DNA of 43,405 bases from a virus: IMG/VR virus record IMGVR_UViG_3300045809_000028; one strand, written 5' to 3'. The notes beneath the pieces are model-generated. The model was not told the origin of the DNA. It saw only the letters and a list, made by a program, of their open reading frames with translations, and made no database searches. Of this stretch, positions 1 to 43,405 are shown in pieces; positions within the stretch are counted from its first letter, which is position 1, and each line of letters opens with the position of its first letter. Made by a program: the position numbers and the translations under genes.

Positions 1-127
1 AATGAAACGTTTAGACACTACTAAAATGCAAGAACTTGCAAATCGTGCGCTGAAAGATTGCGACACAATGGAAGAAGTCGTTGCTTTAGTTGAAGAATAC
101 GTTGCTGAATAAGGCTTTTTAAGCTTT
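1..127 (+). repeat. 127-nt exact direct terminal repeat, copy 1 (identical to 43279-43405)
   Basis: Base-for-base identity read directly. The identity runs exactly to both window edges. Confidence 0.95.
2..112 (+). CDS. 36-codon ORF ([36 protein letters not shown]) with no Shine-Dalgarno; possibly the phage-borne 3' end of the host integration target gene
   Basis: Open frame followed by a strong terminator. No GGAGG-like sequence upstream of the copy at 43280. Lies between att-like repeats next to int. Confidence 0.25.
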
Positions 128-145
128 TATTCTCAAAAATTGAAA

Positions 146-189
146 GGCTCTACCTCTCTAATTTTCAGCGGGAGGTAGAGCCTTTTTTT
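146..189 (+). terminator. Rho-independent terminator
   Basis: Perfect 11-bp stem GGCTCTACCTC (146-156) / GAGGTAGAGCC (172-182), followed by T7 (183-189). Confidence 0.75.
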
Positions 190-205
190 GTTCTGAAAAA
201 ACAAC

Positions 206-233
206 TAAATGCCAAATTAAATGCCATTTGATT
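206..233 (+). repeat. att-region repeats: TAAATGCCA at 206-214 and 218-226; 16-mer TAAATGCCATTTGATT (218-233) recurs at 43167-43182
   Basis: Exact matches read in sequence. The 16-mer ends 7 nt from the int stop codon. Confidence 0.6.
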
Positions 234-239
234 CTTTTT

Positions 240-1418
240 TTAGAAACTAGCGAAATTTGCTAGCTTATCCGCTGTAGCAATTTTTTGTTTTTGACTAACA
301 TGCGTGTAGATATTATTGGTGATTTCGATAGAAGCATGCCCAAGGATTTCTTGAGCTTCTTTCATATCTATGCCAGCTTGGTACAACATAGAAGCATGCG
401 TATGTCTCCAACCGTGTGTTCCAATGTTAGGAAGACCAACTGCTTCTGAGAGCCTTTTAGAGCGCATATACAATGATTGGCGTGTGGCATGTTCGCCTTC
501 AAAGCTAGCGAAGACAATGTTCTTATTTATAATATTCGATTGGAAAAAGAATTCTTTCTGATGCAATCGCCATTTTTTTAATATTTGACATGTTTTATTA
601 TCTAAACGAATTGTGCGATAGGAGCTTTTCGTCTTTGGTGGACCAATTTCAAAGCCATCTTTTGTTCGGGTGACAGTCTTGGAAATGCTAAGTGTTTGTT
701 GGTTGAAATCTATATCTGTTTCCCAATCAAGTGCAAGAGCTTCGCCACCACGAATTCCTGTGAATGCTAGCACTCTATACATAACTAAATCCCATTCAGC
801 AAAATACTTGTACAAAGGATTATTATTTTTTACTTCTGCAACTTTATTATTCAAGTGAGTAAAAACTTTTTCAACTTCATCCATCGTATAAAATTTGATT
901 TTCTTTACTTCTGGATCATCAGTTATTTCTTTTGGGCGAGTGACACGGATAAAAGGATTTTTTTCAATTATTTCTAGTGTTACTCCTAGTTCCATAATTT
1001 TCACAAGATATTGAACAATTACCTTGTATTGTTTCAGCTTTTTCGATAATGAATTTACTAAATCTTGTGCAACGATTGGTGATATTTGAGATACTCTCAT
1101 ACGTCCGATTACAGGAAGTACATGGTTTTTTATATTCATTTCTGTAACTAAACTAGTAGCTTCTCTAACGGTTGATTTGTACGATTCAAACCAAAGTTCA
1201 TATAAATTTTGAAATGTTTCATTTGATTTTTTCTGTAATCCTTTTTTATCAAATTCTACTTTTAATCTTGAAAGTTCTAACTGAGCTGCTTTTTTTGTTT
1301 TAAAATTACTACGGGTAGTTTTGATGGGTTTTCCTGTTGCTGGATTTGTCCCTAGATATGCTTGGAATTTCCAGCGTTTTGATCCATCTTTTTTAGTATA
1401 TTGTTTAAATGTAGCCAT
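240..1418 (-). CDS. int: Tyrosine (lambda-type) site-specific integrase
   Basis: 392 aa. Catalytic signature: FTGIRGGEALAL (Arg), HGWRHTHAS (H-x-x-R-H), LGHASIEITNNIYTH (His, Tyr). AGGAGG lies 7 nt upstream of the ATG. Terminal position next to the att-like repeats. Confidence 0.95.
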   Translation of the reverse strand: MATFKQYTKKDGSKRWKFQAYLGTNPATGKPIKTTRSNFKTKKAAQLELSRLKVEFDKKGLQKKSNETFQNLYELWFESYKSTVREATSLVTEMNIKNHVLPVIGRMRVSQISPIVAQDLVNSLSKKLKQYKVIVQYLVKIMELGVTLEIIEKNPFIRVTRPKEITDDPEVKKIKFYTMDEVEKVFTHLNNKVAEVKNNNPLYKYFAEWDLVMYRVLAFTGIRGGEALALDWETDIDFNQQTLSISKTVTRTKDGFEIGPPKTKSSYRTIRLDNKTCQILKKWRLHQKEFFFQSNIINKNIVFASFEGEHATRQSLYMRSKRLSEAVGLPNIGTHGWRHTHASMLYQAGIDMKEAQEILGHASIEITNNIYTHVSQKQKIATADKLANFASF

Positions 1419-1437
1419 TTCTTTTCCTCCTAGTATT

Positions 1438-1450
1438 ACGTGTGGGGCGT
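1438..1450 (+). repeat. 13-mer ACGTGTGGGGCGT, copy 1 of 3 (others at 4276-4288 direct and 43111-43123 inverted)
   Basis: Exact GC-rich 13-mer in AT-rich non-coding DNA, 20 nt upstream of the int start codon and just upstream of its RBS. Confidence 0.7.
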
Positions 1451-1548
1451 ATTATTAAGAGGTTAAAAAATTTTGCATCACTCCTTTCAATTTGGTAAAA
1501 TAGAGTACACAAATAGCATCACATAATTGTGATTATTATTTATGGTTA

Positions 1549-1587
1549 ACACGCTCTCGCCGGCCAAAGTGAGGGGCGTGTTTTTTT
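1549..1587. terminator. Imperfect GC-rich hairpin with a T7 run on the + strand, between two minus-strand genes
   Basis: ACACGCTCTC ... GAGGGGCGTGT followed by TTTTTTT. The T-run sits on the + strand only, so it is canonical for + strand read-in and non-canonical for the minus-strand gene ending at 1586. Confidence 0.4.
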
Positions 1588-2575
1588 AATTTCTATTAAT
1601 TTCTATAATTGTTCTAGTTCTATTTTCTGATGCTTCTAAACCGAAATCAGGATTATTTTTAATAGTATTTAAAATCATTTCTTTCAAACCTAGTCTATCT
1701 ATAAGGATAACCTTACTTTTTATAGCTAAATCTCTAGCACTAGGAGTGAAATAATTTGTTGTTATTACAATCGCTTCATCAAGATTGTAGTATACTTTTC
1801 CTGCAATAATCTCTTGTACAGCTTTATTTCCTACTGGATTAGAATATCTTTTAGCTTGAATTGCATAAGTCATATTATTTTTTTTGGATTTTAAATCAAC
1901 ACCTTGATCTCCAGTAGATACAGTTACTATAGTTTTTTCAAAACCATTATTTTCGAAAATTTCCACTAAATAATTTTCGAATTCAAAACCATCCATAGAA
2001 TCAATCTTCTTCATCTCTTGTTTTAAAATTATTTTGTTACTTCTATTAATCTGTTTTTCATAAATAGAATTCAATGACTTATTATCAGATATAATTGCTT
2101 CTGATTTTTCGATTTCTTGTTTTAGAAGTGCCAACTGCTTAATGAGATCTTGATGTTCTTGATGCTTTTCATTATAATTTTCTAGTTTCAATGATAAATT
2201 GTTAGTTTCATTATTCTTTGAATCAAGTTCTTTCTCAATATTTTTTATTGAGTCTACTATTTTCTTATACGCATCTTTTTGAGTCTGAATTGAATATTCT
2301 AAAGACTCTAACTGTGTATGTAGGTCTTTGTTTTTTAATTCTAAATCTTCATTTTTATCAAATAATTCATTATAACGTGTAATCTCTTCATTTAACTCAT
2401 CAGTAGTTAAATTAGAAAAACCTCTAAAATAATAGTGAATAATTATTGTTGCAAATAAATTACATAAAATAAAGAGTGCACCAATTAATAAATCTGTACT
2501 AACTAAAGTTATAAGCAAGATGGTATTGAAAATATACAAAAACACAAAAGAAAATTTTACTATTATATTATTCAT
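1586..2575 (-). CDS. Membrane-anchored coiled-coil protein with a C-terminal Mrr_cat-like (PD-(D/E)xK) restriction-endonuclease domain; candidate defence/exclusion moron
   Basis: 329 aa. Two N-terminal hydrophobic helices (FVFLYIFNTILLITLVS..LIGALFILCNLFATIIIHYYF). A heptad-rich segment of about 130 aa follows. The C-terminus reads FEFENYLVEIFENNGF..TGDQGVDL..YAIQAKRY..VITTNYFTPSA..LIDRLGL, as in Mrr N-terminal catalytic domains. Visibly more AT-rich than neighbouring genes. Confidence 0.7.
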   Translation of the reverse strand: MNNIIVKFSFVFLYIFNTILLITLVSTDLLIGALFILCNLFATIIIHYYFRGFSNLTTDELNEEITRYNELFDKNEDLELKNKDLHTQLESLEYSIQTQKDAYKKIVDSIKNIEKELDSKNNETNNLSLKLENYNEKHQEHQDLIKQLALLKQEIEKSEAIISDNKSLNSIYEKQINRSNKIILKQEMKKIDSMDGFEFENYLVEIFENNGFEKTIVTVSTGDQGVDLKSKKNNMTYAIQAKRYSNPVGNKAVQEIIAGKVYYNLDEAIVITTNYFTPSARDLAIKSKVILIDRLGLKEMILNTIKNNPDFGLEASENRTRTIIEINRN

Positions 2576-2664
2576 TTGTTCAACTCATTTCTGATATAAT
2601 GTGTATGTGCATACTCAGTAATGAGGAACCCTAGTTGTAGCTTGAACTGCAGCTGGGGTATTTT

Positions 2665-3132
2665 TTATTTAAACCAATCAAATATTTCAATTGTTCCATT
2701 TAATCTAAAACAGATAGTATAATGACTATATTTTATTTTTCCATCACTTTTATTGGCATATACTGAAACGGCGCGTTTCAAAGTTGATAGAGGGATATCT
2801 AAAAAATCAGCACATTCTTGATAGGTTACAAGTTGCTGATGATAACAATCAACGATATCTTGTAGGGTTACCAATAAAGTAGCACCCAGATTTCGAGCCT
2901 TGTTCTCTTGTTTCTTTTCTTCAAGGGTTTCCTGTCTTGAAATATCTCCTGTACCAGTAAGATAATGTGATATTTCTTCTGCTACAGTATTATTTAAAGT
3001 AGTGCTATCTTGCTCGGGATGTAAATAAATAGTTTCATTATTAATCCATCCTTTTTGCTTATTGGGCATTAAGGGGTCAAAAACATATTTCAAATCTGAA
3101 TACTCTGCCATGAGTTTTTCGTGCAACTGCAT
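2665..3132 (-). CDS. ImmA/IrrE-like (COG2856) protein with a degenerate metal motif; putative anti-repressor protease partner of the XRE repressor
   Basis: Sits immediately downstream of the XRE repressor in the same operon. Size and the IYLHPEQ..VAEEISHYLTG segment resemble the ImmA HExxH region, but the first His is Glu. ATG at 3132 follows AGGTGA; the ORF could extend to a TTG at 3177. Confidence 0.5.
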   Translation of the reverse strand: MQLHEKLMAEYSDLKYVFDPLMPNKQKGWINNETIYLHPEQDSTTLNNTVAEEISHYLTGTGDISRQETLEEKKQENKARNLGATLLVTLQDIVDCYHQQLVTYQECADFLDIPLSTLKRAVSVYANKSDGKIKYSHYTICFRLNGTIEIFDWFK

Positions 3133-3148
3133 TAAATCACCTACAACT

Positions 3149-3469
3149 TTACAATGGATTATTTTTTCTGAATTCAATGTACTTCAATATATCATTCATA
3201 TCTTCTTCTGAAACGTCATCATCTACATGAGTAGCAATTAACTCGCCTTTAGGACCTAATTGTCTTTTAGGTAAAGTGTCTCTTCCTAATAGATAATCTA
3301 CTGATACATCGAAGTAGTCTGCGAGGATTTCTAAACGTTCTTTAGTAGGATTGTCTGAACTTTTCATTCTATAGAGTACATTTTTAGATAAACCAAGTTC
3401 TTCTTCAACTCTATTTAAGGATTTACCTTGTTTATCAGCTAATTTTTTTATCCTTTCAAATACTGTCAT
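3149..3469 (-). CDS. XRE-family HTH repressor (CI-like)
   Basis: MTVFERIKKLADKQGKSLNRVEEELGLSKNVLYRMKS...ILADYFDVSVDYLLGR is a classic HTH_3 domain. AAGGAG lies 8-9 nt upstream of the ATG at 3469. Divergent from a Cro-like gene. Confidence 0.9.
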   Translation of the reverse strand: MTVFERIKKLADKQGKSLNRVEEELGLSKNVLYRMKSSDNPTKERLEILADYFDVSVDYLLGRDTLPKRQLGPKGELIATHVDDDVSEEDMNDILKYIEFRKNNPL

Positions 3470-3501
3470 ATCAACAATCTCCTTAAGTATCACAAGAAAA
3501 A

Positions 3502-3692
3502 TTAACTTTTGTGTTAAAAATAGTTGATAATTGTTAACTTAAATGTTAATATAGTTCTTGTAAACAAGTTTAATAACTAAAAAGACAATAAAAACGTTAC
3601 TGATTAATAAAATGCCAACGACCAAGAAAGCTTTTAAATCAATGTTTTTTACGTCTTATTTAACTATGAATTTATATTAACATTTATGTTAA
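3502..3692. promoter_or_regulatory. Genetic switch region with three 16-bp palindromic operators TTAAC-N6-GTTAA (3502-3517, 3534-3549, 3677-3692)
   Basis: The three sites were read directly. They lie in the 290-bp divergent gap between the repressor and the cro-like gene. O1 and O2 are 32 bp apart centre to centre. TTGTAAACAA (3558-3567) and its reverse complement TTGTTTACAA (3729-3738) also bracket the region. Confidence 0.6.
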
Positions 3693-3759
3693 AAAGTGTC
3701 AACATAGTTTAAAAAATAGTTGTTAAATTTGTTTACAAAAAAGGAAAGGGGGGATCGGA

Positions 3760-3963
3760 GTGACAGATATTGCAGAAATCACTCTACAAGATAGAGAGAA
3801 AATTAAACAGTATGTTAAGTGTTCGGAAAATTTAACGTACACAATGCTTGCTAAAAGATTCAACATTAGCAAAAGCAACTTATCTTTGATTATTAACGGT
3901 AAAAATACATCGGCGGAAGCGAATAGAATTATCGACTCGATTATTACTATGTACGAATTGTAA
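3760..3963 (+). CDS. Cro-like / small HTH early regulator
   Basis: 67 aa, GTG start after a GGGGGGA-rich RBS. HTH-like segment YTMLAKRFNISKSNLSLIINGKN. First rightward gene opposite the repressor. Confidence 0.6.
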   Translation: MTDIAEITLQDREKIKQYVKCSENLTYTMLAKRFNISKSNLSLIINGKNTSAEANRIIDSIITMYEL

Positions 3964-3980
3964 AAGGAGGAGCTGGTGGA

Positions 3981-4274
3981 ATGAAATTACAAGTTGATGC
4001 AATTGATATTCTTCCTAAGCTGAGAGACGAATTTGAAAAGCTAGCTCGTGAAATCGTTGAGAGTCTTTTCAATAATTTAATGGCTAATTACATGAAACAA
4101 AAAGAATTGCCTAGATACATGAATAAAAAGCAAGCTTGTCAGTATATGAATACGTCTTTTCCTACTTTGAAAAATAAGTATATAGCTAATGGTTTACGTG
4201 TAATCACTATCGATGACGAGGAAAAGATTGATCAAAAAGACGCAGATGCATTCATGGAAAAACATAAATCATAA
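3981..4274 (+). CDS. Excisionase-family-like HTH protein (putative Xis or early regulator)
   Basis: 97 aa. The C-terminal half, MNKKQACQYMNTSFPTLKNKYIANGLRV, resembles excisionase/MerR-type winged HTH. Called partly by position in the early operon. Confidence 0.4.
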   Translation: MKLQVDAIDILPKLRDEFEKLAREIVESLFNNLMANYMKQKELPRYMNKKQACQYMNTSFPTLKNKYIANGLRVITIDDEEKIDQKDADAFMEKHKS

Positions 4275-4288
4275 AACGTGTGGGGCGT
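4271..4288 (+). repeat. 18-mer ATAAAACGTGTGGGGCGT (contains the 13-mer, copy 2); exact inverted copy at 43111-43128
   Basis: Exact match read in sequence. Intergenic, directly after the stop codon of the Xis-like gene. Confidence 0.7.
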
Positions 4289-4309
4289 AAAAAGATAGAG
4301 GTGGAAAAG

Positions 4310-4489
4310 TTGAAAAAGCATTTTAATCTGTGGGTCGTGTTGTCGTTGCCAATTTTGGTTTTGATTACAAATCAAATACATGTTGCTTTCTCATTGGCTT
4401 TACTTGGCGGTGCTTACGTTGGGCTAGGTATCAGTTACGATCAAATTTCTTTTCAGTACGACGAAAAAAAATATTTAAATAAACGCTAG
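4310..4489 (+). CDS. Small membrane protein (hypothetical)
   Basis: TTG start 5 nt after GAGGTGG. One long hydrophobic stretch, WVVLSLPILVLITNQIHVAFSLALLGGAYVGLGI. The ORF track extends to a GTG at 4280 that has no RBS. Confidence 0.45.
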   Translation: MKKHFNLWVVLSLPILVLITNQIHVAFSLALLGGAYVGLGISYDQISFQYDEKKYLNKR

Positions 4490-4543
4490 GGTTAAACCTC
4501 CAAGGGAAACGAGTACGGCGTTTATTGAATAGAAGGAGAAAAA

Positions 4544-4777
4544 ATGAATATAAGACGAAAGAAAAAAATGAAATCTATCGCAGAAAAAATTGCTGAATTA
4601 AGCGAAGAGCTTGAGATGCTGCAAGACGAAGAACAAGAGTATATGGACAATATGCCAGAGAATTTGCAAGGGTCCGAGCGATATGAAGTAGCTGACCAAG
4701 CTATTGATACTATGGAAGTTGCCATCGATAGATTGAACGACGTTTGCACCGAATTGGAAGAAATCTACGAAAATTGA
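4544..4777 (+). CDS. Hypothetical early protein (acidic, helical)
   Basis: 77 aa, GAAGGAG RBS, in the co-oriented early operon. Confidence 0.6.
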   Translation: MNIRRKKKMKSIAEKIAELSEELEMLQDEEQEYMDNMPENLQGSERYEVADQAIDTMEVAIDRLNDVCTELEEIYEN

Positions 4778-4794
4778 AAGGAGGTGAGTAGATA

Positions 4795-5070
4795 ATGCCA
4801 GAATACAAAGACGAAAAGGGTTATACCATCGATGAACAAGGTAACAAATCTGCCCAGATGACATTGACACCAACTATTTACGTTGGAGATGTAACTTTTG
4901 ATAATGGTGAAAAAGCACAGATTTTAACCACTTGGGGACAGTCACCAATAGTTAGATTTGATGATGGTTCAGAGGTGATTTGGAATTGGAAAGAAATTAT
5001 TAATGAAGCGGTAAAAATTAAGGATGCAAGAAAAAAGCCTACCTCGGCGGCAACCGAGATAAGCAAATAA
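4795..5070 (+). CDS. Hypothetical early protein
   Basis: 91 aa, AAGGAGGTGAG RBS upstream. Confidence 0.6.
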   Translation: MPEYKDEKGYTIDEQGNKSAQMTLTPTIYVGDVTFDNGEKAQILTTWGQSPIVRFDDGSEVIWNWKEIINEAVKIKDARKKPTSAATEISK

Positions 5071-5075
5071 AAAAT

Positions 5076-5318
5076 ATGAACATATCTAAGGAGAGTTTAT
5101 CACAAATGAATAAAATAGACCATTTAATAAATGTATTGGTTTTGGAATGCAAGAAACAAAATATTCCAGTATTAGTTTCAGTTTCTATTGATGATGAAAT
5201 AACCGTACAAGGTTTTGGTTCCCACTCAAGTATGACTGAATCAGTCAACGCAATTCAAAAAGCAGTAGTCGATGAATTCGAGAAAGGAGATAACGAAGAT
5301 GCCGATGAAGATCAATAG
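5076..5318 (+). CDS. Hypothetical early protein
   Basis: 80 aa in operon context. The start is uncertain; an internal ATG at codon 11 follows AAGGAG. Confidence 0.5.
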   Translation: MNISKESLSQMNKIDHLINVLVLECKKQNIPVLVSVSIDDEITVQGFGSHSSMTESVNAIQKAVVDEFEKGDNEDADEDQ

Positions 5319-6618
5319 TTTAGAAGTCGAGAACATTAAACGTGTCAAAGCAGTAGTCATTCAGCCTACAGAGAACGGCTTAACTATTCTAGGTGGGAAT
5401 AATAACCAAGGGAAGACTAGTGTATTAGATGCAATTGCTTGGGGGCTAGGTGGAAATAAATACAAACCTTCCAATCCTCAACGTGAAGGTTCTGTCACAC
5501 CACCTAATCTAAAAATTACCATGAATAACGGTCTGATTGTTGAACGTAAAGGCAAGAATTCAGATTTGAAGGTCATTGACCCTCAAGGTAACAAAGGCGG
5601 TCAACAGCTTCTAAATAGCTTTGTAGAAGAGCTAGCCATTGACCTACCAAAGTTTATGGAATCTTCTTCTAAAGACAAAGCGAATATTTTACTACAGATC
5701 ATCGGTATTGGTGATCTGTTGGAAAAATTGGAAATGGAAGAGAAATCCATCTACAACGAACGTTATCAAGTCGGACGGATTGCCGATCAAAAGAAAAAGT
5801 TTGCTGAGGAACAACCGCACTATGCTGATGCGCCTAAGGAATTAATTTCTACTATGGATTTAATTCAACAGCAACAACAAATTCTAGCTATCAATGGTGA
5901 AAATCAACGGAAACGTGAAAATGTTCAACGTCTACAAAATAAGTTTGATTATGAGGCACAACAAATTGAGCAACTACGCCAACAGTTAGCCAAAATGGAA
6001 GAAACGCATCAATTGACTGCCAATGATTTAGCGATTGCTCAAACGTCTGCAAAAGATTTACAAGATCAATCAACAGCAGAATTGGAACAGAGTCTTCAAA
6101 ACGTGGAACAAATCAATGTGAAGGTTCGTGCGAATTTTGATAAGGAAAAAGCGGAGTTGGACGCAGAAGAATACGCAAAACAATACCGAGCATTAGATGA
6201 AGGAATTAAAGCAGTTCGAGAAGAGCGCATGAAGCTATTGAACAACGCTCAGTTGCCTTTACCTGGACTATCTGTGTTAGAGGGAGAATTAATCTACAAC
6301 GGCCAACAGTGGGACAACATGAGCGGTTCTGATCAGCTAAAAGTATCTACTGCCATTGTTCGTAAGTTGAAACCAGAATGCGGTTTTGTCTTGCTGGATA
6401 AATTGGAACAAATGGATATGATTACGCTGAACGAATTTAGTCAGTGGTTACAGCAAGAAGGACTGCAAGCAATTGCAACACGTGTTTCAACGGGCGATGA
6501 ATGTAGCATTATTATTGAAGATGGCTATGTAACTGAAAATAAATTACTTGAGGGCGGAACACCACCTCAACAAGCAACATCTAATACAACACCAACGTGG
6601 ACGAAAGGAGCATTTTAA
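5299..6618 (+). CDS. SMC/RecF/RecN-like AAA ATPase (phage recombination/replication)
   Basis: N-terminus INSLEVENIKRVKAVVI..LTILGGNNNQGKTSVLDAIAWGLGG (Walker A of the SMC_N/AAA_23 type). Long Q/E-rich coiled coil in the middle. C-terminal FVLLDKLEQMD (Walker B-like). ATG at 5299 follows AAAGGAG. Confidence 0.75.
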   Translation: MPMKINSLEVENIKRVKAVVIQPTENGLTILGGNNNQGKTSVLDAIAWGLGGNKYKPSNPQREGSVTPPNLKITMNNGLIVERKGKNSDLKVIDPQGNKGGQQLLNSFVEELAIDLPKFMESSSKDKANILLQIIGIGDLLEKLEMEEKSIYNERYQVGRIADQKKKFAEEQPHYADAPKELISTMDLIQQQQQILAINGENQRKRENVQRLQNKFDYEAQQIEQLRQQLAKMEETHQLTANDLAIAQTSAKDLQDQSTAELEQSLQNVEQINVKVRANFDKEKAELDAEEYAKQYRALDEGIKAVREERMKLLNNAQLPLPGLSVLEGELIYNGQQWDNMSGSDQLKVSTAIVRKLKPECGFVLLDKLEQMDMITLNEFSQWLQQEGLQAIATRVSTGDECSIIIEDGYVTENKLLEGGTPPQQATSNTTPTWTKGAF

Positions 6619-6620
6619 AT

Positions 6621-7670
6621 ATGAATATTACGCGAGGAGTTATTGCTAAAGCACAAAAGCTAGTAATTTACGGACCAGAAGGGATTGGTAAATCAACATT
6701 AGCTGCACAATTTCCTAATCCATTATTTATTGACACGGAAGGCAGTACCAATAATATGGACGTCGCTCGTTTAGATAAACCATCAAGCTGGACTATGTTG
6801 CTGCAACAAATCGATTTTGTAAAACAAACGATGCCTTGCAACACTTTGATAATCGATACAGCAGATTGGGCAGAACGATTATGCATTGATTACGTTGTTT
6901 CAAATGCGAATAAAACCAGTATCACACAGTTTGGATATGGTGAGGGATTTATTCAATTAGAAGAAGTATTCGGTAAATTTCTAAATAAATTAACAGATTT
7001 AGCAGAAATTGGCATCAATATTGTTCTTACTGCCCATGCAAAAATTGTGAAATTTGAACAACCGGATGAAATGGGTGCCTATGATCGTTGGGAATTAAAG
7101 TTAGGAAATAAAACCACTGCTAAAACTGCTTCAATTACGAAGGAGTGGGCGGATGCAGTATTGTTCTGCAATTACAAAACGTTGTCGGTAGCTGCAGATG
7201 ATAAAGGTAAAAAATTTAAGGGACAAGGAGGTAAACGTGTCATGTACACAACGCACCATCCAGCATGGGACGCAAAAAATCGTTTTGGCTTACCTGATGA
7301 AATGGATATGAATTTTTCTGGAATAGCACATATTTTCGCTAGTCAACAACAAGCAGTACCGCAACCTACGACAATGCCAGAACCAATCGTAGAACAGCCA
7401 AAATTAGAGTCTTCAACAACGGAATCAACACCGAACTTCGAACGGGAATCTGTCGATTATACAGGCATTCCACAAAACTTAGTGGATTTAATGCAAGCAA
7501 ACAATGTGTTGCCAGGGGAAATTATGGCAGCGACTGAATCAAAAGGCTACTACCCTGTAGGAACACCGATTCAGAACTATGATCGAGGATACATTGACGG
7601 CGTATTAGTCGCTGCATGGGAGCAAGTCTTCGCAATGATTAAAGAAATTAGAAACCAACAAACATTTTAG
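6621..7670 (+). CDS. AAA_24 / Sak4-like RecA-fold ATPase
   Basis: KLVIYGPEGIGKSTLAAQFPNPLFIDTEGS (Walker A) and LIIDTADW (Walker B). Typical partner of a DUF669 gene in Firmicute phage replication modules. Confidence 0.75.
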   Translation: MNITRGVIAKAQKLVIYGPEGIGKSTLAAQFPNPLFIDTEGSTNNMDVARLDKPSSWTMLLQQIDFVKQTMPCNTLIIDTADWAERLCIDYVVSNANKTSITQFGYGEGFIQLEEVFGKFLNKLTDLAEIGINIVLTAHAKIVKFEQPDEMGAYDRWELKLGNKTTAKTASITKEWADAVLFCNYKTLSVAADDKGKKFKGQGGKRVMYTTHHPAWDAKNRFGLPDEMDMNFSGIAHIFASQQQAVPQPTTMPEPIVEQPKLESSTTESTPNFERESVDYTGIPQNLVDLMQANNVLPGEIMAATESKGYYPVGTPIQNYDRGYIDGVLVAAWEQVFAMIKEIRNQQTF

Positions 7671-7682
7671 GAGGAAAAATAA

Positions 7683-8252
7683 ATGACACAACAATACCAA
7701 CAAGACCGCGAATTAGGATGGGATGACACAATTGTTCAAGACAGTGAAGGAGGTATTGTCTTAGCACCAGGAGATTATATTTTTGAAGTTGTTAAATTTG
7801 AACGTGCACGATTTACACCAGGACCAACATCTAAATTACCAGCATGTAATATGGCTAAATTGGAATTGAAAATTCAATCAGAACAAGGGACGGCGATTGT
7901 TTTCAACAATTTATACTTGCATACGTCAACAGAAGGTTTGTTATCAGCTTTCTTTGCTTCAATTGGTCAAAAAGTGAAAGGTGCACCGTTACAAATGAAT
8001 TGGAATTTAGTGACTGGTGCGAAAGGGGCAGTCAAAATTAAGAATCGGACATATAAAGACAATACTTACAATGATGTTGACCGTTTCTATCCATTAGATG
8101 CTAGTTATTACACAATAAAAGAAGCACCAGAAGTTGTCAAACAGCTACAACAACCAGCGCAAGGCTATCAAGCACCACAACAACAGAATTGGTCAGCGCC
8201 TACACAACAACCGACGCAACCGACACAAGGCTATCAACCAGGAGCTTTCTAG
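7683..8252 (+). CDS. DUF669-like phage protein with a Q/P-rich tail
   Basis: Sits directly after the AAA_24 gene. The N-terminal LAPGDYIFEVVKFE pattern is typical of DUF669. Call is partly by synteny. Confidence 0.5.
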   Translation: MTQQYQQDRELGWDDTIVQDSEGGIVLAPGDYIFEVVKFERARFTPGPTSKLPACNMAKLELKIQSEQGTAIVFNNLYLHTSTEGLLSAFFASIGQKVKGAPLQMNWNLVTGAKGAVKIKNRTYKDNTYNDVDRFYPLDASYYTIKEAPEVVKQLQQPAQGYQAPQQQNWSAPTQQPTQPTQGYQPGAF

Positions 8253-8263
8253 GAGGGATATGT

Positions 8264-8464
8264 TTGATACTAAAATCAGGTCATTATACTCAAGAATTTA
8301 AGGAACATATCGATTGGGTTATTGAAGAATTAAAAAAAGATAGCACTATAATAGGCTATCTCGAATTAGATTGGTTTGATGAACCAACAACAATTGATAT
8401 GAAACTGGCAGAAAAAATTAGAAGAGCTATCCACCAAGGCCTTTACTCACAAAATGACCAATGA
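8264..8464 (+). CDS. Hypothetical early protein
   Basis: TTG start 7 nt after AGGAGG. 66 aa. The 3' end overlaps the convergent gene 8427-9224 by 38 nt. Confidence 0.45.
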   Translation: MILKSGHYTQEFKEHIDWVIEELKKDSTIIGYLELDWFDEPTTIDMKLAEKIRRAIHQGLYSQNDQ

Positions 8465-9224
8465 AAGCTGAAATTATATTGGTAATAATAAAAGCAATTG
8501 GTACAAAGTACGGTTTTTCTTTGAATCTGTACCAATATGCCCGTAGAGATGCTCCATACAAATCTTTTTCTGAAGTATTAGTCTTAAGAGTTCTATCTAT
8601 AGCCATATTAACCATTTGTGTAAACATACGGACTTTACTAGATGTAGACATACTTAATTCGTAGTATTTTCCTTCTTCAAAAGCTTTTGCCTCAGCAGCA
8701 CCAGTAAGGTATTGTTTTGGTTCTAAAGTATTTTTAATCATAAGATGGTCCATTTTTTTATCTTCGATGTAATCTGGTCCATAAAGTTCTTTGAATAGAG
8801 AAGCAATATTGATTTGTTGATTGTCCGAAAGTAAGAAAGGATGCCCACCCAATACTTGATAACGGTGTTCTAGTGCTTTAAAACCAAAAATCGAATCTCT
8901 CATATTCCAATGCAACCACGTCTTATTATTATTATTTCTTAAAAAGTCGAAATATTCGTCTAACATCTCTTTTTCAATTTCGTTGTATCGATCAACAATT
9001 TCGTCAAAAGGTATTCCCATTTCTTCAGCAGATTTATAAATTGCAAATAACTCTGTTTGACCAAATTCGAGATTTTCGACTGCAATTGAGGTTATCCTTG
9101 GACTTTTCCCACCAAGTGCAAAAAAACTCTCGCTTGAATAATGAATAACCAAATATTTAGATTTTTCTTTATCTATTTCTTTTAAAGTATTTAAACCTTT
9201 CAATCTATCAGTAATACGACTCAT
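8427..9224 (-). CDS. Antisense moron 1: 265-aa protein of unknown function with a C-terminal transmembrane helix
   Basis: GGAGG lies 6 nt upstream of the ATG. The only long ORF here and opposite to the replication operon. C-terminal YFVPIAFIITNIISAFIGHFV. AT-rich. Confidence 0.75.
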   Translation of the reverse strand: MSRITDRLKGLNTLKEIDKEKSKYLVIHYSSESFFALGGKSPRITSIAVENLEFGQTELFAIYKSAEEMGIPFDEIVDRYNEIEKEMLDEYFDFLRNNNNKTWLHWNMRDSIFGFKALEHRYQVLGGHPFLLSDNQQINIASLFKELYGPDYIEDKKMDHLMIKNTLEPKQYLTGAAEAKAFEEGKYYELSMSTSSKVRMFTQMVNMAIDRTLKTNTSEKDLYGASLRAYWYRFKEKPYFVPIAFIITNIISAFIGHFVSKGLGG

Positions 9225-9248
9225 TGTAATCCTCCATTTTTTTATCTC

Positions 9249-9254
9249 ATTATA
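9249..9254 (-). promoter_or_regulatory. Perfect -10 (TATAAT on the minus strand) for antisense moron 1
   Basis: ATTATA on the + strand, about 25 nt upstream of the start at 9224. The -35 would fall on the helicase start codon. Confidence 0.4.
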
Positions 9255-9276
9255 TATCTAAAGAAAGGAATGTGCT

Positions 9277-10866
9277 ATGAAATTAAGACCTTATCAACAA
9301 GAAGCACGTACTGCAATCCAAAAGGAATGGCAAGAAGGGCGTAAAAAAACGTTACTTGTCCTTCCGACTGGTTGTGGTAAAACAATCGTATTTTCAAAAG
9401 TAATTGAAGACCGTGTAAGACTAGGCGAGCGTGTGCTCGTCTTAGCCCACCGGGGCGAATTACTAGACCAGGCATCAGAAAAATTAGAAAAGTCTACTGG
9501 ACTAAAAACGGCAACAGAAAAAGCTGAACAGACTAGCATTGGTGGTTTCTTTCGTGTAGTTGTTGGTTCCGTTCAAACGTTACAACGAGAAAAACGCCTT
9601 AGCAAGTTTCCACCGGATTTTTTTGACACGATTGTTGTAGATGAAGCTCACCATTGTATCAGTAATGGCTACCAATTTGTTTTGAAGCACTTTAAGGAAT
9701 CGAATGTTTTAGGTGTTACAGCAACGCCTGACCGTGGAGATATGCGAAACCTTGGTTCTTATTTCGAATCCTTAGCTTACGAATATACGTTACCAGAGGC
9801 AATCAAATCAGGATATTTGTCACCAATTAAAGCATTGACTATCCCGCTGAAACTAGATTTAACTTCTGTTGGTCAACAAGGCGGAGATTTTAAAACAAGG
9901 GATTTAGGTACGGCATTAGATCCCTATCTTTATCAGATAGCTGATGAAATGGCGAAACATTGTTTAAACAGGAAAACAGTTGTCTTTCTTCCATTAGTCA
10001 AAACGAGTAAAAAGTTTCGGGATATTTTGAATGAAAAAGGATTTAAAGCTGCAGAAGTCAATGGCACGTCTAAGGATCGTGAGGAGATTCTTTCGGATTT
10101 TGATAAGGATAAATACAATGTACTGTGCAATTCGATGTTACTTACTGAGGGTTGGGACTGTCCGTCTGTCGATTGTATCGTGGTTTTAAGACCAACGAAA
10201 GTCCGTAGCTTATACAGTCAGATGGTAGGACGTGGCACACGATTGTTTCCAGGTAAGGAAGAGTTATTGCTATTAGATTTCTTGTGGCACACCGAACGTC
10301 ATGAACTATGTCATCCGGCACATTTAATTGCCACTAGTGATGATGTAGCTAAGAAAATGACAGAAAACATTGAAGAAGCTGGTGAACAAGGATTTGCAGT
10401 TGATATTGAAGAAGCTGAATCACAAGCTGAAAAAGATGTCATTGCCGAGCGCGAAGAAGCGCTAGCGAAAAAACTGGAAGAAATGCGCAAACGAAAACGT
10501 AAACTAGTAGACCCATTGCAATTTGAAATGTCGATTCAAGCGGAAGATTTAACGAGTTATGTACCAAGTTTCGGTTGGGAAATGGGACCACCGTCTACAC
10601 AACAAGTAAATGCGTTAGAAAAATTAGGTATTTTACCAGATGCCATCGATAACGCAGGAAAAGCTAGCCTCATGCTTGACCGTCTACAAAAACGGAAAGA
10701 AGCAGGGCTAGCTACACCTAAGCAAATTCGATTATTAGAACAACGCGGATTTAAATCAGTCGGTACATGGTCATTCGATAATGCCAGCAAAATGATTAAT
10801 CGTATTGCGGCTAATGGATGGCGATTACCAAGTGGTGTGAGACCGACGGAATATCAACCAGAATAG
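9277..10866 (+). CDS. SF2 DEAD/DEAH-box helicase (ResIII + Helicase_C)
   Basis: Motif I LPTGCGKT, motif II VVDEAHH, motif III VTATPDR, motif VI QMVGRGTR. 529 aa. Confidence 0.9.
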   Translation: MKLRPYQQEARTAIQKEWQEGRKKTLLVLPTGCGKTIVFSKVIEDRVRLGERVLVLAHRGELLDQASEKLEKSTGLKTATEKAEQTSIGGFFRVVVGSVQTLQREKRLSKFPPDFFDTIVVDEAHHCISNGYQFVLKHFKESNVLGVTATPDRGDMRNLGSYFESLAYEYTLPEAIKSGYLSPIKALTIPLKLDLTSVGQQGGDFKTRDLGTALDPYLYQIADEMAKHCLNRKTVVFLPLVKTSKKFRDILNEKGFKAAEVNGTSKDREEILSDFDKDKYNVLCNSMLLTEGWDCPSVDCIVVLRPTKVRSLYSQMVGRGTRLFPGKEELLLLDFLWHTERHELCHPAHLIATSDDVAKKMTENIEEAGEQGFAVDIEEAESQAEKDVIAEREEALAKKLEEMRKRKRKLVDPLQFEMSIQAEDLTSYVPSFGWEMGPPSTQQVNALEKLGILPDAIDNAGKASLMLDRLQKRKEAGLATPKQIRLLEQRGFKSVGTWSFDNASKMINRIAANGWRLPSGVRPTEYQPE

Positions 10867-10869
10867 TTA

Positions 10870-11565
10870 CTAATCAGGAATTATTTGACTTAAATAAAAC
10901 ATGGCCTCATTACATTTTTCATCATATAATACAGCCTCTGTATAACTAAGTGACTGGTAGTGTTCAGCTTTAACTTCTTCCTCTAAGGAATGTAAATTAT
11001 TTAGAAATTCATAAAAACTTTTCTTTATCATTCTAATATTAACCATAGAATCTAAAATATCATTCACTGATAAATTTTCATTATCAGCCAGACTATTGGG
11101 AAGGTGAGGAACCATAGAAAATATCTTTTTTTCAACAATATTCCATGAGTTAATTATAGATAAACGTGGATTAACAGAAGCAATCATATCTGTTTCTTTA
11201 TGGACAGATTGTGGATTTGGAAATAATTTTTTGCTGAAATCCTTGTATTTGTTGGATTCAGTTATATTTTCAGAGTCGGAAGAATGGGACTGTTTATTAG
11301 GTTCTTTGTTAGGTTGTTTTTCATTTACGATGTCAAGTAATACCTCGTTTGAGTTATCGTTTTTAATAAGGTTTTCACCAAATGATAGCTCTTTATCTCC
11401 CATTTTAAAATGACTAACTCTTTGAGAAAGTTTATTCAGACCTTGTAAAAAACTTTTTTTATAAATGATGGAGATAACTAAAGCTAACAAAGGCCATGAG
11501 AAATTATTATAGAGAATAAAAAAATAATAAAAAATAGATTTACAGATTTCCTTGAAAGTTTCCAT
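10870..11565 (-). CDS. Antisense moron 2: 231-aa protein of unknown function with an N-terminal transmembrane segment
   Basis: ATG (METFKE...) lies 6 nt after AAGGAG. Hydrophobic N-terminus IFYYFFILYNNFSWPLLALVISIIY. Stop codon is 3 nt from the helicase stop (convergent). Very AT-rich. Confidence 0.7.
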   Translation of the reverse strand: METFKEICKSIFYYFFILYNNFSWPLLALVISIIYKKSFLQGLNKLSQRVSHFKMGDKELSFGENLIKNDNSNEVLLDIVNEKQPNKEPNKQSHSSDSENITESNKYKDFSKKLFPNPQSVHKETDMIASVNPRLSIINSWNIVEKKIFSMVPHLPNSLADNENLSVNDILDSMVNIRMIKKSFYEFLNNLHSLEEEVKAEHYQSLSYTEAVLYDEKCNEAMFYLSQIIPD

Positions 11566-11584
11566 AAAAAACTCCTTTATTTTT

Positions 11585-11593
11585 ATCATACCA
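11585..11593 (-). promoter_or_regulatory. Extended -10 promoter TGGTATGAT for antisense moron 2
   Basis: ATCATACCA on the + strand, about 20 nt upstream of the start at 11565. Same TGGTATNAT form as three other moron promoters. Confidence 0.45.
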
Positions 11594-11614
11594 AAAGAAA
11601 GCAGGTGATACTAC

Positions 11615-13849
11615 TTGGAAAACAAATTAAATTTACTTGAGCTGTTGGAATTTGTAGATCCAGCATATCTTTCTTATCAGGAATGGACCAACGTAGGAAT
11701 GGCATTGAAACATGAAGGCTATACGGCATTAGATTGGGACCAATGGAGCCAACGAGATTCTTCACGTTACCATTCAGGTGAATGTTTCAAAAAGTGGGAT
11801 ACGTTTAAAGGTAATGGCCAGCCAGTAACAGGGGCAACCATCACGCAATTGGCCAAAGAGAATGGTTGGATGTCCCCGTTTAAAAGTGATGATATTGGTC
11901 ATGAGTTAGATTGGAACGATACGCTTCAACGTGATGATTTAGTTATCATTGACCGCAACTGGATTGAAGGAAAAGAAATTCATGAGCCAACAAAATGGGA
12001 GCCATCGCGTCAAATTATCCAGTACTTAGAAGCGTTATTCGAGCCATCAGAGACAGTCGCCTATAATATGGCAGCTTGGCAAGACGAAGATGGCAAGTGG
12101 AAGCCTTCGAATAAAGGTGCGTATGATCGGACTGCTGGTCAGCTGATTGAAGCCCTTACTCATTGTGGAGATGACATTGGTTCCGTTTTGGGTGACTACA
12201 ATCCAGAAGCAGGTGCATGGATTCGTTTCAATCCATTAGATGGGAAAGGTGTTAAAAACGACAATGTGACAGAATTCCGCTATGCGCTAGTCGAATCTGA
12301 CAACATGAGTCTTGAAAAACAAAATGCTATCATGCGTGAGTTAGAACTACCAATCGCAGCAATGATTTACAGTGGCAAAAAATCTATTCATGCCATTGTG
12401 CGAGTGGATGCAGATAATTATCCGGAATATCGGAAGCGGGTGGATTATCTTTATGATGTTTGTAAGAAAAATGGTCTGACAAATGATAACCAAAACAGGA
12501 ACCCGTCACGATTAAGCCGTATGCCTGGTGTTGTTCGTGGCGAGAACAAGCAATTTATTATTGATACCAATATTGGGAAATCAACATGGGACGAATGGAA
12601 AGAATGGATTGAAAGTGTCAATGATGATTTGCCTGACCCTGAAAGTTTAGAAGATTTATTTGCCAAGCCAATCGAGCTAGCACCCGAATTAATTAAGGGA
12701 ATGTTACGACAAGGTCATAAGATGTTAATCGCTGGACCATCAAAAGCTGGTAAATCATTTTCATTAATCCAGTTGGCCATAGCTATCGCAGAAGGTCGTC
12801 AATGGTTTGGTTTTGATTGTGAAAAAGGGAAAGTATTGTACGTCAATCTAGAATTAGACGAACGTTCCGCAAAAGTCCGTTTTGTAGATATTTATGAACG
12901 ATTGGGTCAAGGGCATGCAAATGTTTCCAATATTGATATTTGGAATCTACGTGGTAAGACTAGCCCAATGGATAAGCTAGCGCCTAAATTAATCAGACGT
13001 GCACAGAAGTCCAATTATATGGCGGTCATCATTGATCCGATTTACAAAGTACTTACTGGAGACGAGAATAGTGCTCATGAAATGGCCAAGTTTACCAATC
13101 AGTTTGACAAAATAGCCACTGAATTAAATTGTGCGGTTATCTACTGTCACCATCATTCAAAGGGGTCGCAAGGCGGGAAAAACTCCATTGACCGTTCAAG
13201 TGGTTCTGGCGTATTCGCAAGAGATCCTGACGCAATATTAGATTTAATCGAGTTACCAGTTACAGAAGATAGGTATATGGTATTGGAAAATGAAGCAATT
13301 TGTAAGACGTATAACGATGCCATCAAGAAATACAATCCTAGTTATTCAGATATTGGATTAGATGACCAATTCAGTCCAAAACAAATGGGCTACCATTTAA
13401 TGTGTGCGATTAAGTCACAGCCAATTTTGCAACAGATAGAAGAAAATAAACAACAAGCAATTCGTGCAGCTAGACAAGCGACTGCATGGCGTATTGATGG
13501 AACGTTGCGAGAATTCCCCAAATTCGACCCCATAAATGCCTGGTTCAGATATCCGATTCATGTACTGGATGATTCGCTCAAAGATATTTCTCTAGAAGAT
13601 GATTCTCCACAAGGTAAGTGGCAGAAAGGTGTAAAAAAAGCTAATCAATCCCGAAGCGAAAAATCGAACCAAGAATTAGATACGGCTTTTAGTGCATTGT
13701 CCATGGACGGTGGACCAGTGGAGGTAAGTCAAATCGCTGAATATCTAGATATAGATAAACGTTCTGTTTATCCGAAAGTAAAAAAACACAAAAAATTCAC
13801 AGTGGATGGTGGATATGTTCAAAGAACAGAATCAACTCAAGAGTTGTAG
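11615..13849 (+). CDS. Bifunctional primase / replicative helicase (PriCT-2-like N-terminus, primase-polymerase-like core, AAA_25/RepA-like ATPase)
   Basis: 744 aa, TTG start. N-terminus YQEWTNVGMALKHEGY..WDQWS, then YSGKKSIHAIVRV, then Walker A LIAGPSKAGKSF and Walker B AVIIDPIYK. Confidence 0.8.
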   Translation: MENKLNLLELLEFVDPAYLSYQEWTNVGMALKHEGYTALDWDQWSQRDSSRYHSGECFKKWDTFKGNGQPVTGATITQLAKENGWMSPFKSDDIGHELDWNDTLQRDDLVIIDRNWIEGKEIHEPTKWEPSRQIIQYLEALFEPSETVAYNMAAWQDEDGKWKPSNKGAYDRTAGQLIEALTHCGDDIGSVLGDYNPEAGAWIRFNPLDGKGVKNDNVTEFRYALVESDNMSLEKQNAIMRELELPIAAMIYSGKKSIHAIVRVDADNYPEYRKRVDYLYDVCKKNGLTNDNQNRNPSRLSRMPGVVRGENKQFIIDTNIGKSTWDEWKEWIESVNDDLPDPESLEDLFAKPIELAPELIKGMLRQGHKMLIAGPSKAGKSFSLIQLAIAIAEGRQWFGFDCEKGKVLYVNLELDERSAKVRFVDIYERLGQGHANVSNIDIWNLRGKTSPMDKLAPKLIRRAQKSNYMAVIIDPIYKVLTGDENSAHEMAKFTNQFDKIATELNCAVIYCHHHSKGSQGGKNSIDRSSGSGVFARDPDAILDLIELPVTEDRYMVLENEAICKTYNDAIKKYNPSYSDIGLDDQFSPKQMGYHLMCAIKSQPILQQIEENKQQAIRAARQATAWRIDGTLREFPKFDPINAWFRYPIHVLDDSLKDISLEDDSPQGKWQKGVKKANQSRSEKSNQELDTAFSALSMDGGPVEVSQIAEYLDIDKRSVYPKVKKHKKFTVDGGYVQRTESTQEL

Positions 13850-13855
13850 GCTATT

Positions 13856-13994
13856 CGTAAGCTATTGGCTTATGAATAATATAGTATCCGTCTATAAGCT
13901 AATAGCTTACGACAATAGACGAAACGTTAAAAACGTTGATACACCAGTGTCTACTCTACCCGTCTATAGCTACCTTGTAGGTAAGCTATAGACG
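13856..13994. repeat. Iteron/inverted-repeat cluster downstream of the primase-helicase gene (candidate replication origin)
   Basis: IR1: CGTAAGCTATT (13856-13866) / AATAGCTTACG (13901-13911). IR2: CGTCTATAGCT (13961-13971) / AGCTATAGACG (13984-13994). Direct repeats CGTCTATA(A)GCT at 13889 and 13961, and AAACGTT x2 at 13922 and 13931. Confidence 0.5.
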
Positions 13995-14128
13995 AGGGTA
14001 AGACTAGAGACAAAAAATAGCCTAAGAAAAATAAAATTAGAATTCAATTAGAAAAATAAAATAACAAAAATGAGGTGTTTTCATGAGTGACGCAATAATT
14101 TGGCATAAGATGGCGCTGATTTTGGAGA

Positions 14129-14491
14129 TTGTTAAAAAAGGAAGTGGAGCGAGTGATTGAACAATTATCATTAATGGACTCAGAAAATGATACTGAATTG
14201 ATATTCTGGGGAAATTATTGTAATGACGATTGGAGTACAAAAACTAAGAATACTGGACAATCAGCAGATATTGTAGATGGAATCCAATTAAAATTAACTA
14301 AAGCTGAGTTGAAGTCAATCTGCAGGAGAGCGGTTAGGGTGAATGCCCCAATACAATATGGTTATGAAGTGTTTTTTGAAGATGATGGGGTCAAGAAAGA
14401 AATATTTGTTCGTTTTATCAACTTTACGACTAGCAACCGACAATCAGTATTTGAACATATTGATTTGTATTTTGATAGATGTGTGGAATAG
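14129..14491 (+). CDS. Hypothetical protein
   Basis: 120-aa ORF. The start is uncertain; a GTG at 14153 follows GGAG. Confidence 0.5.
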   Translation: MLKKEVERVIEQLSLMDSENDTELIFWGNYCNDDWSTKTKNTGQSADIVDGIQLKLTKAELKSICRRAVRVNAPIQYGYEVFFEDDGVKKEIFVRFINFTTSNRQSVFEHIDLYFDRCVE

Positions 14492-14501
14492 GAGGAAGGC
14501 A

Positions 14502-14774
14502 ATGAATAAATTTCAGAATAAATTATTGTCATTAGTAATCGTTTGTGCGTTATCAATGTGGTTTAGCCATTTCTATTTGGTTAAACAGGTATCAAATGTT
14601 ACTGAAATAAATCAGCACCAGCAATTAGAAATTACTGTCTATAAAGACGAACTAAAAAGAGCGCAACAAAACATCCAATTCTTTACCGAAAAAAATCGTG
14701 AATTGCGTGGCCAAAATAATTTTTTGGAGAGTCAGAATAAGATGCTGATGGATAAGGAGGCGGAAGAGCGATGA
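14502..14774 (+). CDS. Small membrane-anchored coiled-coil protein (hypothetical)
   Basis: ATG after AGGAGGAAGG. N-terminal helix LLSLVIVCALSMWFSHFYLV, then a heptad-like region. Confidence 0.6.
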   Translation: MNKFQNKLLSLVIVCALSMWFSHFYLVKQVSNVTEINQHQQLEITVYKDELKRAQQNIQFFTEKNRELRGQNNFLESQNKMLMDKEAEER

Positions 14775-15181
14775 TAGAATTTTTCATGCCAATGATTCCG
14801 CCGGAGACGACTCATCAGCAAAAGAAAGTAAACATTGTCTATGACAAGAAAAAAGGAAAGAATATTCCTGTATTTTATGAACCAACAGATTTATCAGCGG
14901 CTCGGTCGAAACTAATGGCTCATTTAGCCAAACATGTACCAGATAAAAAATTAACGGGGCCTGTTCGCTTGATGACGAAATGGTGTTTTCCAATTATCAA
15001 TGGCCATCAAGATGGAGAGTACAAGTACACGAAACCGGATAATGGGAATATGAACAAATTGCTTGAAGATTGTATGGAGGAATTGGGATTTTATAAAAAT
15101 GATGCGCAGATTGCTAGTCTAATCGTTGAAAAATTTTGGGCGGAGATACCAGGTATTTTTATTCGAATAGAGGAGTTGTAG
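14771..15181 (+). CDS. rusA: RusA-family Holliday junction resolvase
   Basis: 136 aa. YTKPDNGNMNKLLEDCMEELGFYKNDAQI matches the RusA K-P-D-x-D-N..D..L core. The start overlaps the previous stop (ATGA). Confidence 0.75.
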   Translation: MIEFFMPMIPPETTHQQKKVNIVYDKKKGKNIPVFYEPTDLSAARSKLMAHLAKHVPDKKLTGPVRLMTKWCFPIINGHQDGEYKYTKPDNGNMNKLLEDCMEELGFYKNDAQIASLIVEKFWAEIPGIFIRIEEL

Positions 15182-15214
15182 TTTTGATTATCGAAATGAA
15201 AGGAGATAATCGTT

Positions 15215-15439
15215 ATGGATTGGAAATTAGTATTTTCGGATATTCACCAATGGATGCAAGATTCAAATGAAAAGTCCCAACAATTTCCAATTACTACTGA
15301 TGAGTATTGGGAATGGGTTATTCATTCTACAGGGCAGTTAGGCAACAAATATAACAATCATCCATTAGTAATCAAATTTCTTTCTTCGTTGATTGAATTT
15401 CAGGATGATAATCGCAAGAAAGTGAGTGGAGGGAAGTAG
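15215..15439 (+). CDS. Hypothetical protein
   Basis: 74 aa, AAAGGAG RBS. Confidence 0.55.
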   Translation: MDWKLVFSDIHQWMQDSNEKSQQFPITTDEYWEWVIHSTGQLGNKYNNHPLVIKFLSSLIEFQDDNRKKVSGGK

Positions 15440-15961
15440 ATGTCAAAAAGTAATCTAACCAAACATCAATTGGAAATTATTGCTAATGCTGCATCAGTAG
15501 AAGCTGTAAAAGCATATGAGAAAAGACATCAAAAAATGCAACAAGAAGTCAAGAGTCGGAATTTACGTAATACAGAATTACTTTTGAAAAATTACACCAA
15601 ACTGAAAGATTTGTGTGACGAAACTATTCAAGAGGAAATTCCAACTGATTACCCTGATTTCAATTTAGAAAATCTAACACTGGAAAGTTTGAGTATCTAC
15701 AAAAAGAAAACATTCAAGATGATGAATCATGTTGATAAAATGCTAATCGCTTATGAATGGAATTGTAATAAAGGTTCTGTAGAAGAGTATCGACGTTTCT
15801 TAATATTGAAATATAGATATTTAATTGATGACAAGTTGAACGTGAAGGAAATTTGCGAAGATTTACATGTTGAACAAGGAACTGTTTACCGTGATACAAA
15901 ATTAGCGATTAAAGATATGTCTGTTCTATTGTTTGGTATAGATGCAATCGACTTTCGCTAA
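15440..15961 (+). CDS. arpU: ArpU-family late-gene transcriptional regulator
   Basis: 173 aa. Last gene before the packaging module. The C-terminal sigma-region-4-like HTH NVKEICEDLHVEQGTVYRDTKLAIKDMS is typical of ArpU/RinA-position regulators. Confidence 0.65.
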   Translation: MSKSNLTKHQLEIIANAASVEAVKAYEKRHQKMQQEVKSRNLRNTELLLKNYTKLKDLCDETIQEEIPTDYPDFNLENLTLESLSIYKKKTFKMMNHVDKMLIAYEWNCNKGSVEEYRRFLILKYRYLIDDKLNVKEICEDLHVEQGTVYRDTKLAIKDMSVLLFGIDAIDFR

Positions 15962-15999
15962 TGTTGAAAAAATGTTGAAAAAATAAACACTATTTCTGT

Positions 16000-16008
16000 G
16001 GTATTATG
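16000..16008 (+). promoter_or_regulatory. Extended -10 promoter TGGTATTAT
   Basis: TGn + TATTAT, preceded by tandem ATGTTGAAAAA x2 (15962-15983). It would start a transcript near 16015. Confidence 0.4.
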
Positions 16009-16014
16009 ATAGTG

Positions 16015-16080
16015 TGAAATTAGACCAAGTACTAAGATTTTTCTCCTTTTATGGATCGTCATTGTTGGCGGTCCTTTTTT
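16015..16080 (+). ncRNA. Candidate ~65-nt small RNA bounded by the extended -10 promoter and a terminator
   Basis: No SD-preceded ORF in the unit. It contains the CU-rich anti-SD-like stretch UUUUUCUCCUUUU and ends in the 16053-16080 terminator. Confidence 0.25.
16053..16080 (+). terminator. Rho-independent terminator
   Basis: GGATCGTC / GGCGGTCC stem (two G-U pairs), 6-nt loop, T6. Confidence 0.65.
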
Positions 16081-16182
16081 GATTTCCATCTTTGGGTATA
16101 TATCTTGTTACACATGATATATATATAAGAAAATGGGTACTTTAAATATTAAAATTATTACTTATGTTGTCCCTTATATAAA

Positions 16183-16191
16183 TGGTATTAT
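16183..16191 (+). promoter_or_regulatory. Extended -10 promoter TGGTATTAT for the 60-aa ORF
   Basis: Exact TGGTATTAT, 20 nt upstream of the ATG at 16212. Confidence 0.45.
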
Positions 16192-16211
16192 TTATGTAGG
16201 GAGGTGATAAA

Positions 16212-16394
16212 ATGATATTTATTCGTACGATAGAGGATATTCGAAATAACGGATTTTCAATCGATAGTTACATTGAACAGCTAGTTATTGATGCTTTTGA
16301 CAGAGATGACGTATTATTCATCAACAATAAGAGGCAATTAATAGCTAAAAATGATGATACTAATGAGGAGAGAATACTAGCGGTGTTTGCTTAA
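16212..16394 (+). CDS. Small acidic hypothetical protein (moron)
   Basis: 60 aa, GGGAGGTG RBS, with its own promoter and terminator. Confidence 0.55.
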   Translation: MIFIRTIEDIRNNGFSIDSYIEQLVIDAFDRDDVLFINNKRQLIAKNDDTNEERILAVFA

Positions 16395-16409
16395 AGTTAT
16401 TAGTCAATT

Positions 16410-16435
16410 GACATCTCATAGAGGTGTCTTTTTTT
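16410..16435 (+). terminator. Rho-independent terminator
   Basis: GACATCTC / GAGGTGTC stem, 3-nt loop, T7. Confidence 0.7.
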
Positions 16436-16445
16436 GTAGTATGTA

Positions 16446-16474
16446 TTTACTTTCCAATTAATATCTTAGATAAT
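16446..16474 (+). promoter_or_regulatory. Putative sigma-A promoter TTTACT-17-GATAAT
   Basis: The spacing was read directly. Sits upstream of the 16501 gene. Confidence 0.35.
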
Positions 16475-16500
16475 AATATTATTATTGATAAGAGGTGTTA

Positions 16501-17205
16501 ATGTTGGAATTTTTTAATAGTCGTTGGATGTCTGAAATTGGGGTAACTATTATTAGCGGAATTATTCTGGTTCCCATTAGTTTTCATATTACAAATTTGA
16601 TTGATCAATCTAAGAGAAAAACCAGTGCAATGAAAGTTAATAAAGAAGTATTAAATATCCTTAGGAATATTGTTTCTGAAGGTGGTGAAGTTACGTTATC
16701 AACTGTAAATATATTAATAACTTCGATCTCTAGAAAATATGGGATAAGAAATAAATATGTGAGAACATCAGAGCAGATGATACAAGATTTGATTACTGAT
16801 GTACTGAAGTCTAGTTATATTCCTATGGATACAAAGTTGATGATAACTTCGTCTTTAGAGAAAATTGCAAATAATATTGTTGTTGATTCAAAAGAAAATA
16901 ATCATATTGAGAGAGAGAAGTCAAAATTATTTTTGATAGTATATTTTATATTAACTACAGTTGTGATTTTTGGAGCAGTTCTAACTGTTATTAATACTGT
17001 CAAAGAATCATCGAATAATTCATCAAGCATATTTACTAAATGGTGGTTCTATCCAATTATAATCTATATCTTTTCAGGTATTTATTTAAGTACCATAGGA
17101 AAGTTAGACGAAGATTTTGAGAACTTCAAGAGAAAATTATTAATTTTTTTCGGATTAGAAGATGCTGAATATTTAGATGGTAATGATGATTTAAATAAAA
17201 GATAG
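16501..17205 (+). CDS. Multi-pass membrane protein of unknown function (moron between the late regulator and terminase)
   Basis: 234 aa. TM1 GVTIISGIILVPISFHI, then a ~110-aa soluble segment, then TM2/TM3 LFLIVYFILTTVVIFGAVLTVI and WWFYPIIIYIFSGIYLSTI, then an acidic tail. AT-rich, with its own promoter and terminator. Confidence 0.7.
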   Translation: MLEFFNSRWMSEIGVTIISGIILVPISFHITNLIDQSKRKTSAMKVNKEVLNILRNIVSEGGEVTLSTVNILITSISRKYGIRNKYVRTSEQMIQDLITDVLKSSYIPMDTKLMITSSLEKIANNIVVDSKENNHIEREKSKLFLIVYFILTTVVIFGAVLTVINTVKESSNNSSSIFTKWWFYPIIIYIFSGIYLSTIGKLDEDFENFKRKLLIFFGLEDAEYLDGNDDLNKR

Positions 17206-17207
17206 TA

Positions 17208-17233
17208 AAGGGACTCTTAGTAGTCTCCTTTTT
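17208..17233 (+). terminator. Rho-independent terminator
   Basis: AGGGACT / AGTCTCCT stem with one bulge, followed by T5. Confidence 0.55.
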
Positions 17234-17272
17234 ATTACATAAAAATAAGGATGCGAGGTGGTGTAATGATGA

Positions 17273-18010
17273 ATGGCTAGAAAAAGAAATCCTAATAGAG
17301 ATAAAGCCTATGAATTATGGCTAGAATATAAAGAACGCCCTTTAGTGGATATAGCAAAAGAATTAGGAGAACGTCCTTCAACTGTCAGAAAGTGGAAATC
17401 ACAAGACAATTGGGAGCGTTCCGATTCCAAAGAGAGCGCTCCGATTAAAAAGGGACGCTCCGTTGCGGTGAATGACCCACCAAATGATATAGTAAATGAT
17501 GGTACAGAAGATATTACTGATGTCCTTGAATACTATGGAATTACAGAACAGCAGAGGCGCTTTGCAGATAATTTTATTGAAACAGGAATTATAGAAAAAT
17601 CTGCATTAGATGCTGGATATAGTAATAATTATGCTAGAGCAGGATCTTATAAGTTATTGGCGATTATTGGCGTAAAAAAATATATTGATGACAGAATGAG
17701 AGTTCTTTCTGCTGGAAGGGTTGCAACTCAAGAAGAAATACTTCAAGGTTTAACTCGTATATTTAGTCGTCAAGAAGATGAACATACAGTAGTCACTTTA
17801 CGTAGTAAAACAGAGCAATGGGTTCCGACTGGTGATGAGGGTGTTCTGAAGAAGATGGTTGTTGAAACAGAAGAGCCTCAAGTTGTTGCCTTTCCTGGCA
17901 AAATATCTGATTCTATTAAAGCTGCTGACTTACTCCTTAAGCGCCTTGATTTATCCAAAAAGCAGGGTACAGATACTAATATAACCATTGTTGATGCTTG
18001 GTTGGAGTGA
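17273..18010 (+). CDS. terS: Terminase small subunit (N-terminal HTH + Terminase_2-like)
   Basis: QQRRFADNFIETGIIEKSALDAGYSNNYARAGSYKLL matches the Terminase_2 core. Sits directly upstream of the large subunit. Confidence 0.85.
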   Translation: MARKRNPNRDKAYELWLEYKERPLVDIAKELGERPSTVRKWKSQDNWERSDSKESAPIKKGRSVAVNDPPNDIVNDGTEDITDVLEYYGITEQQRRFADNFIETGIIEKSALDAGYSNNYARAGSYKLLAIIGVKKYIDDRMRVLSAGRVATQEEILQGLTRIFSRQEDEHTVVTLRSKTEQWVPTGDEGVLKKMVVETEEPQVVAFPGKISDSIKAADLLLKRLDLSKKQGTDTNITIVDAWLE

Positions 18011-19335
18011 TGATGATGGCGAATAAAGTTGTTGATATCCAAAAAGAAGTCAATCCTCATTTTCGTAAAGTGTGGACGACTAAGAAACCATACAACATCT
18101 TAAAAGGTGGGCGCAATAGTTTTAAATCGTCTGTGATTGCGTTATTACTAGTTTATATGGTGATTGGTCATATTACATTAGGTCGCAAAGGAAACGTTGT
18201 CGTAATTCGTAAAGTGGCCAATACAATTCGAGACTCTGTTTTCCTAAAAATTCAATGGGCATTAGGAAAATTTGGCATGTTAGATCAGTTCGATTGCACT
18301 GTCTCTCCATTTAAAATAACTCATAAGCAGACTGGTTCCACATTTTACTTTTATGGCCAAGATGATTTTCAAAAGCTTAAATCAAATGACATCGGAAACA
18401 TCGTTGCTGTATGGGTGGAGGAAGCTGCTGAATTTGCAAATGCGGAAGAGTTTGACCAGATGAAGGCAACGTTTATGCGTCAGTTACCTGACTATGCGGA
18501 TATGGTTCGTTTCTTCTATTCTTACAATCCGCCACGTAATCCCTATCATTGGATTAATGAGTGGGTACAAGAATTGGAAGGTCATCAAGATTACTTGATT
18601 CATTCGTCTTGTTACAAAGATGATCAGTTAGGCTTTGTAACTAAACAAATGTTAGATGAAATCAATCGAATTAAAGAAAACGACTATGAATACTACCTTT
18701 ATCTCTATGAAGGTGTACCTGTTGGTTTCCAAGACAACGTTTATAACATTAAGACATTCAACATCATCAACGAGTTACCGAGTGACGATTCTATCGTGGC
18801 TCTTTTTTATTCTCTGGATGGCGGGCATGCTCAATCGGCAACCACAGTGCTATTACTAGGTCTGACGGCAAAAGGGAAAGTAATTTTATTAGATACTTAC
18901 TATTATTCGCCTGCCGGAAAGTCTGTTAAATTAGCTCCGTCTCAATTGTCGCAAGAGGTGCATAAGTTTGCTACAAGAACTCAGTCGGATAGTCGTTGGA
19001 AAGGAAAGAAGGTCTATAATCGCACGATTGATAGTGCTGAAGCAGCCTTACGTAATCAATACTATTTAGACTACGAAATTCGTTGGAATCCAGTAGCTAA
19101 AAAAGAAAAGTTAGTCATGATTGATTATGCAACGAATTTATTTGCTCAAGGTCGGTTCTACATTTTGGATACCAACGCAAATCAAATATTCATTGAAGAA
19201 CACAAACGCTATAGCTTTAAAGAGGGGACTGGAAATACAGATAATCCAATTGTATTAAAAGAAGATGACCATACATGCGATGCATTCCAATATTTTTGTA
19301 TTGATAATGCACAAGTGTTAGGTATTGCAGTCTAG
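18010..19335 (+). CDS. terL: Terminase large subunit (PBSX/Terminase_3-like)
   Basis: Walker A-like LKGGRNSFKSS, Walker B VAVWVEEAAE, C-terminal nuclease region with KEDDHTCDAFQY. One of three consecutive ATGs (18010-18018) after TTGGAG is the start. Confidence 0.9.
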   Translation: MMMANKVVDIQKEVNPHFRKVWTTKKPYNILKGGRNSFKSSVIALLLVYMVIGHITLGRKGNVVVIRKVANTIRDSVFLKIQWALGKFGMLDQFDCTVSPFKITHKQTGSTFYFYGQDDFQKLKSNDIGNIVAVWVEEAAEFANAEEFDQMKATFMRQLPDYADMVRFFYSYNPPRNPYHWINEWVQELEGHQDYLIHSSCYKDDQLGFVTKQMLDEINRIKENDYEYYLYLYEGVPVGFQDNVYNIKTFNIINELPSDDSIVALFYSLDGGHAQSATTVLLLGLTAKGKVILLDTYYYSPAGKSVKLAPSQLSQEVHKFATRTQSDSRWKGKKVYNRTIDSAEAALRNQYYLDYEIRWNPVAKKEKLVMIDYATNLFAQGRFYILDTNANQIFIEEHKRYSFKEGTGNTDNPIVLKEDDHTCDAFQYFCIDNAQVLGIAV

Positions 19336-19346
19336 GAGGTGAGCCA

Positions 19347-20849
19347 GTGGGACTTATTCAACGTATTAAAAATTTATTCAGGAGAGGCGGTGAGGCATTA
19401 GGTATGGTGGAACAATTACAAAGTATTTTAGATCACCCAAAGATTGATGGGGATCCTAAAGAGTATCAGCGGATTCAAAACTCGTTGATGCATTACGAGG
19501 GTGATTATCCGAAGTTAAAAGTACGCACTAGTAATCAGAGGACAATCGAGCGTGAGCAATCTACTATCAATATGTTAAAAAAGGTTGCTAATCAATACGC
19601 AACTGTCGTATTTAATGAGCAATGCGAAATTAATGTGGATGGCAAAGCTGCCGAATTCGTTCAAGGTGTGTTTGAACACAATGATTTCAAAAAGAATTTT
19701 AGCAAGTATCTTGAACCGATGTTCGCTCTAGGTGGTTTAGTTTGTCGCCCGTATATTGATAAACAAACCAATAAGATGGAGTTTTCTTGGGCATTAGCTG
19801 ATGCCTTTTATCCGTTGCAATCCAATACGAATAATATTAGCGAGTGTGCGATTCCATTTGTTACCACAAGAACAAACGGTAGAGAAAACACTTATTACAC
19901 CTTGTTGGAGTTTCACGAGTGGGATGGTGGTAGCTATGTCATTACGAACGAGTTGTATCGTTCGAGTGACTCAAATATCGTAGGGGCTAAAGTGCCATTA
20001 AGTGAGTTGTATGATGATTTAGAGTCAACAACATCACTTAATGGTTTATCTCGCCCTATTTTCGCTTACCTGAAACCATCTGGATTTAACAATATTAGTC
20101 CATATAGTCCGCTTGGTTTGGGAGTTTGTGACAATTGCAAGAAAACGCTTGACCGTATTAACCGTACCTACGATGAATTTGACCAAGAAGTAAGGCGTGG
20201 AAAACGACGGATTGCAGTTAGCGAAATGCTGATGAATAGCCGTGTGGATGAACTAAATAATAAAGTGAAGATGTTTTTTGACGAAGATGAAGACACATTT
20301 CAAATTATTCCTGGTGCTAACATGGATGATTATACTATTAAAGACTTATCTTCTGAAATCCGCACAAAAGAATATACAGAAGCTATCAACCATCATTTGA
20401 AAACATTAGAAATGGAAACTAGTCTATCGGTTGGGACCTTTACTTTTGATGCAAATGGTGTTCGTAGTACAAAAACGGCTACTGAAATCGTAAGTGAGAA
20501 TTCTCAAACATATCAAACAAGAGCGATGCAGATCACCGAAGTAGAAAAATTCATTAAAGAATTAGTTGTTTCGGTGTGTGAACTAGGAAAAGCTTTCAAA
20601 ATTTATAATGGACCAATTCCTGTTTTTAATGATATTGGCGTAGATTTTAATGATGGTGCTTTTCAAAATCGCGATGCGCAACTTGATTTTTATATGAAGT
20701 TAGTCAACTTAGGTTATCCAGTCAATAAAGTGCTAGAAACAGTTCTCGATTTGCCTAAAGACGAGGCTTTGCAATTGTATCAAGAAGGTATGAGGCAAAG
20801 AGGAGCAGGTATGACAGGTATCTTTGACAATCCACCTTTAGAGGAGTGA
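19347..20849 (+). CDS. Portal protein (SPP1 gp6-like)
   Basis: 500 aa, directly after terL, GTG start after AGGAGGTGAG. Confidence 0.85.
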   Translation: MGLIQRIKNLFRRGGEALGMVEQLQSILDHPKIDGDPKEYQRIQNSLMHYEGDYPKLKVRTSNQRTIEREQSTINMLKKVANQYATVVFNEQCEINVDGKAAEFVQGVFEHNDFKKNFSKYLEPMFALGGLVCRPYIDKQTNKMEFSWALADAFYPLQSNTNNISECAIPFVTTRTNGRENTYYTLLEFHEWDGGSYVITNELYRSSDSNIVGAKVPLSELYDDLESTTSLNGLSRPIFAYLKPSGFNNISPYSPLGLGVCDNCKKTLDRINRTYDEFDQEVRRGKRRIAVSEMLMNSRVDELNNKVKMFFDEDEDTFQIIPGANMDDYTIKDLSSEIRTKEYTEAINHHLKTLEMETSLSVGTFTFDANGVRSTKTATEIVSENSQTYQTRAMQITEVEKFIKELVVSVCELGKAFKIYNGPIPVFNDIGVDFNDGAFQNRDAQLDFYMKLVNLGYPVNKVLETVLDLPKDEALQLYQEGMRQRGAGMTGIFDNPPLEE

Positions 20850-20855
20850 TGCTGA

Positions 20856-22502
20856 TTGCCTAGAAGAAAAGTTATCATGTCGCAGAATCAAGTGGATATG
20901 AAATCAACGCACCTCCAAGATGCTTATGATGCTTTAGAGCAGACATTACTTGATATGCTAGTTAAGATGTTGAATAGTCGTACCATCGTTACATTAAGCG
21001 AGGATACGTTGTTCCAATGGCAATTGGAGAAATTGCAACAGCTGCGTCTGATGAACATGTCAACGATTGAGAAATTAGTTGCTGAAACAGTTAATATTAC
21101 CAAAGGGCAATTAAAGGACATCATAGTCAAGCAAGGTTATGACTTCAATATCGAAGCCAACCGAGAGTTAGCAAATCTTGTAGGTGGTCCTGTTAGCGAA
21201 TGGTCCAATTTAGATTTAATTCTTAACCAGTATTTTGATAGTCAGTGGTTAGATTTAGATAATCATATCAATCAGACGTTGATTAACACGAATTACCAAT
21301 ACAACCCACTTTCAAAAGCCTATCAGCATGTTTTAAATGATACAGTAACTAAAACACTCACAGGTTTCCAAACTTCTGAACAAGCCTTTAAATCAGCTGT
21401 TTATGAAATGGTAGAAAAAGGAATAGCTTCTAGTTTTACGGATAAAGCAGGGCGTGAATGGTCGTTGGAAAGATATGTTCGTACGGTTATTAAATCTACC
21501 ACACGTCGAGTATACAACGATTTGAGGACTGAACGGGCAATCAGTGAATATAATATCGTTACAGCGCTTATGAGTAGTCATGCTGCTGCTCGTGATGCCT
21601 GTGCACTAATTCAAGGAAAGTTCGTTTTAATGGTGCCAACAAATGAAGCACCACCAGAGTATCAGTATTTGCCTTCTGTTTACGATTATGGCTGGAAAGA
21701 GCCGGCAGGATGCAATGGTATTAATTGCAATCATCGGTGGTACTCAATGTTGCCAACAGATGATATTGGTATCCCATCGCCCCCTAAGCCAAAAGTGGCG
21801 CAAGAAAATGCTAAGACAGTCGCTAAGCAACGACGCATGGAAAGTTCTATCCGAAAGGCGAAAAAACAATTGAGAGCCGCTGAATTGCTAGATGATAAAG
21901 TTGGCCAAGAGTATTTCAGGAATTTAATTCGCAAACGTCAAGGTGCTTTGAGGCAATTGATTGATGATAACAAAGACTTATTGCATCGAAGTTACGGGCG
22001 TGAGAGTGTTCATAGTGGTCCTAGTCAATCAGTCATAGAGGCACATCGAGAAACAATTAATCAAGACAGGAAAGATTTTTCCAAAATTGTTAAGACTTTA
22101 GGTAATCATGCACCGTCATCATTGGAGGAATACCGTCAAATACGGTATAATGAGCCTAGCAAATGGGCTCCGTTGGAAAGACAATATAAAACAATCGATG
22201 AAATTAACAATAAGAACTGGAATGATGGATTTAAAGAGAAGACAAAACAAGCTTACTATGATTTTCTTTCATACGGTCATGAATTTTCAAGTCACGCATT
22301 AAGTCGTTTTATTCAACGGACTGATATTTCAGTGGATATTGCATCGGATATTATTTCCCAAAGACCGAACTATTTACAAAGTGATGGCCGAAAAGTATGG
22401 TTTGTCGATAGTCATACTTTTATCAAAAATAAAGATGAAACAGAGTTTGTCACCTATGTTTATAGAAAAAATCCGAAACAAGATTGGAAGGAGATGGATT
22501 GA
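20856..22502 (+). CDS. MuF / SPP1 gp7-like minor head protein with a C-terminal DUF4258/BrnT-RelE-like toxin-type extension
   Basis: MuF core residues 190-300 (GREWSLERYVRTVIKSTTRR..AARDACA..GINCNHRW). An extra ~240 aa end in EFSSHALSRFIQRTDISVDIASDII..DGRKVWFVD..EFVTYVYRKN. Confidence 0.8.
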   Translation: MPRRKVIMSQNQVDMKSTHLQDAYDALEQTLLDMLVKMLNSRTIVTLSEDTLFQWQLEKLQQLRLMNMSTIEKLVAETVNITKGQLKDIIVKQGYDFNIEANRELANLVGGPVSEWSNLDLILNQYFDSQWLDLDNHINQTLINTNYQYNPLSKAYQHVLNDTVTKTLTGFQTSEQAFKSAVYEMVEKGIASSFTDKAGREWSLERYVRTVIKSTTRRVYNDLRTERAISEYNIVTALMSSHAAARDACALIQGKFVLMVPTNEAPPEYQYLPSVYDYGWKEPAGCNGINCNHRWYSMLPTDDIGIPSPPKPKVAQENAKTVAKQRRMESSIRKAKKQLRAAELLDDKVGQEYFRNLIRKRQGALRQLIDDNKDLLHRSYGRESVHSGPSQSVIEAHRETINQDRKDFSKIVKTLGNHAPSSLEEYRQIRYNEPSKWAPLERQYKTIDEINNKNWNDGFKEKTKQAYYDFLSYGHEFSSHALSRFIQRTDISVDIASDIISQRPNYLQSDGRKVWFVDSHTFIKNKDETEFVTYVYRKNPKQDWKEMD

Positions 22503-22503
22503 C

Positions 22504-22755
22504 ATGATAGACAATTTTTTTGCATTTTTATCTGACGGTTTATCAAGGAAGATAAATCCATTTGAGTTTTCTCTTGATTTGGAAAAATATCTAGTTGATA
22601 ACTATGAATTGATGTATCAAGAAAATCCAAATTTAACAGTTATTGCCAACGATGAAATACCTGATATTACAGAGCAGATGGAACCAGGAATGGATCCCAC
22701 AAATTTTTACAAACAATTAAATGCAGTAAAGCAAAAATTAAATAAATTGAAATAG
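22504..22755 (+). CDS. Small acidic protein; candidate immunity protein for the MuF C-terminal toxin domain
   Basis: 83 aa. ATG is 1 nt after the MuF stop, with a GGAAGGAG RBS. Followed by a terminator-like hairpin inside the head operon. Confidence 0.5.
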   Translation: MIDNFFAFLSDGLSRKINPFEFSLDLEKYLVDNYELMYQENPNLTVIANDEIPDITEQMEPGMDPTNFYKQLNAVKQKLNKLK

Positions 22756-22792
22756 CACTCACTAACAATAAATGTTGGTAAGTGCTATTTTT
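22752..22792 (+). terminator. Hairpin with T-run (weak terminator)
   Basis: ATAGCACT / AGTGCTAT 8-bp stem, large loop, TTTT. Confidence 0.45.
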
Positions 22793-22818
22793 GTACCCGA
22801 AATTAAGGAGTGGTCATC

Positions 22819-23022
22819 ATGGAAAACGTAAACCGCAATGATGTAATCAATTTCTTTACAGACATGCCAATTAATTTACAACAAGAAGCGATTAGAAAAT
22901 TCAATCGTCAAAGGAAACCGCCTGACGCTGTGCAATCTTTATGCGAATTCCAACAAAGAGAATGGGAACAGATTAAAGCTGATAGAGCAGAAAGTAATGG
23001 TGATCCAATATCTAATGGATGA
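22819..23022 (+). CDS. Hypothetical protein
   Basis: 67 aa. ATG is 8 nt after AAGGAG. Confidence 0.5.
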   Translation: MENVNRNDVINFFTDMPINLQQEAIRKFNRQRKPPDAVQSLCEFQQREWEQIKADRAESNGDPISNG

Positions 23023-23192
23023 ATTCGTTATTGACGAAGATGATCTAGACGAAGAATACTGGGAAGCAGAAGACTTAGGTATTTACTAAGCCTTTTTATT
23101 TTGTCCTTTTATCAAATTGCGGACGTAAAAGAACAATTTGAACCCACTAATGTGAGGCAACCACGTAGAAAAGCGTATAGGAGGAAAAAGTA

Positions 23193-23783
23193 ATGACATT
23201 TAAGGAATATTTGATTTCAAAAGGACTAACGGAAGAACAAGCAACCACAATCGTTGAGGGCATGCCAGAAAGTAAGTTTTACTTATCAAGTGAGGAAAAA
23301 GCTGATGAACGTTACGCTAAAGTGAAATCACAAAAAGAACAACTAGAAGAACAGTTGGCTACGAATCAATCAGAACTAAACAGTTTGAAAGAAGCTGCTA
23401 AAGGCAATGAGGAATTAACAGCTAAATACAATGAGTTGCAAGAAAAATTTGACAAATCAAGAGCTGATTCCAAAGCGAAGATTGCTGAACAAGAAAAAGA
23501 TTTTTCTATCAAATTAGCCTTAAAAGAAGCTCATGCACTCGATGAAGATATTGTTCTTGGTCAATTAGACAAAGATACTATCAAAATTGTTGACGGCAAA
23601 CTACAGGGTTTTGATGAGCAATTGAAAGGTTTGCAAGAAAACAAATCGTTCTTGTTTCAGCAAGCAACAGAAGGTACAGGAACATCCCCCACAATCACTG
23701 TGGGAGGTAATGCAAAAGGTGGTCAAAATTCTGCTGTCGGTCCTCAACCAGAAAAACTAAATGAATTCAGAATCACTAGATAG
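23193..23783 (+). CDS. Scaffolding protein (GP20-like)
   Basis: 196 aa, helical and E/K/Q-rich coiled coil, immediately upstream of the capsid gene. AGGAGG RBS. Confidence 0.8.
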   Translation: MTFKEYLISKGLTEEQATTIVEGMPESKFYLSSEEKADERYAKVKSQKEQLEEQLATNQSELNSLKEAAKGNEELTAKYNELQEKFDKSRADSKAKIAEQEKDFSIKLALKEAHALDEDIVLGQLDKDTIKIVDGKLQGFDEQLKGLQENKSFLFQQATEGTGTSPTITVGGNAKGGQNSAVGPQPEKLNEFRITR

Positions 23784-23794
23784 GAGAGAAAATT

Positions 23795-24745
23795 ATGAAG
23801 AAAAAACAATTAATGAAAATGAACTTGCAATATTTTGCTTCACCAACGTTTAATCCTGATAATGTAACAATGCAATCTGCTAAAACGGGTGATATTCCTC
23901 GCAATATCGCAGATAGCATTATCACAGAAGTGAAGCAAGGTAGCTCTATTATGCGCTTAGCCAAACAAGTACCAATGACTAAACCAATCGAAGAATTTAC
24001 TTATATGACTGGTGTCGGTGCTTACTGGGTATCAGAAGCGGAACGTATTCAAACAAGCAAACCAACATTTGTTAAAGCTGAAATGCGTGCTTATAAATTA
24101 GGGGTTATCATTCCGACGACTCGTGAGAATTTAGATTATTCAGTAACAAATTTCTTTGAATTAATGCGCCCAGAAGTAGCAGAAGCATTTAACAAAAAAT
24201 TCGATCAATCCGCTTTTACTGGTGTCAACTCGCCATTTACCAAAAACATTTTAGGAGCTGCAACTGCTGCAAGTAATGTTGTTACGGAAACAGCTAATAA
24301 GTATGACGATATTAATGAAGCAATCGCTTTTATTGAAGAGGAAGACTTAGAGCCAAATGGAATTGCTACAACTCGTAAGCAGCGTGTGAAATATCGCTCA
24401 ACAAAAGATGGTAATGGAATGCCCATTTTTAATACAGCAAATTCAAACGGTGTTGATGACATTTTGGGGTTACCTATTGCATATACACCTAAAACTACTT
24501 TGGGTGATACAACTGCAGAATTAGTGGGTGATTGGGATTATGCTTATTACGGTATTCTTAAAGGATTAAATTACGAAATCCTAGATCAAGCTACTTTGAC
24601 AACTATTACAGCTTCTGATGGTGCGCCAATTAATCTGGCAGAACGTGACATGATTGCTTTGAAAGCGACCATGACTGTTGGATTTATGGTTGTTAAAGAT
24701 GAAGCATTCGCTGTAGTTCAAATTGACAATACTCCAGAAGGGTAA
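23795..24745 (+). CDS. Major capsid protein with an L27-like N-terminal propeptide
   Basis: 316 aa after the scaffold gene. N-terminus MKKKQLMKMNLQYFASPTF. Confidence 0.85.
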   Translation: MKKKQLMKMNLQYFASPTFNPDNVTMQSAKTGDIPRNIADSIITEVKQGSSIMRLAKQVPMTKPIEEFTYMTGVGAYWVSEAERIQTSKPTFVKAEMRAYKLGVIIPTTRENLDYSVTNFFELMRPEVAEAFNKKFDQSAFTGVNSPFTKNILGAATAASNVVTETANKYDDINEAIAFIEEEDLEPNGIATTRKQRVKYRSTKDGNGMPIFNTANSNGVDDILGLPIAYTPKTTLGDTTAELVGDWDYAYYGILKGLNYEILDQATLTTITASDGAPINLAERDMIALKATMTVGFMVVKDEAFAVVQIDNTPEG

Positions 24746-24756
24746 AGGTGAATAAT

Positions 24757-24963
24757 ATGGCAAAATATAAAGTATTAGAAACTTTTCGTGATAAACACAC
24801 GAAAGAATTGTACGAAGTAGGCGAAGAAATTGAAATGACTGTCAAACGCGCAAAAGAAGCTGAAAAAAACCTTGCGAAACATGGTAAGGTTTTTCTTGAG
24901 CGAGTTGAAGAACCGAAAGAAGAACAACCAGAAGATGACACTGTTGAGGAAGGCGAAAAATAG
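24757..24963 (+). CDS. Hypothetical head-module protein (K/E-rich)
   Basis: 68 aa. ATG after AAAGGTG. Confidence 0.5.
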   Translation: MAKYKVLETFRDKHTKELYEVGEEIEMTVKRAKEAEKNLAKHGKVFLERVEEPKEEQPEDDTVEEGEK

Positions 24964-24990
24964 CCTTCCTTTTTGATTGGAGGAAGAGCT

Positions 24991-25383
24991 ATGCCGTACT
25001 TAACACATGAAGAATACAAAGAATTTGGTTATTCTGAAATTACCGAAGACGACTTCACCAAATTGGTTGGAAAAGCTTCGGATTTTTTTGATATACAGAC
25101 TCGTAATTTCTATCAGTTTCACGATTTGTCCAAGGATATCGAGTTTCGGAAGATTAAATTCAAAAAGGCAATAGCGTTGCAAATTGAGTATATGCAACAA
25201 ACAGGAGCTACCAGCACGTATGAGATTAATACACCGCAATTGTGGTCTATTGGACGTACCAGCGTATCGGAAGCATCACGCTACTCCAATACTGGAAGAA
25301 ATGAAGCGCCTAGTATTGTATCAGAGGATGCCATTGCTGCTTTATCTGGTACAGGATTATTGTATCGAGGTGTAAGCATATGA
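24991..25383 (+). CDS. Head-tail connector/adaptor protein
   Basis: Called by position and size. ATG after GGAGGAAGAG. Confidence 0.55.
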   Translation: MPYLTHEEYKEFGYSEITEDDFTKLVGKASDFFDIQTRNFYQFHDLSKDIEFRKIKFKKAIALQIEYMQQTGATSTYEINTPQLWSIGRTSVSEASRYSNTGRNEAPSIVSEDAIAALSGTGLLYRGVSI

Positions 25384-25721
25384 GGTTCAGACTACCACCA
25401 AAACAGGTGTTTCCTCATGCTATCTCCTATAATGCAATAGATGGCGAAGATGACTGGGGGAAACCTATTTTTTCTAATCCTATTGAATTGCCTCATGCAC
25501 GAATTGATGAAGGTTACGATTTTAAACGGCAGGGAATTAATGCCACCGAAAATGCCCCCAATGCTTTGGTTGTGATTTTTAAGCAATACAATCCTGATAT
25601 GCCAATATTAGAGAATGAAGGTATCGTAAATTTCAATGGCAAAGAGTTTACAATAGTTAAGGCAATACCTTTATATTTTATGTCGGATGAAATCATTGGA
25701 TATGAATTGGAAGTGAAATAG
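25380..25721 (+). CDS. Head-tail joining (head closure) protein
   Basis: Called by position. The start overlaps the previous stop (ATGA). Confidence 0.5.
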   Translation: MRFRLPPKQVFPHAISYNAIDGEDDWGKPIFSNPIELPHARIDEGYDFKRQGINATENAPNALVVIFKQYNPDMPILENEGIVNFNGKEFTIVKAIPLYFMSDEIIGYELEVK

Positions 25722-25722
25722 C

Positions 25723-26055
25723 ATGCCAGGTATAAGTGTAGATTTAAGAAGTTTGAGAAGAAAAGTTTCCACGGATGCTTTTGAACGTGGTCAATTTAAT
25801 ATGTCTCAACGAATGCATGCGACAATGAATGAAAGTTTTGTTCCCATGCGCGATGGTAACTTACGAACATTAAGTAACGTGTCTCCAGACGGTAAATCTA
25901 TTGAGTGGAACGCTCCATACGCAAGAAGACATTATTACGCACCGGGTGGATGGAATTACACCACTCCTGGAACTGGGCCAAGATGGGACTTAAAAGCAAA
26001 ATCAGTTTTTATATCTGATTGGCTAGAAGCATTCAAGAAAGGGGCTGGTTTCTGA
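25723..26055 (+). CDS. Head-tail joining protein (the 'minor capsid protein' family of A118/Sfi-like phages)
   Basis: Called by position. Motif NAPYARRHYYAPGGWNYTTPGTGPRW. Confidence 0.5.
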   Translation: MPGISVDLRSLRRKVSTDAFERGQFNMSQRMHATMNESFVPMRDGNLRTLSNVSPDGKSIEWNAPYARRHYYAPGGWNYTTPGTGPRWDLKAKSVFISDWLEAFKKGAGF

Positions 26056-26456
26056 TGGATTTTATCGAACGCCTTAACGAAAATATAAACAATATCCCTA
26101 ATCTGCCAATTAGATGTAGACTAGGCTATTTGCAACCAACAGAATCTTTCTGTGTCTATCCATTACCTGGTAGCAGAGTAATACTGGAATATATGGATGG
26201 TGCAAAGGATCAGCAACTCAATTATGAGTTTGCGATGAAATCAGTTGACCAAGAAAAAATAGGTAACACATTATGGTTAGTATCAAATTATTTAGAGGAG
26301 TTATCAGAGCTAAAAAGTGCTGATAACTCTTTTTCTTTTAACTCTATTTCTATTATGAACAAACCGTTTATCAATCAATTAGATGATAAGCGAAATTATG
26401 TTTTTATGCTTGATGTACAAGCAAATATCACAACGTATCCTACAAAGGAGGAATAA
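26055..26456 (+). CDS. Tail completion / head-tail joining protein
   Basis: Called by position. ATG overlaps the previous stop (TGATG). Confidence 0.5.
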   Translation: MDFIERLNENINNIPNLPIRCRLGYLQPTESFCVYPLPGSRVILEYMDGAKDQQLNYEFAMKSVDQEKIGNTLWLVSNYLEELSELKSADNSFSFNSISIMNKPFINQLDDKRNYVFMLDVQANITTYPTKEE

Positions 26457-26458
26457 TA

Positions 26459-26899
26459 ATGGCACAAAATTTAAACAGTGTACGTAAACATTATCTTGCA
26501 CCATGGACCTCAGACACGACTAAACCAACCGAGACTGATTATAAATGGTTGGCTTCAGGGATTACAACAATGGGGAATGATTCCGAGGATGTGACTGAAG
26601 ATTATAATGACTATACAGGAATCGATACAACTGATGTATTAGGTATCCGCAAGCGTTGGTCACCAGAAGGGTTTGTGGATTATGAAGATGATGCTCAAAA
26701 AATTGTTATCGATAAAGAGTTTGCAATTGGGAATGGGCGTAAAGTATGGCATAAGTGGGTATCTACTGACGGAACCACTTATGAGGGAGTTGCGCGCTTA
26801 TTAGACATCAAAATTGCTGGTGGGGATTCCAATACGAAAGAAGAATTATCTTTTGTTATTCAACATGATGGTACACCAGAAAAAACACCAGAAGGTTAG
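26459..26899 (+). CDS. Major tail protein
   Basis: 146 aa. Last gene before the two chaperone-position genes and the TMP. Confidence 0.65.
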   Translation: MAQNLNSVRKHYLAPWTSDTTKPTETDYKWLASGITTMGNDSEDVTEDYNDYTGIDTTDVLGIRKRWSPEGFVDYEDDAQKIVIDKEFAIGNGRKVWHKWVSTDGTTYEGVARLLDIKIAGGDSNTKEELSFVIQHDGTPEKTPEG

Positions 26900-26941
26900 A
26901 GGAGGTGATGATTCCCCTCTTAAAAAGAAAGGAAGATTTAC

Positions 26942-27307
26942 ATGAAAGCAATCCAACTGAAACGAAATATTATTGATATTCCTTTTCAGGATGACGAGGG
27001 AAAAACAGTCTTAACCTTACAATTTGACCGTTCGGACGAACATGTCAAAGAATTCCACGAATTATTTAGTGATTTAGAAGGGAGAGTTTCTAAATTGGAA
27101 AAAAATGGTAATGATTGGGATGAATCAGAAAAAGTCATTAAAGAAATTGCAGATGCAATGCTTGGTGAAGGCTCCTACGAAAAGATGTACAAATTAAATC
27201 CATCAGTGGTTATTATTACGCAATATCTCTATATGATTGCACTTGGCATCAAAGAAGAATTGGAATCAGAAGATTTAAAAGCTGTGGAATCAAAATACTT
27301 AAAGTAA
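26942..27307 (+). CDS. Tail assembly chaperone (gpG position)
   Basis: 121 aa, acidic, upstream of the Gp15-like gene and the TMP. Confidence 0.55.
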   Translation: MKAIQLKRNIIDIPFQDDEGKTVLTLQFDRSDEHVKEFHELFSDLEGRVSKLEKNGNDWDESEKVIKEIADAMLGEGSYEKMYKLNPSVVIITQYLYMIALGIKEELESEDLKAVESKYLK

Positions 27308-27321
27308 AGGAGTGAACAGGT

Positions 27322-27903
27322 ATGTTCAGCCTTTACTATCAGCCAGAAGATGTCATAAAAATTGAGGGTAAAGAGTATAAAGTTACGGTTACTTTCGATA
27401 ACATTCTGAAAATCATTGATATGACGAATGAAAAACGATTAGCTCCTAATTATAAAATCAGATTAGGGTTACAAATGTTTTTTGGTTCAGATACAGATTT
27501 GATTGCCTTACCATTAGATATTCAGTCCAATATTTTTAATCAAACATTTTATAATTATGTGAATCAAGGGAAAGAAGAACCGATTCATACAGATTTAGCT
27601 GGTAATCCGTTACCAGCAAATTATAAAAAAGACAAAGAAAATTTTTATTCTTTAAAATATGATGCAGAGTACATATATGCATCATTTATGCAGGCATATG
27701 GTATTGATTTAATCGAACAGCAAGGTAAATTACATTGGCATAAATTTCAGGCGCTACTTGCAGGACTTCCAGAAGATACGAAGTTCAGGCAAGTAGTGTC
27801 TATTCGTATGTGGAAAAAGCCTAGCAAACACGATACAGAAGAAAAACAAATGATGAAATTGAAAGATGTGTATCGATTACCTGATGAAAGCGAGGTGGAA
27901 TGA
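27322..27903 (+). CDS. Phage Gp15-family protein (tail assembly, gpT position)
   Basis: 193 aa. The N-terminus MFSLYYQPEDVIKIEGKEYKVTVTFDNILKIIDM is typical of the Gp15 family found immediately upstream of the TMP. Confidence 0.55.
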   Translation: MFSLYYQPEDVIKIEGKEYKVTVTFDNILKIIDMTNEKRLAPNYKIRLGLQMFFGSDTDLIALPLDIQSNIFNQTFYNYVNQGKEEPIHTDLAGNPLPANYKKDKENFYSLKYDAEYIYASFMQAYGIDLIEQQGKLHWHKFQALLAGLPEDTKFRQVVSIRMWKKPSKHDTEEKQMMKLKDVYRLPDESEVE

Positions 27904-30900
27904 TGGCTGATGGACGTGTTGTAATTTCGGTAGATGTTGATGGTAAATCTGTAAAAGTTTTAAATGGAGATTTGGATCAATTGGAAGGTAAGAGTCAAAA
28001 GGCTAGTTCTGGAATAAAGAATATGGTAACTGCTATTGGATTAGTCAAAGTCGCTAGTGCTGCATTTAATATTTTAAAAAGTTCACTTGATAGTGCCATA
28101 TCTCGTTTCGATACTATGCAAAAATTTCCGAAAGTCCTTAGTGCATTGGGATACAGCGCAGAAGATAGTGAAAAATCTATTAATATGTTATCTGACGGAA
28201 TTGATGGTTTACCAACCAAATTAGATGATGTTGTTGCTTCCACACAACAAATGACGGCAATTACTGGTGATCTCGAAGGTTCAACGAAAACCGTTCTAGC
28301 TTTAAATAATGCCTTTCTTGCCTCGGGGGCATCCACTGACGATGCTAGTCGTGGAATGCAACAGTTTAATCAAATGTTAAGTACAGGATCTGTGGATCTC
28401 GAAAGTTGGAAAACTTTGCAGGAAACAATGCCTTTAGCTTTGCAAAAAACAGCTGAAGCAATGGGATATACAGGTCGAAGTGCTCAACGTGATTTGTATG
28501 CAGCTTTGAAAGAAGGTACTGTTACATTCGATGAATTTCAAGGGAAATTAATTGAACTTGGTACGGGAACTGGCATGTTAGCTGATTTGGCAAAAGAGAA
28601 TAGTCTGGGAATTGCAACAAGTATTGGTAATTTACGTAATAGTGTTTCAAAGAATTTAGCAAATATGATTACGAAATTTGATGAATTTACTCAAGCATTA
28701 ACTGGTAAAACCATTGCTCAAAATATTGATGGATTAAAAGGGATTGTCAATGATACTTTTGGGTTTATCATTGAGCAAATGGATTATGCTATTCAACATA
28801 CTGATGAAATAAAAGAGTTGTTCGGCGAAGCTAAAATAGTATTTGAAGAACTAAAAGAAGTTGCAATATTACTTGCTCCAGCTATATCAGCAGTTGCTGG
28901 TGCGCTTATAGCGTTGAAAATTGCCTCGTTGGTATCGTCAGCAATTCAAATGGTTACTGTTGCAGTCACTGGTTTACACATAGCTATGATGACTTTAAGC
29001 AATTTAGGACTTGTCGGAACAATTAAAATGTTACTAGGTTTTATGGGACCTGTAGGATGGATTATCGCTGCAATTGGCGCTTTGATTGGTGTATTTACTT
29101 ATTTCTACACCACCAACGAAACCTTCCGAAATGGATTGAATAATCTTATAACAACTATTCGTGATGGATTAGTTACAGCGTTTCAATTTTTAATGCAAGT
29201 ATTATCGGGAATTTTACCAACTTTGCAGACTGTTGCGTCTGTTGTTGGTAATACACTTGTTTTAGGTTTCCAAAAAATGATAACGATAGGCTCTGAAATT
29301 GCAGCAATTGTTGTTCCTGCAATTCAAAATTTTGTACAAGCTGTGAAAGATTTGATGGCTTCAGGCATTGATAGATTAGCATCTATTTTATCTACTATTG
29401 GTAATTTTTTATCAGGAGTATTTTCTTCGGGAGTTAGTTTAGCTAATGGATTGTTAGAAAGTATGGGAGGTAGTTTTGGTAAATTAGGTGGAGTTCTCTC
29501 TTTAGTAGTTAGTATGTTAACTAAATTAGCTTTGGTTATATTAGGGGTATCTGGTCCAATGGGTACTATTATTTCATTAGTTGTGGCATTTATAGCTGCA
29601 TGGCTAAAAACTGGAGATTTATCTACTGGTGGAATCACTAAAGTATTTGAAGATTTGCAACAAAAAATTGGGAGTGTTGCTGATTTTATTAGTAGTAATC
29701 TTCCAAGGTTTATCGAATTAGCTACCAATTTGATTACTAGTTTTTTAAATGGTTTAACTGCGGCTCTACCTGGAATAATTACAGTAGCTTCTCAAATTAT
29801 TACTATGATAGTAGATGCTATCGTTCAATATTTGCCTATGCTTATTGGTCTGGCTACTCAAGTGATAACGACATTGGTAAATGGTATAGCGACTGCGTTA
29901 CCTATATTATTATCAGTTGGTATGCAAATCATTATGCAAATTGTTACTGCTATTACGACAGTTCTTCCACAACTTATACAAATAGGTATTACAATATTAA
30001 CAACATTGATAAATGGAATTATTAGTGCACTACCAGTAATAATTGAGGTTATTATCACGATTATTACAACATTAATTGACACTTTTCTTACACTATTACC
30101 CATGTTTTTAGATGTTGGATTACAGATTATAACTACTTTAGTCAATGCAATCATTACAGCGTTGCCAACATTAGTAAGTGTAGGTTTAACAGCAGTAACA
30201 AGCCTGCTAGGAGCATTTATAGCTGCGTTACCGATGTTAATCGGTGCAGGTATTCAAATTTTAATGGCGTTGATAGATGGTGTGTTATCTATGTTGCCGA
30301 CGTTAATCTTAGCTGCTGTACAAATTACTTTAGCCCTTGTGGGTGCTTTAATTGATGCATTACCTCAATTAATAAGTGCTGGAATCCAACTGTTAATGGC
30401 GTTGATTAACGGTATTCTATCCATCTTGCCTCAATTGATAGCTGCAGGCATTCAAATTATTGTCGCATTGTTAGGGGCGTTAATTGATTCATTGCCGAAA
30501 TTACTTGATGCAGGTATTCAATTAATAACAGCTTTGGTTAAAGGTGTTATATCTATTCTTCCTCAACTTGTTTCAGCAGCGATTCAGTTAATCGTGGCGT
30601 TATTAAGAGCGTTGTTGGACGCTTTGCCACAACTGCTCGATGCAGGTATTCAATTAATCGGAGCGTTAATCAGTGGTGTTTTAAGTCTTTTGGGCCAATT
30701 ACTTTCTGCAGGAGCTGAACTGATTGTTGGCTTACTAGGAACACTTCTTGGCTTTGTTGGTGATCTGTTATCTGCAGGTGTTGAATTAATCGTTAATTTT
30801 GTATCTGGTCTAATCAGTGTTATTGATGATGTTGTTTCAACTGCAATTGATATCGGCACAGCAATTTGGGATACTCTTTCAAGTATTGATTTGTTTGAAA

Positions 30901-31376
30901 TAGGTAGAAATATCATAGATGGATTAATTAACGGTATTTCTAGCATGGCAGAAAGTGTTTGGAGCACAGTTACGAATATTGCTGGCGGAATTATGGATAC
31001 AATAACAGGTGCATTAGGAATACATTCACCTTCCCGATGGATGCGTGACATGATTGGTAAAAATATGATGCTTGGCTGGGAGATAGGGATTGACCGAAAC
31101 GCCAAAAACCCTCAAAAAGCAATGAAAGATGCTCTAGGTATGGTTGTACCTAACATTAGCACTGAAAAAGCAGTAGGAATTGGCAGAAGTGGTTACAATT
31201 CGGTTTCTAATACTATTATACAAAATACGTATAACAAAACGGGACAAGACATCACCGAACTTATTAATGCCATTAAGAATCAACCAGTGCAAGCTCAATT
31301 GATAGTAGATGGTGAAGTGCTAGCCGAATCAACTAATAAAACGAATGCTTTACAAGATGCTTTAAGATATTTCTAG
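27900..31376 (+). CDS. Tape measure protein
   Basis: 1158 aa, the largest ORF. TMP-type N-terminal region, hydrophobic Gly/Ala/Ile-rich centre, internal tandem repeats. Confidence 0.9.
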   Translation: MMADGRVVISVDVDGKSVKVLNGDLDQLEGKSQKASSGIKNMVTAIGLVKVASAAFNILKSSLDSAISRFDTMQKFPKVLSALGYSAEDSEKSINMLSDGIDGLPTKLDDVVASTQQMTAITGDLEGSTKTVLALNNAFLASGASTDDASRGMQQFNQMLSTGSVDLESWKTLQETMPLALQKTAEAMGYTGRSAQRDLYAALKEGTVTFDEFQGKLIELGTGTGMLADLAKENSLGIATSIGNLRNSVSKNLANMITKFDEFTQALTGKTIAQNIDGLKGIVNDTFGFIIEQMDYAIQHTDEIKELFGEAKIVFEELKEVAILLAPAISAVAGALIALKIASLVSSAIQMVTVAVTGLHIAMMTLSNLGLVGTIKMLLGFMGPVGWIIAAIGALIGVFTYFYTTNETFRNGLNNLITTIRDGLVTAFQFLMQVLSGILPTLQTVASVVGNTLVLGFQKMITIGSEIAAIVVPAIQNFVQAVKDLMASGIDRLASILSTIGNFLSGVFSSGVSLANGLLESMGGSFGKLGGVLSLVVSMLTKLALVILGVSGPMGTIISLVVAFIAAWLKTGDLSTGGITKVFEDLQQKIGSVADFISSNLPRFIELATNLITSFLNGLTAALPGIITVASQIITMIVDAIVQYLPMLIGLATQVITTLVNGIATALPILLSVGMQIIMQIVTAITTVLPQLIQIGITILTTLINGIISALPVIIEVIITIITTLIDTFLTLLPMFLDVGLQIITTLVNAIITALPTLVSVGLTAVTSLLGAFIAALPMLIGAGIQILMALIDGVLSMLPTLILAAVQITLALVGALIDALPQLISAGIQLLMALINGILSILPQLIAAGIQIIVALLGALIDSLPKLLDAGIQLITALVKGVISILPQLVSAAIQLIVALLRALLDALPQLLDAGIQLIGALISGVLSLLGQLLSAGAELIVGLLGTLLGFVGDLLSAGVELIVNFVSGLISVIDDVVSTAIDIGTAIWDTLSSIDLFEIGRNIIDGLINGISSMAESVWSTVTNIAGGIMDTITGALGIHSPSRWMRDMIGKNMMLGWEIGIDRNAKNPQKAMKDALGMVVPNISTEKAVGIGRSGYNSVSNTIIQNTYNKTGQDITELINAIKNQPVQAQLIVDGEVLAESTNKTNALQDALRYF
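29698..30825 (+). repeat. About 17 tandem 66-nt (22-aa) repeats inside the tape measure gene (x-LP-x-L-x3-G/A-x-Q-I/L-I-x2-L-x2-G/A-x3)
   Basis: Periodicity read from the translation, for example ALPQLISAGIQLLMALINGILS / ILPQLIAAGIQIIVALLGALID / SLPKLLDAGIQLITALVKGVIS. Confidence 0.8.
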
Positions 31377-31387
31377 GAGGTGCAAAC

Positions 31388-32230
31388 TTGGTACTAATAA
31401 AAAAATTAGATGGGCATATTATTGATTTATCTCTAGTTGGAATTAAAACGTTAGATTTACTTATTTCATCTCCCAATATTCAACATTCGTTCGGTAATGT
31501 AGAGGGAGCTATGGGGGCTATTGATTTTGGTTCAACAATTGGAACTAGACAAATTGTAGGGAAATTTCGAGCGATGTCTCGTGATATTCCTACTTTTTCT
31601 TTATTGCGCGATGAAGTATTTGCTATTTTAGGTTCAACGCAATCGTTCTATTTAATTGAAAAAAGATTAAATGGTAAACAATGGCTAGTAAAAACAGATG
31701 GTTCATTTGATATTCCACAACGTAGTATTTTTGGGAATTTTGAAGTGCATTTTATTGCTATAAAAGGTGTAGCAGAGTCAATAATGACAACACAACAATT
31801 ACAAACAAAAAAAATCAATACTAACGATGAAACTTGGTCATGGGGTATGGGATTAGAGACGGTGGATGACAGCGAATTGGTTTATAACCATACAATTACT
31901 CCTACTGTACCAATTAAAATATTTAATGCTGGCAATGTTGAAGTACATCCATTTGAGTCCTATCTCAAAATAACAATAAAAAATGTTGTAGGTACCTTGG
32001 GATATTTAATGTTGGTTAATAGCAACGGAAGTTTTATTTATATTATGAAATCTGTGGCAAATAGCGAAGTTTGGATTTTCGATGGGCCTAATGTGAAACG
32101 TAATAGTCTAGTAGCTATACAAGATACTTATAAGTCATTTATTCATTTAGATCCAGGTTGGAATACATTTTCTGTCACTGGTTGCACATCCGCAACAATT
32201 GAAATTGATTTTAACTATTTATATAGATAA
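31388..32230 (+). CDS. Distal tail protein (Dit, Sipho_tail-like)
   Basis: 280 aa directly after the TMP. TTG start after AGGAGGTG. Confidence 0.7.
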   Translation: MVLIKKLDGHIIDLSLVGIKTLDLLISSPNIQHSFGNVEGAMGAIDFGSTIGTRQIVGKFRAMSRDIPTFSLLRDEVFAILGSTQSFYLIEKRLNGKQWLVKTDGSFDIPQRSIFGNFEVHFIAIKGVAESIMTTQQLQTKKINTNDETWSWGMGLETVDDSELVYNHTITPTVPIKIFNAGNVEVHPFESYLKITIKNVVGTLGYLMLVNSNGSFIYIMKSVANSEVWIFDGPNVKRNSLVAIQDTYKSFIHLDPGWNTFSVTGCTSATIEIDFNYLYR

Positions 32231-32290
32231 CGTTTTAGTTTTAATGTAAAATTTAAAACAAGAGCATAATATGAAAAAGGAGGGATTTTT

Positions 32291-34180
32291 GTGGTGATGA
32301 AATCAATTGGTCCTCAATGGAACAGACAAAACTTGGATAACATTAACGAAAATTTCAATACTTTGAATCAAAATGTAACAAGTGTTCCAGGTTTGATTGC
32401 AGATACAAAAGATTTAAAAGAACAAGCTATCGAAACTACAGATAAAGTCATAGCATTAGAAAATAGATTTAGGTTTTATGTTGATATTAATTTAAATGAC
32501 TGTGTTGTTGCAGGTTTATATTATATTGGGAGTGGGAATAATCAGAATATGCCTCCAGGAAAAGCTAGCGGTATGCTTAAAGTGACAAGTAGTCGTACAA
32601 ATCAAATTGTACATCAAGAATATACAAGCGCAAGCATAGCGGAGCAAACATTTGTACGTAGATTAAGAGATAATAATTGGTCAGAATGGATTGAAACAAC
32701 TGTCACTAAGAAACAGATTGATGATTTAGAGAAGTTGATAAATGATGCCGAATCAATTTTATCCGACAGCGTACTGATAAATCCTACATTAACGGATAGC
32801 ACTAATGGTTGGACTAGAAATGCTGGAAACCCAATTGTAGTGGTAGAACAAGGTGTGCCAACTTTAATAGCTCAAGGTGATGGAAGTCATCAATTATCTC
32901 AAATGGTAAACTGGAAAAAAGATCATGTTTATTATATGCAAGTTGAAGTTTATGTAACTGATTATGTTACTGGAAGAATGGGATTACAAGCAAATGGACG
33001 CTTTGTTGGTGGAAATGTTATTAATTTAGGTGTAACTCGAGACACGGAAGGTTGGGAATCACTATATACTAATTTTGTTGTGACGGAAGATTATACGTTA
33101 GGTGTCTATTATGGATCTATCAGTTCAGCTAATTTAAATGGCAAAGCTAAAAATGCTTATATCGTTGATTTAACCGAAATGTATGGTGCTGGAAATGAAC
33201 CATCAGCAGTAGATTTTTATAACTTAAAGTTGCCTATGGAAAATGATGGTATTAGTATGAACACTGCAGATGTGTTTAAGGTTTTAGATCATAAAATTGA
33301 TAATATAGCTACAAAATCAAATATTACTGCAACAGATGCACAAGCCGAACAAGTGTTTTTTGCAGAAATGAATAGAAAATGCCAATTGTGGAAAATGAAC
33401 GATACAGTATTTAAAAATGCCAGCGGTCTATCTTCAAGTGGTCAAGTATCTAGTGCAAGAGATATGTTACGCTTGACGTTACAAGCGGCGGGTTCTGAAC
33501 GTATGCTAAAAGTATGGGGAGCTAAATCCTATGATGTTAATATCAGGGGCGGAAATCCTAGGACTGTTAATATTGTGGCCACTGTAACCAACCCAACACT
33601 AGAAGTAGCATATTTATTGCTGGGAGGAAAATCAGGCACATTAGGTTCAACCGTCAATAATGCGAGTGTATTGACTCAAGTAAAAGATGGTACTTACACG
33701 TTTGCATCGGTAGTCATGACTTCAAGTACCACGACATCACGTTATGAGGACACGAAAAAATTGATTGATGTGATTACTAAAAAATTAGTAAATCCTAATT
33801 ATGTTCCAACAGAGACATTTACCGCTGTTTCGGCATGTGGCATTTTAATCCCTAATAATCCGTTAAATTTGACTAATTTGGAGGTGTTGCCGACATATGG
33901 CTATTATGGTTTTAATGAGAGTGCATCGTTACAGCAAGCATCTTTAACTAAAATGATGACAGCCTTAATTACGTTAGAAAATGTATCAAATTGGTATGAG
34001 ACGTTTACAATTAAGTCATCCGATTTAGTTGGAGGCAGTGGACCAACGATGTACGATGGTGACCAGCTTAGCTTTATGGATGCATTATACTTGATGATGT
34101 TACCATCGAGTAATATCACTGCAAAAGCTATGGGACGTGTAATTGGTCACAAAATTATACAAGCAAGAGGATATATTTAA
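32291..34180 (+). CDS. Tail fibre-like protein: N-terminal knob-like region, CBM-like beta domain, C-terminal circularly permuted S11 (PBP5/DacA-type) D-Ala-D-Ala peptidase domain
   Basis: 629 aa. KSG (aa 447-449, nt 33629-33637) precedes ASLTKMMTA (SxxK, nt 33941-33952) and LPSSN (SxN, nt 34106-34114). Knob-like GLYYIG..NMPPG..GMLKV..VHQEY..RRLRDNNWSEW. Confidence 0.75.
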   Translation: MVMKSIGPQWNRQNLDNINENFNTLNQNVTSVPGLIADTKDLKEQAIETTDKVIALENRFRFYVDINLNDCVVAGLYYIGSGNNQNMPPGKASGMLKVTSSRTNQIVHQEYTSASIAEQTFVRRLRDNNWSEWIETTVTKKQIDDLEKLINDAESILSDSVLINPTLTDSTNGWTRNAGNPIVVVEQGVPTLIAQGDGSHQLSQMVNWKKDHVYYMQVEVYVTDYVTGRMGLQANGRFVGGNVINLGVTRDTEGWESLYTNFVVTEDYTLGVYYGSISSANLNGKAKNAYIVDLTEMYGAGNEPSAVDFYNLKLPMENDGISMNTADVFKVLDHKIDNIATKSNITATDAQAEQVFFAEMNRKCQLWKMNDTVFKNASGLSSSGQVSSARDMLRLTLQAAGSERMLKVWGAKSYDVNIRGGNPRTVNIVATVTNPTLEVAYLLLGGKSGTLGSTVNNASVLTQVKDGTYTFASVVMTSSTTTSRYEDTKKLIDVITKKLVNPNYVPTETFTAVSACGILIPNNPLNLTNLEVLPTYGYYGFNESASLQQASLTKMMTALITLENVSNWYETFTIKSSDLVGGSGPTMYDGDQLSFMDALYLMMLPSSNITAKAMGRVIGHKIIQARGYI

Positions 34181-34206
34181 AAAGTCTAGGTTAACTAGGC
34201 TTTTTT
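34181..34206 (+). terminator. Rho-independent terminator inside the tail operon (A-run upstream, possibly bidirectional)
   Basis: AGTCTAG / CTAGGCT stem, 5-nt loop, T6, preceded by AAAAA. Confidence 0.6.
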
Positions 34207-34229
34207 ATTTTGTCAAAAGGAGGCAACAC

Positions 34230-36263
34230 ATGTTTGTCAGAGATTTACAAGGAAATGAATACCCAATCATGACCACTTATACAATATCTGATGAGCTTAA
34301 TGGCAACATTACGCTTTCTACTGATTTGATACCTAATAAAGTTAATCTTCTGTTTTTAAAAGATATTGATGTACTGTGGGAAATAGTTACTGATGATAAT
34401 ACTGTTTACAAGGTGAAATATGCTAAAGCCAAAGGTATCGGCAATGTGATGACTAAAAATATTAAAGCTATTCCTAAAATCTATGATGACCTAGGAAATT
34501 CTAGAGTGTATGAAAAGCATGAAGGGACATTTACGATTACTAACTTATTAACAATAATATTTAGAGATACCGTTTATACTTATCGTACTTTAGGTAGTTG
34601 GAGTAGCATTCAGATTGAAGGATTTGGCGATGGAGATAATCGTCTGTCTATGTTTCAAACATTGCTAAATCGAATCAATGCAGAATTTAGTTTTTCAGGT
34701 ACAGTAATAACGATTACTGATCGTATTGGTATAGAGACGAATCAGATGTATCGTCATCGATTAAATGCATCGAATATCGTACACGAAATAGATGCACAAG
34801 AATTTTGGACGTATGCTAAAGGTTTTGGAGATTATGAGGAATCAAAGCCAGAAACAGCTAAATTAATGCGAGAGTACACCAGTCCTTTGGCTGCGTTAAT
34901 AGGTAAAAGGGAGGCTCCGCCAATCAAAGACGGGCGTGTTAAAGTAGCATCAACAATGGATTCTGCATTAAAAAAGTTAGTAGATGAATCGATAAAAATT
35001 TCTGTTACCGCTGATTTAGTTGATTTACGAAATCAAAACTACCCTTATGCACAAGCAAATTTAGGTGACACCGTTATTCTTATCGACGAACGTATCGAGT
35101 TACAAGAAGAAGTTCGGGTTGTCACACGGTCAATAACTAAAGATTGGCAAGGACAAATTTTAGATCTTACTTTTACATTTGGTAGTACTGACTTGGCTAA
35201 GCGGTATCAAGCTAAACTATCTACCGCATCTAAGTTAATCAATGAAATTATTGATGGACGTAGAAGATTGCCATTTGCAGCATTAGCAGAAGAGGTACAA
35301 ATTGCAACTAAACTTTTGCAATCAGTACAAACGCAATTAACTATTGCAGAAAATGGCAGTCTAATTGGAGTTGACAAAACTAATCCTAATCTACTAACTA
35401 TATTTAATGCTGCAGGTTTTGGTGTATCAGATGATGGTGGACAGACATTTAAGACCGCTATAACTGGTCGGGGTGTAGTTGCTGATATGTTAATAGGTCG
35501 GTTGTTAATTGGACAAACATTGGTGATTGAAAATGAATCAAGTACATTTTTAGTTGATGCGGATGGTGTAAGTATTGATGGAGGTGCATTGCGCATTGGT
35601 GGTGGTGGTCTTTCGGATGAACAAATTAAAGGGTCTGATAAATGGAATCGTCAAGGCACCTTCATCGATGAAAATGGAATTTATACAGGTCAATTAAGTG
35701 CGGAACAAATCCGAGTTGGTTTTAATATGGGGAGTACAACAATCCAACTATATAGTGATCGTTTAGAATTTTATCGGCAAGGGTTGCTATCAAGTAAATT
35801 AACAGACCGAGGGCAAGAATTTTGGTATGGAGCAAGACCAATTGGTTCGTTTACCGAGGGGCCTAAATATAATGACCCCACAGTGAGAGGGGTCCACATG
35901 TACTTAGAACCTACAGGCGATTTTATCTCGCTTGGTAAAAAACTTAATGCTAGTGATCCGTACTATACGTCTCTATTTTCTGTTGATCCGTCCGGCAAAT
36001 TCACAGGTAAATCAGGACTGGTTGTAGGTGATAAAGTGCAAATGCAAGGGTTCGATTTATTAGATGTTGGAAGAGTTAAACCGAATGGAACAACGAGTGC
36101 AGCGTTAAGGTTTGGCTACACTAATCTAACAGGTATAGGATCAAATATACCAGCGCTTGGAAATAATAATCTTACATGTGGAATAGCATTTGGAAATAGT
36201 GGGAATATATATTTATTTGATGTTAGTGGGTATTACCGTATGTCAGATTTAATTAATTCGTAG
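34230..36263 (+). CDS. Tail-associated lysin / tail tip protein (Tal, Prophage_tail-like)
   Basis: 677 aa. ATG after AAAAGGAGG. N-terminus MFVRDLQGNEYPI..ISDELNGNITLS is typical of siphovirus Tal proteins. Confidence 0.75.
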   Translation: MFVRDLQGNEYPIMTTYTISDELNGNITLSTDLIPNKVNLLFLKDIDVLWEIVTDDNTVYKVKYAKAKGIGNVMTKNIKAIPKIYDDLGNSRVYEKHEGTFTITNLLTIIFRDTVYTYRTLGSWSSIQIEGFGDGDNRLSMFQTLLNRINAEFSFSGTVITITDRIGIETNQMYRHRLNASNIVHEIDAQEFWTYAKGFGDYEESKPETAKLMREYTSPLAALIGKREAPPIKDGRVKVASTMDSALKKLVDESIKISVTADLVDLRNQNYPYAQANLGDTVILIDERIELQEEVRVVTRSITKDWQGQILDLTFTFGSTDLAKRYQAKLSTASKLINEIIDGRRRLPFAALAEEVQIATKLLQSVQTQLTIAENGSLIGVDKTNPNLLTIFNAAGFGVSDDGGQTFKTAITGRGVVADMLIGRLLIGQTLVIENESSTFLVDADGVSIDGGALRIGGGGLSDEQIKGSDKWNRQGTFIDENGIYTGQLSAEQIRVGFNMGSTTIQLYSDRLEFYRQGLLSSKLTDRGQEFWYGARPIGSFTEGPKYNDPTVRGVHMYLEPTGDFISLGKKLNASDPYYTSLFSVDPSGKFTGKSGLVVGDKVQMQGFDLLDVGRVKPNGTTSAALRFGYTNLTGIGSNIPALGNNNLTCGIAFGNSGNIYLFDVSGYYRMSDLINS

Positions 36264-36386
36264 AGGCAACTTGTTGTTAAAAATAATTAAATTTTTTTAT
36301 TTTTGGGATTGCGTTATCTACTATTTTCCGTTTAGATGTAGTTAAGATAGTTAATCTATCTAATTATAAAAAAACGGAGGAAAAAA

Positions 36387-36635
36387 ATGAAAAATAGACA
36401 ATTTTCTACTATCTTGGTTCGATTTAACAACAGGATTTACATGTTACTACGTGAGGATGATTTAACAATAACGGTGGCAAGAATCGATTCTGCTTTAGGA
36501 ACCAAAGGTAGTATCTATTTTAGAAGCGATTTAGTAGAAAATTTTTCAAAAGATTGTATTAATTATAGTAGATTGACAGATCAAGAGGGCTATGGAATAA
36601 TTACACAGCTTTGGGAACAATATCTACGGAAATAA
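36387..36635 (+). CDS. Hypothetical protein between the tail and lysis modules
   Basis: 82 aa, ACGGAGGAAAAAA RBS, followed by a strong terminator. Confidence 0.55.
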   Translation: MKNRQFSTILVRFNNRIYMLLREDDLTITVARIDSALGTKGSIYFRSDLVENFSKDCINYSRLTDQEGYGIITQLWEQYLRK

Positions 36636-36672
36636 AAAACTAAAAAAAGTAATATGCATATAACTTTATATG

Positions 36673-36702
36673 ATAACCACACAAATTTGTGTGGTTATTT
36701 TT
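36673..36702 (+). terminator. Rho-independent terminator
   Basis: Perfect palindrome ATAACCACACAAA/TTTGTGTGGTTAT followed by TTTT. Confidence 0.8.
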
Positions 36703-36744
36703 GTTGTCACAACAGGAACAAAATAGAAAAGGAAAGTGAGTTTA

Positions 36745-37140
36745 ATGGATATGAATATGATTATTTGGGCAGAAACAATGATGCAAAATGAATATGGGAG
36801 GGTGCTAATTTGGCTAGGATTCATTTTATTTTTGATGGCGGTTGATGTTGTTACCGGATTTATCCAAGCTTACACTAATCGTGACTTAAAATCGGGCAAA
36901 ATGAGTACAGGGTTACTTAAAAAATTTGCGTTGTTAATGGTGCTAGTAGCCATTGTTCCTTTAACAATTTTATTGCCAGATGTTATTTCTGTCAGTGTGA
37001 TCATCGGAGTTTATTTGCTGGAAACATTAAATGAGATGGTTAGTATCGTCGAAAACTTAAATAAATTGGGTATTGCTACAAATATATTTGAGCCGATTAT
37101 TAAAAGATTAAATGACAAAAATTACAACAAAGAGGATTAG
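36745..37140 (+). CDS. Holin (Phage_holin_4_1 / TcdE-like)
   Basis: Three hydrophobic helices. Motifs DVVTGFIQAY and LLETLNEMVSIVENL. Several closely spaced Met codons at the N-terminus. Immediately upstream of the endolysin. Confidence 0.8.
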   Translation: MDMNMIIWAETMMQNEYGRVLIWLGFILFLMAVDVVTGFIQAYTNRDLKSGKMSTGLLKKFALLMVLVAIVPLTILLPDVISVSVIIGVYLLETLNEMVSIVENLNKLGIATNIFEPIIKRLNDKNYNKED

Positions 37141-37212
37141 CGTTCGCTAGTCCTTTTTATTTTTCCAAAACAATGATTTTAGCAAATAAAAATAAGAAAG
37201 GAAGTTTTTAAT

Positions 37213-38514
37213 ATGGTAAAAGCTACACATTCGGGCGCTATCGACGCACAATGGGGAAATTATCAATATCTGACTGATATCGCAAACGTTGCAATAAAGA
37301 AGTTTCCTGGTATGCGTATCACTTCGGGACAACGTAACGGCGACCCTTATCATCACGGACAAAGACAGGCGATTGATATTGCTTATCCAGCGAGCGATAA
37401 TGGCAATGCCAAATATTTCGAGGTAGCAAACTGGATTTTCGAAAACTACCCTGACCAAATCGCATATGTAATCACACAAGGAATGGTTCGTGATAGGGAC
37501 GGTTACAGTGGCACTGGTAAATCGGGTAAGTGGGTACGTTGGCCAGATGGAGACCATTACGACCATTTGCATTTAAGCGGATTGTTAGGACCAAATGACA
37601 TCAAAAAGGGAGGAATAACTGTGAGTTTACCTAAACCAGTCATTTTAGATATTAGCGAATGGCAAGTGCCTAGCAAAATAGACTATGATAAAATTGCAAA
37701 AGATATTGTAGGTGTAATCATTCGAGTGCAATATGGTTCGAATTATGTTGATAAACATTACAAAACACATATCAATGAGTTTAAAAAGCGTGGGATTCCA
37801 ATCGCTGTTTATGCGTGGGTTCGTGGTACCAGTTATAGTGATATGGAGACGGAAGCCACCGATTTTTATAATCGTGCAAAAGAATTCGCCCCCGCTTTTT
37901 GGTGGTTGGATGTGGAAGAGTGGTCAATGACAGATATGCGAGGTGGATGTGAACGCTATCGCGCAAAACTAAAGACACTAGGCGTTAAAAAAGTAGGTGC
38001 GTATATTGCTAATCATATGTATCACGGATTAAACCTTGATACCGCCAAATTCGATGGCATTTGGATACCGACATACGGCTCAAACAACGGTCAGTATAAC
38101 GGTAGCAATCCAACTGCAACGTTTGCATACGATATCCATCAATACACATCAAATGGCGAATTGTCAGGTTATGATGGACCGCTTGACTTAAACAGACTTG
38201 CAAATGTTGGTAAGGGGCTGGAATATTATTTTGGTAGCAAGACCGCAACCAAACCAGAAAGCGGAACAACTGTGTCACCAAAAGTCGAACAAGGGGGAAT
38301 CAACGTGAAAACTATTACTACAACCACTGATAAAGTCAAATTACGTAGTGCTGCCAAAGTCGCAAACAATGTAATCGCTGAATTGCCGAAAGGCTCACAG
38401 GTCAAAATTAATGATATTGTCATTGCTGATGGCATTATTTGGGGCGTTCAGCCACGCACTAATAATCAGAAGGGATATATTGATTTAGGAAAACCGTTTG
38501 GATGGATTAAGTAG
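37213..38514 (+). CDS. Endolysin: LAS/M15-type zinc peptidase + GH25 muramidase + SH3b cell-wall binding domain
   Basis: ITSGQRNGDPYHHGQRQAIDI and DHYDHLHLS (H-x-D ... H-x-H). ILDISEWQ .. WWLDVEEW .. IHQYTSNGELSGYDGPLDLN (GH25). C-terminal VKLRSAAKV..LPKGSQVKINDIV..GIIWGV (SH3b). Confidence 0.85.
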   Translation: MVKATHSGAIDAQWGNYQYLTDIANVAIKKFPGMRITSGQRNGDPYHHGQRQAIDIAYPASDNGNAKYFEVANWIFENYPDQIAYVITQGMVRDRDGYSGTGKSGKWVRWPDGDHYDHLHLSGLLGPNDIKKGGITVSLPKPVILDISEWQVPSKIDYDKIAKDIVGVIIRVQYGSNYVDKHYKTHINEFKKRGIPIAVYAWVRGTSYSDMETEATDFYNRAKEFAPAFWWLDVEEWSMTDMRGGCERYRAKLKTLGVKKVGAYIANHMYHGLNLDTAKFDGIWIPTYGSNNGQYNGSNPTATFAYDIHQYTSNGELSGYDGPLDLNRLANVGKGLEYYFGSKTATKPESGTTVSPKVEQGGINVKTITTTTDKVKLRSAAKVANNVIAELPKGSQVKINDIVIADGIIWGVQPRTNNQKGYIDLGKPFGWIK

Positions 38515-38525
38515 GGTAGTTTAAA

Positions 38526-38565
38526 ATAAGGTAGAGGTAACCGCAATTGGTTACTCCTACCTTAT
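38526..38565. terminator. Long hairpin between convergent genes (bidirectional terminator)
   Basis: 17-nt arms ATAAGGTAGAGGTAACC / GGTTACTCCTACCTTAT with two central mismatches and a 6-nt loop. Confidence 0.6.
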
Positions 38566-38585
38566 TAATATTTTAATTTATAGAG

Positions 38586-39629
38586 TTATAGTTTATCTTC
38601 ATTAGCTGAAAATTTAACAAAATTAGATCCTAATAGTCCACCTATTGAGGTAACTATTAAACCTAATAACATTGCTATGAACCCAAAAATGGAAGCTTTT
38701 GAAGCAGCATTACTGGCTTCTTCAGTTGTTTCTCTCGCCTCTTGAACAGCTTTATTTAATTCATCTTTAGCATCTTCAAGGGTACTTCTAGCAGCTTTAA
38801 TTTGATTTTGCGCTTCTTCACTCGCAGTTTTTAAACCATTAACTATATTTTTAGTCGCTTCTTCGGCTTCTTGTTGATTTAGTTCTGTATTAGAAGATAC
38901 TGCATTAGCTATGGCATCTTCATCGACACCATCTCCAATTTTATTCGCACGATTATCTAATTTGTTCAATAAGTCATCTATAATTTTATCTGAATTCTCT
39001 GGATTAGTAGCAATTTCTTTCCCAGCATCTGTAACTTCGTCTGTTACTTCAGTTAATTCGTTTTTCAAATAATCAGGTTGTAATTCTGGAACATCCGTAT
39101 CTTGTAAAACTTGCTCTACGTTATCCTGTAATTCTCTTGTATCAATGCTATCCATGTTCTCAGTTACTTTATCAAAAGTATTTGAAACTGTATCGGATAA
39201 TCCACTAGCAACTGTTTCAATGCCACTGCCTGTTGCTGAAGCGATGTTACCAAATAAAGAACCCACAGAAGATAAAATTCCTATTGAAGCATAAGATAAT
39301 ACTAAAATAAGTAAAATAGAGGTTGATGCCCATGTTAAAAATCCATGTACAAGACCAATTCTTCTAGAAGCAATTCCCGAAACAAAACCAGCACCTAAAA
39401 AAGATAAAATAAGTGATAGTATCGTCCATATGATGACACCTGTTCCAACACCATTTAAAGGTTGATCAGAAGTAGGCTGAACCATTCCAAAACCAATAGC
39501 TGAGCCAATCAATGACAAAGTTATTAATAACGAAAAGAATGTAACTATACCTGCAATGATAGAACCCCAAGATAAATTATAACCAGCTTCTTCTTGGGTT
39601 GTAAGATAATGCTTGAATCTTTTACTCAT
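38586..39629 (-). CDS. Polytopic membrane protein with a long acidic helical domain and a C-terminal TM anchor (lysogenic-conversion/exclusion candidate)
   Basis: 347 aa, GGAGGAA RBS. About four N-terminal TM helices, a ~170-aa D/E/T/N-rich helical region, and a terminal helix IFGFIAMLLGLIVTSIGGLLG. Confidence 0.7.
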   Translation of the reverse strand: MSKRFKHYLTTQEEAGYNLSWGSIIAGIVTFFSLLITLSLIGSAIGFGMVQPTSDQPLNGVGTGVIIWTILSLILSFLGAGFVSGIASRRIGLVHGFLTWASTSILLILVLSYASIGILSSVGSLFGNIASATGSGIETVASGLSDTVSNTFDKVTENMDSIDTRELQDNVEQVLQDTDVPELQPDYLKNELTEVTDEVTDAGKEIATNPENSDKIIDDLLNKLDNRANKIGDGVDEDAIANAVSSNTELNQQEAEEATKNIVNGLKTASEEAQNQIKAARSTLEDAKDELNKAVQEARETTEEASNAASKASIFGFIAMLLGLIVTSIGGLLGSNFVKFSANEDKL

Positions 39630-39953
39630 GAAAATTCCTCCTTAAAATTTTTATAAAAATAGTACCTATATTAACCATAACATTCCTAATTAATTCAAGC
39701 AAATAATAAACGAAACTGAAAATTGAAAGTGTTGTTGGTACTGGCTTTTCTTATTGAGTACTGGAATAAGATATTAAGTAAACTCAAAAAAATGTAAACA
39801 GGTCATTTATCTTATAAGTAAAAACTCCACGCTGATGATAAAGGCGTGGGTTACATAGTTATAAAAAATTCTATTAAATTGACTTACGTATTAGCTTACA
39901 TAATTAGCTAATATTAAAGCTTAAAATTTAGCTATAATATTAACTTAGTTCTT

Positions 39954-40026
39954 GTGTAACTGTAATTCTAGTGATATAGTTACACTGAAAGTGTTACCCC
40001 TTTAGCGTATTTTATACGCTAATTTT
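39954..40026 (+). promoter_or_regulatory. Structured leader upstream of the Panacea-domain gene: two perfect hairpins, the second followed by a U-run
   Basis: GTGTAACT (39954-39961) / AGTTACAC (39978-39985). TTAGCGTAT (40002-40010) / ATACGCTAA (40014-40022), then TTTT. Confidence 0.4.
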
Positions 40027-40071
40027 GTATATACTTTTTGAAAGAAGATTTGATAGAAGGAGGAGATTGTT

Positions 40072-40581
40072 TTGACTAATGAAAACAAAACATATGTCTT
40101 TGATGATGTAAGAGTTCTCGCTAAATTAGTTAGAAAAATATCTAGTAGAGAAATGACTCCGCTAAGACTTCAAAAAACTTTGTACTTTGTTTTTGCGTTT
40201 TATGGTGCTACATTAGGGAAATTAAGTCCTGAAAATCAGGAAGAAAATAAATTTGAAGGTAGTGCTAATTATCCAAAGTATTTATTTGAAGAGCAATTTG
40301 AAGCATGGCAATATGGTCCTGTTTTAAGAAGCATGTATACGATTAATAAACATCGTAAATATGAAATTTTAGAAGCAGAAGAATGGGAAATTAAAGACGA
40401 AAAAGATCAAGCTATTTATGATTTAATTGAACAAGTTGTGAAACAAACTGATGAAATGGGCGATTTTACTCTTGTAGAACGCACTCATGAAGACCAAGCA
40501 TGGAAAGATGCGTTCGAGAGTGAAAATAATTTAATGAGTAGAGATGCAATTGTTGAGGAATACAAGCTTGAACTCATTTAA
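40072..40581 (+). CDS. Panacea (DUF4065, SocA/GepA-like) domain protein; putative PanA-type antitoxin
   Basis: 169 aa, TTG start after GAAGGAGGAG. MTPLRLQKTLYFVFAFYGA ... FEAWQYGPVLRSMY matches the DUF4065 core (LKLQKLLYF..W..GPV). Confidence 0.7.
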   Translation: MTNENKTYVFDDVRVLAKLVRKISSREMTPLRLQKTLYFVFAFYGATLGKLSPENQEENKFEGSANYPKYLFEEQFEAWQYGPVLRSMYTINKHRKYEILEAEEWEIKDEKDQAIYDLIEQVVKQTDEMGDFTLVERTHEDQAWKDAFESENNLMSRDAIVEEYKLELI

Positions 40582-41215
40582 TTTTGATTTGTCAAAAAAA
40601 CGTGATTCAAAATCGAATGAAGAAAAAGTTCGCGACGCATTAATCCCAAAAAATCAATTAGACATTAAGTTGAAATTAAAAAATGGGGGGAAATATGTTT
40701 TATCTGCTCCTGATAGAGATAGACTTATTGAAATTCCTGAAACCTTTCTTACCTCAAAAAAACTACCTACTGTCAAATTTACAAACTTCATAAATCTAGA
40801 TAGTGTTCCAGAATCTACAAGAAGAACCCTAAAAACAATAATAGATGATATCACCTACATTTGTGAGAACAATGAGATGGTTGAATTCGCCAAAAATAAC
40901 ACGTCTCATTTAAGATCCGTGTTGAAATCTTACGGAATAGATGATGTCTTAAGTGAAGATAACGAAACAATATTTAAGGTTGATGGAATATCATATTACG
41001 AATCAGGAAAAAAAGAAAATCCTTTTCGTATCTATATGAAGATCGATGGATTAAATCAAAAACAAACTAAGTATAAATTGATTTTTTGTGACGTTTATCA
41101 TTTATGTATAGCTACTGGTTATAAAGGATTATCTTCTTTCCAAATGAGGGAACAAACTTATCTTAAATATTGTTATAGCTGTAAAAATCATCTTAAAGAA
41201 TTGATAGAAATATAA
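40568..41215 (+). CDS. Unknown 215-aa protein translationally coupled to the Panacea-domain gene; candidate toxin/effector
   Basis: The frame overlaps the upstream stop. TTG at 40568 lies 7 nt after GAGGAA (the ORF also opens at ATG 40544). No recognisable domain. The C-terminus FRIYMKIDG..KYKLIFCDVYH is faintly RelE/ParE-like. Confidence 0.6.
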   Translation: MNSFNFDLSKKRDSKSNEEKVRDALIPKNQLDIKLKLKNGGKYVLSAPDRDRLIEIPETFLTSKKLPTVKFTNFINLDSVPESTRRTLKTIIDDITYICENNEMVEFAKNNTSHLRSVLKSYGIDDVLSEDNETIFKVDGISYYESGKKENPFRIYMKIDGLNQKQTKYKLIFCDVYHLCIATGYKGLSSFQMREQTYLKYCYSCKNHLKELIEI

Positions 41216-41233
41216 CAAAGACCTTAGCTTTCG

Positions 41234-41512
41234 CTAGGGTCTTTGTTTGTTTTCGAATTTAAGTAGTCTATTATACAAATCTTCAATATCATCTACATGA
41301 TTGATCATATCCATAATATTTTCCATTTCTTCTTCAGTATCCCCTTTTGTAATTTGCTCGCTAAACTCTATAAGAGAATCATACGAATCAAATTCAACGT
41401 CTTCTGGAATTCCTAATTCATCTCGTAAATCATCTAATCTTTCTTGTAAATCATTAAATACAAGTGATGATAAGTATACCAGTTCGTCTCTTTTTATTTT
41501 CACAGTAATCAC
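41234..41512 (-). CDS. Small, strongly acidic protein (hypothetical)
   Basis: 92 aa, about one third Asp/Glu (EDVEFDSYDSLIEFSEQITKGDTEEEMENIMDMINHVDDIEDLY). Confidence 0.6.
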   Translation of the reverse strand: MITVKIKRDELVYLSSLVFNDLQERLDDLRDELGIPEDVEFDSYDSLIEFSEQITKGDTEEEMENIMDMINHVDDIEDLYNRLLKFENKQRP

Positions 41513-41607
41513 CTCGAAATTTATTTGTTAAATACACTATACCAACAAAAAAACTAAAAATCTCGAAAGGTGACAAAATGATACAAAGGTTTCCTTAGAG
41601 TCACATT

Positions 41608-41778
41608 TTATAAATTATTAATTTCTGCATCAATCAATCTCGCCATTTCAAACTCATAGGCGTCAATTAATTTATCTTTGTCGTGTATCAGCATAATCAA
41701 CATATACTCTTTAGTGTTGACAAACACTGCGCTATTTTTGATGTAGGCAATTCCTATTGAGTTTTTAAAATAATACAT
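41608..41778 (-). CDS. 56-aa hypothetical protein (below the ORF-track cutoff): MYYFKNSIGIAYIKNSAVFVNTKEYMLIMLIHDKDKLIDAYEFEMARLIDAEINNL
   Basis: Translated by hand. AAGGAGG lies 9 nt upstream of the ATG. Co-oriented with 41234-41512. Confidence 0.5.
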   Translation of the reverse strand: MYYFKNSIGIAYIKNSAVFVNTKEYMLIMLIHDKDKLIDAYEFEMARLIDAEINNL

Positions 41779-41781
41779 AAA

Positions 41782-41809
41782 AGCGTACCTCCTTAATAGG
41801 AAGTACGCT
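41782..41809 (-). promoter_or_regulatory. Hairpin that sequesters the Shine-Dalgarno of the 56-aa ORF
   Basis: AGCGTAC / GTACGCT plus TCCT / AGGA (11 of 12 bp paired, 4-nt loop). The SD AAGGAGG (41788-41794) lies inside the 3' arm. Confidence 0.5.
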
Positions 41810-41900
41810 GAAAAATGAAATAACCAAAATCTAAAAGTAGAGATAGCCCAATCTCTGCCTGATTAAGGTATTTAGAATTTTAAAAATAGTAAGTTTTTTA

Positions 41901-42278
41901 TTATTTATATCTGTTTCTATATTTTTTTGTAAATAATTTGGTTATAAAGTACGAAACAATAAAGCTGATAATAAGAATAACAAATGCTATAGCAAAAGAT
42001 AAAACAGTATTATCTAAAATATCTTTGAAGACTGGCAATGTAATAAAGAGATAAAATCCTCCAATAGATAAAATTATTCCTAATAAGTAAAAACTTAACG
42101 TTTCTGCAAAAGTTTTTGATGATTCATACTTTGTATCGACAGACGCAAAATCCCCTTGCTGAAAAGGAATAGGGGAACCCGTCTGTGATGGATCAGATTT
42201 AGTATTCATGGTATTAAAAGAGTTTTTTGATATAGTTTGATTAGAGTCTTGTCTATATTGTTTTTCTCTATTATTCAT
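41901..42278 (-). CDS. Membrane protein (two TM helices) with a polar N-terminal region
   Basis: 125 aa. ATG is 6 nt after GAGGTG. Helices LSFYLLGIILSIGGFYLFITL and VLSFAIAFVILIISFIVSYFI. Confidence 0.65.
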   Translation of the reverse strand: MNNREKQYRQDSNQTISKNSFNTMNTKSDPSQTGSPIPFQQGDFASVDTKYESSKTFAETLSFYLLGIILSIGGFYLFITLPVFKDILDNTVLSFAIAFVILIISFIVSYFITKLFTKKYRNRYK

Positions 42279-42331
42279 AAGTAACACCTCACTTTTTAAA
42301 TTATTGTATCACAGAATAAAAAAACTATACA

Positions 42332-42853
42332 TTAATAGAACATTGTAACATATTGATATCGTGTTCCACTTTTGCCAGCTGAACCAACTAAGTCAGCATG
42401 AATATAAACGTTTACTGATTGAACATTTTTAGCGTTTGGTGAGACTGTAAAGCTATGGGTGCCTGATTTAAGAATTTTATGCTCTTTTGGTATCGTAGGA
42501 TATACAACTTTGCTACCATCCCTTTTATCTAAAAAAAGAGATGAAAAATAAGGCGTTCCATTCGAAGTATTTGTATACTTAACTTCTACTTTATTTACAG
42601 TGACAGGCCCTTGTCCTGTAGCTCTTGAAAAATGAGTTATCACCATAAGATCAACGTTTCCTGTTCCAGCTTTAAACATATATTGATTATATATCTTCCC
42701 ATTGATCATTTTAGAAGTGACATTTTTTCCGCTAGTAATAACATTATTAGTACCTGGTTGCAAAGAAGTTCCAGCTTCTGCTTTTATTGGGTTAATAAAA
42801 CCAATAAAAATAATCCCTAAAATTGACAATAAAATAATAAATGATTTCTTCAT
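42332..42853 (-). CDS. Secreted beta-rich protein of unknown function (signal peptide)
   Basis: 173 aa, AAGGAG RBS. N-terminus MKKSFIILLSILGIIFIGFINPIKAEA, then a T/S/N/V-rich sequence with alternating polarity. Confidence 0.7.
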   Translation of the reverse strand: MKKSFIILLSILGIIFIGFINPIKAEAGTSLQPGTNNVITSGKNVTSKMINGKIYNQYMFKAGTGNVDLMVITHFSRATGQGPVTVNKVEVKYTNTSNGTPYFSSLFLDKRDGSKVVYPTIPKEHKILKSGTHSFTVSPNAKNVQSVNVYIHADLVGSAGKSGTRYQYVTMFY

Positions 42854-42886
42854 AAAACGCTCCTTAAATTAAAAAATAGTTAAAAA

Positions 42887-42895
42887 ATAATACCA
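42887..42895 (-). promoter_or_regulatory. Extended -10 promoter TGGTATTAT for the leftward accessory operon
   Basis: ATAATACCA on the + strand, about 35 nt upstream of the start at 42853. Confidence 0.45.
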
Positions 42896-43010
42896 ACCTA
42901 AGCAACCATATGTTTTAAAAACAAATGTGGGCTATAGATACTTTGATTACACTATTTTCTAACAAAATAATTATATATTAGTTAATAGAATGAAAACCAT
43001 TTTTACCCCA

Positions 43011-43040
43011 AACGTCGTAAATTCATGCCTGAACGTCGTA
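43011..43040 (+). repeat. Direct repeats AACGTCGTA x2 spaced 21 nt apart (43011-43019, 43032-43040); candidate recombination-protein binding sites
   Basis: Exact 9-mers, two helical turns apart, in non-coding DNA on the att side. Confidence 0.5.
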
Positions 43041-43110
43041 CTTTTTATGTGTAATTTTTCAAAAAATACATATACTAATAAATAAAGCTACCCCTCATTT
43101 ATGTAAATCA

Positions 43111-43128
43111 ACGCCCCACACGTTTTAT
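43111..43128 (-). repeat. Inverted copy of the 18-mer ATAAAACGTGTGGGGCGT (13-mer copy 3)
   Basis: ACGCCCCACACGTTTTAT on the + strand. Exact reverse complement of 4271-4288. Confidence 0.7.
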
Positions 43129-43166
43129 TTTCTCTTCCTATTATATATAAGTATTTTACGCCATAC

Positions 43167-43182
43167 TAAATGCCATTTGATT
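43167..43182 (+). repeat. 16-mer TAAATGCCATTTGATT (second copy; first at 218-233)
   Basis: Exact match read in sequence. Confidence 0.6.
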
Positions 43183-43278
43183 TTAATTCTATTTAATTTA
43201 GTTGAACGACTTAAGCTTTTTTTCTATAAAAAAGCTGATATATTAACATTATGAAATGGAATATTATAGTAAAAAAAC

Positions 43279-43405
43279 AATGAAACGTTTAGACACTACT
43301 AAAATGCAAGAACTTGCAAATCGTGCGCTGAAAGATTGCGACACAATGGAAGAAGTCGTTGCTTTAGTTGAAGAATACGTTGCTGAATAAGGCTTTTTAA
43401 GCTTT
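43279..43405 (+). repeat. 127-nt exact direct terminal repeat, copy 2 (contains the duplicate of the 36-codon ORF at 43280-43390)
   Basis: Identical to 1-127. Confidence 0.95.

Follow-up and report, generated by a model that had tools for sequence, protein, structure and literature searches.

The 43,405-nucleotide stretch of viral DNA analyzed here (the window; IMG/VR record IMGVR_UViG_3300045809_000028) encodes, between its integrase and repressor genes, a 329-residue protein that joins an N-terminal transmembrane (TM) hairpin, a long coiled coil and a C-terminal Mrr-type (Mrr_cat) nuclease domain. We tentatively propose, at a little short of an even chance, that it is a dimeric, inner-membrane-anchored Mrr-type DNase, carried as cargo of the lysogeny module, that excludes superinfecting phages in a SNIPE-like manner. 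Counting for this proposal are the architecture of the protein, its conserved active site, the recurrence of such genes upstream of int, the low GC content of the gene and its single-gene organization. The gene and its three-part product had been read from the letters of the window and an ORF list (below, the sequence-only reading), and they agree with the ORF list, the Pfam matches and the AF2 model.

A protein of the same length that differs at one residue is represented by a JGI metagenome cluster (P0001). When bases 1-6000 were compared by megablast with 50,697 phage records, no close phage relative was found; the sole match (211 bp, 83%) is to Enterococcus phage 4995_1 and lies in the cro-like gene. 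The carrier of the gene is probably a temperate phage of an Enterococcus-like host within the Enterococcaceae. The features discussed below are collected in Table 1.

Table 1. Coordinates of the nuclease gene, the segments of its product and the neighboring elements in the window
Feature	Position	Strand	Description or basis
Nuclease gene	1586..2575	-	Complete ORF, 329 aa, ATG start; TM hairpin + coiled coil + Mrr_cat nuclease (ORF list)
Two TM helices	2417..2572	-	Residues 2-24 and 29-53, 4-residue loop (STD); Kyte-Doolittle, AF2
Coiled-coil stalk	2096..2404	-	Residues 58-160; AF2 and heptad periodicity
Hinge and connector helix	1997..2095	-	Residues 161-168 and 169-193; AF2
Mrr_cat PD-(D/E)xK nuclease domain	1673..2005	-	Residues 191-301; Pfam PF04471
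Catalytic core	1850..1978	-	E200, D223, D227, Q240, K242 (E...GDxGxD...QxK); alignments
C-terminal tail	1589..1654	-	Residues 308-329, ends ...IIEINRN; AF2, alignment
Tyrosine integrase	240..1418	-	Pfam Phage_integrase 1.3e-27, with SAM-like and arm-binding domains
ImmA/Peptidase_M78	2665..3177	-	Pfam 7.3e-7
HTH repressor	3149..3493	-	Pfam HTH_3 1.4e-8
Candidate sigma-70-like promoter	3674..3702	-	TTGACA-17-TAATAT with TG; consensus match only, such sites not enriched over shuffles
Leader between ImmA and nuclease gene	2576..2664	-	89 nt; RNA folding
GC-rich hairpin just past the stop codon	1554..1575		T-run on + strand only

The nuclease domain and its active site

The C-terminal domain belongs to the Mrr_cat family. 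The PF04471 search put forward in the sequence-only reading gave a match over profile positions 1-115 of 115 (E = 7.5e-28), its 97.4 bits exceeding the gathering cut-off of 21, and all four motifs from which the domain had been recognized (FEFENYLVE, GDQGVDL, IQAKRY and ITTNYFT) were found. The active-site residues lie where the fold places them, with a Glu in a helix, an Asp before beta-2 and an (E/Q)xK on beta-3. The five catalytic residues are invariant in an alignment of 67 sequences, and among 271 unique relatives E200, D223, D227, Q240 and K242 are kept in 268, 269, 270, 269 and 271, respectively. The invariance of these residues argues that the domain is an enzyme and not a mere sensor. 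A weaker, overlapping Pfam match to NA-iREase1 (PF22722, inactive REase; 4.7e-9) was set aside, the catalytic residues being intact. The substrate of a nuclease of this type would be DNA.

Foldseek matched the nuclease domain to MspJI, AF1548 (1y88), AspBHI, EcoT38I, the nuclease domain of Avs4 and Hjc. Among solved structures, a search with the single sequence returned no relevant entry, occludin having come up as coiled-coil noise, and a search with the alignment profile returned only LlaBIII, to whose Mrr-like nuclease motif the profile aligns. The C-terminal tail behind the domain is predicted to be disordered (AF2 pLDDT <50 at 320-329) and is conserved in two relatives (P0002 and P0245).

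Domain matches of this kind could denote an ordinary Type IV (Mrr-like) or Type II-like restriction enzyme, in which the hydrophobic N-terminus is incidental and self is told from non-self by modification or sequence. Most named Mrr_cat entries are indeed annotated "restriction endonuclease" in the databases, the nearest solved folds, MspJI and AspBHI, are modification-dependent enzymes, and the PADLOC mREase_IV models match the domain at 1e-7. We nevertheless consider this explanation most improbable. By Pfam and AF2, residues 1-190 consist of TM helices and coiled coil only; no Mrr_N winged helix, SRA or other DNA-recognition domain was matched there in Pfam, and the protein is therefore not a Type IV Mrr in the strict sense. 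A restriction-modification pair was likewise rejected, as no Pfam methyltransferase was found in the ten unassigned or opposite-strand ORFs scanned. The remaining argument against a restriction enzyme comes from the membrane anchor.

Membrane anchor and stalk

Residues 3-50 form a single continuous hydrophobic stretch by the Kyte-Doolittle scale, which AF2 splits into two helices, in agreement with the two N-terminal TM helices of the sequence-only reading; the sequence of the hairpin is kept in P0002 and in the Vagococcus relative. A profile of residues 1-187 retrieved just 4 proteins, all with Mrr_cat, and the idea of an N-terminal module shuffled onto other effectors was rejected. The hairpin is likely oriented N-in/C-in. 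Across the Mrr_cat family, the mean number of K and R is 3.65 after the last TM helix versus 1.62 before the first, and the positive-inside orientation, in which the nuclease is cytoplasmic, is favored by 51 clusters versus 19 against; this family-wide bias suggests a cytoplasmic nuclease domain here. The charge bias at the protein's own hairpin is weak, with one K/R on each side, and counts against the proposed membrane-anchored DNase.

The layout of TM helices, coiled coil and Mrr domain had been called non-canonical for a restriction enzyme. It is indeed so, but it is not rare in its principal feature, as among the closest Mrr_cat relatives about 55% are anchored by TM helices at the N-terminus. 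Because anchoring is this common in the subfamily and obeys the positive-inside rule, it appears to be selected rather than incidental, contrary to what an ordinary restriction enzyme would require.

The stalk (residues 58-160) is one unbroken helix in the AF2 model (pLDDT 89-96) and has no match in Pfam. The periodicity of its hydrophobic residues has its maximum at exactly 3.50 residues, a peak reached by 0 of 5000 shuffles, and a single heptad register runs over residues 58-134 without Pro or Gly. Hydrophobic residues fill 73% of the a/d positions, and two "a" positions are taken by Asn75 and Asn82. The coiled coil is probably of the dimer type and the protein probably homodimeric; if fully extended, the modeled stalk would measure about 15 nm. 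It is followed by a low-confidence hinge (pLDDT <50 at 162-169) and by a connector helix (169-193) in which no heptad signal is present. A coiled coil of about 130 residues had been read from the sequence; both helices exist, but the heptads are confined to residues 58-160, or about 100 residues. The AlphaFold model that the same reading had put forward as a check, computed for a single chain, gives the TM helices, the stalk and the nuclease fold.

Locus, composition and expression

The HTH repressor and ImmA genes (with matches to PHROG 8 and PHROG 87) are upstream of the nuclease gene and co-oriented with it, and the integrase gene follows directly downstream in the same orientation with no gene between. 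The gene coordinates and Pfam domains therefore bear out the earlier statement that the nuclease gene is co-oriented with, and downstream of, the repressor and ImmA genes. On the coding strand, no canonical terminator was found from ImmA to the nuclease gene, and no T-run is present behind the leader hairpin. A terminator that would separate the nuclease gene from the repressor operon was considered and rejected, since both flanking hairpins have a T-run on the opposite strand only. The candidate promoter upstream of the repressor gene could be the start of a rep-immA-nuclease(-int) transcript, and the nuclease may be expressed in lysogens, a point that the sequence-only reading put too firmly.

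The gene is far more AT-rich than the core genes, as had been noted from the letters alone. Its GC content is 0.246 (GC3 0.161) whereas the window averages 0.350 (sd 0.036), and 0 of 849 sliding 990-bp windows are as low, so that it is the segment of lowest GC in the phage. Such strongly deviant GC suggests recent horizontal acquisition. The genes between nuclease and int differ by prophage: there are none here, a 332-aa protein in one locus (L001), which has no Pfam or PADLOC match, and an 85-aa and a 103-aa protein in another (L005). A multi-gene system was rejected accordingly, as no conserved partner is found across loci.

The leader between ImmA and the nuclease gene folds into two hairpins (hairpin 1 at 2628-2659, hairpin 2 at 2584-2625), and the presumed Shine-Dalgarno (GAG) lies within the 3' arm of hairpin 2; as modeled, the structure may occlude the ribosome-binding site. 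The fold is common to the window and the phage that encodes P0002 (z = -2.4, -2.1), the stem sequences of hairpin 1 differing between them, so that the covariation comes from two sequences and is thin; the structure is absent in three further loci (L089, L090, L005). A homologue of the nuclease uses a TTG start. Together, the structured leader and this start codon possibly reflect tight control of a toxic product.

Tight control bears on an abortive-infection or otherwise toxic effector, an explanation that we judge unlikely while giving it serious weight. The nuclease would be held inactive by sequestration, by the C-terminal tail or by low translation, and would be released upon infection to degrade host and phage DNA; or the TM hairpin would be holin-like, with the Mrr domain as DNA sensor. 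In either form the cell would die or arrest and the phage would not spread. The slot between int and the repressor classically houses Abi genes. The conserved tail (...IIEIN) and the Shine-Dalgarno-occluding leader suggest that a dangerous protein is kept in check. In the screen that described Epona, a protein considered below, most of the other systems tested in V. cholerae made the cells lyse or stop growing when the MOI was high (Darracq et al., bioRxiv 10.1101/2024.07.02.601686). However, residues 1-60 match no holin or other TM family in Pfam or PHROG, the invariant active site does not suit a mere sensor, and neither a sensor domain nor a partner gene accompanies the nuclease. Furthermore, SNIPE, which follows the same overall logic, cuts phage DNA during injection, and the immunity it confers is direct, not abortive (Saxton et al., Nature 2026, PMC13190303).

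Relatives and recurrence of the slot

About 10,200 clusters (50% identity) share the Mrr_cat domain at E<=1e-10. The exact combination of TM helices, coiled coil and Mrr domain is rare among them, with about 7 clusters, whose named members are all Enterococcaceae, and the same layout was found in three independent prophages. The moron-slot argument of the sequence-only reading gains from a wider pattern, as many temperate phages that are unrelated to one another have a TM-anchored Mrr_cat gene just upstream of int. A tyrosine integrase gene is downstream and co-oriented in 48 of the 48 phage loci that have one within 5 kb, and in 14 of 14 clusters after dereplication. In the cultured Roseburia phage Jekyll the order is repressor, ImmA-like gene, TM2-Mrr_cat and int. 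No description of this family was found in the literature on Mrr with the lysogeny module, superinfection or PDC-S02.

Chromosomal copies follow other patterns. In two Vagococcus species, full-length relatives occupy one conserved site that adjoins sbcCD, near recG and plsX. In at least 9 species of the Lacticaseibacillus group, short TM-Mrr_cat genes are syntenic between aldose epimerase and the mevalonate operon. With these vertically inherited genes, the TM-Mrr_cat class extends beyond phage cargo. Among the Enterococcus copies the flanking genes are not shared, and one copy adjoins a Schlafen/DUF2075-type helicase.

The chromosomal loci raise the question of a housekeeping membrane nuclease, not mainly antiviral, that clears DNA at the membrane or septum, limits transformation or conjugation, or degrades host DNA after induction, the prophage copy having been acquired from a chromosomal gene. 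The same combination of membrane anchor, coiled coil and nuclease is found in RNase Y of Firmicutes. The conserved synteny in Vagococcus and the Lacticaseibacillus group would be expected under such a role, as would the integrase linkage of just 11 of 81 loci in species-representative genomes. Against it, the phage copies are consistently in the lysogeny or moron slot and not in replication or lysis modules, the deviant GC speaks for recent horizontal acquisition, the Enterococcus copies lack common flanks, and a protein described with the same architecture (Epona) is a validated anti-phage gene. We therefore hold a housekeeping role to be distinctly unlikely. Synteny is itself compatible with defence, since chromosomally fixed defence genes are common. 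Conversely, the Vagococcus and Lacticaseibacillus synteny is explained equally well by a housekeeping or domesticated role and by defence, and to that extent counts against exclusion of phages by a DNase.

A proposed mode of action

If the protein is indeed a membrane-anchored DNase that excludes phages, its parts could act as follows. The N-in/C-in hairpin would anchor the nuclease in the membrane, and on the coiled coil of about 100 residues two PD-(D/E)xK domains would reach as far as about 15 nm from the membrane on its cytoplasmic side. The lysogen would make the nuclease at low level, from the repressor/ImmA transcript itself or downstream of it. DNA entering through the membrane would be cleaved, and superinfecting phages would thereby be excluded, while membrane sequestration would keep the nuclease off the nucleoid. 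The target would presumably be incoming phage DNA, and protection direct rather than abortive. In effect, the logic of SNIPE would be rebuilt with non-homologous parts, Mrr_cat taking the place of GIY-YIG and a plain coiled coil that of DUF4041.

A broader generalization, which is doubtful and in our view somewhat unlikely, is that TM-anchored Mrr_cat proteins make up a large class of "entry-site nucleases" whose origin was separate from that of SNIPE. Each would be a non-specific PD-(D/E)xK DNase held under the membrane on a stalk of 5 to >400 residues and cutting any injected DNA, and only its location would tell self from non-self. Among Firmicutes, temperate phages would as a rule have such a gene next to int for superinfection exclusion, and in some genera (Vagococcus, Lacticaseibacillus) one would have become fixed in the chromosome as innate immunity.

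Were these proposals true, spatial discrimination of self from non-self, demonstrated only recently and for one GIY-YIG system in E. coli, would extend to a second, unrelated nuclease fold, and discrimination by location would extend to Gram-positive hosts and to superinfection exclusion encoded by prophages. A function would also be gained for thousands of database entries. Tractable test cases are offered by phage Jekyll, cultured on Roseburia, and by the slot conserved beside int, and the widely differing linker lengths form a natural experiment on the distance from the membrane that the nuclease requires.

Comparison with known systems

A PADLOC search had been put forward as a check. No defence family was matched by the whole protein, which counts against the proposed DNase, and the significant matches are confined to the nuclease domain. 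None spans a full profile, the matches covering positions 226-341 of 390 and 164-298 of 324 for PDC-S02, 938-1062 of 1071 for ZorD, and 415-525 of 544 for the best mREase_IV model. On the query these matches correspond to about residues 173-303; a weaker mREase_IV match (E = 1.2e-6) starts at residue 128. The catalytic domains of the Mrr, MspJI and AspBHI enzymes, LlaBIII (Type ISP), ZorD and Avs4 are homologous to the one here and share its E...D...D...QxK active site. Those proteins differ in being soluble and coupled to DNA-recognition domains, helicase or translocase motors or STAND sensors, none of which is present here.

Closer in setting are PHROG 19856 and the proteins annotated "restriction endonuclease" in uncultured Siphoviridae and in Roseburia phage Jekyll. 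They belong to the same Mrr_cat subfamily, and many of them have a TM anchor and lie, as here, between repressor/ImmA and integrase. Their anchors are different, namely a TM2 domain, a zinc ribbon with 1 TM, or bundles of 3-4 TM, and the linkers vary in length from about 5 to >400 residues.

Epona, a cassette of the V. cholerae N16961 superintegron, is described as Mrr_cat with an N-terminal 2-TM module and was shown to confer phage resistance, the protection being seen only in E. coli (bioRxiv 10.1101/2024.07.02.601686). That restriction to E. coli counts against the proposed exclusion by a DNase. As far as the description in that paper goes, the 329-residue protein has the same architecture, with Mrr_cat fused to 2 TM in one gene on a mobile or variable element. 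Epona differs in its Gram-negative host and in residing in an integron rather than in a prophage lysogeny module. Since integron cassettes are small, it probably does not have the coiled coil of about 100 residues.

The work on SNIPE (formerly PD-lambda-1) was done in E. coli, where the phages tested were lambda-like siphoviruses using ManYZ; its DUF4041 binds DNA and the tape measure protein (PMC13190303). Its self-cleavage is prevented by membrane sequestration, and deletion of its TM domain is toxic (PMC13190303). Among its homologues 59% have 1 TM and 7% have 2 TM, and their N-terminal regions are hypervariable (PMC13190303). The nuclease is PD-(D/E)xK here and GIY-YIG there, and a plain heptad coiled coil stands where SNIPE has DUF4041. 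Consistently, the 329-residue protein has no Pfam match to GIY-YIG, none to DUF4041 at E<=0.1, and no sequence homology to SNIPE. That nothing like DUF4041 is present counts against exclusion by a DNase, as does phage entry into Gram-positive cells, which is unlike the lambda/ManYZ route. The predicted likeness is one of layout: an N-terminal TM anchor (a 2-TM hairpin, with the nuclease placed in the cytoplasm by the positive-inside bias), an elongated helical middle and a C-terminal cytoplasmic nuclease, all in a single gene. The defence role suggested by the sequence-only reading is thus plausible, given that Epona, for which Mrr_cat and 2 TM are described, gives phage resistance and that SNIPE shows action at the entry site. 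By analogy, SNIPE is the best functional model for the 329-residue protein.

Architecture and catalytic site of the nuclease

The 329-aa open reading frame described in the sequence-only reading is present and has an ATG start, and its proposed layout of two N-terminal TM helices, a coiled coil and an Mrr-type C-terminus was recovered in each part. The C-terminal domain gives a full-length match to Mrr_cat (Pfam PF04471, profile positions 1-115 of 115, E=7.5e-28), with weaker overlapping matches to the related models NA-iREase1 and Mrr_cat_2. An AlphaFold2 (AF2) model was obtained from a 67-sequence alignment (mean pLDDT 86), and its two TM helices coincide with a single long hydrophobic stretch at residues 3-50 in a Kyte-Doolittle scan. 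The sequence of this TM hairpin is conserved among relatives (VKFSFVFLYIFN, IKLAFLFLYIFN, VKIAFVFLYLFS). The long helix that follows is a genuine coiled coil: its hydrophobic periodicity peaks at exactly 3.50 residues, a value reached by none of 5000 shuffles, one heptad register spans residues 58-134 with hydrophobic residues at 73% of the a/d positions, and Pro and Gly are absent. Asn75 and Asn82 sit at 'a' positions, where asparagine is typical of dimers. The C-terminal tail, ending in IIEIN(R/K), is common to the window protein and its relatives P0002 and P0245; it was not placed by AF2 and is predicted to be disordered, and may be a regulatory or docking peptide.

Eight residues (E200, T218, G222, D223, G225, D227, Q240 and K242) are invariant in the 67-sequence alignment. 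Among 271 unique relatives, drawn from protein sets, viral loci and genomes, E200 is conserved in 268, D223 in 269, D227 in 270, Q240 in 269 and K242 in all 271. The profile aligns the catalytic core with the Mrr-like nuclease of the Type ISP enzyme LlaBIII (DtGVDL...IQAKfY), and the solved folds nearest to the model are MspJI, AF1548 (1y88; rmsd 2.6 Å over 108 columns), AspBHI, EcoT38I, the Avs4 nuclease domain and Hjc. Because the catalytic residues are conserved, the core aligns with LlaBIII and the nearest folds are nucleases, the PD-(D/E)xK domain is predicted to be catalytically competent. The identity "inactive REase", from a secondary Pfam match, was rejected since the catalytic residues are intact and conserved. 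A conventional Type IV/II-like restriction enzyme is a very improbable reading: Pfam detects no DNA-recognition domain in residues 1-190 and no methyltransferase among the ten unassigned phage ORFs scanned, and the anchor is evidently under selection.

Positions of features (window coordinates unless a residue range or another locus is given)
Feature	Position	Strand	Remark
Terminal direct repeat	1-127, 43279-43405		perfect, 127 bp
ptsI end	2..112	+	last 36 codons
Terminator-like hairpin	~142-158		bidirectional, between ptsI and int
Tyrosine integrase (int)	240..1418	-	next to nuclease gene
GC-rich hairpin	1554-1575		flanks nuclease gene
Nuclease gene	1586..2575	-	329 aa
C-terminal tail	1589-1654	-	residues 308-329
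Leader	2576-2664	-	89 nt
GC-rich hairpin	2628-2659		flanks nuclease gene
ImmA/M78 peptidase	2665..3177	-	neighbor
HTH repressor	3149..3493	-	neighbor
Promoter-like site	3702..3674	-	upstream of repressor
cro-like gene	3760..3963	divergent	neighbor
Opposite-strand ORFs	8427-9224, 10870-11589, 38586-39629, 41901-42287, 42332-42853	-	in or after + strand modules
1158-aa ORF	27900..31376
Four tandem repeats	30205-30688	+	within 1158-aa ORF
SocA/Panacea protein and 223-aa ORF	40072-41215	+	overlapping
Leader, locus of P0002's prophage (L001)	7913-8000	+
332-aa ORF, L001	9024-10022	+	between nuclease gene and int
Host ptsI 3' end, contig L004	10464-11369
TM helices	residues 2-24, 29-53		AF2
Single helix without break	residues 58-160		AF2
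Hinge, low confidence	residues 161-168		AF2
Connector helix	residues 169-193		AF2
Mrr_cat	residues 191-301		Pfam
Alpha/beta core	residues 196-307		AF2

The phage, its attachment site and host

Since its two ends are identical, the window is a complete phage genome, assembled as a circle of ~43.28 kb (about 43,278 bp); the overlap is presumably the leftover of a k=127 assembler. A JGI metagenome contig (L004) shows 99.99% identity to window 1..10575 and then runs into the 3' end of host ptsI. It encodes P0001, which differs from the window protein by one residue (E for K at position 152). From this junction and the end of ptsI (PTS enzyme I) carried by the phage, the attachment site lies at the 3' terminus of ptsI, whose end is restored upon integration. 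The PtsI fragment is 100% identical to metagenomic copies only, 88-90% identical to Enterococcus/Tetragenococcus and 83% to Vagococcus, thus the host is a member of the Enterococcaceae. No closely related phage was found among deposited phages.

Other parts of the genome were also surveyed. The tandem repeats, spaced by 132 nt with 61-70% identity, resemble those that tape measure proteins typically contain. Near the right end, a 169-aa SocA/Panacea antitoxin-domain protein (Pfam 1.5e-8) overlaps a 223-aa ORF with no Pfam or PADLOC match; the two resemble a PanA-type toxin-antitoxin pair, and may form another accessory or defence module besides the nuclease gene. The five opposite-strand ORFs, which lack solid family matches, are probably further morons. 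Among them are a 347-aa coiled-coil/TM-like protein, which weakly matches coiled coils of the ZorA/DndD type, and a 128-aa membrane protein resembling RseC/DUF2207.

A conserved slot next to the integrase

The nuclease gene had been placed between int and the repressor/ImmA genes and described as AT-rich. Both points hold: these neighbors share its strand, the slot recurs in other phages, and the gene's GC of 0.246 (GC3 0.161) lies below every 990-bp sliding window of the 43.4 kb (mean 0.350, sd 0.036). Low GC is also seen around 41-42.3 kb.

The int-adjacent slot is strikingly conserved in phages. Of 419 IMG/VR matches, 80 loci were retrieved. Together with the context loci and the window, these include 48 loci with a tyrosine integrase detectable within 5 kb; int is downstream and co-oriented in all 48, and in 14/14 clusters after dereplication at 50% identity. 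In P0002's prophage the order is HTH, M78, TM-CC-Mrr gene, a 332-aa gene and int. The 332-aa gene, the same length as the nuclease there, gave no match in Pfam or PADLOC, and the window does not carry it. A Lentilactobacillus parabuchneri prophage carries HTH, M78, further genes, a 367-aa 2TM-CC-Mrr gene, two small genes and int. The cultured Roseburia phage Jekyll has, in order, an Xre-like repressor, an ImmA-like "toxin", an Mrr_cat gene, an HslV-like protease and an integrase; its Mrr_cat gene is of zinc-ribbon/TM2/Mrr_cat form and is labelled "putative restriction endonuclease".

Expression signals

The best promoter-like site (TTGACA-17-TAATAT with TG) is weak evidence because such sites in the window are not enriched over shuffles. 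No canonical terminator lies on the coding strand between ImmA and the nuclease gene, which is compatible with co-transcription with ImmA. GC-rich hairpins stand on both sides of the nuclease gene; read along the coding strand, each has an A-run before it and no T-run after it, the T-runs being on the plus strand, antisense to all local genes. They look like terminators for antisense transcription only, and could insulate the lysogeny operon from read-through, e.g., from the convergent, highly expressed host ptsI.

The leader folds into two hairpins, the second of which pairs the presumed Shine-Dalgarno (CAGAAAUGAG in the window, CAGAAAUGGGG in L001). The leader of P0002's phage has the same fold, with a different hairpin-1 stem sequence and the pairing kept, and P0002's gene starts with TTG; the chromosomal relatives lack the two-hairpin leader. 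In these two leader sequences, the structure and the TTG start suggest deliberately low translation, and the leader may be a translational damping of a toxic gene. An abortive-infection effector, whether it works as a nuclease that is set free or switched on, or by a holin-like effect of the TM hairpin, is rather unlikely. The gene probably benefits the lysogen through interference with incoming DNA. The favored mechanism is more tentative, at slightly less than even confidence: the membrane would sequester the prophage-encoded Mrr-type DNase, the coiled coil would dimerise it, and by cutting phage DNA close to the membrane as it comes in, the enzyme would exclude superinfecting phages directly.

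Membrane-anchored relatives in phages and chromosomes

The nuclease domain is very common: phmmer, run exhaustively against 1.84 billion cluster representatives, gave 17,378 matches at E<=1e-3 and 10,196 at E<=1e-10. Most of the closest relatives are membrane-anchored. N-terminal TM segments were found in more than half of the 120 best 90%-cluster matches and in 76/137 (55%) of the best 50%-cluster representatives, two samples that share overlapping protein collections and are not independent, as well as in 83/91 ORFs of viral and context loci and 49/81 ORFs of species-representative genomes. The anchors differ in kind, being 1-4 TM helices, TM2 domains, or one TM helix preceded by a zinc ribbon, and the linker to the nuclease ranges from about 5 to >400 residues. 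Lys and Arg average 3.65 in the 15 residues after the last TM helix versus 1.62 before the first (51 clusters versus 19), thus the nuclease is predicted to be cytoplasmic across the family. The exact TM + coiled-coil + Mrr_cat form is rare: full-length matches are only P0002 (45% identity), P0245, P0241, P0252, P0272 and P0365. Where organism names are given in this group, they are Vagococcus and Enterococcus. When the TM + coiled-coil module was searched by itself as a profile, it returned just four proteins, each of which carries Mrr_cat.

The TM-anchored class also occurs outside phages. Vagococcus bubulae and V. luciliae carry a full-length relative at the same site, between sbcCD and plsC/plsX/recG, and in at least nine Lacticaseibacillus-group species a ~190-aa 2TM-Mrr_cat gene is syntenic, flanked by aldose epimerase and a mevalonate operon. 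The Enterococcus short forms have no common flanks; a full-length form adjoins a Schlafen/DUF2075-type helicase. The synteny indicates that membrane-anchored Mrr nucleases are conserved chromosomal genes in some lactic acid bacteria. These copies speak for a housekeeping or domesticated membrane nuclease, a reading we nevertheless consider improbable for the phage gene.

Comparison with known systems

A PADLOC search, proposed earlier as a check for a defence system, returned no whole-protein match. Matches are limited to the nuclease domain (ZorD 8e-18, PDC-S02 3.5e-9, best mREase_IV 1e-7); those to JetC, LmuB and DruC were rejected as coiled-coil noise. PHROG 19856, with no function assigned in PHROG, matches residues 135-308. 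In the literature searched, three things appear to be without description: the Enterococcaceae TM + coiled-coil + Mrr_cat family, TM-anchored Mrr_cat genes as recurrent int-adjacent occupants in temperate Firmicutes phages, and such genes as fixed chromosomal genes in some lactic acid bacteria.

The TM + Mrr_cat architecture is not categorically new, because one member has been validated by experiment (Epona) and the mechanism of one analogue is understood (SNIPE); as a lead, the nuclease gene is solid and open to testing, but it is no surprise. SNIPE of E. coli combines a TM helix at the N-terminus and DUF4041 with a GIY-YIG nuclease on the cytoplasmic side, is located at the inner membrane constitutively and cuts lambda DNA as this is being injected; without its TM helix it becomes a chromosome-cutting toxin, and the N-terminal anchors of its homologues are hypervariable (Saxton et al., Nature 2026, PMC13190303). 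Its logic and shape are common with the window protein, whereas none of its domains are. Epona, described as an Mrr_cat nuclease domain with two TM helices, conferred phage resistance in a test of V. cholerae superintegron cassettes, with activity in E. coli only (Darracq et al., bioRxiv 10.1101/2024.07.02.601686). Compared by description and not by sequence, Epona has the same domains as the window protein, to which the long coiled coil is the latter's addition.

Follow-up and report, generated by a model that had tools for sequence, protein, structure and literature searches.

Why would the tail module of a siphovirus encode a penicillin-binding domain, and why should the two halves of that domain be swapped along the chain? 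Both questions are raised by a gene in the IMG/VR virus record IMGVR_UViG_3300045809_000028, whose whole stretch of 43,405 nucleotides was analyzed and is called the window here. The window is best explained as a temperate siphovirus prophage of a low-GC Gram-positive host. Megablast of its late region against GenBank phages returned a single match, 670 bp in the TMP gene of an Enterococcus phage, so the window's phage itself is absent from GenBank. The late genes are ordered TMP-Dit-X-Tal-holin-lysin, where X is the gene under study. Dit and Tal are normally adjacent, and the slot after Tal is the usual position of the receptor-binding protein (RBP); unlike the usual baseplate RBP genes, X lies between Dit and Tal. 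The genes and signals of this region are as follows.

31388 to 32230, plus strand: Dit, the upstream neighbour (PF05709 Sipho_tail, E 7e-16; phrog_33 'distal tail protein Dit', E 4e-33)
32291 (GTG) or 32297 (ATG) to 34180, plus strand: tail-fibre-like gene with a permuted S11 head (from the list of open reading frames)
34179 to 34205, plus strand: putative, weak terminator-like hairpin followed by a T run (consensus scan; 11 pairs, 3 of them G-C, loop of 5)
34230 to 36263, plus strand: Tal (tail-associated lysin-like tip protein), the downstream neighbour (PF24650 TT1_Tal and PF06605 Prophage_tail)

Directly 5' of the tail-fibre-like gene is an RBS (AAAGGAGGG). Translation from the GTG gives 629 amino acids and from the ATG 627, the latter form being identical to a protein called on 70 JGI metagenome contigs. 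The true ATG of Tal is at 34230, and the exact 677-aa Tal is present on 85 contigs. A first-pass annotation made from the letters alone had credited the gene with its own terminator and had ended the feature at 34206 because of the hairpin and T run; both elements are there, but with three G-C pairs the hairpin makes a weak terminator.

The same annotation had proposed that the C-terminal part of the protein is a circularly permuted S11 domain. Along the chain of canonical S11 enzymes, the catalytic motifs are ordered SxxK, SxN, K(T/S)G. This collinear order was not found in the window's protein, where KSG (447) precedes SxxK (551) and SxN (606). Its C-terminal ~285 residues match S11 DD-peptidases in two segments separated by a linker:

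33338 to 33772, plus strand: first segment of the permuted S11 domain, equivalent to the canonical second half (canonical HMM 124-265, 107.8 bits; 3mfd chain 110-217)
33791 to 33829, plus strand: linker from the ancestral C-terminus (last helix) to the ancestral N-terminus (beta1) (AF2 H144-161 / E175-181, domain numbering)
33905 to 34153, plus strand: second segment, equivalent to the canonical first half (canonical HMM 43-126, 80.2 bits; 3mfd chain 24-105; PF13354 11-105)

The first segment contains the 'F..EMN.K' helix, N..GL, S..D, the KSG beta3 strand, beta4, beta5, and the last helix; the second contains beta2, the SxxK helix, a GGSGP loop, and SxN with its helix. In the native order, the two matches to the canonical-order HMM abut at its position ~125, and rotation of the sequence by any value from 155 to 210 residues fused them into one collinear match of 192-195 bits. 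The same swap was seen with phmmer against B. subtilis DacB (PDB 3mfd), in which residues 539-620 matched chain positions 24-105 and residues 356-469 matched positions 110-217, and again when the family profile was searched against the PDB (3mfd, E 2.7e-23). Pfam PF00768 scored 54.9 bits (cut-off 27.6) in two stretches, permuted rather than collinear, and residues 537-625 matched the N-terminal part of PF13354 (positions 11-105; 39.7 bits, cut-off 22). The new termini coincide exactly with the loop that follows the SxN helix, the protein ending 21 residues past SxN, so that the chain does stop where the canonical one would continue, as had been claimed.

Could the swapped order be an artefact of misassembly, of a frameshifted tandem duplicate, or of chance similarity? 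We consider the probability of this to be close to nil, and regard it as refuted by the 70 contigs that carry the exact protein, by the presence of the swapped order in more than 100 clusters (≤50% identity) from varied sources, and by the abutting half-matches with their single collinear match after rotation; in addition, AF2 predicts one compact domain. Assembly artefact, chance motif matches, and a canonical S11 domain in a misread frame were all rejected. By these sequence comparisons, it is confirmed that the S11 domain is truly circularly permuted, with a similarity far beyond chance.

For the permuted domain, AF2 gave a confident model (pLDDT 91.1, pTM 0.90) with the secondary-structure order of a rotated penicillin-binding domain. 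Foldseek against BFVD matched it to a phage DacC model (prob 1.0, TM 0.40/0.50 over 165 columns), and a match over half of the domain is expected, since the query is a permutant. Against the PDB, Foldseek with the domain model gave no PBP or beta-lactamase in the top 50 (best E 0.3). We did not count this against the fold, because of the profile match to 3mfd and the DacC match in BFVD.

The domain was also said to have all the catalytic motifs, and these were found at the following positions (residue numbers count from the GTG; counts are over permuted homologues).

33629 to 33631, plus strand: codon of K447, the K of KSG (motif scan; K108 in domain numbering, K in 125/126)
33941 to 33952, plus strand: codons of S551-L-T-K554, the SxxK motif with the nucleophile serine and the general-base lysine (S212, S in 124/126; K215, K in 126/126)
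34106 to 34114, plus strand: codons of S606-S-N608, the SxN motif (S267, S in 125/126; N269, N in 125/126)

Together with G449, which completes KSG (G110 in domain numbering, 126/126), the motif set is full. The strings that had been quoted are all in the translation, including ASLTKMMT, identical to that of E. coli PBP5. These residues bear on whether the head is an enzyme at all; the first-pass annotation had put forward two candidates, a DD-peptidase borne on the virion and a receptor-binding module derived from a PBP. Enzyme folds underlie many phage receptor-binding proteins, and the head could be a non-hydrolytic receptor-binding module for stem peptides or another wall ligand, acting in adsorption only. 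Its C-terminal, distal position, as in RBP heads, its pairing with a carbohydrate-binding module (CBM), and the RBP-like position of the gene in a phage with no other RBP gene (no further RBP candidate lies 3' of Tal in the window's list of open reading frames) would all fit such a module. In a binder, however, at least the nucleophile should have been lost from some lineages, and the serine was lost in just 2 of the 126 permuted homologues (P0042 and P0064), the catalytic S, K, S, N, K, and G being kept in 124-126 of 126 at a mean pairwise identity of ~34% (class A members). Because the catalytic residues are near-invariant across the family, we favour an enzyme, and consider a head that only binds to be unlikely, if still worth keeping in mind.

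The modules in front of the head are those of a tail fibre.

32297 to 32386, plus strand: conserved N-terminal motif (MKSIGPQWNRQNLDNINENF...), the presumed baseplate-attachment segment (motif common to syntenic homologues)
32459 to 32695, plus strand: knob-like small domain, residues 55-133 from the ATG (tblastn; phrog_3971, E 5e-9)
32789 to 33184, plus strand: CBM-like beta-sandwich, model residues ~165-296 (AF2 pLDDT ~85-94; Foldseek PDB)

The N-terminal motif also heads the homologues P0004, L008, L009/P0082, L010, P0057, P0062, P0073, P0113, and P0125. Since residues 1-168 have no Pfam match and the AF2 monomer model of the N-terminal ~140 residues is unreliable (pLDDT ~30), it is from the common motif and the synteny only that we infer attachment of the protein to the baseplate. 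No homologues were found with the N-terminal 166 residues as query, and tblastn of residues 1-158 against GenBank phages matched the knob alone, weakly, to tail-fibre or tail proteins of Vibrio phage X29/phi2 and of Ruminococcus phages (E 4e-4 to 3e-2), which bears out the knob-like motif noted at first pass. The beta domain proposed to be CBM-like was borne out as well: against the PDB, Foldseek of the full-length AF2 model gave CBM matches only (E 3e-6 to 1e-3, TMt 0.5-0.69), among them the hyaluronan-binding module 4d0q (E 3e-6), CBM4-2 (2y64), CBM16 (2zex), CBM70 modules, and CBMs of Klebsiella phage fibres and tailspikes. In the predicted structure, the middle domain is thus confirmed as a CBM4/16-like beta-sandwich; a homologous domain occurs in 58 of the 184 family proteins collected.

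To place the gene among its relatives, topology was surveyed in the best 150 representatives of 50%-identity clusters. Of these, 116 are ordered as in the window, 23 have a second permutation with termini between beta4 and beta5, and 6 are canonical. At E<=1e-30 the family numbers ~538 proteins, one of which, P0046, has two canonical copies. The domain ends ≤15 residues from the C-terminus of the protein in 106 of 114 contiguous members, and 12 homologues have a CBM-like domain inserted in the linker at the old termini. N-terminal parts of family members match BppU_N (5 members), collagen repeats, Phage_fiber_rpt, and Mtd_N, and many match 'tail fiber protein' PHROGs. Fragments of the domain have been named variously 'D-alanyl-D-alanine carboxypeptidase', 'beta-lactamase class A', or 'hypothetical'. 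Judged from these alignments, the permuted S11 domain is a widespread module of predicted tail fibres; its family is large and unannotated, and has at least two natural break points. Some members are not phage-borne: P0003, a CBM plus permuted S11 protein 62% identical in the domain, has an ordinary chromosomal neighbourhood outside any prophage, and P0017 and P0019 are small and have signal peptides.

The position of the gene between Dit and Tal, pointed out in the first-pass annotation, proved not to be peculiar to the window; each sequence claim of that annotation that could be checked was borne out. TMP-Dit-X-Tal-holin-lysin is also found in four related prophage loci (L002 and L011, which are one Floricoccus tropicus prophage, L008, and L010), and in L009 the homologue lies 3' of Tal (Dit-Tal-X). 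Orthologues in syntenic prophages are just 40-47% identical, yet the placement is kept. In searches for related loci, the single protein gave one Lachnospiraceae MAG locus among genome contigs and none in IMG/VR, and a six-sequence alignment used as query yielded four useful IMG/VR loci.

It should be noted that an RBS and a terminator-like hairpin of its own, an insertion-like placement between two normally adjacent genes, and a close chromosomal relative (P0003) would also suit a non-structural gene, that is, a moron or lysis accessory within the tail operon that modifies host peptidoglycan in lysogeny or aids lysis. We find this very unlikely. The hydrophilic N-terminus (MKSIGPQWNRQNLDNINENF) shows no signal peptide, and the protein has no transmembrane segment, membrane anchor, or domain II, leaving the wall out of reach from inside an intact cell. 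With no signal peptide, peptidoglycan could be reached only from outside, as part of a particle, or after lysis. Nor was a strong promoter-like site found 5' of the gene, promoter-like matches in the region being fewer than in shuffles. In its N-terminal motif, coiled helices, knob, and CBM the protein has the features of a tail fibre; BppU_N, collagen, and tail-fibre modules are found in paralogous architectures, and synteny is maintained among the divergent prophages. Capture of a secreted host PBP by the prophage was likewise rejected, given the missing signal peptide and the fibre modules.

We infer that the protein is present in the virion, and propose that it is probably a baseplate fibre whose DD-peptidase head is catalytically competent, a reading drawn from sequence features that we hold with moderate confidence. 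The conserved N-terminal segment and the helices would anchor the protein to the Dit/Tal hub, and the small knob and the CBM-type beta-sandwich may bind cell-wall glycans. The distal head would be a single-domain S11 (PBP5/PBP7/K15-type) serine DD-peptidase, circularly permuted, whose chain is predicted to run from the helix after SxN through KTG-beta3-beta4-beta5 to the last helix, then through a linker of ~13 residues to beta1-beta2 and on to SxxK and SxN. At adsorption, S551 would be acylated by stem peptides ending in D-Ala-D-Ala or by D-Ala-X cross-linked stems, and hydrolysis would follow; the head may thereby trim or un-cross-link the wall locally at the future site of tail-tip penetration. 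No peptidoglycan-hydrolase domain was recognised in Tal, the C-terminal 297 aa of which are without a Pfam match, and TMP and Tal of the window contain no further recognisable wall-hydrolase domain. The sequence does not discriminate between DD-endopeptidase and DD-carboxypeptidase as the predicted activity of the head. DD-carboxypeptidase activity alone would not suffice to open the wall.

The PBP-like head could instead be a true receptor-binding domain that tethers the phage covalently to the wall, in a clade permuted at least twice. It would then recognise un-cross-linked pentapeptide stems ending in D-Ala-D-Ala in nascent peptidoglycan, such as that of the septum, as its receptor, and the PBP acyl-enzyme would tether the virion to the wall, transiently or lastingly. 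We regard this combination as quite unlikely; if it is true, beta-lactams or vancomycin would block adsorption.

How does a fibre with a DD-peptidase head, which we prefer, compare with known systems? The low-molecular-weight class C PBPs of MEROPS family S11, E. coli PBP5/DacA (1nzo; family profile E 4.5e-13) and B. subtilis DacB (3mfd), are homologous to the head across the whole penicillin-binding domain. Relative to them, the phage chain is rotated, with its second half first and new termini after the SxN helix, and the phage protein has no signal peptide, C-terminal beta-rich domain II, or membrane anchor; its S11 domain instead follows tail-fibre modules in a fusion encoded by a phage tail operon. 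The PBP7/PbpG-type DD-endopeptidases (6muq, E 2.8e-21; 6azi, E 2.8e-20) and the Streptomyces K15 DD-transpeptidase (1skf, E ~1e-18 to 1e-19), among the best solved relatives in the family-profile search, consist of the penicillin-binding domain alone, as does the phage head, but they are secreted cellular enzymes in the canonical order, whereas the head is permuted. In mechanistic terms, a DD-endopeptidase activity would suit penetration of the wall.

Within the GenBank phage collection, annotated relatives from phage genomes were limited to those of Staphylococcus phage UHP46 / ZCSS1 (Herelleviridae, Sciuriunavirus). Their 'serine hydrolase' XDJ02811.1 matches residues 348-626 at 32% identity, and the match is collinear, meaning that it has the same permuted order. 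This 439-aa protein of a large virulent myovirus differs in having other N-terminal repeats, a gene outside the tail module, and a generic annotation.

Baseplates of Gram-positive siphophages carry Tal proteins with endopeptidase or lysozyme domains and, in phages of the TP901-1/Tuc2009 type, BppU/BppA/BppL. The window's gene resembles those of such baseplate proteins in its place beside Dit and Tal and in its modular anchor-shaft-CBM-head plan, and some family members carry BppU_N. Compared with virion-associated hydrolases, its module would be a PBP-fold serine DD-peptidase and not an M23, NlpC/P60, lysozyme, or transglycosylase domain. Virion-associated lysins usually have glycosidases or endopeptidases as their catalytic domains, and phages rarely produce carboxypeptidases (PMC6116005).

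Permuted relatives in the literature searched were engineered beta-lactamases only, and neither a natural permuted PBP or S11 domain nor an S11 head on a tail fibre was found there. The engineered permutant CP254 of S. aureus PC1 beta-lactamase (1alq) was matched in the family-profile search, and a permuted TEM-1 beta-lactamase was engineered by Osuna et al. 2002, as cited in PMC3715408. These proteins show that the DD-peptidase/beta-lactamase fold tolerates joining of the native termini and new termini elsewhere. They are, however, laboratory class A beta-lactamases with other break points, whereas the phage permutation is natural, belongs to the S11 branch, and is spread over more than 100 clusters; unlike them, the phage head also has sister proteins with a second natural break point (beta4|beta5).

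Judged by the literature searched, the domain described here would be the first natural circular permutation of the penicillin-binding/beta-lactamase fold, earlier ones having been engineered only. A family that has two or more natural break points, and a variant in which a domain is inserted at the old termini, is of value for fold evolution and for annotation, current profiles reporting the permuted domain as two fragmentary matches. If the clade was permuted at least twice, it would offer a natural model for the rewiring of an enzyme fold through duplication and truncation. A PBP-type serine DD-peptidase would be an addition to the wall-active modules on the tails of Gram-positive phages. 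The permuted S11 head leads to a testable hypothesis, penicillin-sensitive adsorption or penetration, and such heads could yield binders or enzymes specific for the peptidoglycan stem.

Gene X, the ORF lying between Dit and Tal, belongs to a siphovirus prophage of a low-GC Gram-positive host. The integrase is followed by terminase, SPP1-type portal and HK97-type capsid genes, and Tal by an 82-aa ORF, a holin and a GH25 endolysin.

Features of the prophage referred to in the text
240-1418, minus strand, integrase
1586-2575, minus strand, Mrr-type restriction endonuclease domain protein (PF04471, E 7.5e-28)
23110-23177, plus strand, GP20-b RNA motif (Rfam; 37.7 bits, gathering score 36.2)
27900-31376, tape measure protein (TMP; PF20155)
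31388-32230, plus strand, Dit (PF05709, phrog_33)
32291 (GTG) or 32297 (ATG)-34180, plus strand, gene X, 629 or 627 aa
34179-34205, plus strand, weak terminator-like hairpin 3' of gene X (11 pairs, 3 of them G-C, then a T run)
34230 (ATG)-36263, plus strand, Tal (PF24650 and PF06605)
36387-36635, plus strand, 82-aa ORF, the sole gene separating Tal from the holin
37213-38514, plus strand, endolysin (GH25 with a weak SH3-like C-terminus)

Gene X is preceded by a ribosome-binding site (AAAGGAGGG), and the exact 627-aa form of its product is carried by 70 JGI metagenome contigs; fragments of the protein are annotated variously as 'hypothetical', 'D-alanyl-D-alanine carboxypeptidase' or 'beta-lactamase class A'. 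The closest named relatives are from Enterococcus sp. DIV2402 (P0007) and Floricoccus tropicus (P0004), and a stretch of the TMP is 75% identical to that of an Enterococcus phage; these relatives point to the Enterococcaceae or Streptococcaceae. The Mrr-type protein, which adjoins the integrase, may be a prophage-borne defence gene. The GP20-b motif lies just 5' of an ORF (23193-23783) that is immediately followed by the major capsid gene. The N-terminal ~125 aa of the endolysin, not recognized by Pfam, show the pattern SGxRxGDxxHHGxxxAID...DHYDHLHLS and a weak similarity to PDB 9flh, a 'LysM domain-containing protein' (E 0.004); this region could represent an additional metallopeptidase domain of the LAS type.

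The first-pass annotation proposed that the gene X protein ends in a circularly permuted S11 (PBP5-like) domain, and profile comparisons bear this out, giving a split and swapped alignment instead of a collinear one. When phmmer was run against the PDB, residues 539-620 aligned to positions 24-105 of Bacillus subtilis DacB (3mfd) and residues 356-469 to positions 110-217 of the same chain (residues are numbered from the GTG, while domain numbering begins at residue 340, nt 33308). In Pfam, PF00768 matched in two stretches (54.9 bits, cut-off 27.6) and the N-terminal part of PF13354 matched residues 537-625. A family profile built from 15 permuted domains matched 3mfd (E 2.7e-23), the PBP7-type DD-endopeptidases 6muq and 6azi (~1e-20 to 1e-21), the K15 DD-transpeptidase (~1e-18 to 1e-19) and PBP5 (E 4.5e-13); in those PDB matches that came out as two stretches, the halves are swapped.

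The domain was also rotated in 5-residue steps, each rotation being scored with an HMM of 21 canonical-order S11 proteins. In the native order there were two matches, HMM 124-265 (107.8 bits) and then HMM 43-126 (80.2 bits), meeting at HMM position ~125. Once the domain was rotated by 155-210 residues, a single collinear match of 192-195 bits was obtained. The new termini thus lie in the loop between the post-SxN helix and the 'F..MN.K' helix, and a short linker (domain residues ~162-174) joins the ancestral termini, the last helix and beta1. We regard the permutation, as read from these alignments, as virtually certain. An artefactual reading of it was excluded.

A model of the domain (m6a42ec3502dd; window 33308-34177, 17 homologues) was confident (pLDDT 91.1, pTM 0.90) and showed the element order expected after rotation: helices, beta3 with KSG, beta4, beta5, last helix, linker, beta1, beta2, SxxK helix and SxN helix. 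Foldseek matched it in BFVD to a phage DacC model (E 5.5e-4, probability 1.0, TM 0.40/0.50, 165 columns), the half-domain match to be expected of a permutant when the aligner depends on sequence order. In the PDB, the same model retrieved no PBP or beta-lactamase and nothing significant (best E 0.3), which conflicts with the sequence-profile matches at E 1e-23 and with the DacC match. It should be noted that this discrepancy may have its cause in the tool, or in a blind spot that order-dependent structure searches have for permuted folds.

The full-length AF2 model (overall pLDDT 73) contains a confident beta-sandwich at model residues ~165-296. This is the domain previously described as CBM-like, and it does match CBM folds: the hyaluronan-binding CBM70 module 4d0q at E 3e-6, CBM4-2 and CBM16 at TMt values of up to 0.69, and also CBMs from the fibres and tailspikes of Klebsiella phages. 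Of the 184 family proteins, 58 contain it, some of them twice. Residues 1-141 were modelled at pLDDT ~30, with long helices predicted nonetheless; within them, residues 55-133 match phrog_3971 and, at E 4e-4 to 3e-2, proteins annotated as tail or tail-fibre components in Vibrio phage X29 and in Ruminococcus phages. The first ~25 residues (xIGPQWNRxNLDxINENF) are common to P0004, to homologues on three contigs (L008, L009 and L010) and to several other family members with differing middle parts, which suits a common attachment segment.

The order TMP-Dit-X-Tal-holin-lysin is repeated in the Floricoccus tropicus prophage, where X is a 639-aa protein 40% identical to ours, and in the IMG/VR contigs L008 and L010. 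On L009, the homologue (P0082, 842 aa) shares the N-terminal motif and sits downstream of Tal, the normal place of receptor-binding proteins. In the window, no separate receptor-binding protein gene occupies that position; as only the 82-aa ORF lies between Tal and the holin, the gene X protein is the sole candidate adhesin besides Dit and Tal. It is also the sole recognizable wall-active tail module, since no wall-hydrolase domain could be recognized in the TMP or in the C-terminal region of Tal, whose last ~300 residues have no Pfam match. There is a good chance that the gene X product is a structural tail protein; a non-structural moron or a lysis accessory is quite an improbable reading.

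All the catalytic motifs announced by the first-pass annotation are in place: K447-S-G, S551-L-T-K554 and S606-S-N608. Among 126 permuted homologues aligned to the family HMM (class A mean pairwise identity ~34%), all 126 retain the SxxK Lys and the KTG Gly, 125 each retain the SxN Ser, the SxN Asn and the KTG Lys, and 124 the nucleophilic Ser; other invariants (D52, W70, R145, D239 and D252) are specific to the family. The main rival to an enzymatic head is the head of a receptor-binding protein that only binds. The conservation of the catalytic residues is the mark expected of a working enzyme and not of a decayed binding scaffold, and we consider the binding-only head rather unlikely, the S11 head being on balance probably active.

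An exhaustive HMMER search of 1.84 billion cluster representatives with the domain profile retrieved 538 proteins at E<=1e-30, and topologies were read from the domain tables for the best 150. The contiguous permuted order of the window was found in 104 of these. Twelve more (P0048, P0065, P0070, P0089, P0096, P0099, P0108, P0114, P0116, P0135, P0143 and P0161) share it, with a CBM_4_9-like domain inserted exactly at the old-termini linker, perhaps a trace of the way in which the permutation came about. A second permutant type (23/150; e.g. P0076, P0079, P0081, P0122 and P0136) runs from beta5 and the last helix through linker, SxxK, SxN and KTG, ending after beta4. Its break lies at family-HMM ~125, with the proteins ending at most 18 residues from it. 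It is seen both in proteins of ~295 aa and, as a C-terminal head, in larger ones of 475-880 aa. By profile-column identity these form one tight cluster (nearest neighbour of the same type in 22/23), at 34% mean identity to the window type, equal to that among window-type members; this suggests a second permutation event inside the same clade. The canonical order was seen in 6 of the 150, and 5 were partial or other; P0046 has two canonical S11 copies in one chain.

Among 114 window-type members, 106 carry the domain at the C-terminus and 79 have at least 150 residues ahead of it. N-terminal parts matched BppU_N (5 of 72 scanned), collagen repeats, Phage_fiber_rpt, Mtd_N, CBM_4_9 and many tail fiber, tail protein and minor tail protein PHROGs. 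Canonical-order heads are found on tail fibres too (P0148, with a T7-type tail-fibre N-domain, and P0175). In the 1584-aa P0049, a permuted S11 head is joined to DUF4815 and an M14 zinc carboxypeptidase, and Mur-ligase and ATP-grasp domains are found in another permuted member. Some members are not viral. P0003 (L003:8001-9458), whose head is 62% identical to that of the window, has the CBM and permuted head without N-terminal anchor or signal peptide, and lies outside any prophage in an ordinary chromosomal neighbourhood of housekeeping genes, between sulfatase-family and MutS_V genes. P0017 and P0019 are ~320 aa with signal peptides, the latter in a cellular context. The permuted order is also that of the 'serine hydrolase' genes in Staphylococcus phages UHP46 and ZCSS1, the sole annotated relatives from phage genomes in GenBank.

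By homology, the head falls in the S11/PBP5-like superfamily and most likely works as that superfamily does, although it breaks the collinear SxxK-SxN-KTG order of S11. Pfam, NCBIfam and PHROGs hold no dedicated model for a permuted S11, giving split or partial matches only. To our knowledge, circular permutants of the PBP/beta-lactamase fold are otherwise limited to engineered beta-lactamases. One of these, the PC1 permutant CP254 (PDB 1alq), was among the PDB entries matched by the family profile. Another engineered permutant, of TEM-1, is cited in PMC3715408. A full-text literature search found neither a natural permuted PBP/S11 nor a phage tail protein with an S11 head. Virion lysin catalytic domains are mostly glycosidases or endopeptidases, and phages rarely make carboxypeptidases (PMC6116005, a review of phage wall-breaching enzymes).

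Unlike cellular LMW PBPs, the gene X protein lacks export and anchoring features; no signal peptide or membrane segment was detected in it. We infer a location on the virion because the enzyme would have no other route to its substrate. There it would form a presumably trimeric baseplate fibre with its N-terminus anchored on the Dit/Tal hub, the CBM binding wall glycans and the distal head acting at the infection site as a serine DD-peptidase on host peptidoglycan stem peptides. The solved relatives are mixed, comprising carboxypeptidases (DacB, PBP5) and single-domain endopeptidases/transpeptidases (PBP7-type, K15); an endopeptidase would open cross-links for penetration, and a carboxypeptidase would trim pentapeptides. 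The initial reading was correct, and the finding is broader than could be seen from a single sequence: gene X belongs to a large, unannotated family in which naturally permuted S11 domains serve as tail-fibre heads.

Follow-up and report, generated by a model that had tools for sequence, protein, structure and literature searches.

Panacea antitoxins pair with dozens of unrelated toxins, and in pull-downs PanA proteins bring their cognate toxins with them (Kurata et al., 2022; PMC8832971). The locus considered here lies near the right end of the window, the whole 43,405-nt stretch of phage DNA that was analyzed, and consists of a Panacea gene (panA, gene A) and a second gene that overlaps its end (gene B). 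The question it raises is whether the two form a toxin-antitoxin (TA) pair of this kind, and whether gene B encodes, as a first-pass annotation had proposed, a new toxin or abortive-infection protein.

An accessory cassette beside the attachment site

Annotation of the 43,405-nt sequence identifies the window as a complete genome of a temperate, siphovirus-like phage, with an integrase gene at 240-1418 (minus strand) and a GH25 endolysin gene at 37213-38514 (plus strand). The first 127 bases recur without change at 43279-43405, which makes the record a circular or terminally overlapping assembly. The two-gene cassette is oriented rightward between the lysis genes and the attachment site and has a GC content of 30%, compared with 35% for the window. 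An integrated copy of the prophage was found on a metagenomic contig of 152 kb; the host genes there start some 2 kb rightward of the pair, which confirms the att-proximal position of the cassette. A flanking host glycosyltransferase shares no more than 72% identity with Tetragenococcus and Enterococcus proteins; the host is therefore a member of the Enterococcaceae without a close representative genome.

The upstream intergenic and leader region of the cassette (39630..40071, plus strand) contains a perfect hairpin with a 9-bp stem and a T-run at 40002-40022, and a hairpin with the same GCGTA/TACGC stem core is found at the equivalent place in E. gallinarum-type loci. An AGGAGG Shine-Dalgarno (SD) sequence at 40058-40063 lies 8 nt before the TTG start codon of panA (40072..40581, plus strand). 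A promoter scan of the window gave no site next to gene A that reached the threshold; several related loci have a near-consensus TTGACA-17-TATAGT/TATAAT promoter at this place.

Gene B (40568..41215, plus strand) is preceded by a translational-coupling signal within the end of panA (40555..40570, plus strand), made up of GAGGAA at 40555-40560, a 7-nt spacer and a TTG. The reading frame opens at an ATG at 40544, from which the product would have 223 aa and the overlap with panA would be 38 nt; in alignments the homologs (M-x-S-F-N-F-D) begin at the position of the TTG at 40568-40570, so the 215-aa form is the likely product, its reading frame overlapping the end of panA (stop codon at 40579-40581) by 14 nt. 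The sequence thus agrees with the first-pass annotation in the placement of both reading frames, in the overlap of 14-38 nt and in the GAGGAA placed 7 nt before a TTG, and the 14-nt overlap together with the SD-TTG start bears out the tight coupling of the two genes.

Directly after the stop codon of gene B, an intrinsic terminator closes the cassette (41214-41247, plus strand; 15 pairs, 6 of them G-C, with a T-run after it); a convergent gene (41234-41512, minus strand) ends inside it, so it probably works in both directions. A sub-threshold Rfam match to BSnc120 at 41197-41261 (30.7 bits, where the gathering score is 114) is most likely this terminator hairpin. With a terminator after the stop codon and host genes about 2 kb to the right in the integrated copy, the earlier description of an autonomous, att-proximal rightward unit stands, and the evidence supports the pair as an autonomous accessory ("moron") cassette adjoining the attachment site.

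A stand-alone Panacea protein and its rare partner family

Gene A encodes a protein of 169 aa with a pI of 4.7. The two motifs from which a DUF4065/SocA core had been recognized, LRLQKTLYFVFAFYGA and FEAWQYGPVLRSMY, are both present in the product, and the Pfam search upholds this assignment: the protein matches PF13274 (SocA_Panacea) with 36 bits (E 1.5e-8), above the gathering score of 25.7. It also matches phrog_1281 over residues 17-165 (E 1e-27), a coverage that makes PanA a stand-alone Panacea protein with no extra N-terminal domain. The upstream gene in related loci likewise has precomputed Pfam matches to PF13274. Defense models of PADLOC-DB 2.0 gave no match at E <= 1 for PanA, its partner or a neighboring 92-aa gene.

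PF13274 is also the domain of SocA, the antitoxin of the type VI TA system SocAB of Caulobacter, and by analogy PanA might hand its partner to ClpXP, with toxicity set by proteolysis of the toxin. PanA does give a partial match to the NCBIfam SocA_antitoxin model (NF047745; 52.7 bits, E 4e-14), but this is far under the equivalog cutoff of 190 bits, so PanA is related, though not equivalent, to SocA; the partner is unrelated to SocB, with no detectable similarity to it or to anything else, and the PanAT pairs tested so far behave as type II complexes (PMC8832971). A SocAB-like mode of action is considered very unlikely for this pair.

The 215-aa partner is predicted to be soluble and is basic (pI 8.8). 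Its maximum 19-aa hydropathy is 0.98, with no transmembrane (TM) segment, and neither the single protein nor family profiles gave a significant match in Pfam, PADLOC, PHROGs, NCBIfam or PDB sequences; the initial impression of a protein with no TM segment and no assignable motif was accurate. Across 13 loci PanA is acidic (pI 4.2-4.9), and the partner family has a median pI of 8.8. Two faint resemblances were set aside. Cys/His residues invariant in close Enterococcus relatives (C107, C182, C188, and C213), together with weak matches to zf-FLZ, prompted the idea of a zinc finger, but these cysteines are not conserved across the family. Similarity to the Trm5 N-terminal domain or Trm5b (Pfam E 0.034; NCBIfam E 0.0056) was seen in one of 24 members and was treated as chance.

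The gene B family is real but rare. Among 1.84 billion cluster representatives, scanned exhaustively with HMMER, there were only 21 relatives; a few others, from Enterococcus species and Jeotgalibaca, came from word-indexed searches. Queried with the cassette or the partner, GenBank phages gave no match in DNA or tblastn searches; the phage members of the family surfaced solely through the PanA protein and the family profile. A family-pattern scan of 185,579 species-representative genomes also found no relative, an absence that fits a strain-variable mobile gene. An alignment of 36 sequences, down to about 17-20% identity, has a set of invariant or near-invariant positions: S63, F71-T72-N73 (40778-40786, within KFTN at 40775-40786), Y122, K137 (40976-40978), R154 (41027-41029), and D175-x-[YHL]-H178-L179 (within FCDVYHL at 41084-41104), with all coordinates on the plus strand.

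Whether the homologs of gene B always follow a Panacea gene had been posed as a check on the pairing, and they do: panA is the gene directly upstream in all 23 recovered loci with a gene B relative, in the same orientation and with an overlap or a gap of no more than 2 nt, and the order of PanA and partner is kept down to about 20% identity. Synteny at 23 of 23 loci means that the pairing is not chance. The surroundings vary. The cassette follows the endolysin gene in unrelated prophages (E. gallinarum type, Brochothrix phage BL3), lies at the end of satellite or PICI-like elements (Streptococcus Javan satellites, Lactococcus bIL312, and a Jeotgalibaca PrimPol/D5 island), or is found beside ordinary chromosomal genes, once adjoining an Abi_2 gene; Jeotgalibaca carries two copies in two elements. 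The module therefore travels among the mobile elements (prophages and satellites) of enterococci, streptococci, lactococci, and Brochothrix. Some PanA relatives lack this partner: those of phage phiAT3 and the lytic phage Lb338-1 stand alone, and the one in satellite Javan218 has a different partner. This is the partner swapping described for the Panacea domain.

Comparison with published predictions shows that gene B is less new than had been claimed. [quoted passage not shown] In the family described here the genes overlap (by 14 nt in the window) or lie at most 2 nt apart, the flanks are unrelated, and the pair occurs in several genera and elements (Enterococcus spp., Jeotgalibaca, Brochothrix phage BL3, Lactococcus bIL312, and Streptococcus satellites). 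Dataset S1 of the survey lists the bIL312 proteins NP_076824.1/NP_076825.1 as a predicted PanA/PanT pair of cluster pT17/T16 (PMC8832971). When all open reading frames of the fetched loci were searched with the 33-member family profile, it matched bIL312 Orf25 with 59 bits (E 1.5e-17), BL3 gp25 with 78 bits, and Javan satellite proteins with 51-64 bits; in addition, family member P0034 matches phrog_28810, the PHROG built on bIL312 Orf25, with E 2.9e-12. By these profile matches gene B is a new, divergent member of the computationally predicted T16 family, and so the family that the first-pass annotation took to be undescribed was already listed as a predicted PanT.

Cluster T16 comprises 12 predicted pairs and has no assigned domain; besides bIL312, its pairs come from Alkalibacterium, Vagococcus, Carnobacterium, Halolactibacillus, Salinicoccus, Staphylococcus simiae, Streptococcus equi, three lactobacilli, and Mannheimia (PMC8832971 Dataset S1). 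None of the T16 accessions searched for was found in the accessible parts of the text and supplements of the 2023 NetFlax study (PMC10440598). The bIL312 pair (Orf24/Orf25) resembles the pair in the window in its layout, with a leading stand-alone Panacea gene whose end is overlapped by the gene for a partner of about 190-240 aa, in having the FTN, K, R, and D-x-[YHL]-H-L motifs in common, and in being carried on a phage or satellite. It differs in sequence, the window protein being only about 17-24% identical to Orf25 and belonging to an Enterococcus-centered sub-branch that is absent from the 2022 table. Cluster T1 of the same survey, which includes an Enterococcus plantarum pair, was also considered as the family of gene B; T1 spans many phyla and no link was found.

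PanA and its partner diverge together (r = 0.96 for normalized bit scores over 78 locus pairs), and by the same scores the partner changes at roughly double the rate of PanA. The usual picture of TA pairs is one of a fast-evolving antitoxin, the opposite of what is seen here; faster evolution could mean that the partner is a sensing or specificity component. The pair may then be functionally coupled without being a growth-arrest TA system, with a partner that is, for example, a non-toxic effector or specificity factor (perhaps a counter-defense or regulatory protein) modulated in its activity by PanA. Consistent with such a role, a sizeable fraction of predicted PanT partners proved non-toxic in tests (PMC8832971; PMC10440598), and the NetFlax authors propose a sensor role for Panacea (PMC10440598). 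The solitary PanA relatives of phiAT3 and Lb338-1 add that Panacea proteins can serve phages without this partner. The strict order of antitoxin gene then partner gene, the gene overlap, opposite charges, small sizes, hot-spot location, and mobility argue the other way, for these are the standard signature of TA or abortive-infection modules. A role other than growth arrest is on balance unlikely, and the TA reading is preferred.

Predicted structure of the partner and the RelE/HigB question

A first AlphaFold2 prediction on 5 sequences had a pLDDT of 35, and an alignment of 33 sequences was needed for a confident model (mean pLDDT 83, pTM 0.79; range of five models 76.9-83.0). In this model residues 1-28 are disordered but contain an F-x-F motif that is conserved; then come a helix and beta-hairpin (30-56) and helices (82-121), ahead of an antiparallel meander of four to five strands (135-175), which is followed by two C-terminal helices. 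The best PDB chain in a Foldseek search reached only E 0.099 with a TM score of 0.24; NTF2-like, STING, and BamC entries at the top of the PDB list (probability at most 0.23, TM at most 0.24) were ignored. Against predicted viral structures the sole match was D7RWK8 (E 1.2e-7, TM 0.61), which is taken to be the family member BL3 gp25 because its length of 208 aa fits and the family profile matches gp25. The structural check proposed for gene B thus yielded a confident model but no fold match in the PDB, and the predicted fold is one with no solved relative detectable by Foldseek.

The C-terminal half of the model bears on a further alternative, in which the partner would be a ribosome-dependent mRNA endonuclease of a divergent RelE/HigB type (BECR fold), carrying an additional N-terminal domain. 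Gene B shares with RelE, HigB, and ParE toxins a small size, basic charge, and a helix-then-meander arrangement: residues ~100-180 are predicted as strand-helix followed by a four- to five-strand antiparallel meander, with K137, R154, and D175-x-Y-H178 on or just after successive strands. The D-x-Y-H after the last strand recalls the D-Y-H end of HigB, a loose parallel with Proteus vulgaris HigB, whose chain ends ...NYEDYH (sequence confirmed), and the HigB2 structure 5jaa_D stands at rank 13 of the Foldseek list. That match is not significant in the whole-chain search (E 0.63, probability 0.14, 67 columns, rmsd 9.5), however, and no member among 24 has a RelE, ParE, HigB, YoeB, or Gp49 Pfam match at E <= 1. 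Comparison of the family profile by hhalign with six RelE-superfamily toxins (HigB, RelE, YoeB, E. coli HigB, ParE, and YafQ) and with MqsR gave P of 0.23-0.56, and a PDB profile search was empty. Gene B is also twice the size of these toxins and continues for about 35 more residues after the motif. In Dataset S1 an HHpred output is given for only one T16 member, "50S ribosomal subunit" at 51.5% (PMC8832971). With no significant sequence, profile, or whole-chain structural match, a RelE/HigB-type endonuclease is judged quite unlikely, and the faint RelE/ParE resemblance that the first-pass annotation had seen in the last ~50 residues of the protein finds no support in Pfam, hhalign, or whole-chain Foldseek.

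A proposed type II PanAT module

The reading preferred here, and held with moderate confidence, is that the pair is a type II PanAT module in a phage accessory cassette, whose partner is a cytoplasmic enzymatic toxin neutralized by PanA. A single transcript would carry both genes, the 14-nt overlap coupling translation of gene B to that of panA; as an acidic stand-alone Panacea protein, PanA would bind the basic, soluble gene B product directly and keep it inactive. Loss of PanA, or its triggering by an infecting competitor phage, would free the partner and arrest growth of the lysogen. RNA or translation would be the most likely target of the partner. We infer the toxicity of the partner, its direct neutralization, its enzymatic nature, its target, and the role of the pair in defense or addiction.

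Direct neutralization is suggested by analogy. Nine PanAT pairs have been validated, with most toxins hitting translation or the membrane, and the pairs tested behave as type II complexes (PMC8832971). In two systems, Bartonella choladocola PanT(D11):PanA and Gelidibacter mesophilus toxFtsL(D9):PanA, a stand-alone Panacea with no accessory neutralization domain neutralizes its toxin directly (PMC10440598). The window PanA also has no accessory domain, and direct neutralization by the globular Panacea would be the expected mode. In the Bartonella pair, Panacea contacts the unstructured N-terminus of the toxin (PMC10440598), and residues 1-28 of gene B are likewise predicted to be disordered. 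The Bartonella and Gelidibacter toxins differ from gene B in that they have predicted membrane-localized (TM) regions, whereas gene B has none and looks like a soluble enzyme.

The enzymatic character of the partner is suggested by the invariant residues S63, T72, N73, Y122, K137, R154, D175, and H178, which lie on a compact predicted alpha/beta fold and favor an enzyme over a membrane peptide. The idea of an enzyme acting on RNA is drawn from the types of residue that the family conserves, and no known catalytic fold or motif was matched. Metal-independent cleavage of RNA, or another attack on translation, would be the most probable activity because most validated soluble PanTs act in this way. 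Some caution about toxicity is appropriate, since a third or more of predicted PanTs turned out non-toxic or unrescued on testing: among 25 examined in the 2022 study, 8 were non-toxic in E. coli and 5 were toxic but unrescued (PMC8832971), and in the 2023 study 10 further systems were non-toxic (PMC10440598).

The location of the module in prophage and satellite hot spots would fit either phage competition (abortive infection) or maintenance of the element. A more far-reaching version of the preferred reading, which is offered tentatively and on present evidence is more doubtful than probable, would make the partner a new enzymatic toxin fold with an active site formed by K137/R154/D175/H178 together with S63/T72/N73. 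The module would then be a PanA-controlled anti-phage abortive-infection weapon of the prophages and satellites of Lactobacillales and Listeriaceae, in which the trigger is sensed by the partner or by its F-x-F N-terminus.

Most predicted Panacea partners have no fold or mechanism, and the window provides a clean and complete example of T16, adding to this cluster a defined start codon, a confident model that has no relative in the PDB, a list of conserved polar residues, and evidence of mobility. If gene B is toxic, it would bring a new effector fold into the TA and defense repertoire of clinically relevant Gram-positive bacteria; if it is non-toxic, it would join the PanA partners that have a role other than growth arrest and would bear on the proposal of Panacea as a sensor.

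Genome ends and attachment site

The first 127 bases of the window (1-127) are an exact duplicate of the last (43279-43405); this terminal identity shows that a complete phage genome of about 43.3 kb has been assembled here, in circular form or with overlapping ends. The 3' part of a 44-aa open reading frame (43256-43390) falls within the repeat. In the integrated copy of the phage (L026), carried by a 152-kb contig, phage and host sequences at the repeat (12736-12850 of that locus) agree for about 105 nt and then diverge. This pattern suggests that attP lies inside the 44-aa gene and that a copy of the end of that gene is carried by the phage itself.

Leader hairpin, genes flanking the cassette and a tail-module gene

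At 40002-40022, about 50 nt 5' of the panA start, there is a hairpin that has a perfect 9-bp stem and is followed by TTTTG. The E. gallinarum-type loci (L001 and L007) have a hairpin at the equivalent place (about 5494-5514), which has the GCGTA/TACGC stem core in common with that of the window and is located 3' of the TTGACG-17-TATAGT promoter of these loci; among the loci compared, no such hairpin is seen in the more distant ones. The element in the window may be a leader attenuator, a stabilizer or an operator.

Between the endolysin gene and the cassette is a leftward gene, probably a further accessory gene, for a 347-aa protein (38586-39629, minus strand). The protein begins and ends with hydrophobic segments, which enclose a long acidic middle part that resembles a coiled coil; its Pfam matches are weak only, of the ApoO/apolipoprotein type. 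Four small genes on the minus strand (41234-42853) separate the cassette from the attachment site. Their products are a very acidic protein of 92 aa, a protein of 56 aa, a protein of 128 aa with two hydrophobic segments at the C-terminus, and a protein of 173 aa with a signal-peptide-like N-terminus; family searches gave a significant match for none of the four. Within the tail module, a 627-629-aa protein (32291-34180, plus strand) is encoded between the Sipho_tail and Prophage_tail/Tal proteins. In the precomputed Pfam table for the identical locus L026, this protein matches Peptidase_S11 (D-Ala-D-Ala carboxypeptidase) and, weakly, beta-lactamase-class families; Peptidase_S11 is an uncommon cell-wall-active domain in a tail-associated protein.

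Stacked, duplicated, exchanged and orphan PanA modules

In Brochothrix phage BL3 (L015), the gene for gp26 (4193-5320), a 375-aa Fic/DOC-domain protein with a winged helix at its C-terminus, lies directly 3' of the PanA/T16 pair (T16 being the predicted toxin cluster that includes relatives of gene B), so that two toxin-type genes are stacked between endolysin and integrase. The single genome of Jeotgalibaca sp. MA1X17-3 (CP090983.1, about 1.651-1.676 Mb; L008 and L009) contains two diverged PanA/T16 pairs about 14 kb apart, which sit in separate mobile elements: the first contains the remnant of a prohead protease, the second PrimPol/D5 primase-helicase genes.

In the Streptococcus satellite Javan218 (L021, 2477-3013), a PanA relative is coupled to a different partner, a 178-aa protein (phrog_24206) for which a Pfam search gave no match; this pair exemplifies partner swapping inside one PanA clade. 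A paratox gene is found further 3' in the same satellite. Two close PanA relatives, ORF19 of Lactobacillus phage phiAT3 (L018, 1965-2465) and gp50 of the lytic Herelleviridae phage Lb338-1 (L019, 1986-2468), are 30-35% identical to the PanA of the window and are followed by an integrase or transposase gene instead of a partner gene. In a lytic phage, such an orphan antitoxin could serve as a counter-defence against PanAT systems of the host.
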